Below are positions 1 to 64,000 of a DNA stretch of 64,000 bases, piece by piece; within the stretch, counting starts at the first letter, position 1; each line of letters opens with the position of its first letter. The stretch covers positions 1,111-65,110 of the forward strand of contig JAJZIX010000003.1 of NCBI GenBank assembly GCA_021810345.1. Direction: 5' to 3'. The notes below the pieces were generated by a model. It was not told where the DNA came from and did not search any database. It worked only from the letters and a program-made list of their open reading frames with translations. The stretch is from Nanobdellota archaeon. Its GTDB lineage: Archaea > Nanobdellota > Nanobdellia > Parvarchaeales > Parvarchaeaceae. The translations under genes were made by a program, and so were the position numbers.

Positions 1-1285
1 CATCACCCAGTTTTGAAAAGGTGGCTCTGATCTGACCAAACAAAGTACTCTTTATGGCCTTTAGATAATAGTTTGTGGAGATTATTACGCCAATAAGCCC
101 GATCAACGATATCGGCAAGACGCTGTATGCACCCAAAAACACTAGAAGCTCCCCTACGAAGTTCGAAAGTCCCGGCACACCCATAACCGCAAGGACTGAA
201 AAAACGAAAAAGAACGACAAGACCGGCATCTTCGACGCAAGGCCGCCCATCTTGCTCATATCGTATGTACCCGTCCTGTCATACAGCTCCGCGGACAATA
301 TGAACAGCAAGGCTATTATGAATGAATGGCTTACTATCAGAAGCACCGCTCCATCCACTCCAAAAGTAGTGAGGCTGGATATCCCTATGAATATCAAGGC
401 CATGTATATCATACTCGAATACGAAAAAAGCCTTTTTAGATCGCGCTGGGCGGTTGCGACTATTGATATGTAAATCACAGTGAGTAAGCCTATCGCAATC
501 AGGAAGGGCTGTGCACCCGACATCGCTGATGGTATCATCTCAAAGCCGAAGATTATCAGCGCGAACCCCCCCATCTTTGAAAGAAGGCTTGAGAGCAGTA
601 TTGTTCCCGACGTTGGGGCGGAGGTATACGCATCCGGCAGCCATGCATGCAGTGGGAAAAGCGGCATCTTTATCAGGACCGTCACAAGCAACAGGGATAA
701 TATAATGTATTGTATACCTATGGGAATCAGCGCAGAAAGCTGTTGTATCACTCCTAGATTAAAGCTGCCCGTGTAGCTGAAGAAAAGTATGAACACGGCC
801 AGCAGGGTAAGGCTGCTAAGCTGGGTAAAGACAAGGAATTTTATGCTTGCGCCCTTTCTTGTTTTTTGATCACCCCAAAATGCTATTATAAAGAAAAGCG
901 AGAGGACTGCCGCCTCCCAAAAGATGAAAAGGAGGATAAGATTGTAGGATATGAACACTGAGATCAACGAGGCATAAGCCAGGAGATAAAATATGTAAAA
1001 CAACGTCTTGTTCTGCTTTATTTCCTTGTGAGCAGTCCAGAGAACCGCAGCCGGCACGACGACGGCTATCAGCATAAAAGGCAGGCTGAATCCATTCAGT
1101 TGCAGAGAAAACGAGAAGTCTATGCTGCTTACAAGCTGAACGGATATGCTTTTGAAACCAAACACCAGTCCGGAAAAGAACAGAACGACGGACGCTAATA
1201 TAACGGATGCTACTATTTTTTCTTCGCTGAGCCTGCACTTCAGGAAGGTGTTTACTATTAGCGCTATTACCCCAATCAGCGCCAT
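1..1285 (-). CDS. nuoM: NADH-quinone oxidoreductase subunit M, partial; C-terminus lies beyond the window start
   Basis: I translated the minus strand by hand. ATG is at 1285-1283 and the frame stays open to position 1. The product begins MALIGVIALIVNTFLKC and contains PLFPLHAWLPDAYTSAP and GGLASKMP...GLSNFVGELLVF, which are typical NuoM/ND4 motifs. It is absent from the ORF track because it runs off the edge. Confidence 0.8.
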   Translation of the reverse strand, partial: MALIGVIALIVNTFLKCRLSEEKIVASVILASVVLFFSGLVFGFKSISVQLVSSIDFSFSLQLNGFSLPFMLIAVVVPAAVLWTAHKEIKQNKTLFYIFYLLAYASLISVFISYNLILLFIFWEAAVLSLFFIIAFWGDQKTRKGASIKFLVFTQLSSLTLLAVFILFFSYTGSFNLGVIQQLSALIPIGIQYIILSLLLVTVLIKMPLFPLHAWLPDAYTSAPTSGTILLSSLLSKMGGFALIIFGFEMIPSAMSGAQPFLIAIGLLTVIYISIVATAQRDLKRLFSYSSMIYMALIFIGISSLTTFGVDGAVLLIVSHSFIIALLFILSAELYDRTGTYDMSKMGGLASKMPVLSFFFVFSVLAVMGVPGLSNFVGELLVFLGAYSVLPISLIGLIGVIISTNYYLKAIKSTLFGQIRATFSKLGD

Positions 1286-1308
1286 GAGCAAAAATGAGAA
1301 TAGGTATA

Positions 1309-3051
1309 TCATACAAAGACCACCGCAACAGCAATTATTATCACCAGCCCGAGCAGAACCGCTGCAACGTAGGCGGTAGCATCTCCATTCTCTATTGCCC
1401 TTGAAGCTGAGGCTAATGAGATGAAGCCCTCACCAAGCCTTGAAAACAGCCTTATAAAAGCGTCATCAACGCGCCCGATCCACACCGCGAACAACATAAA
1501 TGAACCCCCAAAGGCAGTGATAATCTTATCCCATCCGTATTTTGACAAATTAACCGAAGCTGCTTTCGACCTTGACACTGCCGAAGGCAGCCTGCTTCTT
1601 GAGAACAATTCAAACGCAACGTATACTCCAAGAAGCGAGGCGATCACGGATATCACAGAAAACGCATCAAACGAATAGTTGATTAATATGACTCCACTAA
1701 AATAGAACAACAGCACCCCGCCCAGGATTGATATGGCCGACAAGATTATTATTGGGATATAAGCATACATGTTTTTGATAGGCCTCGGCCCCGATCCTTT
1801 CCCAAATGCCACAAACAGCGCCCTGAATGAGAACAAGGCGGTCAAAAAGGACAATAGCAGGAAGATTAAGCTGTCCGCGAGGGTGAAATTCGCAGAAACC
1901 CCTAAGTGAGCAAAAAAGCTCATGAACGGCGGAAGACCAGCTATAGACGAGAAACCAATGATCGCAGGCACGAAAAGCCAGCCCTTGTTCTTCTTTGAAG
2001 ATTTTAGCTTGTAGATATCATAGCTTCCAAAAAGGACCATTAGCGCGCCAGCTATGAAAAACAACAAAGACTTGAATATAGCATGGGTAAACAGGTAGAA
2101 GATTGCGCCGCCAGCGTTCGCGGTTGCAGCTGCTATAAACATGAATGAAAGGCTTTCTATAGTCGAATATGCAAGTATGCGTTTGAGATGTACTTCCTTA
2201 AGCGCAAGCAGCGCGGCAAGGAAAGCGGTGAAAAACCCAAATGACAGTATTACGATACCGAAGCCTGCTTCTATAAAAAGAGGCAGCATCAGAACCAATA
2301 GGAAAGCACCTGCAGCGACCATGGTCGCAGAATGAAGCAGGGCACTGACCGGAGTTGGGCCCTCCATTGCGTCGACAAGCCACGTGTAGAACGGGAACTG
2401 CGCAGATTTTGATATTACAGCTATGAAAAGGAGTGAAGCCACGATAGATAGAGTTGCCGGGCCAATTGCACTTACATCGGCTAGTATAGTGCTTATCGAG
2501 AATGTCCTGAGCGTGACAAAAAGCACAACTAAGGCGGCGAAGAATGCTATATCGCCTATCCTTGTAAGCAGAAGCGCTTTCTTGCCGGCTGAAGCCGGTG
2601 CTTCCCTCCCATACCAAAAGCCTATCAGGAGGTAAGAAGTTACTCCTACCAGCTCCCAAAAAACGTAGAACAGAAGAAGGCTGTTCGACAGCACAAGTCC
2701 TAGCATTGAAAAGATGAAAAGGGACATTTCCGAATAGTACCTGCGCTGTGGCTCATCTCTCATGTAGAAATTGGAGAAAACCAGTACTAGAAGCGAGATA
2801 AATGACACGAGAATTGCCATGAAAAGCGTAAGGTTGGAAGCTGACATCGACAGCGTGAACTTTATGCTGCCGGAAGTGAACCATGTTACGGATTCAATAG
2901 CCGGCCTGTTGAAATACTCAAAAAAGAAGAAAGAGGAAAGAGCAAGCGAGATAGCAGCTGCCACCGAGGAGATCAAAAAGCTCTTCTTGCCCGAAACAAA
3001 TGGAATCAATAGAACGGCCAAAAGCATCGGTATCACTATTAGGTATATCAT
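1309..3051 (-). CDS. nuoL: NADH-quinone oxidoreductase subunit L (or an MrpA-like antiporter subunit)
   Basis: 580 aa polytopic membrane protein with YTWLVDAMEGPTPVSALLHSATMVAAGAFLL, a hallmark of the NuoL/M/N family. It sits between nuoK and nuoM. Confidence 0.85.
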   Translation of the reverse strand: MIYLIVIPMLLAVLLIPFVSGKKSFLISSVAAAISLALSSFFFFEYFNRPAIESVTWFTSGSIKFTLSMSASNLTLFMAILVSFISLLVLVFSNFYMRDEPQRRYYSEMSLFIFSMLGLVLSNSLLLFYVFWELVGVTSYLLIGFWYGREAPASAGKKALLLTRIGDIAFFAALVVLFVTLRTFSISTILADVSAIGPATLSIVASLLFIAVISKSAQFPFYTWLVDAMEGPTPVSALLHSATMVAAGAFLLVLMLPLFIEAGFGIVILSFGFFTAFLAALLALKEVHLKRILAYSTIESLSFMFIAAATANAGGAIFYLFTHAIFKSLLFFIAGALMVLFGSYDIYKLKSSKKNKGWLFVPAIIGFSSIAGLPPFMSFFAHLGVSANFTLADSLIFLLLSFLTALFSFRALFVAFGKGSGPRPIKNMYAYIPIIILSAISILGGVLLFYFSGVILINYSFDAFSVISVIASLLGVYVAFELFSRSRLPSAVSRSKAASVNLSKYGWDKIITAFGGSFMLFAVWIGRVDDAFIRLFSRLGEGFISLASASRAIENGDATAYVAAVLLGLVIIIAVAVVFV

Positions 3052-3053
3052 GC

Positions 3054-3356
3054 TTACCCCCTAAACCTCCTCAGCTTTGACAAGAGAACGGAACTTGTTT
3101 TCTTTGAGTAGGCAATCAGCATCCCCACAAAGACTACTGCCTCTAAAACCGCCATTACAAGTATTATAAGTGCATAGCTGGCACCACTGAGTGAGGAAAG
3201 GCTTGCTGATGCGCCTACGAAATTCAGAAGAGCGGCATTTATTATTATCTCTGCAGAGATTAGCATTCCAAAGCCGTTTTTTCTTGACAGCACCCCGTAA
3301 ACGCCTATCGCAAACAGAACCACCGACAGGAATAGAATATAGCTTAATGGCACCAT
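3054..3356 (-). CDS. nuoK: NADH-quinone oxidoreductase subunit K
   Basis: 100 aa with three TM helices. The GVYGVLSRKNGFGMLISAEIIINAALLNFV pattern is NuoK/ND4L-like. It overlaps nuoJ by 1 nt. Confidence 0.8.
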   Translation of the reverse strand: MVPLSYILFLSVVLFAIGVYGVLSRKNGFGMLISAEIIINAALLNFVGASASLSSLSGASYALIILVMAVLEAVVFVGMLIAYSKKTSSVLLSKLRRFRG

Positions 3357-3826
3357 CAGGAACGCTCACCTACAATATACAATGCGGATAACAGGCTGGC
3401 CACACCGGCTATAGCCAAAACAACTAATATTATGCCATAGTTCTGGAAAAGGATCATGCCTAAATTTGAGTAATTCATCGGAGATGAGGCCTGGCTCGCC
3501 GGATATCTCGAGGCCAAGAAAGACAAAAGCACTATCACAGCCACTGGTATAAATATCAGGTATTTCATTCCTTTTCTGCCCATCGACCCTTCTGGCATCA
3601 GGCTTATACCAATCGCCAGAAGAAGGACTATGCCTCCATTGTATATTATAAGCTCGGCGATGCTCAGAAAGACGGCATTCAGATATATGAACATCGAGGC
3701 CATGGAGATTATGAACATGAACAAAAACACGAGTGAATGAACTAGCTTTTTGCTCATTACTATAAGGATGGCAAATAGGATAAGCACCGCTGATAACGCG
3801 AAAAAGCCTACTGTGGATATATCCAT
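3356..3826 (-). CDS. nuoJ: NADH-quinone oxidoreductase subunit J
   Basis: 156 aa hydrophobic protein immediately upstream of nuoK. The ELIIYNGGIVLLLAIG region resembles NuoJ/ND6. Confidence 0.65.
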   Translation of the reverse strand: MDISTVGFFALSAVLILFAILIVMSKKLVHSLVFLFMFIISMASMFIYLNAVFLSIAELIIYNGGIVLLLAIGISLMPEGSMGRKGMKYLIFIPVAVIVLLSFLASRYPASQASSPMNYSNLGMILFQNYGIILVVLAIAGVASLLSALYIVGERS

Positions 3827-3907
3827 ATTCTATTATGCTTCAAAAGAGTTATATACTTTTTTACCGATTTTTTACCCAGCAGGGCCACAAGTAACATATT
3901 TATTTAC

Positions 3908-4786
3908 TTGCTGCCAATAGTTAATATGTTTGGATTCACTATAAAAAACTATGAGAAAGAGTTCGAAACGGACGTGCTTGAAAAGAAGCATGTTTTCTAT
4001 GACCTTTATATAAAAAGCGAGGACCCGCAGCAGCTCAGAAATGAGATGTCTGAGGCAATAACAGACTTTGATTACAAGATATTGCTGAATGAGATGTCCA
4101 AATTTGAGGACAAGGAGCTCGAGGAAACATTCAGAGGAGGCAATGCAAAACCGATAAGGGTGCTGATAAAAAGCGCAAAGGATAACAAGAAAGGATCCAA
4201 ATATCCTCTTCTTTGGAAAACCTGCCTGATACTCGGTATAATAGCGCTTGTGATACTGTTTGCTTCCTACAGAAACTACATATACAATGATTTTACTTCG
4301 GTATCGTATCAGCCATCCAATTTCCTTCTTTATTCGACGATAGGGCTATTTGTGCTGGCATTCATATTCTTCATGATAAAGAAGGTAGTACCGATGTATC
4401 TGTGGGCCAAGATAATCGGGGTATATGACCCTACCGAACAATCCGCAAACGTGCGCATTGTCATCGCAGGAGATTGCAAGTTCAAGGATAAGGACTCATA
4501 CGCAAAGCTGGAGAGCGACATGACGGAGCTTTACAGCGAGCTCTCTAGAAAATATGGCAACAAGCTGGACAAGAGGCAGATCTCCCAGAGCGTAACAAGT
4601 ACCCTTGGAGCCGGCAGCCTCCACAACCTAAACTCGAAGCTGAGGGACGCAGAGAAAGAATCCGCCGACCTTGAGAGGAACTTTGTCGCTGGCAAGATAA
4701 GCGAGGATCAGTACAAGAGCCTAAAATCATCGATAGAAGCGAAGAAAGCGCAGCTTGAGACTCTGTTTGACCTCATAAACGGCTGA
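3908..4786 (+). CDS. hypothetical membrane protein with a C-terminal SHOCT-like coiled-coil domain
   Basis: 292 aa with two central TM helices. The C-terminus FVAGKISEDQYKSLKSSIEAKKAQLE resembles the SHOCT short C-terminal domain. Confidence 0.55.
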   Translation: MLPIVNMFGFTIKNYEKEFETDVLEKKHVFYDLYIKSEDPQQLRNEMSEAITDFDYKILLNEMSKFEDKELEETFRGGNAKPIRVLIKSAKDNKKGSKYPLLWKTCLILGIIALVILFASYRNYIYNDFTSVSYQPSNFLLYSTIGLFVLAFIFFMIKKVVPMYLWAKIIGVYDPTEQSANVRIVIAGDCKFKDKDSYAKLESDMTELYSELSRKYGNKLDKRQISQSVTSTLGAGSLHNLNSKLRDAEKESADLERNFVAGKISEDQYKSLKSSIEAKKAQLETLFDLING

Positions 4787-4838
4787 AGCAGCGGTATTCT
4801 GAAAGATTTATATACCTGCCTTACAATAAATAAGCAAT

Positions 4839-5219
4839 ATGTCAAAAACAACTGCGCCGTCTCTCAGGAAAAAGGGTGGAGGCCTTAAGGGGATAAGGAA
4901 GAGCAAGAGAAAAAGCGAGTCAATAGGTGCCGCAGTACCCATACAGATAGGCGACAAGAAGATAAAGACCCATAGGGGGCTTGGCGGTTCAATCAGGACT
5001 GTTGCACTGCAGGTAAATGAAGGCAACATGTTCGATCCAAAGACGAAAAAATTCTCAAAAGTCAAGCTTATTAATGTGGTTGAAAACAAAGCAAACCGCG
5101 CTTATGCAAGGAGAAACATAATAAATAAGGGCAGCGTCATTGAAACCTCCGAGGGAAAAGCAGTCGTAGTCAACAGGCCTGGAAAGGCTGGCCAGGTCAC
5201 ACTGGTAAAACAGGAATGA
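4839..5219 (+). CDS. rps8e: 30S ribosomal protein S8e
   Basis: 126 aa basic protein. SLRKKGGG...KRKSE...DPKTKKFSKVKLINVVENKANRAYARRNIINKG matches the S8e family. Confidence 0.8.
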   Translation: MSKTTAPSLRKKGGGLKGIRKSKRKSESIGAAVPIQIGDKKIKTHRGLGGSIRTVALQVNEGNMFDPKTKKFSKVKLINVVENKANRAYARRNIINKGSVIETSEGKAVVVNRPGKAGQVTLVKQE

Positions 5220-5248
5220 TTAAATAGCGGCAGGCTTTAATAATCTGC

Positions 5249-7549
5249 ATGAGCTTGAATTTTGATAGGTTTGAGGGATTTATTAGGAGATACCACAAAA
5301 TCATAATCATAATTTGGCTAGTTGCTTTTGTTGCTTCGATACCGCTCGCAGTACACTTGTTTAGTATAGTCTCATACAATATAACCGGTGGGTCTGCATC
5401 AAATAACAGCAGCTTCAACAGCACCCAGCTTGTGGTCACTGTCAGCAGCAACGTGTACTCGCCACAGGTAAAGCAGCTGCTTTTCAATGTAAGCGGCAAG
5501 TTTGGTGAAGGAAATGTGGACTCTATATACACAGTAGAGTATTCGGTGATTAACTCCAGCTATACCCTGATAAAACAACTGTCATACCCGCAGATTCTCG
5601 CTGCTTACAGAGAGTACAACGTAACGGGGAGTACGATCAGCAGCACACTGAATGACAGCATAATAAGCGCTGTCGCCAGCGGCATATCCAGCAGGCTTGA
5701 GAACTCGACAGAAATCAGGACTGGTGCGAATGTGTATGGGTTTGTCATCGGGGTTATAAAAGGATACTCCAATTCAACCCCCTCTTATGTTCTTTCAAAC
5801 GAGAACTTCAGCACCTATCCCCTGCTTCCCCCCCAGACTACACTATCAACGCTGGTAAACGGCGATCATAACACTACTCTGTTCGCTGTAAGCGACACAA
5901 GCTACAGTTACCTGTCATCGTACATAAGCAACCAGTCTGCAGGCAGGAACCTGACATCTTATGTGACGGGAGGAGCAGGGCTCACCAAGAACATAGAGAC
6001 CGAAACCCAGACAGGGACGCTTCTGGCTATATTACTTGGGATAATTGCTGTTATAATAATAACCGGGCTGATATTCCGCTCTCCGGTTGCTGCTTTTGTG
6101 CCGATAGCGATATTCGGCGTTGATGTCACTATAGCCTATTCGCTATTCTACATCGTTTTCCACTCATTGCTCCATACAACGATCTCATTCTTTGATCCAG
6201 CCCTTACATCGATACTGATGCTCGGAGTCTCGACGGATTACCTTGTTTATATGCTGTACAGGTACAGACAAGAGAAAAACAATCCTAACGGAAAGACAAT
6301 AGGCAGGACGATAAAGGGTGCCGGAGCGGCAATAGCAGTCAGCGGCACCACAATAATAGTGGCATATGCGGTTCTTTCCTCGTTCAAGCTCACATTTCTT
6401 GGAGCAACGGGCGAATTAAACGCAATAGGGGTTTTCATAGTCCTGCTATCCGCGATAACATTTCTTCCTGCGATGATGTTCCTGCTTGGCGACAGACTAT
6501 TGTACCCAAACAGAAAATATTATGCAAAATATGAGGGGAAGTTCCGCAGACTCGCGGACTTCGAGTATACAAACCGCAAGAAAATCATAGCAATATTTGT
6601 CGTTATAATAGCAGTCTGCCTCTATGTATTTGTGACAATTCCGCCGGGGCTGAATTTTCTTGGCTTATTGCCAAACTCACAAGCCAAACAGGCTTTCTAT
6701 GTGGCCACAAACAACTTTGGGTACGATCCAATTGACCCTATTTCTATTAGCTTCTCGAGCCAGAACGCCAGCATTGCGACAATAGCCAGCCATATAGAAT
6801 CCATACAAAACGTACATTCAGTAATTCAATCTTCGGCAAGCCAGCCAGACCTTCTAGTTTACTTAAATCCAATAGCGTTTTCAAGGCCTGCGCTCTCGGC
6901 TTACAACAATATAAATTCATATTTGAGCACCAGCGGACTAAACTACACTATAAGCGGCACCCAGGTTTTCCTAGGCTCTGCACTGGACTCGATTAATTCC
7001 ACAACGCCGACGCTCATAATAGTGCTTGGCCTGGTTATATTTGCGCTCCTCTCTATTATACTGTTCTCTTTATACACTCCTATAAGGCTTGTGCTTCTGT
7101 TGATATCGATGATAATAGCCGCAAACGCGCTTACAGTATTCTTATTTTCATTTGTATTCTCGCTGCCGTTCATAGCAATAGCACAGGTATTCTTGATAAC
7201 CAATATGATGGGAGTCGGAGTTGATTACGATATATTCCTAGTGATGAGGATACGGGAAAGTACTAGAGAAGGAATGGAGGACTCAAAGGCGATAAAGGAG
7301 GGGCTTTCAAAGAGCGGACCTATAATAATAAGTATAGGTGCTATCTTCTCCATGGTGTTTTTCTCGCTTACAGGCAGTGGAGTACCTATAATAGCGGAGG
7401 TAGGATTTATAGTGGGAGCAGGCATACTGCTAGATTCGATCATATCGATAACTATTTTAGTACCGTCTATAATGTATTTATTGGATAAGTATAATTGGTG
7501 GCCGGGCAACAAGCATGGGCGTATTAAAAGACATACTAAGCAGGATTAA
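5249..7549 (+). CDS. MMPL/RND-superfamily membrane transporter
   Basis: 766 aa with two TM bundles, each followed by a large extracytoplasmic domain. Contains an MMPL-like GVGVDYDIFLVMRIRE motif. The ectodomain is dense in N-x-S/T sequons. Confidence 0.75.
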   Translation: MSLNFDRFEGFIRRYHKIIIIIWLVAFVASIPLAVHLFSIVSYNITGGSASNNSSFNSTQLVVTVSSNVYSPQVKQLLFNVSGKFGEGNVDSIYTVEYSVINSSYTLIKQLSYPQILAAYREYNVTGSTISSTLNDSIISAVASGISSRLENSTEIRTGANVYGFVIGVIKGYSNSTPSYVLSNENFSTYPLLPPQTTLSTLVNGDHNTTLFAVSDTSYSYLSSYISNQSAGRNLTSYVTGGAGLTKNIETETQTGTLLAILLGIIAVIIITGLIFRSPVAAFVPIAIFGVDVTIAYSLFYIVFHSLLHTTISFFDPALTSILMLGVSTDYLVYMLYRYRQEKNNPNGKTIGRTIKGAGAAIAVSGTTIIVAYAVLSSFKLTFLGATGELNAIGVFIVLLSAITFLPAMMFLLGDRLLYPNRKYYAKYEGKFRRLADFEYTNRKKIIAIFVVIIAVCLYVFVTIPPGLNFLGLLPNSQAKQAFYVATNNFGYDPIDPISISFSSQNASIATIASHIESIQNVHSVIQSSASQPDLLVYLNPIAFSRPALSAYNNINSYLSTSGLNYTISGTQVFLGSALDSINSTTPTLIIVLGLVIFALLSIILFSLYTPIRLVLLLISMIIAANALTVFLFSFVFSLPFIAIAQVFLITNMMGVGVDYDIFLVMRIRESTREGMEDSKAIKEGLSKSGPIIISIGAIFSMVFFSLTGSGVPIIAEVGFIVGAGILLDSIISITILVPSIMYLLDKYNWWPGNKHGRIKRHTKQD

Positions 7550-8285
7550 AGGGGAGAAAACCATCGCGGTGGTCAATGATAAAGACAGCATAATTTCAAT
7601 CACAGACAATGGCGAGAGCAAGTCAATGAAGTTAGATGGGTGGACTTACTCCAGGTTCGACAAAAAGAAAATATACACTTTCTCTTACTGGGATTATTTT
7701 ATACCACTGCCCTCACTCTTTAAAGATCCAAATATGCTGATGATAGGCCTTGGTGGGGGGACAATAATAAGACAGTTAAATGCAATATATGGTCCTAGTT
7801 TTAAGATGGATGTGGTGGAGATAAGCCAAAAGGTGATAGATCTATCCAGAAAATATTTCGGAGACTTCCCTCCCGAGGTAAACGTGATTAATGGAGACGG
7901 CGCAAAATTCATAGAGGACAAAACCCCCCAATACGACATCATAATTCTGGATGCTTATGATAAGATAGAGATACCAAAAGTATTCTTGGAGCAAGACTTC
8001 ATCAATGATGCGTACAATGCGCTAAAAAACAAAGGAGTATTAGCTATAAACTATGCGCTGCTGATAAAATCGACTATAATACTCGGCTCATTCATCAGTA
8101 GGCTGAAAAAGCTGTTTGGTTCGGTTTATAAGGTGAGCTTTGGTATGGAGAGCGGCAACATAATGATATTATGCTCAAAAAACATGGACAAAAAGGAGAT
8201 CCAGTCTCTTGTCGGTTCAAGGTTTAGCTCAGTCCCGGAAGCTAAGCATATATTGAATGCTTACTTAGATATGTCTGAGAAGTAA
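7515..8285 (+). CDS. spermidine/spermine synthase-family (PABS-like) methyltransferase-fold protein
   Basis: MIGLGGGTIIRQL...VVEISQKVIDLSRKYF...INGDGAKFIED...YDIIILDAYD matches the spermidine synthase fold. Overlaps the upstream gene by 35 nt. Confidence 0.6.
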   Translation: MGVLKDILSRIKGEKTIAVVNDKDSIISITDNGESKSMKLDGWTYSRFDKKKIYTFSYWDYFIPLPSLFKDPNMLMIGLGGGTIIRQLNAIYGPSFKMDVVEISQKVIDLSRKYFGDFPPEVNVINGDGAKFIEDKTPQYDIIILDAYDKIEIPKVFLEQDFINDAYNALKNKGVLAINYALLIKSTIILGSFISRLKKLFGSVYKVSFGMESGNIMILCSKNMDKKEIQSLVGSRFSSVPEAKHILNAYLDMSEK

Positions 8286-8286
8286 C

Positions 8287-9756
8287 ATGGAAAAAGAAGT
8301 TTCAAAGAGACCCGCATTCTCCCAAGTATCGGATTATTCATTTGATATGCCTGTTTCATACATGCGCGGGATGCGTGTGCCAGCCAGGGTATACGCAGAC
8401 AAAACTCTGCTCAAGGAGATGGATACCAGAGTATTCGAGCAGATTGCAAATGTATCATCTCTGCCAGGAATAGTGGAGCATTCTCTCGTAATGCCGGATG
8501 GCCACAGTGGGTATGGCTTCCCTATAGGCGGGGTAGCTGCTTTTGATCCAGATGATGGGGGGATTATATCTCCTGGGGGTATAGGATTTGATATAAACTG
8601 CGGCATGAGGCTGGTTCTAACCAACCTTACGCTTGATGAGGTAAAACCGAAAATAAAGGAGCTGGTTGATCTTCTTTTCAGCCGCATCCCGACAGGTGTA
8701 GGCAACTCCAGCAAGTTGAACATAAGCAAGGATGACTTCAAGATGCTAGCAGCTGAAGGAAGCAAGTGGGCGGTCAAAAAGGGATTCGCATATGAGAGTG
8801 ATTTGAAGACAACGGAGCTTGGCGGCAGCGCGGACTGGGCGGATCCGTCAAAAATATCCGATAAAGCTATAGCGAGGGGTTTGAAGCAGATTGGCACGCT
8901 CGGCTCCGGAAACCACTATCTTGAGGTGCAGTACGTAAAGCCAGAAAACATTATTGATGAGAAAATCGCGAAAAGGTGGGGGCTCTTCCCGAATCAGATT
9001 GTCATAATGCTGCATACCGGGTCTAGGGGAGCGGGCCACCAGATAGCGACAGACTACATAGAAAAGTTTTCAAGGCTCGCTGAATCCGGGAAGGGGATAA
9101 AGGTAAATGATAAGGAGCTTGCCTGCGCCACCTTCCTATCCGAACCTGGCCAGGATTATTACAAAGCAATGGGATGTGGGGTTAACATATCGTTTGCTAA
9201 CAGACAGGTAATAACCCATCAGCTTAGGCAGGCGTTCTCAAAGGTCTTCAAGAAGGATCCGGAAAAATTGGGGATGGAGCTACTGTTCGACGTAGCACAT
9301 AACAGAGCATCAATCGAGAAGCATGCTATCGGAAAAAAAGAGAGGGAATTGCTTATCCACAGAAAAGGCAGCACCGGCGCATATGCTCCCGGAAGGAGAG
9401 AAATCCCGCTCAAATACCGAAAAGACGGCTCGCCCGTTATAATAGGAGGCAGCATGGAAACTGGGTCTTACCTGCTTGTCGGGAGTGATAACTCAGAAGA
9501 GGCCTTCTCAAGCACGTGCCACGGAAGCGGCAGGACTAAAAGCAGATCGCAGGCCAGAAAAAGCACGGATGGCGAGAAGCTATTCAACAGCATGCTCAAG
9601 AGAGGGATATACGTCAAAAGCGCATCATGGTCTGGCCTGGCTGAGGAGAGTGGAGACAGCTATAAGAATATAGACAGGGTCGTTGACATAATAAATTCGG
9701 CCAACATCTCAAGAAAAGTGTGCAAACTGCTGCCATTGGGCAACATAAAGGGGTAG
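8287..9756 (+). CDS. rtcB: tRNA-splicing ligase RtcB
   Basis: 489 aa. GYGFPIGGVAAFD, GIGFDINCGMRL, HNRAS and GSMETGSYLLVG motifs are present. Canonical archaeal RtcB length. Confidence 0.95.
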   Translation: MEKEVSKRPAFSQVSDYSFDMPVSYMRGMRVPARVYADKTLLKEMDTRVFEQIANVSSLPGIVEHSLVMPDGHSGYGFPIGGVAAFDPDDGGIISPGGIGFDINCGMRLVLTNLTLDEVKPKIKELVDLLFSRIPTGVGNSSKLNISKDDFKMLAAEGSKWAVKKGFAYESDLKTTELGGSADWADPSKISDKAIARGLKQIGTLGSGNHYLEVQYVKPENIIDEKIAKRWGLFPNQIVIMLHTGSRGAGHQIATDYIEKFSRLAESGKGIKVNDKELACATFLSEPGQDYYKAMGCGVNISFANRQVITHQLRQAFSKVFKKDPEKLGMELLFDVAHNRASIEKHAIGKKERELLIHRKGSTGAYAPGRREIPLKYRKDGSPVIIGGSMETGSYLLVGSDNSEEAFSSTCHGSGRTKSRSQARKSTDGEKLFNSMLKRGIYVKSASWSGLAEESGDSYKNIDRVVDIINSANISRKVCKLLPLGNIKG

Positions 9757-9758
9757 TG

Positions 9759-10178
9759 ATGGGTTATAGATTTCTGAAGGATATAAGCAGGTCAGACGTA
9801 GCCGTAAGAGTAACTTCGGCTACACTCAGCGGGCTTATAAGCCAGGCAGGCGCTGCGTTCAACAGAACAATGATCATGAAGCCTGGCTCGCTTCCATCGG
9901 ATAATACCAAGAAATTTTCAATATATTTCAAGACTGAGGAGGAGCTGATGTTCAAATTTTTAAATAAGCTGGTATACTACAAAGATGTCAACAACCTCCT
10001 GTTCAGGAGGTTCCAAGTAACCAAAACAAAAGGTCATATGGTGATAGAAGCACGCGGAGGCAGGATAGATCCAGAAAAGATCAAGCCGGTTGTGGACATA
10101 AAGGCTGTTACGATGCACAAATTCTCTGTAGCTAGGAAAAAAGGGAAGTGGAGCATGACTGCTGTATTTGATGTATAA
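9759..10178 (+). CDS. archease (RtcB activator)
   Basis: ATG lies 2 nt after the rtcB stop. The C-terminus IKAVTMHKFSV...GKWSMTAVFDV matches the archease C-terminal signature. The N-terminus YRFLKDISRSDVAVRV is a divergent form of the F-E-HTADIG region. Start refined from the ORF track's 9720. Confidence 0.7.
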   Translation: MGYRFLKDISRSDVAVRVTSATLSGLISQAGAAFNRTMIMKPGSLPSDNTKKFSIYFKTEEELMFKFLNKLVYYKDVNNLLFRRFQVTKTKGHMVIEARGGRIDPEKIKPVVDIKAVTMHKFSVARKKGKWSMTAVFDV

Positions 10179-11281
10179 TGGAAGAAGTTATAACAGTGCA
10201 CTATGACGAGATCGCCTTAAAGGGCAAAAACAGGCCTGTTTTCCAGAGAAAGCTTATAGACAACATAGTCGAGAAGGTGGGCGCGAAAACTGAGCTGAGA
10301 GAGAGCAGGCTAATCATCCATAATGCAGATGCAGAGGCGTATGAGAAGCTCAGGCTTACACCAGGAGTCTCATGGTATGCGAAGGGACTCGTTATGGAGC
10401 GCGATTACAACAAACTTGAGGAAGTCTTAAAGGATTTAGTGTCCATGTCACCAGAAAGGAATCTTAACCTGGATGTTAAGAGGGCCGATAAAGGGTTCGA
10501 GGACACATCGCTTGAGCTTAAGGGGCGGCTATGTAAAAACCTTAGAATAAAGCTGGACAAATCCGCCAGGAAAGTAAGAGTGGACATAATGCACGACCTG
10601 TTTATAATAAATTATGATATAGAGAGGGGAATCGGTGGCCTGCCAGTCGGCACGGCCGGGAAGGTAATATCGCTTTTCTCCGGCGGGATAGACTCGGCAG
10701 TAGCACCAATAGAGATAATGAAAAGAGGGGCGAAAGTGGACTTGCTTCATGTCTACGCGCTACCCTCGCACGAAGCAGCGTTAAACCAGAAGATAAACAG
10801 GCTTGCAAGCAGGATTGCAGAAGTCGGTGGCCTGGACCTTTACCTAGTTCCTTTCCACGTTTTCAGCATGAAAACCATCGATGTGAATTCAAGGTATGAG
10901 CTGGTGCTGTTCAAGAGATTCCTGCTGAAGCTTGCAGATTCAATAGCGCGCAACTACGGATACAAAGCGATATGCTCCGGCGATGCACTGTCCCAGGTCG
11001 CCTCGCAGACCCTTGACAATATAAATGCAGTAAGCTATGGTATAGACACTCCTGTGCTGAGGCCGTTGATTGGCTATAACAAGGAAGAGATAATACTGAA
11101 AGCAAAGCGTTATGGCACGTATGATATCTCCATAGAAGATTACAAGGACTGCTGCTCGATAACATCAAGGAACCCCGCCACATCAGCTAAAAGAGAGAAG
11201 CTGGAGGAAATCGAGAAAAAGGTCGATATGGACGCGATAGTGGAGAAGAGCATCGAGAAAATAAACGTAAAAACCTACTAA
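10178..11281 (+). CDS. thiI: tRNA sulfurtransferase ThiI (THUMP plus PP-loop, no rhodanese domain)
   Basis: 367 aa with an SGGIDSAVA PP-loop and an N-terminal THUMP-like region. Overlaps the archease stop. Confidence 0.9.
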   Translation: MEEVITVHYDEIALKGKNRPVFQRKLIDNIVEKVGAKTELRESRLIIHNADAEAYEKLRLTPGVSWYAKGLVMERDYNKLEEVLKDLVSMSPERNLNLDVKRADKGFEDTSLELKGRLCKNLRIKLDKSARKVRVDIMHDLFIINYDIERGIGGLPVGTAGKVISLFSGGIDSAVAPIEIMKRGAKVDLLHVYALPSHEAALNQKINRLASRIAEVGGLDLYLVPFHVFSMKTIDVNSRYELVLFKRFLLKLADSIARNYGYKAICSGDALSQVASQTLDNINAVSYGIDTPVLRPLIGYNKEEIILKAKRYGTYDISIEDYKDCCSITSRNPATSAKREKLEEIEKKVDMDAIVEKSIEKINVKTY

Positions 11282-11289
11282 TCCACTTA

Positions 11290-12099
11290 TTAGAGATGCC
11301 TCACATAATCATAGATGAACAGCTGAGCGTACCCTGCGTACCTGCCGAAGTAATCTGACATCGCCTTGCGCTTGCTTTTGTAGCTTTTTAGTCCTTTCAA
11401 AAGGTGTGGATAATTGTTGCTCAGCGCCCTCAGTATCCACACATCCATCGGGAAGGCTGAGAGATCGTGCAGACCATAGAGCATTGTGCAGTCTAGCACT
11501 TTATCGCCCACCCCAAGTATATTCGAGAGACTCTCCCGAAGCTCATCCACAGACATGTCCTCCGAAATCTCATGAGAATAAAAGTAATCGGCCGCTGAAA
11601 GAACAAAGCGTGACCTGAATCCCAGCTTGACCCGCTCAAGCTTGTCCTTCCCACCGTCATGTACTGATTGGTAGCTCGGGAAGCTGTTCAGCTCTATCCC
11701 ACTTACAGACGATCCAGATCCATACAGCTTTGATAATGTCTTTATCCTTTTAGTGATCAGCGGGATGTTGGACTGGATTGACAGTATAAAACTCAGAGTG
11801 GATGGCCAAAGCCCGTCTTTTACTACACGCAGGCCGTATGAGTATGAAATCGCTCTGTCAATAAAGTCGTCCTTGTCTATCTCTGCCTTTATCCCCTCAA
11901 TATCATCATCTAGACCGAGCATTTGCTTGACCTCCATCTCAGATGCACCAGAAAATTCGATTTCTCCGCTTGGTTTCTGTTTTAGAAGGATTGGTTTCTT
12001 GAAAAAGGAGCACCAGGATCCATTTACTTTTGACCAGCCGAACGTCTGACCGGCCAGCAGGGTCTTATCCAGCAAAAATCCAGTGGTTTTAAGTTCCAT
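11290..12099 (-). CDS. ogg: 8-oxoguanine DNA glycosylase/AP lyase (OGG1/Ogg2-type HhH-GPD)
   Basis: GVGDKVLDCTMLYGLHDLSAFPMDVWI parallels the OGG1 catalytic motif GVGTKVADC...VPVDVH, including the Lys and Asp. Confidence 0.7.
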   Translation of the reverse strand: MELKTTGFLLDKTLLAGQTFGWSKVNGSWCSFFKKPILLKQKPSGEIEFSGASEMEVKQMLGLDDDIEGIKAEIDKDDFIDRAISYSYGLRVVKDGLWPSTLSFILSIQSNIPLITKRIKTLSKLYGSGSSVSGIELNSFPSYQSVHDGGKDKLERVKLGFRSRFVLSAADYFYSHEISEDMSVDELRESLSNILGVGDKVLDCTMLYGLHDLSAFPMDVWILRALSNNYPHLLKGLKSYKSKRKAMSDYFGRYAGYAQLFIYDYVRHL

Positions 12100-12145
12100 G
12101 CCGCGCCTTTAAAATGTATAAATATGATGAAATTTCCGTATATTA

Positions 12146-13525
12146 ATGGCTTCTGGAGACTCGACTATAGACAAACAGTCTCTACTTGAGGGGATTTTAG
12201 ACGGTTCTATCAACACGTCCTCTTTGGACCAGGAATACGGCTATCTTGAGAGCTATCTATCGTATATAAATCCAAAGAAAGCAGCCAAACACTACGGAAA
12301 ATATGGTCTGAAGCGCTATTATGCCGAAGCACTGAACATAGATCTAGATTATATAGACTTAAAACCAAAAAATAAACACGAGATTCTCTCACCAATCAAG
12401 AGGGGCCTCAGCAGCCTCATAAACTGGACGGTTTTCCTGCCTCTTAAGCTGTTTTCAAAAACGTATGATTACGTCCTAAGAAAAACAAACAACCATCTTG
12501 CTGCAAGCGCGACTGCGACATCTAGCCTGGCCTTCTCATTGGATTTTTACCTGCTTGACGCTTATTCTTACCTATCTGCTCCAGTTTATACCTCCAGTGC
12601 GTTCTCATCAATATTCATCGACTCTATGGAGAGCGGTCTTCCATATGTATTCGCGGCCGCTGCTGTAACAGGGGCAGCATCTTCACTGTTATCACTCGGG
12701 CTTGTGGGCCTGCAGAAGCTAATGTTTAGGACAAAAAAGATAAACCAAGATGAGTTAGAGAATGATATAAGAGACTTGACTAATAAATTTTATTCCTCAT
12801 GGAGAAAATATGAGGCTCTTGTATCGAACTACAACATAGAGGATGTTGACATAAATATGCTTGATGCGGTCTACTCCATGGTAACATCCAAAATGAGTCT
12901 GCCAGCTGTCGACATAAAAGACCATGACTACGATATAATACCATCAATATCTAAAGCCATTGGAAAAACCGCATATCCGGACAGCATAATACACCACTGC
13001 CCGGCTTCAATCGGCGGCGCCACAATCATCCCTATGGGCGCTTTGGGTTATTTTATGAGAAAGCACATTTATAACTTTGTATTTGTGAACAAGCTGCGTG
13101 CATATGCAGCACCAAACTATGATTTTCCAGTTGCGCACGAACTGGCGCATGCTTCGGGTCATTTGACTGAATCTATGGCGAATGCCTACGCCATGAGGTC
13201 AATGAAACACCTCAATGAGGAATACCCAATGCAAGGGTATGACCTATTCATGCTTTCAAACGGACTTGCCTTCGCTGTGGGTGCACTAAAGCACATTTTA
13301 AAGGACGAAGATGAATTCAATGAAAAATTAAACGAATTTAAAGTACCAAAATTCATACACGATGTGATAATGTCGGATGATTACTCATACTTCTCCCCAG
13401 TGCCGCAGCTCTACAAGCTTAACAAAAAGTTCTCGCTTGAGAAAGCTTTTATCGGGCTTTACATCACCGGCGCTTATATTGCGATTAAAAAATTGGAGAA
13501 AAAGACCGGGGAAAGTTTTTATTAA
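12146..13525 (+). CDS. hypothetical protein with a HExxH zinc-metallopeptidase-like motif
   Basis: 459 aa containing FPVAHELAHASGH. Hydrophobic segments suggest membrane association. No confident family assignment. Confidence 0.5.
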   Translation: MASGDSTIDKQSLLEGILDGSINTSSLDQEYGYLESYLSYINPKKAAKHYGKYGLKRYYAEALNIDLDYIDLKPKNKHEILSPIKRGLSSLINWTVFLPLKLFSKTYDYVLRKTNNHLAASATATSSLAFSLDFYLLDAYSYLSAPVYTSSAFSSIFIDSMESGLPYVFAAAAVTGAASSLLSLGLVGLQKLMFRTKKINQDELENDIRDLTNKFYSSWRKYEALVSNYNIEDVDINMLDAVYSMVTSKMSLPAVDIKDHDYDIIPSISKAIGKTAYPDSIIHHCPASIGGATIIPMGALGYFMRKHIYNFVFVNKLRAYAAPNYDFPVAHELAHASGHLTESMANAYAMRSMKHLNEEYPMQGYDLFMLSNGLAFAVGALKHILKDEDEFNEKLNEFKVPKFIHDVIMSDDYSYFSPVPQLYKLNKKFSLEKAFIGLYITGAYIAIKKLEKKTGESFY

Positions 13526-13547
13526 CTGAGTACTTTATTAATGAATT

Positions 13548-13631
13548 GCTGGGTTAGCCAAGCGGTCGACGGCGCCGGTCTTGAAAACCGGTTGGCGAAA
13601 GCCTCCGCAGGTTCGAATCCTGCACCCAGCG
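13548..13631 (+). tRNA. tRNA-Ser (anticodon TGA)
   Basis: Manual cloverleaf. Acceptor GCTGGGT/ACCCAGC, anticodon stem CCGGT/ACCGG with loop CTTGAAA, long variable arm, T-arm GCAGG-TTCGAAT-CCTGC. CCA is not encoded. Confidence 0.85.
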
Positions 13632-13650
13632 AGTTTATCCTATCTAAGAA

Positions 13651-13983
13651 TCAGATATCGTCCAATATACTTTTGCGCGAAACCCTTAGCCCCTCGAATA
13701 TCACTCCTGCCCTTGACAGCTTCATCCTTTTCTGCGCAGAAGTCCTGCTGTTGCTTTTGCCATTGATGGTATATCCACCGACCGACCCATCTGATCTGAC
13801 CACTCTGAAGCAGGGGTATTTTTCCGGATGGTCGTTTCTGCTAAGTATGAAGCCGACGTATCTCGGGCTGATCCCCAGTTTTCTGGATATGGCCCCGTAG
13901 GTCACTACTTTGCCATTTGGTATTTTTCTCAGTATTCTGTAAACATCTTTGTATGGATCTTTACTTTTTTTCGCCATATACAC
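13651..13983 (-). CDS. single-domain MGMT/Atl-like methylated-DNA-binding protein
   Basis: 110 aa. YGAISRKLGISPRYVGFILSRN helix-turn-helix followed by PCFRVV, where the canonical motif is PCHRV and Atl proteins have PWHRV. No N-terminal MGMT domain. Confidence 0.75.
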   Translation of the reverse strand: MYMAKKSKDPYKDVYRILRKIPNGKVVTYGAISRKLGISPRYVGFILSRNDHPEKYPCFRVVRSDGSVGGYTINGKSNSRTSAQKRMKLSRAGVIFEGLRVSRKSILDDI

Positions 13984-14656
13984 TGTCTAGGACCTCCTGC
14001 TCTGTTAGAAGATCCTGTTTTCCCAATTTTAGGAACCAGTTGTTTATGTTATTTATATCCCTTGTAAGATATTCCTTCGTCAAGCTGGTAAGCTTGAGTG
14101 ACTGTGAGAAGTCTATAAGATATGGCTTGGAATCAAAATTCAGGATATTGTATGGGCTCAGGTCGCCGTGTATCATGCCACTTTTTCCCATCTTTATTAT
14201 GAAGCCGATTATGTCCTTATACCATTCTTCCAGGTCAAAATTCGAATCCTTTATAGCAGAGGCAGCCGGCACACTATTGAAGCCGACGAATCCCATTACT
14301 ATCAGATTTTTGTAGAGCCCTATTGGTTTTGGCGCCCTGACACCAGAGTTGAAAGCCCTTTCAAGCGATTTGTATTCGTACCTGGTCCAATCATCTATTG
14401 TGTTGAGGAATCCACCGCTTTTTATGCCCCTAAGGGACAGGTATGAGGGTATCTCCTTAAATGACTGGATGTTGTGCCTGTGTATCTTCACAGCCACTTC
14501 ATACCCATGCACATCCTTGCTGTAGAAAACATAAGATTCCTTTCCAGTACCTATGGGCCCTATTAGCTCTGTTATCAGCCCGTCACTAGTGAGCTTCACT
14601 ATGTTCCTTAGTGTATGCTGGTCGAATACGTGCAAAAATGTCTTATTTTCTTGCAT
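13961..14656 (-). CDS. RIO-type serine protein kinase (Rio1-like)
   Basis: [25 protein letters not shown] and IDFSQS motifs. 231 aa with no wHTH domain. Confidence 0.85.
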
Positions 14657-16565
14657 AATGTTTCGACAACGCAGCGTTTATTGAGGATATCAGCTTTTTC
14701 TTGGCCGCGCTGTCTGGCATCGAGTACTTCACCACATCCGCTATCGTTGAAACCGGCAAGACCTTGATTATATGTGGATCCGATAGGATGAGATCGTTTA
14801 CATTCGAGGAGGGTATTATTACCTCCTTTATTCCTGCGTTTATGGCGGCTTCTACCTTTGCGGTTATCCCGCCCACTGGCAGAACCTCTCCCAAAATGGA
14901 TAGCGAGCCCGTCATAGCGAGCGATTGCTTTATAGGTATGCCGGTAATTGCAGACAGGATGCTTACAGCAACACTTATGCTTGCACTGTCGCCTTCAACC
15001 CCCGAGTAAGCTTGAAGAAACTGGATGTGTATATCATAGTCGGTAAGTGGCTTGTTCGAGTAAGATTTTATGACAGCTGATACGTTCTTCACTGCTTCCT
15101 GTGCTATTTCCCCAAGCTTGCCGGTCGCTATTATCTCCCCACTGCCCTTTCTCATGCTCCTTGTCGTTATGGCTTCTATTGGGAGCAGAAGGCCTGAATC
15201 AGAATTTTCTATTACGGCGAGCCCGTTAACCCTTCCTATGCGGGATCCAGTTATCTGTATCACATCGTATGCTTTCTTGTCCTGTATATACTTGGACGCG
15301 ATCTGCTGTTCGAATGAAACGGCATAGTTCTTCGCGTCTAGGACGTCCTGCTTCGTCACTACTTTGTGTTTTCGCTCTACGGCAATATCGCCTGCAACCC
15401 TGACTATGCCGCCAAGCTCCCTCAGTTTAAGCGTCAATGAATTCTTCTTGTCAGATTTTCTCCTTGCTTCGTTAACTATTTCGATTGCAGCTTCCCTTGA
15501 GAAGTGTGGTATCTTCTTGTCTTTGCTGACTTCCTGGGCGATGAAACGAGCAATCTTATCCCTGTTCTCAAGCGTATCTGGCATGGTTTCGTTCATATAT
15601 ATCTCATAACCATATCCTCTTATCCTTGACCTTAAAGCAGGACTCATGTTTGATATAGATTGCGGGTTACCTGCCCCCACCAATATAAAGTCGCATGGAA
15701 CCGGGTTCGTTTTTACCATCGCTCCAGCGCTTCTCTCGCTCCTACCGGTTATACTGACTTTTTTGTCCTGCATCGCGGTCAAAAGCTGTATCTGCGTTTC
15801 CGGGGTTAAGTTAGCAATCTCATCTATGAAAAGCACGCCACCGTTTGCCTTGTGGATATCACCAAGTACAACTCTCTCATGGGCTGGAGTTCCAAGCCCA
15901 CCAGACTGAAATGGATCGTGCTGCACGTCTCCTAAAAGGGCCCCTTCTTTCGCCCCTGTGGAATCGACAAAAGGAGCGTGCTTTACACCTGAATTATCTA
16001 GAAGGAGCTTAGGCAGAGATACCATCATTCTTGGCTTTCCGACCCTGTATATCAATAACACTAAAAGGAAGCCTATAAGCATGGTTATGATGAAAAGAGT
16101 CCCGGATATCTGGTTTGCTGCGGCTAGGACGTCATTCTTTTGGCTTGACACAAGCATACTGACGATATAGCTTGCTATGAAAAATGCAACAAGAAAACCT
16201 AGGAATATTATCATACTGTTGCCATTGCTGAAGGAGGACATGCTTTTTGCCTTGGCCTGGCTGACTATTTTCTTGCCTTCTCCTGCTGGCACTGTCTTTA
16301 TTATCGGCTCATTCTCATCCTTTGGGTTTGGAAAAGACAAGATATCGACAAGCTTCTCCGATGGAAGAAGCTCGGAAAGTGCTTGACCAAGCATGCTTTT
16401 ACCGGTTCCGGGACTGCCGACTAGAAGCACATTTCTCCTCTGGATGGAGGCTTTCTTTATTATTTCTACCGCCCTCTCCTGGCCAATCACTTGGTCCACC
16501 ACCCTTTGTGGTACCTTTATCTCATCTGTAGACTTAAAGTCAGCACTAAAAATCTTCTCCACCAT
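14643..16565 (-). CDS. lonB: archaeal membrane-bound Lon protease (LonB)
   Basis: 640 aa. Walker [11 protein letters not shown] insertion in the AAA domain, [10 protein letters not shown], and protease Ser-Lys dyad [23 protein letters not shown]. Confidence 0.95.
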
Positions 16566-16618
16566 ACACTAAATGATATACCCGACAATTTATATATTAA
16601 TCAGCACAAAGAAGGCAC

Positions 16619-16903
16619 TTATACTTCTTCCTGCTGTGGAGTCTCGGCCTCTGACTGCGCCGAAACTATACTTGAAATTATGAATATGTCGCCTATTGCT
16701 CTCACAAGGCTGTGCTGTATTATCGCACCTCTTGCGCCTTTTATCATCTTTGAAAGGTTGGATGAAGGGCTTGCGCGTATCCTCCAGCTGACTATCCTGT
16801 TATCCTGTATTATGGCCTCATCGACCTCTCCAAAGTATGTTCCGCTGTCGGTGTAAACCTTAAGCCCGTAAGTGTCAGTTATATTTTTTAATTTCAATGC
16901 CAT
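16619..16903 (-). CDS. PRC-barrel domain protein
   Basis: 94 aa. KVYTDSGTYFGEVDEAIIQDNRIVSWRI resembles small archaeal PRC-barrel proteins. Confidence 0.5.
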   Translation of the reverse strand: MALKLKNITDTYGLKVYTDSGTYFGEVDEAIIQDNRIVSWRIRASPSSNLSKMIKGARGAIIQHSLVRAIGDIFIISSIVSAQSEAETPQQEEV

Positions 16904-16956
16904 AATTCTAACTGTCTTTTTTTACTTAAATACCTATCTATCAGACAAAATTTTAG

Positions 16957-19008
16957 TCAAACGAATATCTTAAAGTCGACTGCGATGACCCTATTTTTGA
17001 ATACCAGCAGAGGGTTCAAGTCCACATCCTTTACCTGCGGATTTGCATCCATGAAGTGCGACAATTTCAGCACATAATCGATTATCTCATTGAAAATTGC
17101 CGGCTCCACTGCCTTCGATAGAATTTTGCCTATTTTTGATTCACGAAGATTGGATATGTCCTTGTCAGAAATCGGCGACAGGACAAACTCTGTCTCATTT
17201 ATATCGTTCGCGTAGACGCCCCCAAGTCCAAGTCCCGTCATCGGACCAAATTGAGGGTCCCTATGGGCACCAAGAAGGATCTCAAGTGGCGCTTCCCCGA
17301 ATTTATTCGCATCCTCATACAGTTCATATCTGTACTTCTTTACGCCTTCGCTCGCCATATTTGCATCCATAAGCCCCACGGCCTTGACAAGCTGATCCTG
17401 ATTCATTATAGCGGGTATCACTCCACCGACCCTGCTTTTGTGCGGTATATTATCAGAGGATACCTTGAGGACGCAAGGGTAGCCTATTTTCACTGCGGCC
17501 TTCAAAACGTCTTTTTTCTTCTCTATGATTGCGCCTGCTGCCGTCGAGAAATCCATAGCCTCAAAGATTTTCTTAGCTGGCATGCCAAACAAATTTTTGC
17601 TTATATTCGCTTTCCTAATCTTATACTTTTTCGATTCATAGAGCCTGAAAGTCGGCTCTTTGTGGGAGTAGTATGTGTATACTCCTTTTATAACGTCAAC
17701 TGCTTCGTTTGGATAGGAGTAGATCGGCATCCCTTTCTCAAGAAGGTAGCGCCTTGCTCTCTCCACACGCGTTCCACCGAGAAAAACCGATAGGATGGGG
17801 ATAGCTGGATTGCGCAGGTGTGCCTCGTATATCTCTTTTGCAGTTTCTATCGGCATCGACATCTCCTGCGGTGAGAAGATGACTATTATCGGTTTTTTCA
17901 ACTTTGTAAGAATATTCAAGGTGTCCTTGTACCTGTCTGGAGTAGCGTCCCCCACTATATCCACAGGATTGTGTATATTGGCTTCGGGCGGAAGAGCGGA
18001 CTTTAAATCTGAAGTGGTTTTCTGGTCAAACTGCGCAAGCTCCAATCCTGCCTGATTTATGTGGTCTGCAGTTACTACGCCACCTCCACCGGCATTTGTT
18101 ATTATTATTATTTCCTTGCTTTCAATCTTCAATGTCGGTGTATCGCGCATCAGGTTGAAAAGGTCGTCTATGTTGTTGACGGAGATGACTCCTGCCTTGT
18201 TGAATGCAAGCTCATATACTTTGTAATTACCCGCCAGCGAACCTGTGTGGGAAGCAACAGCCGAAGCCGTAGAATCGAATTTTCCCCCCTTAAGCGCCAA
18301 TATCGGCTTATTTTTTGAGAATTCAGTGACGGATTTCATGAACTTTTTGGCATCCTTAAGGCCCTCAAGATAAATGGCCATTATTTTTGTTTTTTCATCG
18401 TTCTTCAGTGCATCCATTATATCCGCTTCATCCAGATCGATTGCGTTGCCTATGCTGAATATCTTACTAAAGCCTATATTGTTCACGGAAGCATCGTCGA
18501 CTACTGCACTTAGAATCGCCCCACTCTGTGATATGAAGCCCGCTGCGCCCTTTAGAACTTTGGAGCTAGGATCTATGAACGTTGCGTTGAACGGGGGATC
18601 AGTGTTTATTATTCCAAGGCAGTTCGGTCCAACCACCCTTATTTTTGCCTTGTTAAGGAACGAGCGTATCTCTTTTTCCATCTTTGCGCCTTCTCCACCA
18701 ACTTCCGAGAAGCCGGCGCTGACTATTATTGCAAGGCCGATTTTCTTCCTCTCGCATTCCTTCAATACCTTCAGAACTGACTCCGCAGGCACAGAAATCA
18801 CTGCAATATCTATGTTGTCCTTGACATTAAGTACTGATTTATAAGCCTTCAAGCTCTGGAGCTCATCCGTTTGGTTGTTTATTGGGTAAATCTGACCTCT
18901 AAAACCCAAAATTAAGTTTTTTAGTATCGCGCTTCCTACTTTATTCGGGTTTCTAGATGCACCGATAACTGCTATTGACCTCGGTTCTAAAGTTTTTATC
19001 AGATCCAT
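16957..19008 (-). CDS. acd: acetyl-CoA synthetase (ADP-forming), fused alpha-beta; NDP-forming acyl-CoA synthetase
   Basis: 683 aa. N-terminal CoA-binding IAVIGASRNPNKVGSAI, succinyl-CoA-synthetase-like flavodoxin domains and a C-terminal ATP-grasp. Confidence 0.9.
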   Translation of the reverse strand: MDLIKTLEPRSIAVIGASRNPNKVGSAILKNLILGFRGQIYPINNQTDELQSLKAYKSVLNVKDNIDIAVISVPAESVLKVLKECERKKIGLAIIVSAGFSEVGGEGAKMEKEIRSFLNKAKIRVVGPNCLGIINTDPPFNATFIDPSSKVLKGAAGFISQSGAILSAVVDDASVNNIGFSKIFSIGNAIDLDEADIMDALKNDEKTKIMAIYLEGLKDAKKFMKSVTEFSKNKPILALKGGKFDSTASAVASHTGSLAGNYKVYELAFNKAGVISVNNIDDLFNLMRDTPTLKIESKEIIIITNAGGGGVVTADHINQAGLELAQFDQKTTSDLKSALPPEANIHNPVDIVGDATPDRYKDTLNILTKLKKPIIVIFSPQEMSMPIETAKEIYEAHLRNPAIPILSVFLGGTRVERARRYLLEKGMPIYSYPNEAVDVIKGVYTYYSHKEPTFRLYESKKYKIRKANISKNLFGMPAKKIFEAMDFSTAAGAIIEKKKDVLKAAVKIGYPCVLKVSSDNIPHKSRVGGVIPAIMNQDQLVKAVGLMDANMASEGVKKYRYELYEDANKFGEAPLEILLGAHRDPQFGPMTGLGLGGVYANDINETEFVLSPISDKDISNLRESKIGKILSKAVEPAIFNEIIDYVLKLSHFMDANPQVKDVDLNPLLVFKNRVIAVDFKIFV

Positions 19009-19129
19009 ATGTCATATATATACTTTTCTATATTATATGTCTATCTTTTTGGGAGGAATTTACTATTTTATTAACTACATATAAATAGTATAACCACACG
19101 AATTAAATACTGGAAAAACAATAAAAAAT

Positions 19130-19567
19130 TTATTTCGCCCTGAATTCTTCCCACGAGACTCGATTGTTCTCGATAGCTGACTTTACTCCCTGCTCAGCCC
19201 TGCTAAGCCCAGAGTCGCCAGTCTTTACCTCAACAAACTTTATCTTTACATCGGTGTTCTTGCCTTCTCTGAAGTCTGAAAGCCCCTCAAAAATTATATA
19301 ATCTACAGGATTACCGAGAAAATGGAAATCTGAAAGGCTCCCAAACTGATTATACAGTAATGGAAAAAGCTGCTCACTTATCTTGCCTTTTATCACAGGC
19401 CTCTGCAGATCAAGTGATTTCGATACCTCTTTTTTCAGTTCTTCCTCCTTCCATTTTTCAAGTGCCTTCTTTGCAGCCCTACGTAAAAATAACATGGAGA
19501 ATAGAATAGATAGAGCAAAGAATATGGCTGCGCCCAGAATAAATCCAATCAACAAGCTGCTTGCCAT
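19130..19567 (-). CDS. hypothetical membrane-anchored protein with an Hjc-like PD-(D/E)xK motif
   Basis: 145 aa. N-terminal TM helix, K/E-rich coiled coil, then GNPVDYIIFEG...IKFVEVKTG (a D...E-x-K pattern as in Hjc VDLVAG...IEVK). Confidence 0.5.
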   Translation of the reverse strand: MASSLLIGFILGAAIFFALSILFSMLFLRRAAKKALEKWKEEELKKEVSKSLDLQRPVIKGKISEQLFPLLYNQFGSLSDFHFLGNPVDYIIFEGLSDFREGKNTDVKIKFVEVKTGDSGLSRAEQGVKSAIENNRVSWEEFRAK

Positions 19568-19784
19568 AGTGATTTATGGATTTGAATGTATAAAGCCTTT
19601 TGGCCTTTAAAAGCAATCTATCGTAGTAAACGAGAAAACTCACATGTTTTAGTAGTTAGATAAAATGAATGCAAAAAATAGAAAACATAAATAGCAGAGA
19701 AGACAAAACAAGCGTATGAGAAACAGAAATCCTCTCAGCGGCGAATAGCTGCGGGAGCCTATCAATTTGTTGAGGATAGCAGTA

Positions 19785-19798
19785 AAAAAGTATAAATG
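19785..19798 (+). promoter_or_regulatory. putative TATA box for tRNA-Met
   Basis: AAAAGTATAAATGA is centred about 29 nt upstream of tRNA position 1. Confidence 0.4.
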
Positions 19799-19822
19799 AA
19801 GTTAGCTTGTAATTAAGGTATG

Positions 19823-19894
19823 GTCGGGGTAGTACAGCGGTAGTACGCCGCCCTCATGAGGCGGAGGTCGGGAGTTCAAATCTCCCCCCCGACA
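19823..19894 (+). tRNA. tRNA-Met (anticodon CAT; elongator, initiator or Ile2 not distinguished)
   Basis: Manual fold. Acceptor GTCGGGG/CCCCGAC, D-arm GTAC-AGCGGTA-GTAC, anticodon stem CCGCC/GGCGG with loop CTCATGA, T-arm GGGAG-TTCAAAT-CTCCC, discriminator A. Ends 3 nt before the stop of the giant gene. Confidence 0.85.
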
Positions 19895-19897
19895 TTT

Positions 19898-22800
19898 TCA
19901 TGCAGAACATGTCGTGGAAGTCAGTTTATAAGAAACTGATTGCGAACCGCCCGCTTTAAGAGAACCGGAGCTTGGGCTTGGAGTGTATGTGTAGTAATAA
20001 GTTCCCTTCACATTTGTACTTAGAGAGCATTGCTCCCCAGTAGTTATAATTTCGGTTGCTACGCTGAATGAGTAAGTGCCCGGATATACGTTGAATACTA
20101 TAGTTGAGCCAGAAGAGGTCTTCTTATCACCATCATACGTCACACTCCAAGGGCTTACACCCGAATTTTGGGTAAACGTTGTCTTTAACGGCAAGGAGCA
20201 GCTTGAAGATGAAAAAGTAATAGTATACGTATTGTCAGCTGTCAGTACGCTGGAAGAAGGCGAAGGAGTGTATGTGCATTGCCAGTTACTTGAGTTTACA
20301 GCAACAACCGAATATCCCGTGTACTGGTAGCTCCCGTATAAAGTGCTGAAAGTAATTGAAGAAGAAGTAGAGCTTAACGTTGTGCCGTTGTAGGTTACAT
20401 CCCAGCTAGCACCAGAAGGCAGATTTTGTTCATCAAATATAGTATTTACCGGAACGCATACATATTTTTCAGAGAATGAAATAGATTCATTGTCTCCTGC
20501 CGTCAACGATGATGACGATGGAGAGGCTACATACTCATAGCTGCATCCTGGTGAAGAAGCCAACACAGTTATGTTGTAGACCTTGAAAACGTACGAGCCA
20601 GAAGGCGCAGTAAACGTTATATGCGGAGTAGATGAACTCTCATTAAAACCGTTGTAGTTTACTGTCCATTGATATTCAAGCGGATCTGACTGTTGGCTTG
20701 AAGGCAACGAGGAAGGTGGTGGCGACTTAGTTTTATTAGTAGTTAAACCTCCACCTGGAGGCGTTGTGCTATTGACTGTAGATGTCGTATTACTTGTCGA
20801 ATTTGGAAGACCGGTCTCTGAGAACACGGAGGTACACTGAGTAGAAGCCAAAAATATAACTGACACTGAATATCCTGTTTTCAGTGCGCCGGAAGAAGGA
20901 GAAGGAGTGTATGTGCTCGTGCAGTCAGGCACTGAAGAAGAGTTTGATAGAGTCGGTATTGAGAATGAATATGTCCCGCTCTCCAGTGTGTAATCTATCG
21001 TAGGCCTGCTTGAAGACTCCGGTATGTTGTCATAGATTACTTTCCATGTATAACCATTTGGTAGCCCCGTCTCGCTGAACTGCGTTGATGCTGGAGGATA
21101 AAGCGACAGGATGGATCCAACTGAATTACCGACCTGGTACACGGGCACAGGAACGACACCATATGCCTTCGGCGAGACAAGTATTGTGTAGCTTATATTC
21201 CATAGAGTAGGTAGGTTATAGGCTAGATAATACTGTGATGAGACAGAGAAGGTCTTGTTGCCTGGGGACTGATACATACAATTTACAACGTACCCATAAA
21301 GCTCGTTGTTTATAGGATTGCAATTCTCATCAGAGGTTATGTTTACAAATGGACCGCCATTCGGATACTTCATGGTGAAAACCCTACTATTGCCATTTGA
21401 ACACGCCGAGTTTAGATTCAAGGCTGTCCCGACGCTGTCAGCTACATTTATTGTTGGCTGTGATTGATTTTGATTCTCCGCCACGCTATAGAACTGGACA
21501 GCATGCAGCCCCTCATTCAGTGAGCCCAATGAGAGATATACTCCATTCTCATAGCCTTTTGGAAGCTGATTACCAGAACACAGTTCTCCTTCTCCAAGTT
21601 TAAATATCCCATAATTACCCTGCAGTTGGCTCGAAACACAATTATTAGAGGTACCCCCACTAAATATATTCATCGCGTAGTCGATGGTACTCCCATTAAC
21701 GAAACCTGGCATCCCAAATATACCAAAGTATGGGTTCTGGAGTAACAACAAATTAAGCATATCGTATGAGTATAAAGACGACTTGAAAAGGGCGTTGCTA
21801 AGTGAATTAGAAAGCAAAAGATTTGTTGGATAGATATTTGTAAACATATTAGATATCTCTTTCTGCGAAACTGACACAGAAGTAATATAGCTATCTTTTG
21901 TAATGTATGAATTATATCCATTCGGAATGTAAATATTCAAACTGACAGGTTGACCTACCAGAGCAAGACCGACTCCAAAACCGGATGGATCTGTAACTTT
22001 AAGTGCCTGAGTGGAGGGTGGAGGGGGAGGTGACTTGATTTTCCCACCACCATGACGTTCATTAATCGTATTAAACCGTGAATACGAAGCTGAGCTGATT
22101 GTAGAATAATTATCATACTGTAGAATGAAGCTGGAATTCGTACTTGCTTGTACTTGGTTACCGTAAGCTTGGCAATCGGTTGTAAGCGTAGGGGAGGAGT
22201 AGTTCTGTGCGGAGAACGGCTTACAACCTTTAGGTAGCCCACCGAGAGTTGTGCCGTTTTCACTCTTATAAGTCGTTATAGTCTTCTCATATGTCAGATT
22301 ACTCACGCATTTGCCGGTAGTGATTGATGATTTGATTGAAACTGGGGTGCTACATGCCAACACACTACCGGAATATCCAGATGCACAGCTGTATGTCTGA
22401 TAGAAAGCGCCTGTCGTATCATTTATTATAGTAGTGTTTATAAATGGAGCTAACTCGCTATATGTACTCCTTCCTGCTTCACATCCCCCCACCTCTGGGA
22501 TCCCATTTAGATTTGTAGTGTGGGTCGTAGTGAATGCGCTCCAGCTCCATCCTGCTGGAACATTATCAGAGCTAATCACATTAGTAAGGTTTCCGCATAG
22601 GAAATTCGATGATATGCCCGTTGTTTCTGACTGTTCTGAATTTATATTAAAGTTACTTATTTCTATTGTGTCAGAGTTCAATTTCTGTGATCCGGATAGA
22701 GAGACAGAGCAGATTCCCGAGATTGAGTACTCACCGCTAGATACCTTAGTTACGCTAACCGCTGCTGAACAACTGTTAGAGGATGTGGATGATGATGGGT

Positions 22801-25800
22801 AGCTACAGGATAGATCATAATTCGCGGATTTTGAATTTGTTGTTATGTTGGCAGTCCCGCTGCAGCTGAAGGAGATTTTCAATGGGGTTGTTGGGGCAGA
22901 TGAAGAATTATACAGATATTGAGATTCAGATACAGAGCTGCTCGAAGAACTTTTATCGTTTGAATTAGAGTAGGAAAGTTTTCCATCTGTTGGAGCACAC
23001 GAATATGAAACTCCATTCAAGTTACCTATGAAGCAACCACCACCAAGGCTCAGGTTAAATCCAGTCGTAAGGGTTCCTCCACTAGCTGGAAGCGCCTCTA
23101 TACCAGAGTAAGAGCCTCCCCGAGGTGTTATCTGTTGATTCGGATTTGTGCACATTGAGTAAGCAACTATTGTACTGTTCACTGGACATGAATTTATGTA
23201 AACATTATTGCTTGGGCTGACGAGGAGAGGGTAACCAGATAGGTTCGCTATCCTGTTCACGGCAGCGCTCTCACCGGGGTTATTCGGGTTAAAATTGGTC
23301 CACGTACCATTCACAAACAACTGAGCTTTGTCTACCGTCTCGTTTCTTATGAACTGACAAGAATCATAGAAAACCGGACCATTTGGCCCTGTGATATTAC
23401 CCGGTTTTATCATGAAACCTATCGTTTCACCACTTGTAGTTGCAAAAACATTGTTACTACTAGTCAAACCAGCGTTTTCGGTGTAGGTTCTGCTTTCATT
23501 TACTACACAATAAGGCGATTCGACTCCAGAAGTGAAATCCGATGCTTGTATAGGCTCACTGCTATTTGCAAGAGGCATTTGAGTGAGGGTGTAGTTTGCG
23601 CAGCTATATGAAACGGTATTTGGAACTGATAAAGTGTAATTTATATAGGAACTGCTTAAAACTGTTACATTATTATATCCACTGTAGCCTACATCGATCG
23701 GTCTCGGCACGGAATAAACTTCTCCACTGCCAGTTTCTGCTGTGGAAAAGTTAGTGAAAAGGTCATTTGAAACATTAAAGCTTAGTGGGTTACCTGAGAA
23801 TTGAAGCAGATCGGTTATGACGGGTGAATTATCAAAGAAGCAGTAGTTGCTAGTTACAGCTTCTGTTGGAACGGCCTCCTGATAAGCTTTATTTGTGGAA
23901 TAGTGAATATCACCAAAACCAGAGTATTGGAATATGGCCTGTTGTAAAGCTGAATAGGTGATCGAGAAACAGTCCATAACCGGCCCTGATACGGGATTAG
24001 ATATTGAAGGCGAACTAGCAGAGACATTATTGACAAGAAGCGAGCCGACCCCAGAACCATTAAATTTGAAACCGCTTATGCACGGCCCTATACCATTTGA
24101 ACACATACTTAATAAGTTACCTGAGTAACCATTAGCATTAAACTGAACATTGTAGTTGGTCTCTGAGTAATTGAACCAGCTGTCTGGATAAGCCGGCGCA
24201 GATGGCGTATTAATAAATAGAGTATAAGGAGAGCCAGCTGAATTTCCTATAAATGCATAATAACAGTTACCATTTGCATCTGATATGGTCTGGAATGGGA
24301 CTTCTGAGTAGGGATATGAGAAATTCGAAAGAACTTTTATTGAATTGCAGCTATTATAAAGATTTGGCAAAGAGAAAGTAATCGGTATGTTCGAGGTGAT
24401 TGATGAAGGAATGGTGATCTCAGCTGCAGAAGAAGGATTATCGGCAAGTGCAATCGGTTGTATAGCTATAAAGGCACCATCTGAGTAAGCCGGCACGGTA
24501 GGGCCTATGGTTATGGATAACGCCCCCGATATTTTATTGGATAAAGAAGCGAAGCTTAAGGTGTCATTAGCAAGTTGACAGTTACCGCTGTAGTTGAGTA
24601 TTCCATTTGTAACCACAATCCTCCCTACATCACAAGAATCAGAAGAAGGCCCAGACAAATTAACTTCCTGAGAGTTGAGGGGTGCGCCGTTATATGTTAT
24701 ATAGAGTGAATTTGATGGCATGTACTGTATTGAGGCTTGCAGGAATATATCACCGCTTCCAAGATATTCATTATTAGTAGCGTTCATAAAGACGGCTCTT
24801 ATAGCACTGAAAGGAGATGTAAGATTACACAGTATTGCTCCATTAGTTAGATGATATTCACCCGGTGCAATCTCGCTTGCGCCTATATTATGCAGATAGG
24901 GGTTATAATCATTTATTATATTGCAGCTGAAAGGAGATCCATTTATATTATATAGGTAAACATTTGAGTTCTTCAGTATTATTGTACGGGGCTCGGGTTT
25001 GAACAGCAGTGAGAAACCGTTTGTAAGCGGCTTGCTTATATTCAGAGTAGTCGAGAAAACACCATTCGACGGCGTAGAAAGTGTGAAATTGCCGGATACT
25101 AGGTAGGTTCCATGCTGGGAGGTATTGCTAGCATTGAAAATCGAATTGTTGTAGAGATCCACTTGGAACGGTCCATTCGAGGTTATAGTCATTATGGATT
25201 GATTGACTTTTATACCATCAAAACACCGGAATAATGTAGAGTTAGACGAGAAAACGCCAGCGCTGTTGGTAGATTCACTAAAGAGACAGTGGGGCATGCC
25301 GCTGAAATTGATAGTTATTGGTGAATTCGCAAACTTCGAAAAGTTTGCAAAACTATCGCTGCCGACTACCCTTAGTATAGAAGCATTGCCTATAAGATTA
25401 TTTGCAGTAAGTGTAAATCCGTAGGAGCTTGACGAAAGAACTGCTGGGGCTGGCACAAATGTTGAGCTAAATACCTTATAAAATGAGGATAAATTACTAA
25501 AAACAGATGATAGCCCGCCAGAATCGAAATATGCAAACGCTTCCTTACTGTAAGAAGTTGAGTTCGAGTTAATGGCTGGTTTCTGTAGCATGAATGAAAC
25601 TTCTGATGTTTTGTATGAAGGGAGGTTGTTTACGCTGAGAACTGCTTGATCCGAATAAGGCATAAAGACCAATCCTCTCCACCTTGTTATAAGCAGGTTA
25701 TCAATAGCAGAATTGCTTTTGTAAAAGTCATGAACTGCGTAAGCCAAGTTTGGTGGCGATACCGCCCGAGTACTCCAAAAAACACTAAAGTCATTTATGT

Positions 25801-28729
25801 TGTCAGGAGATGCAAAACATGACACCGAAGAGCCTATTAAGGATCTTCCACTTAATGCATAGTTTCCTGTTCCATTCGACACGGCTATGTTAGTTGTTAT
25901 ATTTGCGAGTATAGCATTTTGGGTTAAGTTTGAAGGCAGAACCGAAAAATTAAAATTGTCTGTGTATATGCTTATATTTGAGAAGGGTGATTCGCTGAAA
26001 TTTACAGTGTAGCCTACTAGATATTGCCATGGAGGAGATGGACTGGGGCTGCTAGGATTTAGAATTTCATTGTTATGATTGGGGAAATTAAATTCTATCA
26101 AGTGTGGTTCCGCAGATTGAAGCAGTGGATTAACTTGTATATTGCCCATAGACGTAACCGGGTTTGCGTTATCGCCCCATGAAACATTAAAGAGATTTCC
26201 GAAATAGAATGCTGCCTTATATTTTCCCTGGAGAAGCTCTTTAAACAAAGCTAATGGAACTTCAACAGTAAATGTAGCCGTGCCATTTGGCACAATCAAT
26301 GGAACGCCCGTATTATCCGAACTAGAATGGACAAGAAATGTATTTGAAGTCCTAGTTACATTATCTGGTCCGCCAGTGCCTGGTCTGTAAAACCACATAC
26401 CCAGCAATGAGTTGTTATAAGGACCATTTAAGTAGGAAGGAGACGCTGAGAACAGAGATTCTATAGGGATTGGATTCATAGGATACCCTTCTTTATAGGT
26501 GTACATATTCGTGTCTAAGGAAGAGTTGTAGGTTAGCCCTATAACACCGGTCATGTCTTGCTGCCTCATACCGTTAAGCATTTGACTGAAGTAAGAGTAA
26601 TCTTGCTCTAAAGAATTTGTCGGGGATGAATAAAACATCTGACTGACATTTGTGTCGCGGAACAGCGCTATGAAGTATGGATTTGTTATGTTTGTTGTAC
26701 CTACATTTTTGATTGTAATAACAATCGGAACACTGGAGGAGTTTGAGTTAAATGCAGGACAGTTGTATATTTTCTGCATAAATACTGTCGAGTCTGCAGT
26801 CGGATTAGACATATTCTTTTCGCCAAGAAAATCACCGCAGTAGCTGCCCCCATTATTAGCTACGTACAAAGATCTTATCCATGCGTCAGTTATATTGCGT
26901 ACTATCCCAGAAGGAGTACAGGCGATATTGCTTATGAAAATGCCTTGTTCAAAATTCAGATCGTTCCCGCCGCCTTGTATAAAGCAATTGCTGCTGTTGT
27001 AGAAAGAGTTACATAAACCAGCTGCGACCGTGTAATTCTCCGCGGCTGTAGGTGCTATGACCCGGGTATAGCTAGGAGAGGTGTAGACACCTGTATTTGT
27101 ATTGAAACTCTCACCATAGAAACAAAAACTATCCAAAGCTTTTATTGTGAAATTATTAAGCGGATCAAACGAATCAAACCCGGGGATGGCTGGCTGATTG
27201 GCTAAGTTACTTAAAGGCAAATAATAAGAAGACCAAGTTCTTTGATAAGAAATTGGATTTATACTCTGCGGGTCCTCGAATGTACAGTTACTACCGACAT
27301 TGCCATTCGACTTGATGCATATTGGAAAGAATCCTCCGGTTGCAAAGCTTAGATGACTATATTGTACTGGCAGACTGAATTGTGAGAATGTTGCCTGCAG
27401 TGAGGGATAATAAAATGCCTGCAAAGCCGGTAAAGTATATGAATTTGATTGGTACATTGGGATTTGCTGTCGGGAACGATTATATTGAACTAAGGTGCTA
27501 CTGAGTCCAGGACCAACTTCAATAGCTGGTATAGAGACTAGTGCTGCTATGCGCATGATTTCGGACATTGGCACCTTATTCTGGAATGTTGTATAACCAC
27601 TCGATATTGATGTATTGCTTGAAAAAAGTATAACATTTCCAGTTTCAGGGCTCTTCCCAAAATATGAAGCATTAACTTCTGTGTAGAAAGGCACAACTTG
27701 ATTAAGGTAGTTTAGATAGCCCTTATTACCTGACGGGAATGGTGCATAATTTGAAGTCGGCATGCCAAAATTGAAATTAGGTGCTATTCTTTGTACCTGG
27801 TATGCGTAGGGTGATTCAAAGAAGCCATCTGCAACGATTGATGGAATCGGGACGCTATTAATCCATAGGGCCGTGCTAGAGAGCACTCCTTGTATGTATA
27901 ATTCGCCAATACCATCCTCTGTGTTTGAAGAAAGAAACACCGACGGCATAAATCCAGTTAAAGTTGGCATGCTCGACACTGTTTGACCTGGTAGAAGAAC
28001 ATACGTATCGGGGAAAGTCGAACCGCATGAAACAGACGGTATTACTAATGTGCTCTTACCATGGATTGGATAACCAGAACCGAAGTTTATCCCCTCATAC
28101 GTGTTGTTTACAGCATAATAATAGCCAGTTAAGCTACCTCCATAAGCTTTAATGACAGAATTGTTAAAAACTACCAGATTCTGGTATGGATTTTCTTTGC
28201 TTGGGAAAGCAAAAAGCAAAGGCTCGAACGAGCCAGAAATCAGATTCGGGAAGGAAGCAGTAAATATATTTGTGTTTGGTTCACTCTGTGGAAATCCTAA
28301 ATATCCAACGAAGTCTGATATATTTTGTATGTTACTTGATCCACCGCAGAGATAAAGTAAGGGTCCGCTGAGTAAATTAGTGAAAAAGTTAGAATTAACA
28401 CATATGTGAGGAGCTGTTATGGCGGTTAGTGTCTCGCATTCATACTCCTTCGTTGTAGTGTTTAAGACGACTTTGCCAGGATAAAACTTGGAGTTAAACC
28501 AAAAATTACTGTTGACTGCATCGGTATTGTTTACTATCTCATTTTGTGCGACCAATGAGGTTGATGAAGCCGATGACTGGAAGGCATTTTGGTCGTTTTG
28601 TGACAAGCCGCCTAAAGCCGATGATGCAGTTGCTGTAGTCGTATGAGAAGGACTGCCGAATTGATGCAAGGATATCAGCACTGCTAACACTGCTATCAAA
28701 GCGAGCATCAGGTATTCTAATTTCCTCAT
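19898..28729 (-). CDS. giant secreted, sequon-rich surface protein (2943 aa) with C-terminal tandem beta-sandwich-like repeats
   Basis: Uninterrupted 8.8-kb ORF. N-terminal Sec-type signal MRKLEYLMLALIAVLAVLISL. Very high S/T/N/G/Y content, many N-x-S/T sequons, Pro-rich linkers (KSPPPPPS, KSPPPSSLPSS), and four roughly 95-aa C-terminal repeats. No C-terminal TM segment. Confidence 0.85.
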   Translation of the reverse strand: MRKLEYLMLALIAVLAVLISLHQFGSPSHTTTATASSALGGLSQNDQNAFQSSASSTSLVAQNEIVNNTDAVNSNFWFNSKFYPGKVVLNTTTKEYECETLTAITAPHICVNSNFFTNLLSGPLLYLCGGSSNIQNISDFVGYLGFPQSEPNTNIFTASFPNLISGSFEPLLFAFPSKENPYQNLVVFNNSVIKAYGGSLTGYYYAVNNTYEGINFGSGYPIHGKSTLVIPSVSCGSTFPDTYVLLPGQTVSSMPTLTGFMPSVFLSSNTEDGIGELYIQGVLSSTALWINSVPIPSIVADGFFESPYAYQVQRIAPNFNFGMPTSNYAPFPSGNKGYLNYLNQVVPFYTEVNASYFGKSPETGNVILFSSNTSISSGYTTFQNKVPMSEIMRIAALVSIPAIEVGPGLSSTLVQYNRSRQQIPMYQSNSYTLPALQAFYYPSLQATFSQFSLPVQYSHLSFATGGFFPICIKSNGNVGSNCTFEDPQSINPISYQRTWSSYYLPLSNLANQPAIPGFDSFDPLNNFTIKALDSFCFYGESFNTNTGVYTSPSYTRVIAPTAAENYTVAAGLCNSFYNSSNCFIQGGGNDLNFEQGIFISNIACTPSGIVRNITDAWIRSLYVANNGGSYCGDFLGEKNMSNPTADSTVFMQKIYNCPAFNSNSSSVPIVITIKNVGTTNITNPYFIALFRDTNVSQMFYSSPTNSLEQDYSYFSQMLNGMRQQDMTGVIGLTYNSSLDTNMYTYKEGYPMNPIPIESLFSASPSYLNGPYNNSLLGMWFYRPGTGGPDNVTRTSNTFLVHSSSDNTGVPLIVPNGTATFTVEVPLALFKELLQGKYKAAFYFGNLFNVSWGDNANPVTSMGNIQVNPLLQSAEPHLIEFNFPNHNNEILNPSSPSPSPPWQYLVGYTVNFSESPFSNISIYTDNFNFSVLPSNLTQNAILANITTNIAVSNGTGNYALSGRSLIGSSVSCFASPDNINDFSVFWSTRAVSPPNLAYAVHDFYKSNSAIDNLLITRWRGLVFMPYSDQAVLSVNNLPSYKTSEVSFMLQKPAINSNSTSYSKEAFAYFDSGGLSSVFSNLSSFYKVFSSTFVPAPAVLSSSSYGFTLTANNLIGNASILRVVGSDSFANFSKFANSPITINFSGMPHCLFSESTNSAGVFSSNSTLFRCFDGIKVNQSIMTITSNGPFQVDLYNNSIFNASNTSQHGTYLVSGNFTLSTPSNGVFSTTLNISKPLTNGFSLLFKPEPRTIILKNSNVYLYNINGSPFSCNIINDYNPYLHNIGASEIAPGEYHLTNGAILCNLTSPFSAIRAVFMNATNNEYLGSGDIFLQASIQYMPSNSLYITYNGAPLNSQEVNLSGPSSDSCDVGRIVVTNGILNYSGNCQLANDTLSFASLSNKISGALSITIGPTVPAYSDGAFIAIQPIALADNPSSAAEITIPSSITSNIPITFSLPNLYNSCNSIKVLSNFSYPYSEVPFQTISDANGNCYYAFIGNSAGSPYTLFINTPSAPAYPDSWFNYSETNYNVQFNANGYSGNLLSMCSNGIGPCISGFKFNGSGVGSLLVNNVSASSPSISNPVSGPVMDCFSITYSALQQAIFQYSGFGDIHYSTNKAYQEAVPTEAVTSNYCFFDNSPVITDLLQFSGNPLSFNVSNDLFTNFSTAETGSGEVYSVPRPIDVGYSGYNNVTVLSSSYINYTLSVPNTVSYSCANYTLTQMPLANSSEPIQASDFTSGVESPYCVVNESRTYTENAGLTSSNNVFATTSGETIGFMIKPGNITGPNGPVFYDSCQFIRNETVDKAQLFVNGTWTNFNPNNPGESAAVNRIANLSGYPLLVSPSNNVYINSCPVNSTIVAYSMCTNPNQQITPRGGSYSGIEALPASGGTLTTGFNLSLGGGCFIGNLNGVSYSCAPTDGKLSYSNSNDKSSSSSSVSESQYLYNSSSAPTTPLKISFSCSGTANITTNSKSANYDLSCSYPSSSTSSNSCSAAVSVTKVSSGEYSISGICSVSLSGSQKLNSDTIEISNFNINSEQSETTGISSNFLCGNLTNVISSDNVPAGWSWSAFTTTHTTNLNGIPEVGGCEAGRSTYSELAPFINTTIINDTTGAFYQTYSCASGYSGSVLACSTPVSIKSSITTGKCVSNLTYEKTITTYKSENGTTLGGLPKGCKPFSAQNYSSPTLTTDCQAYGNQVQASTNSSFILQYDNYSTISSASYSRFNTINERHGGGKIKSPPPPPSTQALKVTDPSGFGVGLALVGQPVSLNIYIPNGYNSYITKDSYITSVSVSQKEISNMFTNIYPTNLLLSNSLSNALFKSSLYSYDMLNLLLLQNPYFGIFGMPGFVNGSTIDYAMNIFSGGTSNNCVSSQLQGNYGIFKLGEGELCSGNQLPKGYENGVYLSLGSLNEGLHAVQFYSVAENQNQSQPTINVADSVGTALNLNSACSNGNSRVFTMKYPNGGPFVNITSDENCNPINNELYGYVVNCMYQSPGNKTFSVSSQYYLAYNLPTLWNISYTILVSPKAYGVVPVPVYQVGNSVGSILSLYPPASTQFSETGLPNGYTWKVIYDNIPESSSRPTIDYTLESGTYSFSIPTLSNSSSVPDCTSTYTPSPSSGALKTGYSVSVIFLASTQCTSVFSETGLPNSTSNTTSTVNSTTPPGGGLTTNKTKSPPPSSLPSSQQSDPLEYQWTVNYNGFNESSSTPHITFTAPSGSYVFKVYNITVLASSPGCSYEYVASPSSSSLTAGDNESISFSEKYVCVPVNTIFDEQNLPSGASWDVTYNGTTLSSTSSSITFSTLYGSYQYTGYSVVAVNSSNWQCTYTPSPSSSVLTADNTYTITFSSSSCSLPLKTTFTQNSGVSPWSVTYDGDKKTSSGSTIVFNVYPGTYSFSVATEIITTGEQCSLSTNVKGTYYYTYTPSPSSGSLKAGGSQSVSYKLTSTTCSA

Positions 28730-28782
28730 GTAGCCTCACTCTCAAAACTCAATACTGTTTTATTAACTTTTTCCATGTTTAA

Positions 28783-31700
28783 TTAAGGCCAGGTACTGTA
28801 CTTGTTCACCCCTATTATAGTTAAATTTGGATAAATTGGATTGTACTTATTGTACATTGTAGCCAGATTAAATGCCGGAGGATACGGCGAATAGGTTGCG
28901 TTTAAAAGCGTAATTCCAAATGATGGTTTTACAGTTATACAAGCAAATTGAGCGTAATATTTGGACAAAGTGGCATTGTAAATGTAAGGCGGTTGCGGTT
29001 CTAGGTTCGTGAGATTAAGACCGACTAATGAATAGGTAGGAGAGTATTTGTGCTGCTTTGAAGGATAGATAAAATTAAATTTTCCGCTTTGTTGGGTTGA
29101 GTAAAAGAAGAAGGGGAATACTTCTGTCCCGTTGCTTGAGTAAGGTCCAGATTGACTTACACCACTACCATATACTATGTATATTGAAGCTGGAAGTGTT
29201 TTTGTGAGGTTTATCCAAAGTATTGCTCCATTTGCAATGGGGGTCTGGTTCCACCAGTAAAGCTCTAATACCTTGTTAGGGTAAACAGCAAAGATCTCAA
29301 GGTCATTTGAACTCAAAGCTGTCAGATTGAAATTGTTATTTAGAACCAGCTTTTCCTGATATGCATAGTTCAGAGTAGTTGGACTGTTTATTAAGATTTG
29401 GTTGTAATACGTATTCTGATCACTCTGCAGTTTAAATGAAAAGTTCAAGCTTGGGTTTAGGGTGCTTGCAGGCAGACTCTGTGATTCGCTGCTAATCGCG
29501 TTGTAATCTGGTATGTAGTTAGAAATAAAGAAGTAATTAAGAAGGTCAGATGAAGTCTTCGAGCCAGTAGACGCCCCTATCAGGTTTATTTGGCCCCCTG
29601 ACAACAACTGTAGATCGCTGGATGAGTAGTAGGATTGGTTCACCCCGTTTACTTCAAATGTCAGATTACATGAAGCCGGAGCGGTGCAGAACCTATTGAC
29701 CTGTATATTTTCCTGCTGTTTACTTGCTGCGTTAGAAGCTGATTGGCTCAGAACGGAAAGCCCGCTGTTTACCGAATAGTTGTATATTCCGTTGAAGCCG
29801 CCCGTCTCAGACGACAATTTTACTGCTGTAAACTGAGATTGCAAGTTTTGGTTCTTGCTCAGTAAAATGCTGAAGGACGGTGACGGTCCACCTAATTCAA
29901 CCCCTGCGTTTATAGACAGGTTTTCAGGCAGTGTCAAGCTACCATTTAACAGTGCGAACGTCCAGTTATTATATGTTCCGTAAGGGCCCGAAGACTTAAC
30001 TCCACCCCCGTAGATCAAAAGCAATTTATAGAGCTTACCATTGTAAGTATTACCTTGAGTGGTGAAATTTTCATTGTCAACCAAAAGAGAAGACGGGCAG
30101 GAGTTTCCACTTGTTATCCAGTTTTGGTATGAGAATTCCTGTGTCTTATAGTAAGGACAATAGTAGTAAATGCTGCCGGATTGGTTCACAGATGTACAGC
30201 CTTCACCAGAAGGTGCGCCGCTGTTTGAACTTATATATTGCTCCGTTGTCCGATTTGTCGTCTCGAGGCCGGCTATGCATGTTGTGTTAATGAAGGGCTT
30301 TGCGACTATAGGCGCGCAGTTCAAATAAGTCGTATTGGCAACTAATGCAAGGTCAAATCCCGGGTATCCTGTAGTGTAAGGTGAGTTCTGAATCCCACAC
30401 AGCTCTGTTGGGGTCAAGCTTAAGTTGTTTTGATACCCGAAATCTAAGGATATTGGGATACCGAGAACCTCCTCCGAGTAATTATTATCTATGACCGGGC
30501 CCCTCGAAGAAAAGGAGTAGTTCACAGAAGCTTTGTAGTTCTTATAATTGGTGCACAAACTGGATTCGCTTGTATTTATAGATAGGTTAAGTACATTCAC
30601 ATCAAAGGCGCTGCCTGAAAGAAAGCTAAGCTCCATTGGTATCTCTTTATCCAAGAGGTCCTGTATATTTCCAGACAGAGTCTGTGAAAGTAGCTGTCTG
30701 CAGAACTGCAGATCGGAAGAGTTCTGGCTGCAGTTGTAGATGTAAGTCCCATAATACGGCTCTTTTACGCGGCTGAGCTCATTAAGCAGGTAATTTGTAC
30801 CCTGTGGAGAGCCCATAGCCAGTATAAGTGATGAGTACCAATCATACTTGGGCTGACCGTTTACAGAGACACTTTTAAGGTTGACCCCCCCTATGACATT
30901 TGAAATGTAATTGTCTATTTCGTACTGCGCAAAGCCCCTTATGCTACTGCTACCTAGAGGGAACGTTTCATTCACAAATGCAGTGCTTAGAGAAAGCAGC
31001 GTACTCAGGTAATTTGTGTTTGATACATATCCAGACAAACTTAAGCAATTCTCCAGGTTGAACTGTACCTCATTATAGGACAGACATATTTCCGGATTAT
31101 ACAGAGGAAATGCGGAAAAAGAGACGTATAAATTCTTGTTGTTAGGGAACAAAAGATTCTCGTTCGAGGCGACTTCAAAGCTGCTGAGAATGTATTTGTA
31201 GAAGACAAATTTTGGCTGGAGCGATACTACAGCGTAGTTTACGGGCGATATGGTAAAAAACCCAGTCACATCCGAGGATATTACAAAATTGTAGTCTGTA
31301 CCATCAAAGGTGAAAGCGGTGTTGTTGGACAGCTGGATCTGTGGAGTTATTCCAGCCACTGTGTCTTCTGACATGGCACCTTTCAGAGTGTACACATTTT
31401 GGTTTATTATGGGAGTCATCTCAAAGCTATAAATTCCATTAGTTTCGTTGCTGTATACTATTGCTTCGTCTCCATTCGGGAAGGTTACCACAACATATTG
31501 TGATGAAGGAGATATATGGGAGCCACTGAAAAATGAATTCACTGCAGAAGGGTGGCTGAGGACTCCTGAGACAACATCCTGCTCGCCAGCAAACACAAAT
31601 TTCTTTTCACCCATAAGGAAATCTTGCCCGGCTATTCCACTGAAAACTGGTGTGCAGGACGAGCTAGAATGCTCGCATACGGTGTAGTTTTGAGATGACC

Positions 31701-39679: not shown

Positions 39680-39992
39680 GAAGATGGCTGCCGTTGCCAG
39701 CCGCGACACGGTTCTCGGGCTAAAGCTTGCTGGAGTCGGCACTACGGTTATTGCAGAAGGCAAGGAAGCCGTAGATGAGGTAATGAAGCTCGCAAAATCA
39801 AAGAAATTCAATCTGATAATAGCCGAGGAGAGCATAACAAAATATGCAAACCAGTCGGAGCTCATTCTCATAAACACATCGACCGATCCACTGATAGTAC
39901 TGATACCATCGGCAGGTGAAGAGGAGGGAGAATCAATTGAAGTGCTTGCAAAAAGGATATTGGGGGTTGATATAAGCAAATTCGGGCTGTGA
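39669..39992 (+). CDS. atpF: A-type ATP synthase subunit F
   Basis: 107 aa. VLGLKLAGVG...LIIAEE pattern of subunit F. Confidence 0.75.
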   Translation: MESRKMAAVASRDTVLGLKLAGVGTTVIAEGKEAVDEVMKLAKSKKFNLIIAEESITKYANQSELILINTSTDPLIVLIPSAGEEEGESIEVLAKRILGVDISKFGL

Positions 39993-39993
39993 T

Positions 39994-41754
39994 ATGGGAG
40001 GCAGGATAGTAAGTGTGTCTGGTTCGGTCATAATCGCGGACGACTTGGAGAACGCGAAGATGAATGACATTATACTCGTTGGAGATAATGGCCTTATCGG
40101 CGAGATAATAAAGATGGACGGCAGCAGGGCTATAGCACAGGTCTATGAGGATACGAGCGGGTTAAGACTAGGAGAGAAAGTAATCAATACTGGTAATCCG
40201 CTCTCCGTTGAACTTGCGCCGGGTTTGATAGGCTCGATATTCGACGGAGTCCAAAGGCCATTGGACCTTATAATGAAAAAGGAGGGGGTTTTCATAAAAA
40301 GCGGCATCAAGATGAACGCAATAGACCGCACCAAAAAATGGCATTTCAAGCCCAAAGCAAACGCTGATGATGATGTAGAGGCTGGTCAAGAGATAGGCGA
40401 AGTAAAGGAGAGCAGCCTTGTAAAGCATAAGATACTTGTACCACCGGGATCCAAAGGCAAAATCAAAAAAATAGCAGATGAAGGAGATTATACGGTTGAG
40501 GATGTGATAGCTGTTTTGGAAGATAACGGCAAAAAAACTGAGATAAAGATGCTCACAAAGTGGCCAGTCAGGGTAAGCAGGCCCGTAAAGGAAAAGCTGC
40601 CACCAATGATACCGCTGCTGACAGGGCAGAGGGTAATCGACACTTTCTTCCCCGTAGCGATGGGTGGTTCAGCTGCAATCCCCGGACCATTTGGAGCGGG
40701 AAAAACAGTCATCTCGCATCAGCTTGCGAAATGGTCTGACGCTGATATTATAGTCTATTGCGGGGCAGGTGAAAGAGGAAATGAAATGACGGAGATACTC
40801 ACGACTTTTCCCGAGCTAAAGGATCAAAAAAGCGGAAAGCCGCTTATGGACAGAACGGTTCTGATAGCAAACACATCAAACATGCCAGTAGCGGCCAGGG
40901 AAGCAAGCGTGTACACTGCGGTGACTATAGCTGAATATTACAGAGACATGGGGTACAATGTTGCGCTAATGGCGGACAGTACGTCTAGATGGGCTGAAGC
41001 GCTAAGGGAGATATCCGGTCGCCTTGAGGAAATGCCTGGTGAGGAGGGGTATCCTGCCTATCTCGCAAGAAGGATAGGTGAGTTCTATGAAAGAGCAGGG
41101 ATGGTGAAGCTGCCGGGCGGCAAGACAGGGTCGGTCACGGTGATAGGGGCGGTTTCGCCGGCAGGCGGAGATATATCCGAGCCCGTTTCACAGAGCACCC
41201 TTAGAGTTGTCAGGGTTTTTTGGGCGCTGGATGCAGCTCTAGCGAATGCAAGGCACTTCCCGTCAATAAACTGGCTAAATAGCTACTCATTGTATACTGA
41301 CAATCTGGACCAGTGGTACAGAAAAAACATAGATAACGACTGGCCAGACTTGAGGGAGAAGATGATGTCGCTCCTACAAAAAGAGGCCGAGATAAATGAG
41401 ATAGCGCAGCTCGTCGGATACGACGCACTCCCAGAAAAGGACAAACTTGTGTTAGACGTGGCTAAGATAATTAGGGAGGATTACCTGCAGCAGAATGCTT
41501 TTGATGATATAGATACTTACTCCTCAACAAACAAAGAGCATATCATGCTTGAGATAATACAGCTATTATACTCCACAGAGGAAAAAATGATGGACCAGGG
41601 AGTTACCCTTGACAAGATAGATAATAAAGACATAAAGCAGCTGATAGCCAGGATAAGGTACACAAAGGAAGACGAAGTAAGCTCCCTCTCCAAGGACATA
41701 GAAAATAAAATCGCCAGAATTGGCAAAAAAGGTGCATTACATGGTAAAAGTTGA
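39994..41754 (+). CDS. atpA: A-type ATP synthase catalytic subunit A (no intein)
   Basis: 586 aa. Walker [10 protein letters not shown] and GERGNEMTE motifs. Uninterrupted canonical length. Confidence 0.95.
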
Positions 41755-43117
41755 ATACAAAACCGTGCAGACAGTGACCAACGTGCTACTTTTCCTTAAT
41801 GGGGTTAAGGAAGCCTCTTATGGGGAGCTTGCGGAAATAGAGCTGGACGATGGCAGAAGGCTCAACGGGCAGGTGCTTTCTACGAATGAAGAAGTCACGG
41901 TACTACAGGTGTTTGGAGAGACTTCTGGCATGGACACAAAGAACACAAAAGTCAAATTTAGTGGCACTACATTCAAGTTCCCGGTAAGCGATGAGATCGT
42001 AGGGAGGGTATTCGATGGGATGGGCAGGCCAAGGGATGATGGTGCACCAGTATATAGCGACGACAAAAGGGACATAAACGGCAGCCCTATAAACCCATAC
42101 GCAAGGGAGGAACCCTCCGAATTCATACAAACTGGTATATCTGCAATAGACGGTATGAACACACTTGTGAGGGGGCAAAAGCTACCTATATTCTCCGGCT
42201 CTGGACTTGCGCACAACAAGCTTGCGGCGCAGATAGTCGAGCAATCAAAAGTCCTATCAAAGAAGGAGAATTTCTACATAGTTTTCGGAGGGATAGGCAT
42301 AAACAGTGAGGACGCAAACTTCTTCATGGGCCAGTTCAAAAACAGTGGTGCAATGGATAGATCTGTCGTATTTCTAAATCTTGCTGCCGAGCCGTCGATG
42401 GAAAGAATAATACTGCCAAGGCTTGCGCTCACAGCGGCCGAGTATCTTGCATTCGATAAAGGGGCGCATGTCATTGTTATCCTGCTTGATATGACGAACT
42501 ACTGTGAGGCTTTAAGGGAGATCTCTGCCGCACGTGACGAAGTCCCTGGGAGAAGAGGATACCCTGGTTACATGTACAGCGACCTGGCCAGTATATTCGA
42601 GAGGGCCGGTAAGATCAAGGGTAAAGTGGGCTCAATTACACAGATACCGGTTCTGACCATGCCAAGCGACGATATAACACATCCAATACCTGACCTGACC
42701 GGATATATAACTGAAGGGCAAATAGTCATAAGCAGGTCGCTTGACAAAGTAGGGATTTACCCTTCAATTGACGTGCTTGTCTCGCTCTCAAGGCTTATGA
42801 ACCAAGGGATAGGAAAAGACCAGACCAGGGAGGACCATAAAAGCCTGTCCGACCAGCTTTATGCCGCTTATGCACAGGGAAAGCAAGTAAGGAGCCTGAT
42901 AGAGATAGTGGGTGAAGACGCGTTGAGTGATTCCGACAAGAAGTACCTTAAATTCGCGGATGAATTTGAAAGGAGATTCATAAACCAGGACTTCTCCGAA
43001 AACAGAAAAATAAACGAAACGCTCGACATCGGATGGGATCTGCTGAGCATACTAGACAAATCCGAAATGAAGAGGATAAAACCAGAGTTGATAGAGAAGT
43101 ACGGCAAATGGAAATAA
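41720..43117 (+). CDS. atpB: A-type ATP synthase subunit B
   Basis: 465 aa regulatory subunit. The true start may be the internal Met at 41741 (MVKVEYKT). Confidence 0.95.
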
Positions 43118-43722
43118 ACATTAGAGTTACCAGAAGGGAGCTGATACAGACAAAAAGCAGGATAAAGACAGCAAAGCGAGGACTGGAGCTGCTTAAGTTG
43201 AAAAGATCTTCGCTGATACTGGAATTCTTCAACTTAGTGAGAAAAACGGAAAAGATAAAAAGCGGCCTCAAAGACCTGCTTATAAGGGGGGCAGAAGCCA
43301 TAAAGGTTGCAGATGCTGTCAGCGGCCGCATAACCGTAGAGCGAATAGCGGAGGAACAGGGCGAAAAGACTGCAGTTGTAAGCGGAAAGAACGTTATGGG
43401 GTTAATTATCCCCAATGTGGAAATTGATACAAGCAAGTCCTCCCCTTCTGAAACAGAAATCCTTACGATACCAACATCGGTTTACGACGCTAAAAATATC
43501 TACTCCAAGCTGCTAACGGCAATCTTGGAGGTATCAGAGAGGGAGATGGTAATAAGAAAGGTTTTAAAGGAGATCTACAAGCTCAACCGCAGGACCAACG
43601 CCCTCGAGAATTATATAATTCCTGCCTGGGAATCAAAGGTCAAGTACATAAAGCAGAGCCTTGACGATATGGAGAGAGATAGACTGATCTCCATAAAATT
43701 CATAAAGAATCTCATTTCATAA
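43108..43722 (+). CDS. atpD: A-type ATP synthase subunit D
   Basis: Start refined to [20 protein letters not shown]. Long coiled-coil central stalk. Confidence 0.8.
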
Positions 43723-43723
43723 T

Positions 43724-44041
43724 ATGGCGCAGCTAGACAATCTTCAGAAGATAAAGAGGGCAGAGGAAGAGTCCAATGAAAGGATAGAGCTTGCTAACAA
43801 AAAAGGCGAGGAAATGCTTAAAGAGGCGCAGGCGAAATCACTCCAGATAGTTGCGAAAGCAAGGCAGCAGGCAAGTGCCCTAAGGGAAAGCGCGCTAAAG
43901 GATCTGGATGCCTCCACAAAAAAACTAGAAGACAAGCTGCTGGATGAAGCTCGCTCCAAGGCCGCACGAATAAAGCCATTAGACAAAAAAGATCTTCTGG
44001 TTATATTTGAAAGTGTCCTAAAGGAGGAATTCAAGATATGA
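43724..44041 (+). CDS. atpH: A-type ATP synthase peripheral-stalk subunit H (or G-like)
   Basis: 105 aa, fully coiled-coil, located between D and I. Confidence 0.55.
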   Translation: MAQLDNLQKIKRAEEESNERIELANKKGEEMLKEAQAKSLQIVAKARQQASALRESALKDLDASTKKLEDKLLDEARSKAARIKPLDKKDLLVIFESVLKEEFKI

Positions 44042-45981
44042 TGCTGATGCCCAGCAAGATGGTCAGGATCAGGTTCACGATACCAAAAGCCTGCTATGAT
44101 GAGACCGTGACATTCCTGGGGGAATCTTCTATCATGCAGCTGGAGGAGCTTCCAGACAAAGTAAAAGAGATGTTTTTGGATTATAATGTAGATGATTATG
44201 AAAAAATAAATTCCTACCTGCAGCGCATGCGCAGCCTAAGATCAATTCTGCCTGCCGCAAAAAGCGGCACTGTGCAGGAATTTAAGAGCAATAGACAGGC
44301 ATTCAGGTCAGCAGATAGCATAAAGATAGATGAAACCGTCGCCAAGATAAAGAAGGAGCAGGAAGAGATACTATCAGAGATAAAGGATGCACGCTCGGAG
44401 CTAGAAATTATAAGGACTGTATCAGACTTGAGAGGAAACCTTAATGTACTAAATACATCTTACACGGACTCCTTCATTGCGACTGGCAGTAGATTCGATG
44501 ATTTCGCAAGCTACATAAAGGGGAAGACTGACGCAGACACAATAAAGCTATCAAAATGCGGGATCGTGACGGTGCCAAAAGCAAGTGAAGGCCAGCTTGC
44601 CGGCGCAGCAAGCGCCTACGGCATAAGCTTGAACAAACTACCTGTTTTCCACGGAGATGCTGCATCAGAATCGACCAGGATAAAAAAGAGGATAAAGCAT
44701 TTGGAGATCTCAAACAGAAATGCACAGAAAAGGCTGGCATCCATATCAAAGGAATATTATAACAAAATATCTGCGCTTGAGGAATATCTCGATATAGAGG
44801 CACAGAAAGCCTCGCTAGTCACCAGAGTAAAGGGCAGTGAGTACCTTGTGATCTTAGAAGGCTGGATGGAGCAAAAAAACCTGGACAGGGTCAAAGAAAG
44901 GCTAAATAAGATTTCCAAGGGCGCATTTCTCGCCGAAGAGATTGAGAACGCTGGACTAGCACCGACTCAGATGCAGAACCCAGTCACTTTTAAGCTGTAT
45001 GAGTTCTTCATAAAGTTCTACTCACTTCCAAAAAGCAATGAGATAGATCCTACCATCCTTTTTGGTATAGCTTTCCCGATATTCTTCGGCTTCATGGTTG
45101 GAGACTTTGGTTACGGCGCGATAATGCTTGGACTGGCTCTGTGGCTTGTACACAGAATAAACCATCCGCCAAAAAGAAGCAGGATTCCTAGAAGCATAAG
45201 CCGGTTCATAAGAACTATAATGAGCAAGAGAAGCCTGCTGATGATCGCCAAAGTTATAATACCGGGATCAATAATAGCAATGTTCTTGGGTGTGATATTC
45301 AACAAATACTTGGGCTTTTCACTGCCTTATCCTACATTGTTCAACCTGACAGAGAACGTTGGAACGCTACTACTCATCTCCGGATGGATCGGAGTCGGTA
45401 TGGTTTCATTCGGTTTTTTCCTTGGAGCACTCAACAAGCTTTACGTCAAAGATATAAAAGGTATGATCGGGCGAATAGGCTGGATACTTGCGGCTTGGGG
45501 CATAGTTATACTGGGCCTGGCTGTGCTAAACAAAGAGAGCATTGGCCCCTCAAACATCTCTGCGTTGGCAAGCTATGCGCTGCTGATAGTTGGCATCGGC
45601 CTGATTCTAAAATCAGAAGGTGGCCAGGCGCTGATGGAGGTGCCTTCTGTCGTCAGTCATATGCTGTCGTACACTAGGCTTGTCGGGATACTGCTGGCAT
45701 CGGTGATATTAGCACAGGTTATAAACCTGATATTTGTGTCCAGCCTTAGCAGTTCAATTTTCGTGATATTCGCTGGGGTAGCTATACTGGTATTGGGCCA
45801 GATTTTCAATATAGTAATAGCACTGTTCGAAGCTGGGATACAAGGGGCAAGGCTGATATATGTAGAATTTTTCTCAAAGTTCCTGAGCGGAAATGGGAAC
45901 CAGTTCAACCCGTTCAGGATCAAGCGTCACGCCTTCCAGCAGGAAAATTCATCAAAGGCAGCACCAACCACGCCGAAATAA
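44038..45981 (+). CDS. atpI: A-type ATP synthase subunit I (a-subunit homologue)
   Basis: 647 aa with an N-terminal soluble coiled-coil half and a C-terminal polytopic membrane half. Confidence 0.9.
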   Translation: MMLMPSKMVRIRFTIPKACYDETVTFLGESSIMQLEELPDKVKEMFLDYNVDDYEKINSYLQRMRSLRSILPAAKSGTVQEFKSNRQAFRSADSIKIDETVAKIKKEQEEILSEIKDARSELEIIRTVSDLRGNLNVLNTSYTDSFIATGSRFDDFASYIKGKTDADTIKLSKCGIVTVPKASEGQLAGAASAYGISLNKLPVFHGDAASESTRIKKRIKHLEISNRNAQKRLASISKEYYNKISALEEYLDIEAQKASLVTRVKGSEYLVILEGWMEQKNLDRVKERLNKISKGAFLAEEIENAGLAPTQMQNPVTFKLYEFFIKFYSLPKSNEIDPTILFGIAFPIFFGFMVGDFGYGAIMLGLALWLVHRINHPPKRSRIPRSISRFIRTIMSKRSLLMIAKVIIPGSIIAMFLGVIFNKYLGFSLPYPTLFNLTENVGTLLLISGWIGVGMVSFGFFLGALNKLYVKDIKGMIGRIGWILAAWGIVILGLAVLNKESIGPSNISALASYALLIVGIGLILKSEGGQALMEVPSVVSHMLSYTRLVGILLASVILAQVINLIFVSSLSSSIFVIFAGVAILVLGQIFNIVIALFEAGIQGARLIYVEFFSKFLSGNGNQFNPFRIKRHAFQQENSSKAAPTTPK

Positions 45982-46012
45982 TATATAAATCCGCAGCCAG
46001 AGTACATAAAAT

Positions 46013-47740
46013 ATGAGATTCTACGAGCTAAGCGAGTATTTCTCAAAGCTTGAGAGTACCACAAAAAGACTGGAGATGTTCGATATACTATCGGAGGCTT
46101 TCTCCAAGTCAAGCGGCGATGAAATCGCAAAGGTTGTCTATTTAATGGAGGGGGAGCTTCTCCCTGCGTTCTTTGGGGTGCAATTCGGAGTAGCCGACAA
46201 AATGGTAGAGAAAGCAATAGCCGAAGCCTACGGCCCAGATACCAAAAAAGTAGAATCTGAGTACAAAAAGTTGGGGGATCTCGGTAAGGTCGCAGAGAAT
46301 GAGAACAAAAACGGCAGCGGCTCTAGTCTTACAGTATCAGAGGTGTACAATGAACTGTTTTCAATAACAAAAATATCTGGTGAAGGCAGTGTGGAAGCGA
46401 AGATAACTGCCTTGTCAAATATCTTCAAAAAAGCATCCAAGCTTGAGTCTAGGTACATAGCGAGATTTGTCCTTGGGAGATTAAGACTCGGAGTCGGCGA
46501 GGCAACAATAATGGAGGCACTTTCAAAGGCGAAGACGGGCAAACGCGAATTTAAGAAGGAACTCGAGAAAGCATTCAATTTCTGCTCTGATTTGGGATAC
46601 GTGGCAGAGGTTTTCTACAAAAACGGTGAGGAAAGCATAAAAAGATTTAAAGTCCAGGTAATGAGGCCTATCCGACCGGCCCTTGCAGAAAGGCTCAGCT
46701 CTGCAAAGGAAATAATAGAGAAACTAGGCAAATGCGCCCTCGACCAGAAATTCGACGGCTTTAGGGCACAGGTTCATAAAAAAGGAAGCGAAGTGAAAGT
46801 CTTTTCCAGGAACTTAGAGGACATAACAAACTTCATGCCTGAGATAGTAGCAGAAATAAGAAAAATAAAGCATGACAGGATAATATTCGACAGTGAATCA
46901 TTGACGTATGATGAGGATACAAACACGCTTTACCCCTTCCAGATAACCATACAGAGAAAAAGAAAGCACAATGTCCTTGAAACATCGGAGAAATACCCGC
47001 TTAGGCTATTTGTATTCGATATAATGCTTTTGGATGACGAAAGCCTTGTGGACAAGCCATACATAGAGCGTAGGAAGATAATAGAGAAGCTGTTTCCAGA
47101 GGATGCAATAATATCCAGATCGAAGATAATAATAACCGACAGCGAGAAAGAATTTGAAAAATTCTTTGATGATACAGTAAGCAGCGGCCTTGAAGGAGTC
47201 GTGGCTAAAAGACTTGACGGACACTACGCTGCAGGCGCAAGGAACTTCAACTGGATAAAGATCAAAAGATCGTACAAATCAAGACTGAATGATACCATTG
47301 ATCTGGTGATACTAGGCTACTTCAAAGGCAGAGGAGCAAGAGCAGACCTTGGCATTGGAGCTGTTTTGGCGGGAGTATACGACGATAAAGACGACAGCTT
47401 TAAGACAATCTCTAAAGTGGGTTCAGGCTTTTCAGAAGAACAGTTCAGATCTCTAAAGAAAATGCTTGATGATATAAAGGTAGACCATAAGCCTGCCCGG
47501 GTGGATTCAATAATGGTGCCAGATATCTGGGCCGAGCCTAAGTATGTTATAACCGTGAAAGCGGATGAGATAACTCGTAGCCCTATGCACACCGCCGGAA
47601 TGGAAAATGAAGTCGGGTACGCTTTGAGGTTCCCACGTGCCGTTTCATTTATAAGGGAAGACAAGAACGCGAACGATGCCAACACGGTAAAAGAAATAGA
47701 AGAGATGTTCAAGGAACAGAAGAATCTAAAAGTAAGCTAA
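46013..47740 (+). CDS. lig: ATP-dependent DNA ligase
   Basis: 575 aa with adenylation motif I KFDGFRAQVHK and OB and DNA-binding domains. Confidence 0.95.
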   Translation: MRFYELSEYFSKLESTTKRLEMFDILSEAFSKSSGDEIAKVVYLMEGELLPAFFGVQFGVADKMVEKAIAEAYGPDTKKVESEYKKLGDLGKVAENENKNGSGSSLTVSEVYNELFSITKISGEGSVEAKITALSNIFKKASKLESRYIARFVLGRLRLGVGEATIMEALSKAKTGKREFKKELEKAFNFCSDLGYVAEVFYKNGEESIKRFKVQVMRPIRPALAERLSSAKEIIEKLGKCALDQKFDGFRAQVHKKGSEVKVFSRNLEDITNFMPEIVAEIRKIKHDRIIFDSESLTYDEDTNTLYPFQITIQRKRKHNVLETSEKYPLRLFVFDIMLLDDESLVDKPYIERRKIIEKLFPEDAIISRSKIIITDSEKEFEKFFDDTVSSGLEGVVAKRLDGHYAAGARNFNWIKIKRSYKSRLNDTIDLVILGYFKGRGARADLGIGAVLAGVYDDKDDSFKTISKVGSGFSEEQFRSLKKMLDDIKVDHKPARVDSIMVPDIWAEPKYVITVKADEITRSPMHTAGMENEVGYALRFPRAVSFIREDKNANDANTVKEIEEMFKEQKNLKVS

Positions 47741-47760
47741 GTAGATTAAAAACCATCAGA

Positions 47761-48945
47761 TTATTTGTAGTTGCTGGTGAAGAAGGCCCCATCATCAACT
47801 AAATTAAACCCATGGCCACTGTAATCTTTCAAAGTCCCATTAAGTGGCCAAAATGCAACCAATCCATTCGAAATAAGCGGGCCGCCGGTTATACCTTCAT
47901 TATAAATACTCATTAATTCCGGGGCAGATAGGGAAGAGTTATAAAGCTGCAAGTCAGTCAGATCTCCTATTAATCCAAAATCGGAGCAGTAGAAGGAGGC
48001 GCCAACTACTATGTATCCATTACTAGATCTTGAATTACCAGAGTCACCAACAACTGACTGAGTCGATCCTAGCTGAAAAAGACCATAAGTACTATTTATA
48101 GACGCGGCAAAGAAGTACCAGCTGTTATTGAAAACGTTTACGGAGAAAGAATTTGAGTGTATATCATTATAACAAGTATGTATTACTTCTTGCGGTGACG
48201 GTGGAGTAAATATGAACGCAGCATAACGACCATAGAGACCAAAGGAAAATAGCCCATCCGCCATCCATTGACCTGTATCCCCCGGTCCATTCTCTTTTGG
48301 CATCTTGACCCAGCCAGTTATTGTAAATGTGAAGTTATTTACGTTTGCTAAACCAGTAGAAGCCGGCAGAGTATAAGACATGTAGCTATTGTCGTTAGAT
48401 GCTGATGCTGAGATATTATATGGAGCTGCAAAGCTAGCAACAAATGGTTGTAATATTGTAGAAGTAGTAGTCCCTGCTACTGTTCCAGTGGATTGATAAG
48501 GCCCAGAGAAAACCTGGCCGGGCTCTGTGTAGTTTACCGTCACGGCCAGAGAATAGCGCGAGCCCGCTGCCGGACAGACGTTTGGAACTGAGAATATATA
48601 ACTCGAAGTAGGCTGGATTATCGGATTTGGGTCCACGGTTGAATTTGGCTTGAATGTGGATATTTGACCGGTGGAGGATTTTGCTGTGACGCTGGTGATA
48701 TTTATTAGGTAACCCGTCGAGTCACCTAAACTTATCCTCAATACCCCGTTGGCTGTGCACTCTCCCGTTACACTGCCTAAATTGGAGAAACCGGTTACTG
48801 TTGAGGACAATGAGGATGCCGGAGAAAATATCCCTAGACTGTACAATACACCTGCGACTATCACAATGACCAGTATAGCCCAGCCATACGTCATCATGTA
48901 CTCTAATGCTGATTGCGACTTTATTGACATACCTGACCTCTTCAA
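47761..48945 (-). CDS. class III signal peptide protein with a LamG-like jelly-roll domain
   Basis: N-terminus MKRSGMSIKS|QSALEYMMTYGWAILVIVIVAGV shows the QxxxE class-III signature followed by a hydrophobic helix. FTFTITGWVK, WYFFAASINS and FYCSDFGLIGDLTDLQLYNSSLSAPELMSIY match the LamG_3 core. It ends with a second LamG-start motif. Confidence 0.7.
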   Translation of the reverse strand: MKRSGMSIKSQSALEYMMTYGWAILVIVIVAGVLYSLGIFSPASSLSSTVTGFSNLGSVTGECTANGVLRISLGDSTGYLINITSVTAKSSTGQISTFKPNSTVDPNPIIQPTSSYIFSVPNVCPAAGSRYSLAVTVNYTEPGQVFSGPYQSTGTVAGTTTSTILQPFVASFAAPYNISASASNDNSYMSYTLPASTGLANVNNFTFTITGWVKMPKENGPGDTGQWMADGLFSFGLYGRYAAFIFTPPSPQEVIHTCYNDIHSNSFSVNVFNNSWYFFAASINSTYGLFQLGSTQSVVGDSGNSRSSNGYIVVGASFYCSDFGLIGDLTDLQLYNSSLSAPELMSIYNEGITGGPLISNGLVAFWPLNGTLKDYSGHGFNLVDDGAFFTSNYK

Positions 48946-49001
48946 TTGGGTTATTACAATTATACAGATTTATTCTATTTAAGACTAATAGCGGAGTCTA
49001 C

Positions 49002-50054
49002 TCATTTTATTATGGGATTAGGTATCTCCTGCTCGGGGTTGGCATTTATGAACAGTATGCTGCTTACACCCGATGTAAGCTCAAGGGAAGTAAACGAGCC
49101 ACCATAAATAGCAAGAAGCGGATCCTGGTTTGAGTTTGAAATTGGGAAAGTCGAACCGCCACAGATTATAGGGGCGCACATTATGCTACCGTTCTTTATG
49201 TATCCACTTTTCACTGCAGGGACGATGTTTTTGCACTGCTGTGATAGTATTGAAAGGCCCGATGAAACGCTTGATATCGGATCGGCCGAAAAGTTAATCT
49301 GGTATTCAACCGCCACACCATTTACGGAAATAACCTGTACGGTTACATTGGAGACGTTAGCCTCACAAGGCGATGTTATGCTACTAGAATGGAACTGCGG
49401 GGTTATTGAATAAGCCCTCTCACAGTTAGCCAGGCCATTGAAATAAACGTTCACTTCGGAGGATGAATTCGCATATTGTATTAAGGAGAAAGTGTACTGT
49501 GTAACGTTTATAGGGGTGGCAGACACCAGTACAAGACTAAGGCTGCCGGATGAGGTATTGGCTTCTATCGCTGGAACTGCCAGCTTATTGATTGGAGAAG
49601 ACGCAGAGAGCTCTGCTGTCGGAGGATTATTCGGGCCCAAGACAAAGTAAGATACACCTGATATTTTCTGAGAGTAATAGTATTGATTGCCTGAGGAGAT
49701 CCCAAGACCAGATGGATTGCTGACTGTGGCGTAACAGAGGTCATAGTTATTTTCCAGGTTTGTACTCACAGGCGTGCTATTTGAGAAAATTGATGGGTTT
49801 GCAGACAAAACCTGATTACACGACGGAGAATCGTAAATTTGGAAAATAAGTGCTGTGGGAGTGTTGAAATTGATGTTTGACATTGTCTGCGGCGCAGTAC
49901 ATGCGCTTTGGGCGGACGAAGTGAATGAGTTATAGAAATCTGCAGACGTTTTCACTGATATGAAAGGAAGCAGCACATATATTATAACCACTATGAGTAT
50001 TATGGCTATCATTACAACCATCCCTATCATCTCGAGCGTATAAGTTACTCCCAT
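49002..50054 (-). CDS. secreted S/T-rich protein with an N-terminal hydrophobic anchor (about 350 aa)
   Basis: ATG at 50054 is 1 nt after the upstream stop (TGAtATG). The ORF track begins at a TTG at 50063. N-terminus MGVTYTLEMIGMVVMIAIILIVVIIYVLL. Confidence 0.6.
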   Translation of the reverse strand: MGVTYTLEMIGMVVMIAIILIVVIIYVLLPFISVKTSADFYNSFTSSAQSACTAPQTMSNINFNTPTALIFQIYDSPSCNQVLSANPSIFSNSTPVSTNLENNYDLCYATVSNPSGLGISSGNQYYYSQKISGVSYFVLGPNNPPTAELSASSPINKLAVPAIEANTSSGSLSLVLVSATPINVTQYTFSLIQYANSSSEVNVYFNGLANCERAYSITPQFHSSSITSPCEANVSNVTVQVISVNGVAVEYQINFSADPISSVSSGLSILSQQCKNIVPAVKSGYIKNGSIMCAPIICGGSTFPISNSNQDPLLAIYGGSFTSLELTSGVSSILFINANPEQEIPNPIIK

Positions 50055-50055
50055 A

Positions 50056-50874
50056 TCAACCAATCGAGAAGCTACACACTATCGACGCGCCACCGTGATA
50101 GACGCAGCTTTGGTATGAAATTTGGCCTGGATTGCCGTATAGGAAGGCCATTGGGTTGGAATAGCATCCATTCGTTGTGCCTGCGCATGAGGGACCGCTA
50201 ACGCTTATGAAATAGGTGCTGTTACCGCTGGCTATAGGGACGCACTGCAAGCTAGTAATGTACGCGGATGGAGTAGACGTGCCATAAGCTGTTACTGCGT
50301 TGAAAAACTCATCACATGACTGGCCCAGTGTTGTGGCGATATCTGCTGGGTTTTCATAATAAGACAGTGTTCCAGCTGATCCATTTATTCCTGCCGCAAG
50401 ATCTGAGGACGGCGAGTTAAGCTGTGCAAAGTTTGTAAACCAGTATGGAAACGAAGCGCCGCCCGGAGTGGAAGGCAGGTAATTCCAGACTGAATCCTGC
50501 TTTATCGCGGAGGGATTATAACTGCCTGAGCACAGAAAGTACTCTCCAGCGAGAGAATTCGGGTTCTGCGGCAGGCTAAGCACGGTTATTCTCGAAAGCT
50601 GATCAAGATAGCTTATGCACTGGCTATTGCCGTAAAATTGCGCCATGAACTGGTCATTCGACAGCGATGGTGAAGCCGGCGCAACCACAAGCGACGACCC
50701 GCTCTTGATTGCCAGACTGACCTGCTCAACGTAGGCGGAAAGGCTCTGCGCTACAGCCTTTACTGAGTGCACACCATATATGAAGATATAAGCTACTATT
50801 ATGACGACAGGAATCAACACAATTATTGTTATGATTATGCCCAGCAAGGCGGTCACGCCTTTCCTGTTTACCAT
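50056..50874 (-). CDS. pilin-like secreted protein (272 aa) with a class III-type signal
   Basis: MVNRKG|VTALLGIIITIIVLIPVVIIVAYIF. Cys-rich and S/T-rich mature region. Confidence 0.65.
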   Translation of the reverse strand: MVNRKGVTALLGIIITIIVLIPVVIIVAYIFIYGVHSVKAVAQSLSAYVEQVSLAIKSGSSLVVAPASPSLSNDQFMAQFYGNSQCISYLDQLSRITVLSLPQNPNSLAGEYFLCSGSYNPSAIKQDSVWNYLPSTPGGASFPYWFTNFAQLNSPSSDLAAGINGSAGTLSYYENPADIATTLGQSCDEFFNAVTAYGTSTPSAYITSLQCVPIASGNSTYFISVSGPSCAGTTNGCYSNPMAFLYGNPGQISYQSCVYHGGASIVCSFSIG

Positions 50875-50895
50875 TATCTTATATAGAAAATGGGC

Positions 50896-51054
50896 TTATT
50901 TATTCCTTGCCCACTTGAACTTTCTCTGGTCTTTCTTCATTATCATGTAGGTCATGCACCTTCTGCTACAGAAATTATAGACTGTACCGTCGTTCTTCGC
51001 GTACATTATCCCAGTGCCACGCCTTATCTCAGAACCACAAAAGCTGCATTTCAT
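50896..51054 (-). CDS. rpl24e: 50S ribosomal protein L24e
   Basis: Found by hand, not in the ORF track. 52 aa, MKCSFCGSEIRRGTGIMYAKNDGTVYNFCSRRCMTYMIMKKDQRKFKWARNK, a C4 zinc ribbon typical of L24e. Lies 2 nt after rps28e. Confidence 0.85.
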   Translation of the reverse strand: MKCSFCGSEIRRGTGIMYAKNDGTVYNFCSRRCMTYMIMKKDQRKFKWARNK

Positions 51055-51056
51055 AT

Positions 51057-51323
51057 CTACTTTATCGGAAGAGCCTCCATCTCAGTCTCCCTAAGAACTA
51101 GTATGTCTCCTACCACCGTTGGACCTCTAACGTTCCTTCTTATTATCTTGTCCTTGTCAAACCCCGAGAGGACCTTGCACTTCACTTGCGTGACTTCGCC
51201 AGCTACGCCCTGTCTGCCTACAATCTCGATTACCTCGGCTGGAAAACCTTCCGGGTTCTGAGGCTGAGTTTTTGTAGTCTGCTTGCTGGGAGAGTCCCTC
51301 TTTGGTTTGTTCTGTTGCTGCAT
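51057..51323 (-). CDS. rps28e: 30S ribosomal protein S28e
   Basis: [26 protein letters not shown]...[19 protein letters not shown] matches S28e. Confidence 0.9.
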
Positions 51324-51327
51324 AAAA

Positions 51328-51696
51328 TCACTTTAGCTTGCTTATGAGCTCCTCGAGTGCGTGGGCCTCTTCACCTGCATTTGTTATAGCTATGGCGGCA
51401 GAGCCGACACTCATTCCCGCGGCTTTTCCGAGCTCAATCCTGCTTTTCACCTGTATGGAAGGAACTCCTTTATCCTTCGACAGAAGCGGCAAGTGCATTA
51501 TTATCTCCTTTGGCGAAACATCTGCTGCATACACCACCAGCTTGGCCTGAGACCTCTCAAGCGCCTTTGTTACTTCATTCACGCCCTTCTTGAATGAACC
51601 GCCCTTGGCCCTTATTTTTTCAAGCAAAGAATAGACCTGTGAATCCAGATCCTTTTCAACTTTCGCTTCATCTACCATATCAGCTACCTCCTCCAA
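51328..51696 (-). CDS. rpl7ae: 50S ribosomal protein L7Ae
   Basis: [37 protein letters not shown]...[24 protein letters not shown] Shine-Dalgarno sequence lies upstream. Confidence 0.9.
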
Positions 51697-51797
51697 TTTT
51701 ATATTATAGTATCTAAATATCCAAGACTTTATAAGCTTTATTTTATACCAGCGAAAGAGTTAAATACTTCAAATCTGACTTAATGAGTTAGGTAAAT

Positions 51798-52106
51798 ATG
51801 CAGAAGGCCAGAATAAAACTCACTTCGACGGATGCGGACAAACTTGAAAATGTCTGCGATGATATAGTCGACATATCGAAAAAACTAGGCACAACGATAT
51901 CCGGCCCAATACCGCTTCCTACCAAAAAGATAAAGGTAACCACGCGAAGGTCGCCGTGCGGGTCCGGCAGAGAGAGCTACGAAACTTGGGAGATAAGGCT
52001 TCACAAAAAGATAATAGACATGCAGGCTGACCCAAAGGCGCTGCACTTGATAATGAAAACATCAGTTCCAAAGGAAGTAAATATAGAGATGGAGCTAATG
52101 GAGTGA
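51798..52106 (+). CDS. rps10: 30S ribosomal protein S10
   Basis: MQKARIKLTSTD...ISGPIPLPTKKIKVTTRRSP...WEIRLHKKIIDM matches S10. Confidence 0.85.
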   Translation: MQKARIKLTSTDADKLENVCDDIVDISKKLGTTISGPIPLPTKKIKVTTRRSPCGSGRESYETWEIRLHKKIIDMQADPKALHLIMKTSVPKEVNIEMELME

Positions 52107-52129
52107 TTCTTAAGATTTATTAACACGGA

Positions 52130-52852
52130 TTGACATCCATTTTAATGGACGCAATAAGAGAAGCAGGGGAAAAGCTTATTATAAGCGTTGTTATTCTGGG
52201 CTTTATAGTGACAGCACTATCGAGCTTTATAGCCAGCACCAGCAACGCTTCTATATATACTGGGTTTTCCACGATCGTAATCGATTTGGAGACGTTCCAC
52301 TTCAGCGCAGAGTACGGATTCCTGCTACTGTTTCTATCGCTTTTCATTGGAGTGTTTGCGGTTTATCTCTTTGAGTTTTTAGTGTCGTTCATCAGAAAAG
52401 AATTTGGAGGTGTGATTTATATGGCTCAGACAATTAAGTTCAGGAACCACTACATAGTATGCGGTGGCGGCAGGATAGGCGAGAGGGTTGCAGCAAACCT
52501 AAAAGAAAGGGGCAAAAAAGTCCTCATTGTCGAGAATCAAGAGAACAGGGCGATTGAACTGAAGAAGCTCGGCTTCAACGTACTGAAGGAGAATGCTCTT
52601 GAGGAGAAGACATACAAGCTTGCGAACATAGGTAAAGCGAAGGCTGTTTTCGCTGCACTCGGCCAGGATGTGGACAATTTCCTTGTGGTCCTCAATGCAA
52701 GAAGCCTGGCGCACGACATAAGGATAATAACAAGATGCAACTCAGTCAACAATATAATTAAATTCAAGGAATTGGGAGCAAATGATGTTGTGTTGCCGGA
52801 AATCGTCGGCGCGGACAGGATGATATACCTACTCGAGAAGAAAACCAAATAA
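52130..52852 (+). CDS. membrane protein with a TrkA-N/RCK NAD-binding domain
   Basis: Two N-terminal TM helices then a YIVCGGGRIGERVAANL Rossmann fold. No K+ selectivity filter is seen. Confidence 0.65.
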   Translation: MTSILMDAIREAGEKLIISVVILGFIVTALSSFIASTSNASIYTGFSTIVIDLETFHFSAEYGFLLLFLSLFIGVFAVYLFEFLVSFIRKEFGGVIYMAQTIKFRNHYIVCGGGRIGERVAANLKERGKKVLIVENQENRAIELKKLGFNVLKENALEEKTYKLANIGKAKAVFAALGQDVDNFLVVLNARSLAHDIRIITRCNSVNNIIKFKELGANDVVLPEIVGADRMIYLLEKKTK

Positions 52853-53322
52853 TGGACAGAAAACACTGGTTCAGGGAGCTTTCGCTCCTGATAGAAAGAG
52901 CACCGATAGAGATATTCATATTTGAGGTGCTGATCATAATTATACTAATCCAGTCAGCAGTGCTCCTTTTAGAGATAATATTTGGCGTCTTTATAACAGG
53001 GGTATTGGCAGAATCGGCGAAACTAGTGGTTAGAGAGAAAAGACCAAAAAATGCGGCTGAAAGAAAGATATACAGCAGGACCTTCAGACTCAACAGGAGA
53101 AGCTTTCCATCCGCTCATACTGCGATTGCAATGTTCTTCCCGGGGCTGCTTTTTGGTACCTTCTTGTTTATACCGACGCTTGTATTTGGTGTGTTCGTAG
53201 GGTATACACGCCTTTATCTGAAGGACCACTTCCCGCGGGATGTTGTGGCTGGCGGAGCCATAGGCCTGATCATAGGCTATCTTATGCCGATGGCCTTCAT
53301 AGCTTTAAGGCACATGATTTGA
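52852..53322 (+). CDS. PAP2-family lipid phosphatase
   Basis: KRPK..., PSAH and LKDHFPRDVVAG correspond to the three PAP2 motifs. Four TM helices. Confidence 0.75.
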   Translation: MDRKHWFRELSLLIERAPIEIFIFEVLIIIILIQSAVLLLEIIFGVFITGVLAESAKLVVREKRPKNAAERKIYSRTFRLNRRSFPSAHTAIAMFFPGLLFGTFLFIPTLVFGVFVGYTRLYLKDHFPRDVVAGGAIGLIIGYLMPMAFIALRHMI

Positions 53323-53390
53323 CTCCAAAAGCAGAGAATTAAAATTTTAAATTGTGGAGTTCATATTAATATTGACGGTGCCTCATAATT

Positions 53391-55427
53391 TTGTATATGA
53401 AAAACGATTACGATGAAGTGATTTCCTCTTTTGTGAATAGAAAGTTAAAAGAGCAGATCAAGAGGGCAGTGGCCCTTAAGAAGTCGTCGATAATCGTAGA
53501 CTTTAAGGATGTAGACGATTTCTCCCCGGAGTTGGGAGACTATCTGATAAAAAGTCCGGAAGAGGCGGTAGAATCGATAAAATACTTCATAAACGAGACA
53601 GAAATTCCCTTCAGGGGGACCGGGCTTGAGGTCAGGGTAAAAAACCTGCCGAGCACTGCCCAGATCCTTATAAGTGAGATCAGGAGCAAGCATATAGGAA
53701 AACTTATACAGACCACAGGGTTGATAAAAGTAGCTGTCAGCGTCAAACCTGTCGCAAAATCAATAGACTTTGAATGCCAAAGCTGCGGACACGTTATAAA
53801 GGTAGAACAGAAGGAAAGGACAACCAAGCAGCCAGCAATATGCCCAAACTGCGGCAAAAAAGGACATTTCAAGGTAATAAACAAGGAGCTAATTGACACC
53901 CAGAAGATAATACTGGAAGAAGCACCCGAAGACCTTGTCGGCGGGGCACAGCCTGAGCACATAAATGTCATACTAAAGGGGGATTTAGTGGACCCGAAAT
54001 TTGAGAAAAACATAATACCTGGCAACAAAGTGGTGGTCTCTGGCATTGTCAACGAGGAACCTATAATATATCCGAGCGGAAAGAAGTCTAACACCTCGGA
54101 TGTGTTTATATCCGCCTCATACATCGAAGCGCTGGAGCAGGGATACGAAGAGATAGAAATATCCAAAGAAGAAGAGATGATAATAAAAGAACTTGCAAGC
54201 GACAAGCTCATCTACAGCAAATTTCGCGGCTCTATAGCCCCAAACATATTCGGCTATGACTACATAAAGGACGCGGTGGTCCTCCAGCTTTTTGGTGGAG
54301 TCAGGAAGGAATCCGGCGACAAATCAAGCGCAATAAGGGGGGACCTGCACATACTACTGGTCGGAGACCCCGGAGTTTCGAAAAGTACACTCCTGAAGTA
54401 TGTAAGCACAATAGCTCCAAAGGCCAGGTACGTCACCGGAACCGGGTCAAGCGCTGCTGGGCTTACTGCAACAATACTGAAAGATGAAGCGACAAGAAGC
54501 TACATACTCGAAGCAGGCGCCATGCCTTTGACAAACAAGGGTCTTCTGGCGATAGACGAGATAGACAAGATGAACAAGGAAGACAGGGTTGCGCTGCACG
54601 AGGCGCTTGAGCAGCAGACAATAACGATTTCAAAAGCCAATATACATGCAACGCTGTCAGCACAGACAAGCGTACTTGCAGCTGCAAATCCAAAGCTTGG
54701 TAGATTCAATGCCTTTGATGTGATAGCAGCACAGATAGAGCTGCCGCCAACACTGATAAACAGGTTTGATCTAATATTTATAATGAGGGACAGGCCCAAC
54801 GAAGAAAACGACAAAAGGATAGCCAAAAGGATCCTAGAAGCGAATAAAGACATAAACAAGAACAAGCCAGAGATACCAACGACAATAATGAAGAAGTATA
54901 TAGCTTACGCAAAGCAGAACGTAAAGCCGACGCTGTCAGAAGAGGCGATGAAAGTTATAGAAGACTTTTACCTCAAGCTTAGATCGCAGTATTCCACTGA
55001 AGGAGAGGAAGTAAAGCCGATACCAATATCCGCTAGGCAACTGGAAGCGCTTGTCAGGATGACGGAGGCTTCGGCTAAAGTGAGGCTATCTGATATGGCA
55101 GTTATTGAGGATGCGAAACGCGCAGTGGACTTGATGATGTCCTACCTTGGTGAAGTAGGGGTGGACAAAAGCACTGGCGAGCTTGACATAGACAGGGTCA
55201 TAACGGGTATCTCATCCTCGCAGAGGGGCATGATACTATCGGTCAAATCAATAATAAAAACAGAGATAGAGGCGCTGCCAAGCGGAGCGATGCTGCCAAT
55301 AACAAAAGTCTATGAGGACGCGGAGAAAAGTGGTGTAGACAAGGATAAAGTCGACACTGCGATATCGGTATTGAAGAGGGAGGGTGAAATATTCGAGCCT
55401 AAATTCGGATTCATAAAGCTGGTATGA
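53391..55427 (+). CDS. mcm: MCM replicative helicase (no intein)
   Basis: 678 aa with a C4 zinc motif, Walker A GDPGVSKS, Walker B LAIDEIDKM and an arginine finger region. Uninterrupted. Confidence 0.95.
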   Translation: MYMKNDYDEVISSFVNRKLKEQIKRAVALKKSSIIVDFKDVDDFSPELGDYLIKSPEEAVESIKYFINETEIPFRGTGLEVRVKNLPSTAQILISEIRSKHIGKLIQTTGLIKVAVSVKPVAKSIDFECQSCGHVIKVEQKERTTKQPAICPNCGKKGHFKVINKELIDTQKIILEEAPEDLVGGAQPEHINVILKGDLVDPKFEKNIIPGNKVVVSGIVNEEPIIYPSGKKSNTSDVFISASYIEALEQGYEEIEISKEEEMIIKELASDKLIYSKFRGSIAPNIFGYDYIKDAVVLQLFGGVRKESGDKSSAIRGDLHILLVGDPGVSKSTLLKYVSTIAPKARYVTGTGSSAAGLTATILKDEATRSYILEAGAMPLTNKGLLAIDEIDKMNKEDRVALHEALEQQTITISKANIHATLSAQTSVLAAANPKLGRFNAFDVIAAQIELPPTLINRFDLIFIMRDRPNEENDKRIAKRILEANKDINKNKPEIPTTIMKKYIAYAKQNVKPTLSEEAMKVIEDFYLKLRSQYSTEGEEVKPIPISARQLEALVRMTEASAKVRLSDMAVIEDAKRAVDLMMSYLGEVGVDKSTGELDIDRVITGISSSQRGMILSVKSIIKTEIEALPSGAMLPITKVYEDAEKSGVDKDKVDTAISVLKREGEIFEPKFGFIKLV

Positions 55428-55428
55428 T

Positions 55429-55833
55429 ATGGATTTCACCTTTTTCCTGCTCCCACTATCGGTAATACAAGACGGTAAAAAGGCAGCTGATGACGACGGA
55501 AATTTCCTTGAGCTGGGAAGCAGCAAGATATACCGCTTACACATCATTGGATCGGTCTACACTATGGAGACTAATGAGGAGACCGGCAGCGGCTACCTGG
55601 TAGTTGATGACACTTTCTCATCGATCCTGGTCCATTTTCAGAAGCAGTCATTCCAGTCGATTGAAAACGTAAACAAAGGCGATTTTATAGAGGTGCTGGG
55701 CACGATTGACGTCTACAACGACTCAATAACGCTGTCCTTGAACAACCTTGCACCAATAAGTTTAAGTAGATACTGTTACAATAAGATACAGAGCATAGTA
55801 AATTTAGGGGTAATAAATGGAAGAAAACTATGA
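55429..55833 (+). CDS. hypothetical OB-fold-like protein
   Basis: 134 aa. IYRLHIIGSVY...GYLVVDD...GDFIEVLGTIDVY resembles an OB-fold. Overlaps the next gene's start. Confidence 0.4.
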   Translation: MDFTFFLLPLSVIQDGKKAADDDGNFLELGSSKIYRLHIIGSVYTMETNEETGSGYLVVDDTFSSILVHFQKQSFQSIENVNKGDFIEVLGTIDVYNDSITLSLNNLAPISLSRYCYNKIQSIVNLGVINGRKL

Positions 55834-56224
55834 TGATCTTGTTAGTAAGATACTGAAGGAGAGGAAAACTGGCAGCGGCAACAGGTTTGAGCCTCCGGAC
55901 ATAGATGTTTTTCAAGTAGGCCAGAAAACCGTTGTAAACGTGGAGAAATTCGCCAAGTACATAAACAGGCCGGTTGTACATATATCAAAGTTCCTAATGC
56001 ACGAGCTCACTGCGCCTGGCCAGGTCGATGAAACGGGGAAAATAACGCTCGGAGGCAGGTTCTCCAAAAGGGTAGTGATGGAGAAGATGGACCATTACGT
56101 CAAGGAATATGTTATATGCAAGCAGTGTGGATCACCAGACACGCAGATGAGGAAAGTTGACAAGAACTTCTTTATAAAATGTCTAGGCTGTGGAGCGGAG
56201 TACCCTGTTGGAAGGCTGAAGTGA
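55817..56224 (+). CDS. eif2b: translation initiation factor aIF-2 beta
   Basis: 135 aa with a C-terminal C4 zinc ribbon CKQCGSPDT...CLGCG and conserved core. Confidence 0.9.
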   Translation: MEENYDDLVSKILKERKTGSGNRFEPPDIDVFQVGQKTVVNVEKFAKYINRPVVHISKFLMHELTAPGQVDETGKITLGGRFSKRVVMEKMDHYVKEYVICKQCGSPDTQMRKVDKNFFIKCLGCGAEYPVGRLK

Positions 56225-56225
56225 T

Positions 56226-56534
56226 ATGGGGAAGTTCACAATGAAGAAACATACGGACACGGCTGGCAGGGAGGTGCTGGCAGTGAGCGACTCCGACCTT
56301 GTCGGCAAAACACTCTACGATGATGACAAAGAGATAGAGTTTTTGGTTTCACGCGAGTTCTATGCTGAGGAGGAGCTAGACGAACAGGATGTGATTTCAG
56401 CGCTGTCTTCTTCCGGGAACATAAACCTTATAGGCAATGAAATAGTTGACATAGCAATAAAAGAAAAGATAGTCGATGAGGACGCTGTAATAGATATAGG
56501 AGGAACAAAGCATGCACAGGTATACAGGATTTAG
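56226..56534 (+). CDS. conserved hypothetical protein (DUF424-like, a frequent aIF-2beta neighbour)
   Basis: 102 aa acidic protein immediately after aIF-2beta. Confidence 0.45.
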   Translation: MGKFTMKKHTDTAGREVLAVSDSDLVGKTLYDDDKEIEFLVSREFYAEEELDEQDVISALSSSGNINLIGNEIVDIAIKEKIVDEDAVIDIGGTKHAQVYRI

Positions 56535-56546
56535 GGAGCTGGATTT

Positions 56547-56843
56547 ATGACGGGAGCGCCGTACTTTAGATACCCAAAGAAGGATGAAGTTGTGGGGTAC
56601 ATCATGCAGCTGCTCGGATTCGGCAGGATGTATGTGAAATGCTCCGACGGTAAGATAAGGCTGTGCCAGGTAAAGGGGAGTCTGAGCAGGTATCTCTGGA
56701 TAAGCGAAGGAGATCTTGTTCTAGTAAAGCCATGGGAAGTGGAAAAAGACAAAAAGGGCGATGTGCTCTACAAGTATGACCGAGGCAGCTGGGCTGACCT
56801 TAAAGCAAAAGGATTCTTTGATGACGGCATCTTCAGCAGCTAG
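56547..56843 (+). CDS. eif1a: translation initiation factor aIF-1A
   Basis: VVGYIMQLLGFGRMYVKCSDGKIRLCQVKGSLSRYLWISEGDLVLVKPWE matches the eIF-1A S1-like fold. Confidence 0.85.
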   Translation: MTGAPYFRYPKKDEVVGYIMQLLGFGRMYVKCSDGKIRLCQVKGSLSRYLWISEGDLVLVKPWEVEKDKKGDVLYKYDRGSWADLKAKGFFDDGIFSS

Positions 56844-57307
56844 CGCTGCGTCGCTGACATTATACCTGTGGAAACCAAAAGAGAGTATTCTGGTAGGTTT
56901 TGCGTGTAGTTGACCGTTCCAATGTAGGACATTACGATTGAAAAAGGCAGAATTAGGCTGCCTTTGTTACATGAAGGACTAGAGTAATAGAAGCTGCGGC
57001 TGCTGCCAGCTGGAACGACGGCACCCTGCGGCACAGCAAGGTCCACTTTGGTGCCATTGTAAAGCTTAAGCGTTGCCGAGTAGATTCCTATCTGTGAGCT
57101 TGTCGGGTTGACAACATCCATCTGTGAACCGGCGACAGAGCAATTGAAGCTGATAGATGGGAGCTGTGAATGGACACTTGTCTCCAGCAGGCCAGATGAA
57201 TATCCTATAACAACAAATAGCAATGACAGTATAAGAATGAATATCACTACTAACAGTATTACCCCGCCGACAGCTTCAAACTTTCGGTTTTTGCTGGCCA
57301 TGAGCAT
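56840..57307 (-). CDS. small secreted or signal-anchored S-rich protein (155 aa)
   Basis: N-terminus MLMASKNRKFEAVGGVILLVVIFILILSLLFVVIG. Located directly downstream of rpoD. Confidence 0.55.
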   Translation of the reverse strand: MLMASKNRKFEAVGGVILLVVIFILILSLLFVVIGYSSGLLETSVHSQLPSISFNCSVAGSQMDVVNPTSSQIGIYSATLKLYNGTKVDLAVPQGAVVPAGSSRSFYYSSPSCNKGSLILPFSIVMSYIGTVNYTQNLPEYSLLVSTGIMSATQR

Positions 57308-57312
57308 TAAGA

Positions 57313-58062
57313 TCAGACGTTAGCTGAGATTTCAGACACTTCATCGCTTAGAGCATCGATTGCCTCGGACATTATCTCCTTAGGCTCGAGCTGGCCCCAG
57401 CTTTCAACGACAAAAACAACCTTATCCGGATCGGACGATATTTTTATTACATCCTCCCCGGCAAAATCCTCGCACGCTTTGCACAATATGCATTCCTGTA
57501 GCTTACCTTTCTTAACTGACAGAGAGTCTCCCGAGCCTTCTAGTATGTTGACTGGACACAAGGCGGCTATTTTTGATGCGTTCTTGACGCTACCGCTCTT
57601 TATTGAGATCTGAGGATAAAAATGGTAAAACGCGTGACCAGGGCTGAATTTTGCATGCTCGGAGCCATTGCCAAAAACTGCCTTCGCTTCAAGCTCTACA
57701 GCCTCTCCCTCCCTAAGGTTTATTATTAGCATGTCGCCGTAAACCGGTATTACATCCTTGTCTGATGGGACAAGATCCGAGGCGTGAACCGCTTTTGGCC
57801 CCATCTCCTTAAGCTTGAAAGTGAACTCCTTCTTGCTTTTCTTCAGCTCCGGAAAAGTCTTTAAAGGTATCAGTCCAAGCCTAGACGCAAGCACTTCGTC
57901 GTACATTGTACTGGTATTCTTGTACACAGTGACATCTTCTATTGCGAGAGTTTCCACGCTGTTTATTATAGCCCTTCTTAGGGCATTAACAAGCGACAGC
58001 TTGAAGCCAGACAGCACGAATGATACTTTGCCATTCTCTTGCTTGATAATAGAAGCTTCCAT
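57313..58062 (-). CDS. rpoD: DNA-directed RNA polymerase subunit D (Rpo3) with a 4-Cys ferredoxin-like insert
   Basis: 249 aa. Conserved RpoD N-terminus plus ALCPVN...CILCKAC. Confidence 0.9.
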   Translation of the reverse strand: MEASIIKQENGKVSFVLSGFKLSLVNALRRAIINSVETLAIEDVTVYKNTSTMYDEVLASRLGLIPLKTFPELKKSKKEFTFKLKEMGPKAVHASDLVPSDKDVIPVYGDMLIINLREGEAVELEAKAVFGNGSEHAKFSPGHAFYHFYPQISIKSGSVKNASKIAALCPVNILEGSGDSLSVKKGKLQECILCKACEDFAGEDVIKISSDPDKVVFVVESWGQLEPKEIMSEAIDALSDEVSEISANV

Positions 58063-58458
58063 TTACATCCTCCTCCCTCTTCTTCCACCTGCCCTCTTGC
58101 AGCCGTCATGTGGCACAGGAGTCACGTTTTCTATGCTTAGAATCCTTATGCCGGAGCGCTCGAGTGCCTTTATCGCAGACCTTGCGCCAGGCCCAACGGT
58201 CTTGGATTTTATACCGCCGACTGCTCTCACCTTTATATAGACGGACCTTATGCCTTTTGCTGAGATATCCTCTGCAACTTTCTTTGCTGCGTCCATTGCA
58301 GCACGCGGGGACGAACCGAGCCTGTCGGCCTTGACTTGCGATCCGCCAGTTTTTATCGAAAATGTATGCGCATTGCTTGCGTCAGTTACGTGGATTATAG
58401 TATTGTTCATCGTCGCATATATGTGAGCTATTCCAACGTGTTCTTTTTCCATGATCAT
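58063..58458 (-). CDS. rps11: 30S ribosomal protein S11
   Basis: [18 protein letters not shown]...GGRRGRRM. Overlaps rps4 in an ATGA arrangement. Confidence 0.9.
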
Positions 58459-58979
58459 TCAGCCTTTTTTCCGTGTATCGGGTGTGTCGGAGATAACAAA
58501 GGGGATTTCTCAGAGTATGAAATCTGATCCTCTTCATCTTTCTTCACCGGATAAGTTGGAGAGTCTATCGATTTTCCGGCAACGACTATGTGCCTGTGGG
58601 TTATGATCTGCCTTGCTTCCCTGATGCTCCTGGCCATACCCTTCTTTAGTACTATCGTTTGAAGCCTCCTATCCATGAGATTTTCGAGCGATAAGCTCAG
58701 CACATCGTCCACACTCGCATCCTCTTTAACAAGGCCCATCGAATTCAGCTTCCTGATAAACTCTTTTTCCTCCTCGAGTCCCTCATTCAGTGCCTTTAGC
58801 CCAACAAGGTCTCTTGCGCGCTTCCTTATGCTCCTTAAGTCGTACTCGACTTTCCACAGTTCCTTCTTGTTCTTGAATCCATACTTTGACTTTAGCTCAT
58901 AGTCCCTTTTGATCCTGGGCTTATCCCATATCTTCAATGGTGGCTTGTACTTTTTTGATGGTCTCTTGCTAGTTCCCAT
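58455..58979 (-). CDS. rps4: 30S ribosomal protein S4
   Basis: Start refined to [14 protein letters not shown], 1 nt after the rps13 stop (TGAtATG). The ORF track extends to 59075. Confidence 0.85.
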
Positions 58980-58980
58980 A

Positions 58981-59529
58981 TCACTTACCTGCTCCCGCCG
59001 CCGGTTTTTGCTGCTGCTGGGCAGTCTTCTTCGTAACACCCAATGATCTTCCAACACGGCCTTTGAAGTTAGCACCTCTTGATTTCACTCTCTGTCCACG
59101 GAGCTTGTAGCTGAAAGAATGCCTGTAGCCTCTGTACGATCTGCTGTCCTTCAAAGCTTGAATGTGCATTGCCATCCTCGACCTAAGATCAGTGCTTATA
59201 AAATGGTAATCCGAACCTGTTGTTTCGTCTCTTCTCCAGTTCAGGGCCCAGCTGGGTATACCGAATTTCATTGGATTTTTAAGCGCATCCTTGAGCTTTT
59301 CCATCGACGGCCCGTCTATGTCCTGTAAATGCTTGCTACCGTCTATGTTCAGGACTTTTAGAATTGCGTTTGAATACGAGAAGCCCACTCCCTTTATTTC
59401 CCTAAGGGCATCGCTGACCTTCTTATTGCCGTCTATGTCCGTGTCGGCTATCCTTATTATCTTGCGATCCTGGGGCTGCTGTTTCTGCTGCTGCCTCTGG
59501 GCCTTACCACTTGTTTTTTCCACCTGCAT
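58981..59529 (-). CDS. rps13: 30S ribosomal protein S13
   Basis: KIIRIADTDIDGNKKV...GYRHSFSYKLRGQRVKSRG matches S13. It carries a Gln-rich N-terminal extension. Confidence 0.9.
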   Translation of the reverse strand: MQVEKTSGKAQRQQQKQQPQDRKIIRIADTDIDGNKKVSDALREIKGVGFSYSNAILKVLNIDGSKHLQDIDGPSMEKLKDALKNPMKFGIPSWALNWRRDETTGSDYHFISTDLRSRMAMHIQALKDSRSYRGYRHSFSYKLRGQRVKSRGANFKGRVGRSLGVTKKTAQQQQKPAAGAGK

Positions 59530-59841
59530 ATTTGTTTAGGATATCAATTTGGCTATTTAAATGTTAGTGATAGCATCAACTTATTTTCTCTCTTTTACGA
59601 GATACTCATAAGACGCACCAGTGATTATCTTCCGTGTTCTGGATGGGAACGGGATTTGCCGCTGGCCTATGGACGCTATCACCTTATATAGGCTTTGCAT
59701 GCTTTAAAAAGCTTTACTGCGCCCTAAGAAATTGACACTTACCCCTCAGGAGCGAGATAAATTAATAATGAAGTGGTATCTGTTTTTCGATTCTGATTTA
59801 GAGCTATTTAAACTGAAAACAAAAAACCTAACGCCACATCA

Positions 59842-60300
59842 TTAATCGGGCAGAAAGACAAATTCAGCACTTGGGGCAGGCTCCACACTGCCTACAGCCG
59901 ACCATACTTCCGTAACGCTTTTGTCGACCTTATTTTTTGCACCGTTTTCCCTGCCGAATGCTGTAATCTCCGTCAGAACGAGATGTTTTACGCTCTTTGA
60001 GTGGACCGCATCTGGACTAAAATAGTGGTATACATTATCATAGGGCCTGCCATCTCTTGGGTACACAAGAAGGTAACTGTGGGCCATCCTTTTATACAGG
60101 CTGTTCACGAGTACCTCCAAGTTCTCACTGTCGTTAAGCCTATCAAGGCCGATATACTCGACTCCGCTCAGCAGATAATTAGTGAACCGTATAGAAGCAC
60201 CAAGATCAAACTTCAGAGATTTATGCAGGGAATCCACCCCCTGTATGGGCCGGCATAAGTTTGTTAGAAGACCCAGCTCAAGATAACTTATGCGATCCAT
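59842..60300 (-). CDS. hypothetical protein
   Basis: 152 aa with no recognisable motif. Confidence 0.4.
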   Translation of the reverse strand: MDRISYLELGLLTNLCRPIQGVDSLHKSLKFDLGASIRFTNYLLSGVEYIGLDRLNDSENLEVLVNSLYKRMAHSYLLVYPRDGRPYDNVYHYFSPDAVHSKSVKHLVLTEITAFGRENGAKNKVDKSVTEVWSAVGSVEPAPSAEFVFLPD

Positions 60301-60389
60301 AATATCTGTTAAGAGGGGATTTTATATTTATATTTTAGTGGTTGTGGAACTGGACAAAAACTTAAATAGTATGAGGCATATAACGTAGA

Positions 60390-60896
60390 ATGGAATTAAA
60401 TAAGCAGACAGATGATTTTCCAGAAAGCTTCTATGCAATGGTTGAAATCCCAGCTGGCAGCAATTGCAAATATGAATACAAAGAGGACATGGAGGCGATA
60501 GTGCTTGACAGGGTCCTTTTCACCTCTATGGTCTATCCAGTCAATTACGGGTTTATACTGCAGACGAAGGGCAAGGACGGAGACCCTCTCGATGTCCTAG
60601 TTGTGTCCTCAGTTTCTATATCTCCAGGGATTTTGGTCAAATGCAGAGCAATTGGCATAGCAGAGATGAGTGATGAAGAAGGCGAAGACAATAAAGTCAT
60701 TGCCGTGCCAATAGACAAAGTGGATCCTGCCTCATCGGCAATCAAGACGTCCGATGACCTTACTCCCTACTTTAAGGACAAAATAAAACATTTCTTCGAG
60801 CACTACAAGGAACTTGAGAAGGGCAAATTCATGAAGTTCCACGGCTTTAAAGGGAAAGATGAAGCCCTCAAACAGATAAAGGAAGCCAGAGTTTAA
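60390..60896 (+). CDS. ppa: inorganic pyrophosphatase (family I)
   Basis: 168 aa. EIPAGSNCKYEY, DGDPLDVLV and the AVPID motif region are present. Confidence 0.95.
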   Translation: MELNKQTDDFPESFYAMVEIPAGSNCKYEYKEDMEAIVLDRVLFTSMVYPVNYGFILQTKGKDGDPLDVLVVSSVSISPGILVKCRAIGIAEMSDEEGEDNKVIAVPIDKVDPASSAIKTSDDLTPYFKDKIKHFFEHYKELEKGKFMKFHGFKGKDEALKQIKEARV

Positions 60897-60920
60897 CCAT
60901 TCTACTTCTGACTTGCACAA

Positions 60921-61361
60921 TCAGAAGTTGGAGCCTTCATTCTTGATGATTTTGGCCATGTCAATTACTGCGTCCTTAAGGTAGCCTCTTGCGATAGAGT
61001 CCTCTAAAACATCAATTGCGTTAAACTCATTTTTCCTTAGACCGCCTACCGACGCGAGCAGCCCCATAACCCCTGCAAGTGTCACGTACGGTAGATATGC
61101 GCCCAAAGCCGGGGCGTTATTGAATGCAATGTAATAACCGAGCATGGACGACGCAACGGCCGCAGTCAAAATACTATATTTCTTTGATGACTTGTCTTTG
61201 CCCGGGTTGTTTTGCAGATAGCGATTTTGCAGGTTTCTGAAAAGCCTTCTGTTTGCATCACTGCTCTCCTGGATATAGTTGACTACATTCTTGAGACTCT
61301 CATCTTTGCCTATGCTCTCCAGCTGCTCGTTAAACTTATCCAAAACTTCTTCTAATGACAT
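60921..61361 (-). CDS. hypothetical two-TM protein, tandem paralogue A
   Basis: 146 aa. Soluble N-terminal helical region, then two TM helices. Paralogous to 61427-61876. Confidence 0.55.
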   Translation of the reverse strand: MSLEEVLDKFNEQLESIGKDESLKNVVNYIQESSDANRRLFRNLQNRYLQNNPGKDKSSKKYSILTAAVASSMLGYYIAFNNAPALGAYLPYVTLAGVMGLLASVGGLRKNEFNAIDVLEDSIARGYLKDAVIDMAKIIKNEGSNF

Positions 61362-61426
61362 AAAATTAGATGAATATAACTAGTATATAAAGTTTTTCAC
61401 CCCTTTAAAGTCATTTTAAACTCTAT

Positions 61427-61876
61427 TTAAATATTTGTATTTTTATAGAACTTTAATAACCTTTCCTTCAGATTATCATTGGATAATATATAGGCAACTG
61501 CATCACGTATATAATTTTCCCTCCTTCTATCTATCAACTTGTCCACTCCCCAGAATGACAACATGGACAGGGTTATTGAACCGAGTGTCCCCAACAGTGA
61601 CAAGCCGCCTTGAATCACGTATGCACCAGCCAAAGAACCGAAGTAAACGCCAGTCGGCACGAAATAGATACGCCTGTTGGCATAAGCACGTAAACCCTTC
61701 TTCGCAGCATCGTAGGAGCTCTTTGTATATACACGTCCAAGATATGAGAGAAAGGATCTCATGGCATTTGAGTTTTCTTCCATGTAATTGACAATTGGCA
61801 GCATCTTCTCATCTTCTTTCAATCTGTCTAACCCTTTGTTAAGATCGCCTATGATGTTATCCAGTGTACTCTTCAT
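61427..61876 (-). CDS. hypothetical two-TM protein, tandem paralogue B
   Basis: 149 aa with the same architecture. Shares an [IV]VNY[IM][EQ]E[NS]S[DN]A[NM]R[RS][LF] block with paralogue A. Confidence 0.55.
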   Translation of the reverse strand: MKSTLDNIIGDLNKGLDRLKEDEKMLPIVNYMEENSNAMRSFLSYLGRVYTKSSYDAAKKGLRAYANRRIYFVPTGVYFGSLAGAYVIQGGLSLLGTLGSITLSMLSFWGVDKLIDRRRENYIRDAVAYILSNDNLKERLLKFYKNTNI

Positions 61877-61959
61877 AAATATATTAATCCAAATTAGAAT
61901 TTAAGTTTTTTGCAGTCGGAAAAACGTTAAATAGATTGGGTGCAATCATGTCAATTATC

Positions 61960-62032
61960 AGCCCCGTAGTCTAGTGGTCAAGGATAGCGCGCTCTGGACG
62001 CGTTGACATCGGTTCAAATCCGATCGGGGCTA
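61960..62032 (+). tRNA. tRNA-Gln (anticodon CTG)
   Basis: Acceptor AGCCCCG/CGGGGCT, anticodon stem GCGCG/CGCGT with loop CTCTGGA, T-arm ATCGG-TTCAAAT-CCGAT, discriminator A. The D-stem needs two G-U pairs. A TTAAATAG box lies at about -30. Confidence 0.75.
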
Positions 62033-62052
62033 CTTTTTATAAGAGATAATGT

Positions 62053-62619
62053 ATGATAGAAATAGAGTTAAAATTCAAGATAGAGGAAAACCAAATAAAT
62101 TCTATCTTGGAAAATCTACAAAGAATAGGATTCTCATTTGGTCATAGTAGATTTTATGAAAAAACAGTAATGTTTGATAATAAAGACAAGATAATGCAAA
62201 AAACAGATGGTAGGATAAGACTAAGAAGCTCAGGAGATTTGATTGAACTGGGGTACAAAAAACCTTTGACTAGGGAAGGTATAAAAAAAGAGATTGAATA
62301 TGAGGTTTCCGTTTCTGATTTTGAACTCACGGAGAAGATTCTTAAAGAAATGGGGTTCTACCCGACCACTAGTTATGAGAGGTATAGGACGCTATTAATA
62401 GATAATAATAAAACTAAGGTTACAATCGATGAATACCCCTTCGCAGTATTTATTGAGATTGAGGGAGAAGAAAATAAAATAATTGAAATCGCTTCGAAAC
62501 TTGATCTTAATCTAAAGAAAAATCTTACTGCTGCATGCGATACTCTCTTCCAGCAATGGAGAAAAGAAAGAGGTTTACCTTTTAAACCGCATATGAGATT
62601 TGAAGACTATGATAAATGA
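62053..62619 (+). CDS. CYTH-domain protein (triphosphate tunnel metalloenzyme / class IV adenylyl cyclase family)
   Basis: 188 aa starting MIEIELKFKI (the ExExK signature) with a conserved acidic and basic residue pattern. Confidence 0.7.
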   Translation: MIEIELKFKIEENQINSILENLQRIGFSFGHSRFYEKTVMFDNKDKIMQKTDGRIRLRSSGDLIELGYKKPLTREGIKKEIEYEVSVSDFELTEKILKEMGFYPTTSYERYRTLLIDNNKTKVTIDEYPFAVFIEIEGEENKIIEIASKLDLNLKKNLTAACDTLFQQWRKERGLPFKPHMRFEDYDK

Positions 62620-62623
62620 TAAG

Positions 62624-63427
62624 TCAGGGGTTTATCTTGTAATGCTTTATTCCGAGAATCCCATTATTATAAGATAGCTTAGATATGTAAAAACTATCCC
62701 TGTACTTTACGAGTATGCCTTCATCATCTGACACCAGCATTACACCTTCGTTGCCAAAGTTTATAAGATCTCCCTTATTTCTATTTCTTAGTTCACGCGC
62801 TATGTGCTCATAACTCAGCCCAGAACCACTTAGATTTATTAATGTAATCGGCTCATTTCCATTTTTTCTGTTAGACAATTCCGTGTAAACCTCATCAATA
62901 AGCTTGCTCTTGCTAGATCTTTCTTTCATTTCTGAAAACATCGGAAAATCTTCTAGTTTTCCATCAGAATACACTGTAGTTGGCAGGTAGCCTCCTACCT
63001 CGCGTGATAGCAGGGCAAATGATAGCCCATGATCTACATCTAATGAGCACGTTGCAGCAATTATCGGATCTGCGCAGCTACGCTCAAACAATCCCGATGT
63101 GCTGTTTATCTTATGAGCTATTTCGTGCATTATGAGCTTTCTTGCGTTTTCCTCTACTTTTATTACATCTTCGCGCGGCAATGGAACTTCGATATGCTTG
63201 TTACTTTTCCCAGAAGCAACACTATAAGTTTTCTTAAGTATACCGCGCGTTATATAGAATTTGTTCTCTTCCGGGACCCAATATGCTATATGTGATTTAT
63301 TCTTCTCTATTATTATGAAGTCTTCGCTTTTGATGTCGGAATGGGCTAGTAACCCATACTTATCATTGACCTTTAGGGAATCGATAAAATCACCAAGAAT
63401 CTTATCAAGCGTGTCACGGACCCTCAT
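62624..63427 (-). CDS. hypothetical protein with a HExxH motif (possible ImmA/IrrE-like metallopeptidase)
   Basis: 267 aa containing LIMHEIAHKINSTSGLFE. No N-terminal signal. Confidence 0.5.
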   Translation of the reverse strand: MRVRDTLDKILGDFIDSLKVNDKYGLLAHSDIKSEDFIIIEKNKSHIAYWVPEENKFYITRGILKKTYSVASGKSNKHIEVPLPREDVIKVEENARKLIMHEIAHKINSTSGLFERSCADPIIAATCSLDVDHGLSFALLSREVGGYLPTTVYSDGKLEDFPMFSEMKERSSKSKLIDEVYTELSNRKNGNEPITLINLSGSGLSYEHIARELRNRNKGDLINFGNEGVMLVSDDEGILVKYRDSFYISKLSYNNGILGIKHYKINP

Positions 63428-63592
63428 AACATTATGTATGAGGCAGTGGTATTATTAAAATGTAACATTCTATTGCTTGTTTCTTCAATACAACGAATAT
63501 GGCAGCTAACAACACAAAATTATACTTTTAGATCCCACTCTGCTAGCAACTTATTTATACAGATAGGTAATCATTTATAGATAAAAGGCAGT

Positions 63593-64000
63593 ATGAATCG
63601 ACCCCTACATAACCACGAAGAGAACATCGGCTTTTCTACAAGCTACATGGACCTCTCAAAGGATCCATTCAGCGATTTTTACACATACTCCGCGGGCAGA
63701 TGGATAGAAGAACACCCCGTGCCGCCGGACAAATCACGCTTTGGCTCATTCAACCAACTTGAGGACAAGAATGACGAGATCCTTAGAGAAATTGCTGAGG
63801 CCAGCTCAGGCAAAAGAAGTGGTGTAGAGAGGATGGTAAATGATATGTATGCCTCTTTCATGGACACAAAAACCATTGAAAACCTTAGGTTCAAACCGAT
63901 AGAAAACCTGATGAATGAGGCCGACCAGATCAAAGATCTGCAAGATCTTAACAGTTACATACAGAAAACAGGAAAGATAGGGATAAATCTTTTGTTCGAT
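63593..64000 (+). CDS. M13-family (neprilysin/PepO-like) metalloendopeptidase, partial; continues past the window end
   Basis: ATG at 63593. N-terminus DFYTYSAGRWIEEHPVPPDKSRFGSFNQL matches the M13 N-terminal domain. Absent from the ORF track because it is truncated by the window. Confidence 0.7.
   Translation, partial: MNRPLHNHEENIGFSTSYMDLSKDPFSDFYTYSAGRWIEEHPVPPDKSRFGSFNQLEDKNDEILREIAEASSGKRSGVERMVNDMYASFMDTKTIENLRFKPIENLMNEADQIKDLQDLNSYIQKTGKIGINLLFD

Follow-up and report, generated by a model that had tools for sequence, protein, structure and literature searches.

A candidate modular type IV pilin with a LamG head and a probably separate pair of Cys-rich surface proteins behind a ribosomal protein operon of Parvarchaeales

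Three minus-strand ORFs (47761..48945, 49002..50063 and 50056..50874) are present in the 64-kb stretch of DNA analysed here, hereafter the window. They sit between an ATP-dependent DNA ligase gene on the plus strand (46013..47740) and the ribosomal genes for L24e (50896..51054), S28e (51057..51323) and L7Ae (51328..51696), which lie upstream of the 272-aa gene. Their lengths are 394 and 353 aa, both read from TTG, and 272 aa, read from ATG. An earlier note on this DNA had placed three genes of 394, about 350 and 272 aa between the ligase and the ribosomal genes; the ORF list and the homologs bear out this arrangement, and the N-termini quoted at that time are exact, but the LamG gene more likely starts further downstream than its ORF. 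Its start is most likely ATG 48930, with GAGGT 7 nt upstream and a product of 389 aa beginning with MSIKS/QSALEY (a slash marks a predicted cleavage site). The "353-aa" gene most likely starts at ATG 50054, with a product of 350 aa (MGVTYTLEM...). Public collections contain exactly these 389-, 350- and 272-aa products, annotated as "hypothetical protein" in a Candidatus Parvarchaeota MAG, and the public MAG genes M1441_00420-00430 are three adjacent and co-directional genes, as in the window and in the related locus L008. Since homologs with E from 1e-19 to 1e-249 were obtained for all three products, the three are genuine genes rather than random reading frames. The interval probably consists of two independent units, the LamG pilin gene and the 272/353 pair, with the following features:

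47761..48930, minus strand: CDS of a predicted modular type IV pilin with a LamG head, 389 aa, stop codon 47761-47763 (841 homologs; structure model)
48916..48930, minus strand: leader peptide MSIKS with predicted prepilin-peptidase cleavage S5/Q6 (leader lengths and residues of homologs)
48826..48915, minus strand: predicted mature N-terminal hydrophobic alpha-1 helix QSALEYMMTYGWAILVIVIVAGVLYSLGIF, Glu at +5 (homolog identity; model)
48469..48801, minus strand: pilin beta-sandwich module, residues 44-154, with invariant Cys58 and Cys119 (model; BasC match)
47776..48441, minus strand: LamG / concanavalin-A-like jelly-roll, residues 164-385, including the conserved C-terminal strand WPLNGTLKDYSG (PF13385 in homologs; profile; Foldseek)
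48931..49001, minus strand: intergenic region 5' of the pilin gene, with TATA-like TTAAATAG and TATAATTG, and GAGGT before the ATG
49002..50054, minus strand: CDS of a 350-aa N-terminally anchored Cys-rich orphan (the "353-aa" gene), no leader, Glu conserved at the helix start
50056..50874, minus strand: CDS of a 272-aa orphan, MVNRKG/VTALL..., with Gly6, a 30-residue hydrophobic stretch and 8 invariant Cys
50896..51696, minus strand: L7Ae-S28e-L24e operon, 21 nt upstream of the 272-aa gene and co-directional with it

Class III signals consist of a short polar leader ending in a basic and a small residue, followed by at least about 20 hydrophobic residues, and are cleaved before the latter. 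Such a leader and hydrophobic stretch, with predicted cleavage, are present in the LamG gene, the product of which is built, in order, from a variable leader with [K/R]-S at its end, the hardly varying QSALEYMMTYGWAILIIVIVA helix, a beta-sandwich of pilin type and a LamG jelly-roll at the C-terminus. The N-terminus in the window reads MSIK-S/QSALEYMMTYGWAILVIVIVAGVLY. A leader of 4-47 aa ending in [K/R/H]-[S/G/A] directly before the QSALEY... helix was identified in 114 of 120 homologs, with S (103), G (6) or A (5) at position -1 and a basic residue at position -2 in 107 (K in 58, R in 45, H in 4). The 22-residue N-terminus after the predicted site is near-invariant, and residues Q6, S7, A8, L9, E10, Y11, Y15, G16, W17 and A18 are invariant in the homologs. 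The FlaFind pattern applies a strict [GA] rule at position -1, and the Ser that is most common there in this family lies outside it. In the AlphaFold model of the 389-aa protein (pLDDT 85.7, pTM 0.80), a helix spans residues 8-31. Within the window, the QSALEY signature occurs in the LamG gene only. As a separate observation, two proteins of a 16-kb operon carry a KRGQ/ motif. The class III signature attributed earlier to the 394-aa product is thus confirmed as a conserved feature of the family, and to judge from the sequence the LamG gene is likely to encode a class III (prepilin-type) protein with a jelly-roll.

Residues 44-154 form an 8-strand beta domain in the AlphaFold model, with pLDDT 90-96 in the strands and 79-96 over the whole domain, and Cys58 and Cys119 are invariant in this module. 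The predicted combination of a helix and a beta-rich globular domain corresponds to the "lollipop" shape of pilins. A Thr/Ser-rich linker at about residues 155-163 parts the pilin and LamG modules, which are modelled as two well-separated domains; a pilin module, a short linker and a non-pilus C-terminal module, as they characterize modular pilins, are therefore all present. No curated pilin or class-III model (Pfam Class_IIIsignal and Pilin_N, NCBIfam pilin families) scored above threshold for the LamG gene, and Pfam yielded no match for the N-terminal peptides at E<=10 or for the full protein at E<=1.

LamG domains bind carbohydrates or other ligands, often with a Ca2+ site at the rim of the sandwich. 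The LamG jelly-roll proposed in the earlier note holds at the level of the family and of the fold, but the direct Pfam scan of the window copy was empty for LamG even at E<=1. PF13385 was matched by 68 of 71 aligned homologs (best E 5.9e-22), and in the homolog P0008 the match runs from residue 193 to 347 and takes in model positions 6-149 of 151. The family profile matched solved LamG-like domains (5hon_A, 6.6e-10; 4qvs_A, 1.1e-9) and also tetanus toxin Hc. With Foldseek against the PDB, the head was most similar to CRP (1lj7; target TM 0.70-0.72, E 8e-6), with further matches to PTX3, agrin LG3 (1pz8, TM 0.59), neurexin LNS2, AbnA domain 4 and BoNT Hc-N. By both approaches, the head has the two-sheet jelly-roll fold common to LamG, pentraxin and ConA-like domains. 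At 25% identity among paralogs, the LamG core is too divergent for binding-site residues to be assigned.

Among DPANN archaea the pilin module occurs widely: it accounts for 3,066 clusters, and in several DPANN phyla the species-representative genomes yielded at least 595 matches. Its combination with other modules varies: 105 complete ORFs with the module comprise 31 plain proteins, 43 LamG fusions and 31 other fusions, the non-LamG partners being DUF2341, a beta-propeller and unknown modules, while the module alone makes up plain pilins of ~150 aa. At least 8-10 paralogs are found per MAG (~1-Mb genome) in tandem arrays and islands. L008 has three tandem LamG-pilin copies at the site of the window gene and L006 an island with five, and LamG pilins elsewhere are scattered or arranged in arrays. 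The mean pairwise identity among 71 homologs falls from 91% in the helix to 52% in the stalk and 25% in the LamG core, and paralogs b and c of L008 are 94% identical in the N-terminal module and 31% in LamG. Omega was estimated at 0.04 for the N-terminal module and 0.17 for LamG, and since both values are below 1, positive selection on the head is not supported. The LamG pilin thus belongs to a large multi-copy DPANN family, which probably helps these tiny symbiotic archaea to stick to hosts.

Epd pilins of Methanococcus maripaludis are cleaved by EppA, and Epd-type or "system 1" pili have two platform genes. The LamG gene has in common with Epd-type pilins the Gln at +1 and the Glu at +5 of the (predicted) mature protein, but it matches no Pfam or NCBIfam class-III or pilin model and is located outside such an operon. 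A plain QSALEY-type member of the family, however, closes a T2SSE-T2SSF-T2SSF operon in L064 (Woesearchaeota), where it follows the ATPase and two T2SSF genes as in the Epd type; this gene order agrees with "system 1" of a 2026 TFF census, according to which the system occurs in DPANN. A T2SSE ATPase also lies ~7 kb from a LamG pilin in the Parvarchaeales MAG L030. In addition, the pilin-like families BasC and UpsA of the Sulfolobales resemble the family over nearly the full length, with sub-threshold scores, which adds to the link with pili. At the family loci, LamG-pilin genes are mostly not adjacent to pilus machinery. No pilus ATPase, platform protein or prepilin peptidase was found within the 64-kb window, and the prepilin peptidase motif was not found in the 1.38 Mb of DPANN fragments searched. 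The type-IV-pilin-like character suggested in the earlier note is thus backed by the L064 operon, but not by machinery in the window; its suggestion of a glycosylated surface proteome gained no specific support, as sequon counts equal the composition-based expectation.

We propose, with a probability of roughly 0.7, that the LamG gene encodes a modular type IV pilin with a displayed LamG head and that the 272/353 pair is a separate, Parvarchaeales-specific unit. A prepilin (class III) peptidase would remove the leader MSIKS before Gln6, and the helix QSALEYMMTYGW... would become part of the core of a type IV pilus resembling the Epd type ("system 1"), the shaft of which would consist mainly of plain pilins of ~150 aa with the same helix. 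The pilin beta-sandwich would act as a stalk, and the C-terminal jelly-roll is predicted to face outward as a ligand-binding head, with glycans as the probable ligand. Among the paralogs in Parvarchaeales and other DPANN, the stalk would stay the same and the heads would differ or be exchanged (LamG, DUF2341 or beta-propeller). The assembly ATPase, the platform protein and the peptidase would be encoded elsewhere in the genome. The attachment of episymbionts to host cells or other surfaces would be the most likely role. The products of the pair, fixed directly behind L7Ae-S28e-L24e, would both be N-terminally membrane-anchored and disulfide-rich.

Bacterial modular type IV pilins with lectin modules have been described, including PilC of Streptococcus sanguinis with a ConA-like lectin and an architecture of IPR012902 and PF13385 (Raynaud 2021, PMC8179133; Shahin 2023, PMC9934059). 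They share with the LamG gene a class III signal, a small pilin module, a short linker and a module of the ConA/LamG superfamily, as well as the predicted role in ligand or glycan binding from the pilus. The LamG gene, in contrast, is archaeal; its pilin module belongs to the Q+1 "QSALEY" type and contains a beta-sandwich, and Ser occupies position -1. It lacks the bacterial IPR012902 N-methylation motif, and no Pfam or NCBIfam N-methylation-site model was matched. Because its motif is of the archaeal Q+1 type, we regard it as an archaeal analogue outside the InterPro-defined set of modular pilins. It also differs by its multi-copy nature (at least 8-10 per genome) with hypervariable heads, and its lectin activity and tip location are predictions.

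The class III signal might alternatively serve only processing and a membrane-proximal, bindosome-like assembly, comparable to that of the sugar-binding proteins of Sulfolobus, so that a surface lectin layer captures glycans or nutrients and is not borne by a pilus. Of the curated families, the window pilin module is most similar to BasC (bindosome assembly) of the Sulfolobales (NCBIfam, E 1.2e-3, nearly full length), but with a score far under the curated cut-off (18.8 versus 260 bits), and a plain relative matched UpsA (UV-inducible pilus), likewise sub-threshold (E 3.3e-4). BasC, UpsA and the pilin module have a class III signal and a small beta-rich domain in common, whereas the residues at the cleavage site differ and BasC and UpsA are devoid of a LamG module. 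The large number of paralogs, their differing heads and the lack of pilus machinery next to them would suit such a layer, as would the proposal of a 2026 TFF preprint that SPIII-processed binding proteins are widespread; on the other hand, the same N-terminal module constitutes a plain ~150-aa pilin right after T2SSE-T2SSF-T2SSF, the fold of LamG is that of lectins and adhesion proteins and not the solute-binding fold of ABC transporters, and pili-like fibres have been reported on ARMAN-type cells, namely between ARMAN cells and Thermoplasmatales (PMC4110969). We therefore consider this assembly unlikely.

The 272/353 pair is single-copy per genome. The order (L7Ae-)S28e-L24e-272-353 was found in six genomes (the window, L001, L003, L004, L008 and L037), with gaps of 20-29 nt between L24e and the pair in the five measured (the window, L001, L003, L004 and L008). 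To judge from this spacing, the pair is probably co-transcribed with L7Ae-S28e-L24e. The 272/353 junction is TGAtATG with 1 nt between stop and start, and relatives share it: the ATG of the 353 family is located 1 nt past the upstream stop in four of five loci and 6 nt past it in L008, and no in-frame upstream start exists in four of the five. The 353 family has no cleavable leader ahead of the helix, starting with M-D-L-L-L-E-G... or, in the window, with MGVTYTLEM; Glu is conserved at the helix start and 7 Cys are invariant. All 13 sequences of the 272 family have Gly6, with K or R directly ahead of it and [I/V/S][S/T/V] behind it; a hydrophobic stretch comes next, 30 residues long in the window protein, and the family also has 8 invariant Cys. 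A conserved [K/R]-[G/A] directly before a long hydrophobic stretch is thus a feature of this family, and the 272-aa protein may be cleaved after Gly6; a plain signal anchor fits as well. We consider it likely that both are translationally coupled, lineage-specific, Cys-rich and N-terminally membrane-anchored surface proteins, and they most likely form a constitutive heteromeric envelope or surface component.

The earlier note had treated all three genes as one prepilin locus. On such a view, the products of the pair could for example be minor pilins on which the LamG pilin is nucleated or borne at the tip of the pilus, as in PilA-PilB-PilC of S. sanguinis, whose tip complex with a lectin pilin offers a precedent (PMC9934059). 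In the window, in L008 and in M1441_00420-00430, the three genes do stand side by side in the same orientation, but the pair occurs without a following LamG gene in L001, L003, L004 and L037, the only LamG-type gene of L037 being located on the other strand at a distance of ~8 kb. LamG pilins are mostly found elsewhere and in 8-10 copies per genome, as opposed to the single-copy pair. Moreover, the pilin gene has a separate upstream region of 71 nt (48931..49001) that is rich in A/T, shows no kinship to the upstream regions of the orthologous or paralogous copies in L008 and is probably its own promoter. The invariant [K/R]G before the helix lends the 272-aa product a prepilin-like trait, but no profile similarity exists between the pair and the pilin module (in hhalign, the 272 family and the QSALEY module align in the TM helix alone), and the model of the 272-aa window copy, of moderate quality (pLDDT 72.7; 44-61 for the other four models), matched no fold, the pilin fold included (best Foldseek E 1.1). 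The leaderless 353 family with its Glu near the helix start would resemble a tip subunit; with neither a cleavable leader nor profile homology to pilins, its prepilin-like nature was not upheld. Neither the 272-aa nor the 353-aa protein matched a Pfam, NCBIfam or PDB profile. A single prepilin locus is accordingly rather improbable.

That the LamG pilin is the major subunit of "bottle-brush" filaments sheathed in lectin heads is very unlikely, for although the nearest relatives of its module are overwhelmingly LamG fusions, with plain pilins more distant at 33-57% identity and absent from the window and several MAG fragments, plain pilins with the identical alpha-1 helix are encoded in the Parvarchaeales MAGs L044, L049, L051 and L061/L062, 8-10 different heads per genome better suit interchangeable minor subunits, and it is mainly the tip that is believed to tolerate bulky modules (PMC8179133).

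An expansion of LamG-like proteins in genomic islands of ARMAN-type and other DPANN archaea has been described, with some copies linked to type IV pilus loci and a proposed role in host interaction (Golyshina et al. 2017, PMC5498576, in the part of that paper drawn on here). These proteins are jelly-rolls expanded in DPANN like the LamG gene, but they are not described as pilins in that part. Here, the LamG module proves to be fused to a conserved class III pilin module, which is itself also found alone or with other heads. Modular pilins with displayed heads and a separate pair thus being our preferred reading, a more far-reaching joint interpretation can be offered tentatively: about 1% of the tiny genomes of Parvarchaeales and comparable DPANN episymbionts may be a cassette-like pilin repertoire that sets host range, and 272/353 a partly leaderless, pilin-like core. 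If this were true, a conserved stalk (omega 0.04) would bear interchangeable, hypervariable LamG, DUF2341 and beta-propeller heads, encoded by pilin genes in tandem arrays and toxin-antitoxin-rich islands. The pilin repertoire would then be a determinant of symbiont host range, comparable to the receptor-binding-protein cassettes of phages, and the pair would represent a new core structure specific to Parvarchaeales.

The earlier note had placed three minus-strand open reading frames between a DNA ligase gene and a ribosomal protein operon. All three were found exactly as it gave them, and since each product has clear homologs, we take them to be real genes, from a DPANN archaeon of the ARMAN type. 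The interval and its flanks are organized as follows.

Features of the three-gene interval in the window
46013-47740, plus strand: ATP-dependent DNA ligase gene, flanking the interval on one side
47761-48930, minus strand: LamG pilin gene
47776-47870, within the LamG pilin gene: conserved C-terminal segment LVAFWPLNGTLKDYSG (residues ~354-385 of the pilin; high conservation)
49002-50054, minus strand: "353-aa" gene
50056-50874, minus strand: 272-aa gene
50896-51054: L24e gene, followed by S28e and L7Ae, flanking the interval on the other side

The LamG gene, previously read from a TTG (394 aa), likely starts at the ATG at 48930, which is preceded by GAGGT 7 nt upstream and yields 389 aa (MSIKSQSALEY...); the "353-aa" gene likely starts at the ATG at 50054 (350 aa). 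Identical products of 389, 350 and 272 aa are present in public assemblies of Candidatus Parvarchaeota MAGs (M1441_00420-00430), where they are named only "hypothetical protein". A literature search with ARMAN locus tags found nothing, and a scan for sigma-70 promoters and terminators was disregarded as not applicable to archaea. The suggestion that these surface proteins are glycosylated gained no specific support, as N-glycosylation sequons were no more frequent than in composition-matched shuffles of any of the three proteins.

Our conclusion is that the product of 47761-48930 is a modular type IV pilin. The class III (prepilin-type) start proposed for this gene is upheld by its homologs: Q[SA]A[LM]EY lies near the N-terminus in 114 of the 120 best homolog clusters, preceded by a leader of 4-47 residues that shows no conservation. 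Of these 114 clusters, 107 have K, R or H at position -2, and the residue at -1 is S (103), G (6) or A (5). The 22 residues starting at the Gln (QSALEYMMTYGWAILIIVIVA) are near-invariant, and the predicted mature protein begins QSALEYMMTYGW. The architecture is that of a type IV pilin: a variable leader that ends in a basic-small pair, and directly after it a hydrophobic, invariant helix carrying Glu at +5. The Gln at +1 recalls the Epd/EppA class.

None of the three proteins had a usable hit when scanned directly against Pfam and NCBIfam, and Pfam did not match the window copy of the LamG pilin even at E<=1, so the LamG domain was demonstrated through homologs, the family profile and structure. 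PF13385 (Laminin_G_3) is matched by 68 of 71 aligned homologs (best E 5.9e-22), and the family profile matches solved LamG-like domains, namely AbnA domain 4 (5hon_A, 6.6e-10) and 4qvs_A (1.1e-9), as well as tetanus and botulinum Hc-N, pentraxins and a trans-sialidase lectin domain. An AlphaFold model based on the 71-sequence alignment (pLDDT 85.7, pTM 0.80) comprises a helix (residues 8-31) and a beta-sandwich (44-154) that contains the invariant Cys58 and Cys119; a short Thr/Ser linker connects this to another beta domain (164-385). Its fold matches are C-reactive protein (target TM 0.70-0.72), PTX3, agrin LG3 and neurexin LNS2. The LamG assignment of the earlier note is therefore supported by both HMM and structure searches. 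The conserved strand at the C-terminus (WPLNGTLKDYSG) aligns with the strand at the N-terminus of the canonical LamG_3 protein 4qvs, and the strand order of the jelly-roll may thus be permuted.

The N-terminal 160 aa (helix plus first beta domain, here the N-module) retrieved 3,066 representative clusters (E<=1e-3; 316 at E<=1e-10), ~145 to more than 1,100 aa long, and at least 595 matches in species-representative genomes. The labels of the MAGs among the matches listed are Parvarchaeota or "Nanoarchaeota", Woese-, Aenigm- and Micrarchaeota, as well as Marsarchaeota. In 80 loci from the genome scan plus the other loci examined, 105 complete ORFs bear the signature: 31 are plain pilins lacking an additional C-terminal module (142-241 residues past the predicted cleavage site), 43 have a LamG module, and 31 end in a different one (DUF2341, a YNCE/NHL-type beta-propeller or an unknown module). 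As a lower bound, individual Parvarchaeales MAGs (~1 Mb) hold at least 8-10 signature genes and 1-2 plain pilins. By these sequence criteria the family is a modular pilin platform, abundant in databases and annotated only as "LamG domain-containing" or "hypothetical", and the window gene is an ordinary member of it.

Within the 71-sequence alignment, mean pairwise identity is 91% in the helix, 52% in the pilin beta-domain, 25% in the LamG core and 45% in the C-terminal strands. In a close relative (locus L008), three tandem LamG pilins occupy the same site as in the window, flanked by the 353-aa gene and the DNA ligase. Copies 2 and 3 are 94% identical in the N-module and just 31% in LamG; copy 3 is orthologous to the window gene (94% and 88%, respectively). 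In another genome, 4473-15732 of locus L006 is a variable island mixing adhesin-like pilins with toxin-antitoxin or abortive-infection modules, in which five LamG-pilin paralogs alternate with AbiEii, HEPN/nucleotidyltransferase and AAA_14-DUF4143 genes; locus L007 has a single copy amid housekeeping genes. The head is under weaker constraint than the N-module, since omega between orthologs is 0.17 for LamG and 0.04 for the N-module; a value of 0.17 lends no support to positive selection on the head. Comparing window 47761-48930, L008 11425-12609 and the gene of a further locus, L012, dS was more than two-fold higher in the N-module (0.88) than in LamG (0.39), which is no more than suggestive of a mosaic history, and the upstream regions are unrelated. 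Paralogs may have exchanged N-modules, or a deletion may have reduced an array of three genes to a single one. We also considered whether the window gene and its ortholog had recombined or traded modules and set this aside, as a sliding-window comparison had no sharp breakpoint.

A link to pilus machinery is seen in a woesearchaeal locus (L064), where T2SSE-T2SSF-T2SSF is immediately followed by a plain family member. This arrangement corresponds to "system 1" (Epd-like, two platform genes), which a 2026 census reported in DPANN. In a Parvarchaeales MAG (L030), a T2SSE ATPase lies ~7 kb from a LamG pilin. The window itself holds no pilus ATPase, platform protein or peptidase among ORFs of >=150 aa that were Pfam-scanned or assigned by synteny, and a regular-expression search for the A24 peptidase motif without a match in 1.38 Mb was uninformative because the DPANN genomes were partial. 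The conserved operon beside Parvarchaeales plain pilins was rejected as pilus machinery, as it is SecD/SecF. At two such sites (L049 3713-9247, L062 2625-8117), the plain QSALEY pilins adjoin this conserved six-gene operon in divergent orientation; the operon encodes SecD/SecF homologs and four proteins without a Pfam match.

A bindosome-like surface lectin layer without filaments might alternatively be considered, given that the Sulfolobales pilin-like protein BasC matches the N-module over nearly its full length. We consider this unlikely, but the least so of the alternatives: the BasC similarity is weak (sub-threshold, E 1.2e-3), and a plain pilin is situated in a pilus operon. UpsA, also pilin-like and from Sulfolobales, gave a near-full-length, sub-threshold match to the N-module of a plain relative (E 3.3e-4), and curated pilin HMMs gave no hit above threshold on the LamG pilin.

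The earlier note had treated all three genes as one locus, and their adjacency might suggest a single pilin locus or tip complex. The synteny data weaken this proposal and make it rather improbable, as the 272/353 pair is a separate unit. The order (L7Ae-)S28e-L24e-272-353 is shared by the window and five loci from related genomes (L001, L003, L004, L008, L037), with identities down to 47% (272-aa) and 30% (353-aa); no LamG gene follows the pair in L001, L003, L004 and L037. The first three have an ABC transporter or a small ORF there, and in L037 the sole LamG-type gene is ~8 kb away on the opposite strand. This locus (11158-13443), from a far more divergent Parvarchaeota MAG, still keeps S28e-L24e-272-353, at 47% and 30% identity. 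The gap from L24e to the pair, measured in five loci with the window included, is 20-29 nt; the pair junction is TGAtATG in four of five, with a 6-nt spacer in L008.

Both families are single-copy, tiny (12 and 10 clusters for the 272- and 353-aa proteins) and confined to Parvarchaeota. In the 272-aa family, K/R precedes an invariant Gly6, a hydrophobic stretch spans 30 residues and eight Cys are invariant; the N-terminus fits class III cleavage and equally a plain signal anchor. The 353-aa family has no cleavable leader, because it starts directly with the helix (MDLLLEG... or MGVTYTLEM...) and lacks an in-frame upstream start in four of five loci. A Glu is conserved in its N-terminal helix region. 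In hhalign comparisons of both families with the pilin module, the TM helix alone aligned, without profile similarity. Pfam and NCBIfam gave no match to either family (Pfam on all 353-aa members was empty), PDB profile searches were likewise empty, and the 272-aa AlphaFold model (pLDDT 72.7, moderate; the other four 44-61) had no PDB fold match. The two proteins may be distant, ancient paralogs, as hinted at by a weak family comparison (E 1e-3, 22% probability) and a weak match of the 353-family HMM to the 272-homolog of L037 (E 1.5e-4). The pair is best described as a putative envelope or surface complex that is specific to Parvarchaeales, disulfide-rich, anchored in the membrane and expressed constitutively, and given its strictly conserved link to the L7Ae-S28e-L24e operon, it is probably an abundant envelope component. 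The organisms concerned were reported to lack an S-layer (PMC4110969).

Elsewhere in the window, the 16-kb operon (19898-36144, minus strand) encodes a 1155-aa product starting ...NKRGQ|ANFIVSLGMII and a 194-aa product starting ...SKRGQ|VTIVDLVLVPIV; these KRGQ| starts are another class-III-like motif, distinct from the first. A weak match to PilX_N (E 0.0027) is seen for the 194-aa protein, and the 2943-, 1155-, 846- and 277-aa proteins have no Pfam match. The ORF at 56840-57307 (minus strand, 155 aa), which the earlier note counts among its prepilin candidates, has a TM helix at the N-terminus and no Pfam match; it adjoins rpoD (57313-58062) and is syntenic in L003 (1432-1866, 144 aa) and L008 (195-653, 152 aa). 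ORFs at 3908-4786 (plus strand, 292 aa) and 12146-13525 (plus strand, 459 aa) have no Pfam family at E<=1e-3; the former is syntenic with a 288-aa ORF preceding the complex I genes in L007. The window MCM (53391-55427, 678 aa) is intein-free, and in two related Parvarchaeum genomes (L004 and L005, 2028-5246) the 1072-aa MCM helicase carries an intein (Intein_splicing and LAGLIDADG_3).

As a modular type IV pilin, the LamG protein would be processed before Gln6, and its invariant helix would insert it into an Epd-like pilus with a shaft of plain pilins. The head would be displayed for ligand binding, most plausibly to host-surface glycans. We infer cleavage, filament incorporation, position (tip or shaft) and ligand. 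That the LamG pilin, carrying the family helix, is itself the major subunit is quite improbable, since plain pilins with the same helix exist. Bacterial modular pilins, e.g., PilC of S. sanguinis, and the IPR012902+PF13385 architecture provide a parallel (PMC8179133, PMC9934059). The model fits the LamG expansion in DPANN, which is partly tied to T4P loci and genomic islands (PMC5498576), and the pili-like, Velcro-like contacts of ARMAN cells with Thermoplasmatales (PMC4110969).

Modular, lectin-bearing type IV pilins are already known, and the window gene belongs among them; of added interest are the archaeal setting, the Ser at -1, the organization of the repertoire and the orphan pair. The concept of modular pilins is also widened from bacteria to archaea. 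How DPANN archaea recognize and attach to their hosts is still an open question (e.g., PMC11329633), for which this family of type IV pilins, combining a constant stalk with variable lectin heads, is a concrete, testable candidate. The very simple family signature, [K/R]-[S/G/A]|QSALEY[M/L]MTYGWAIL, would allow DPANN metagenomes to be mined systematically for determinants of host specificity.
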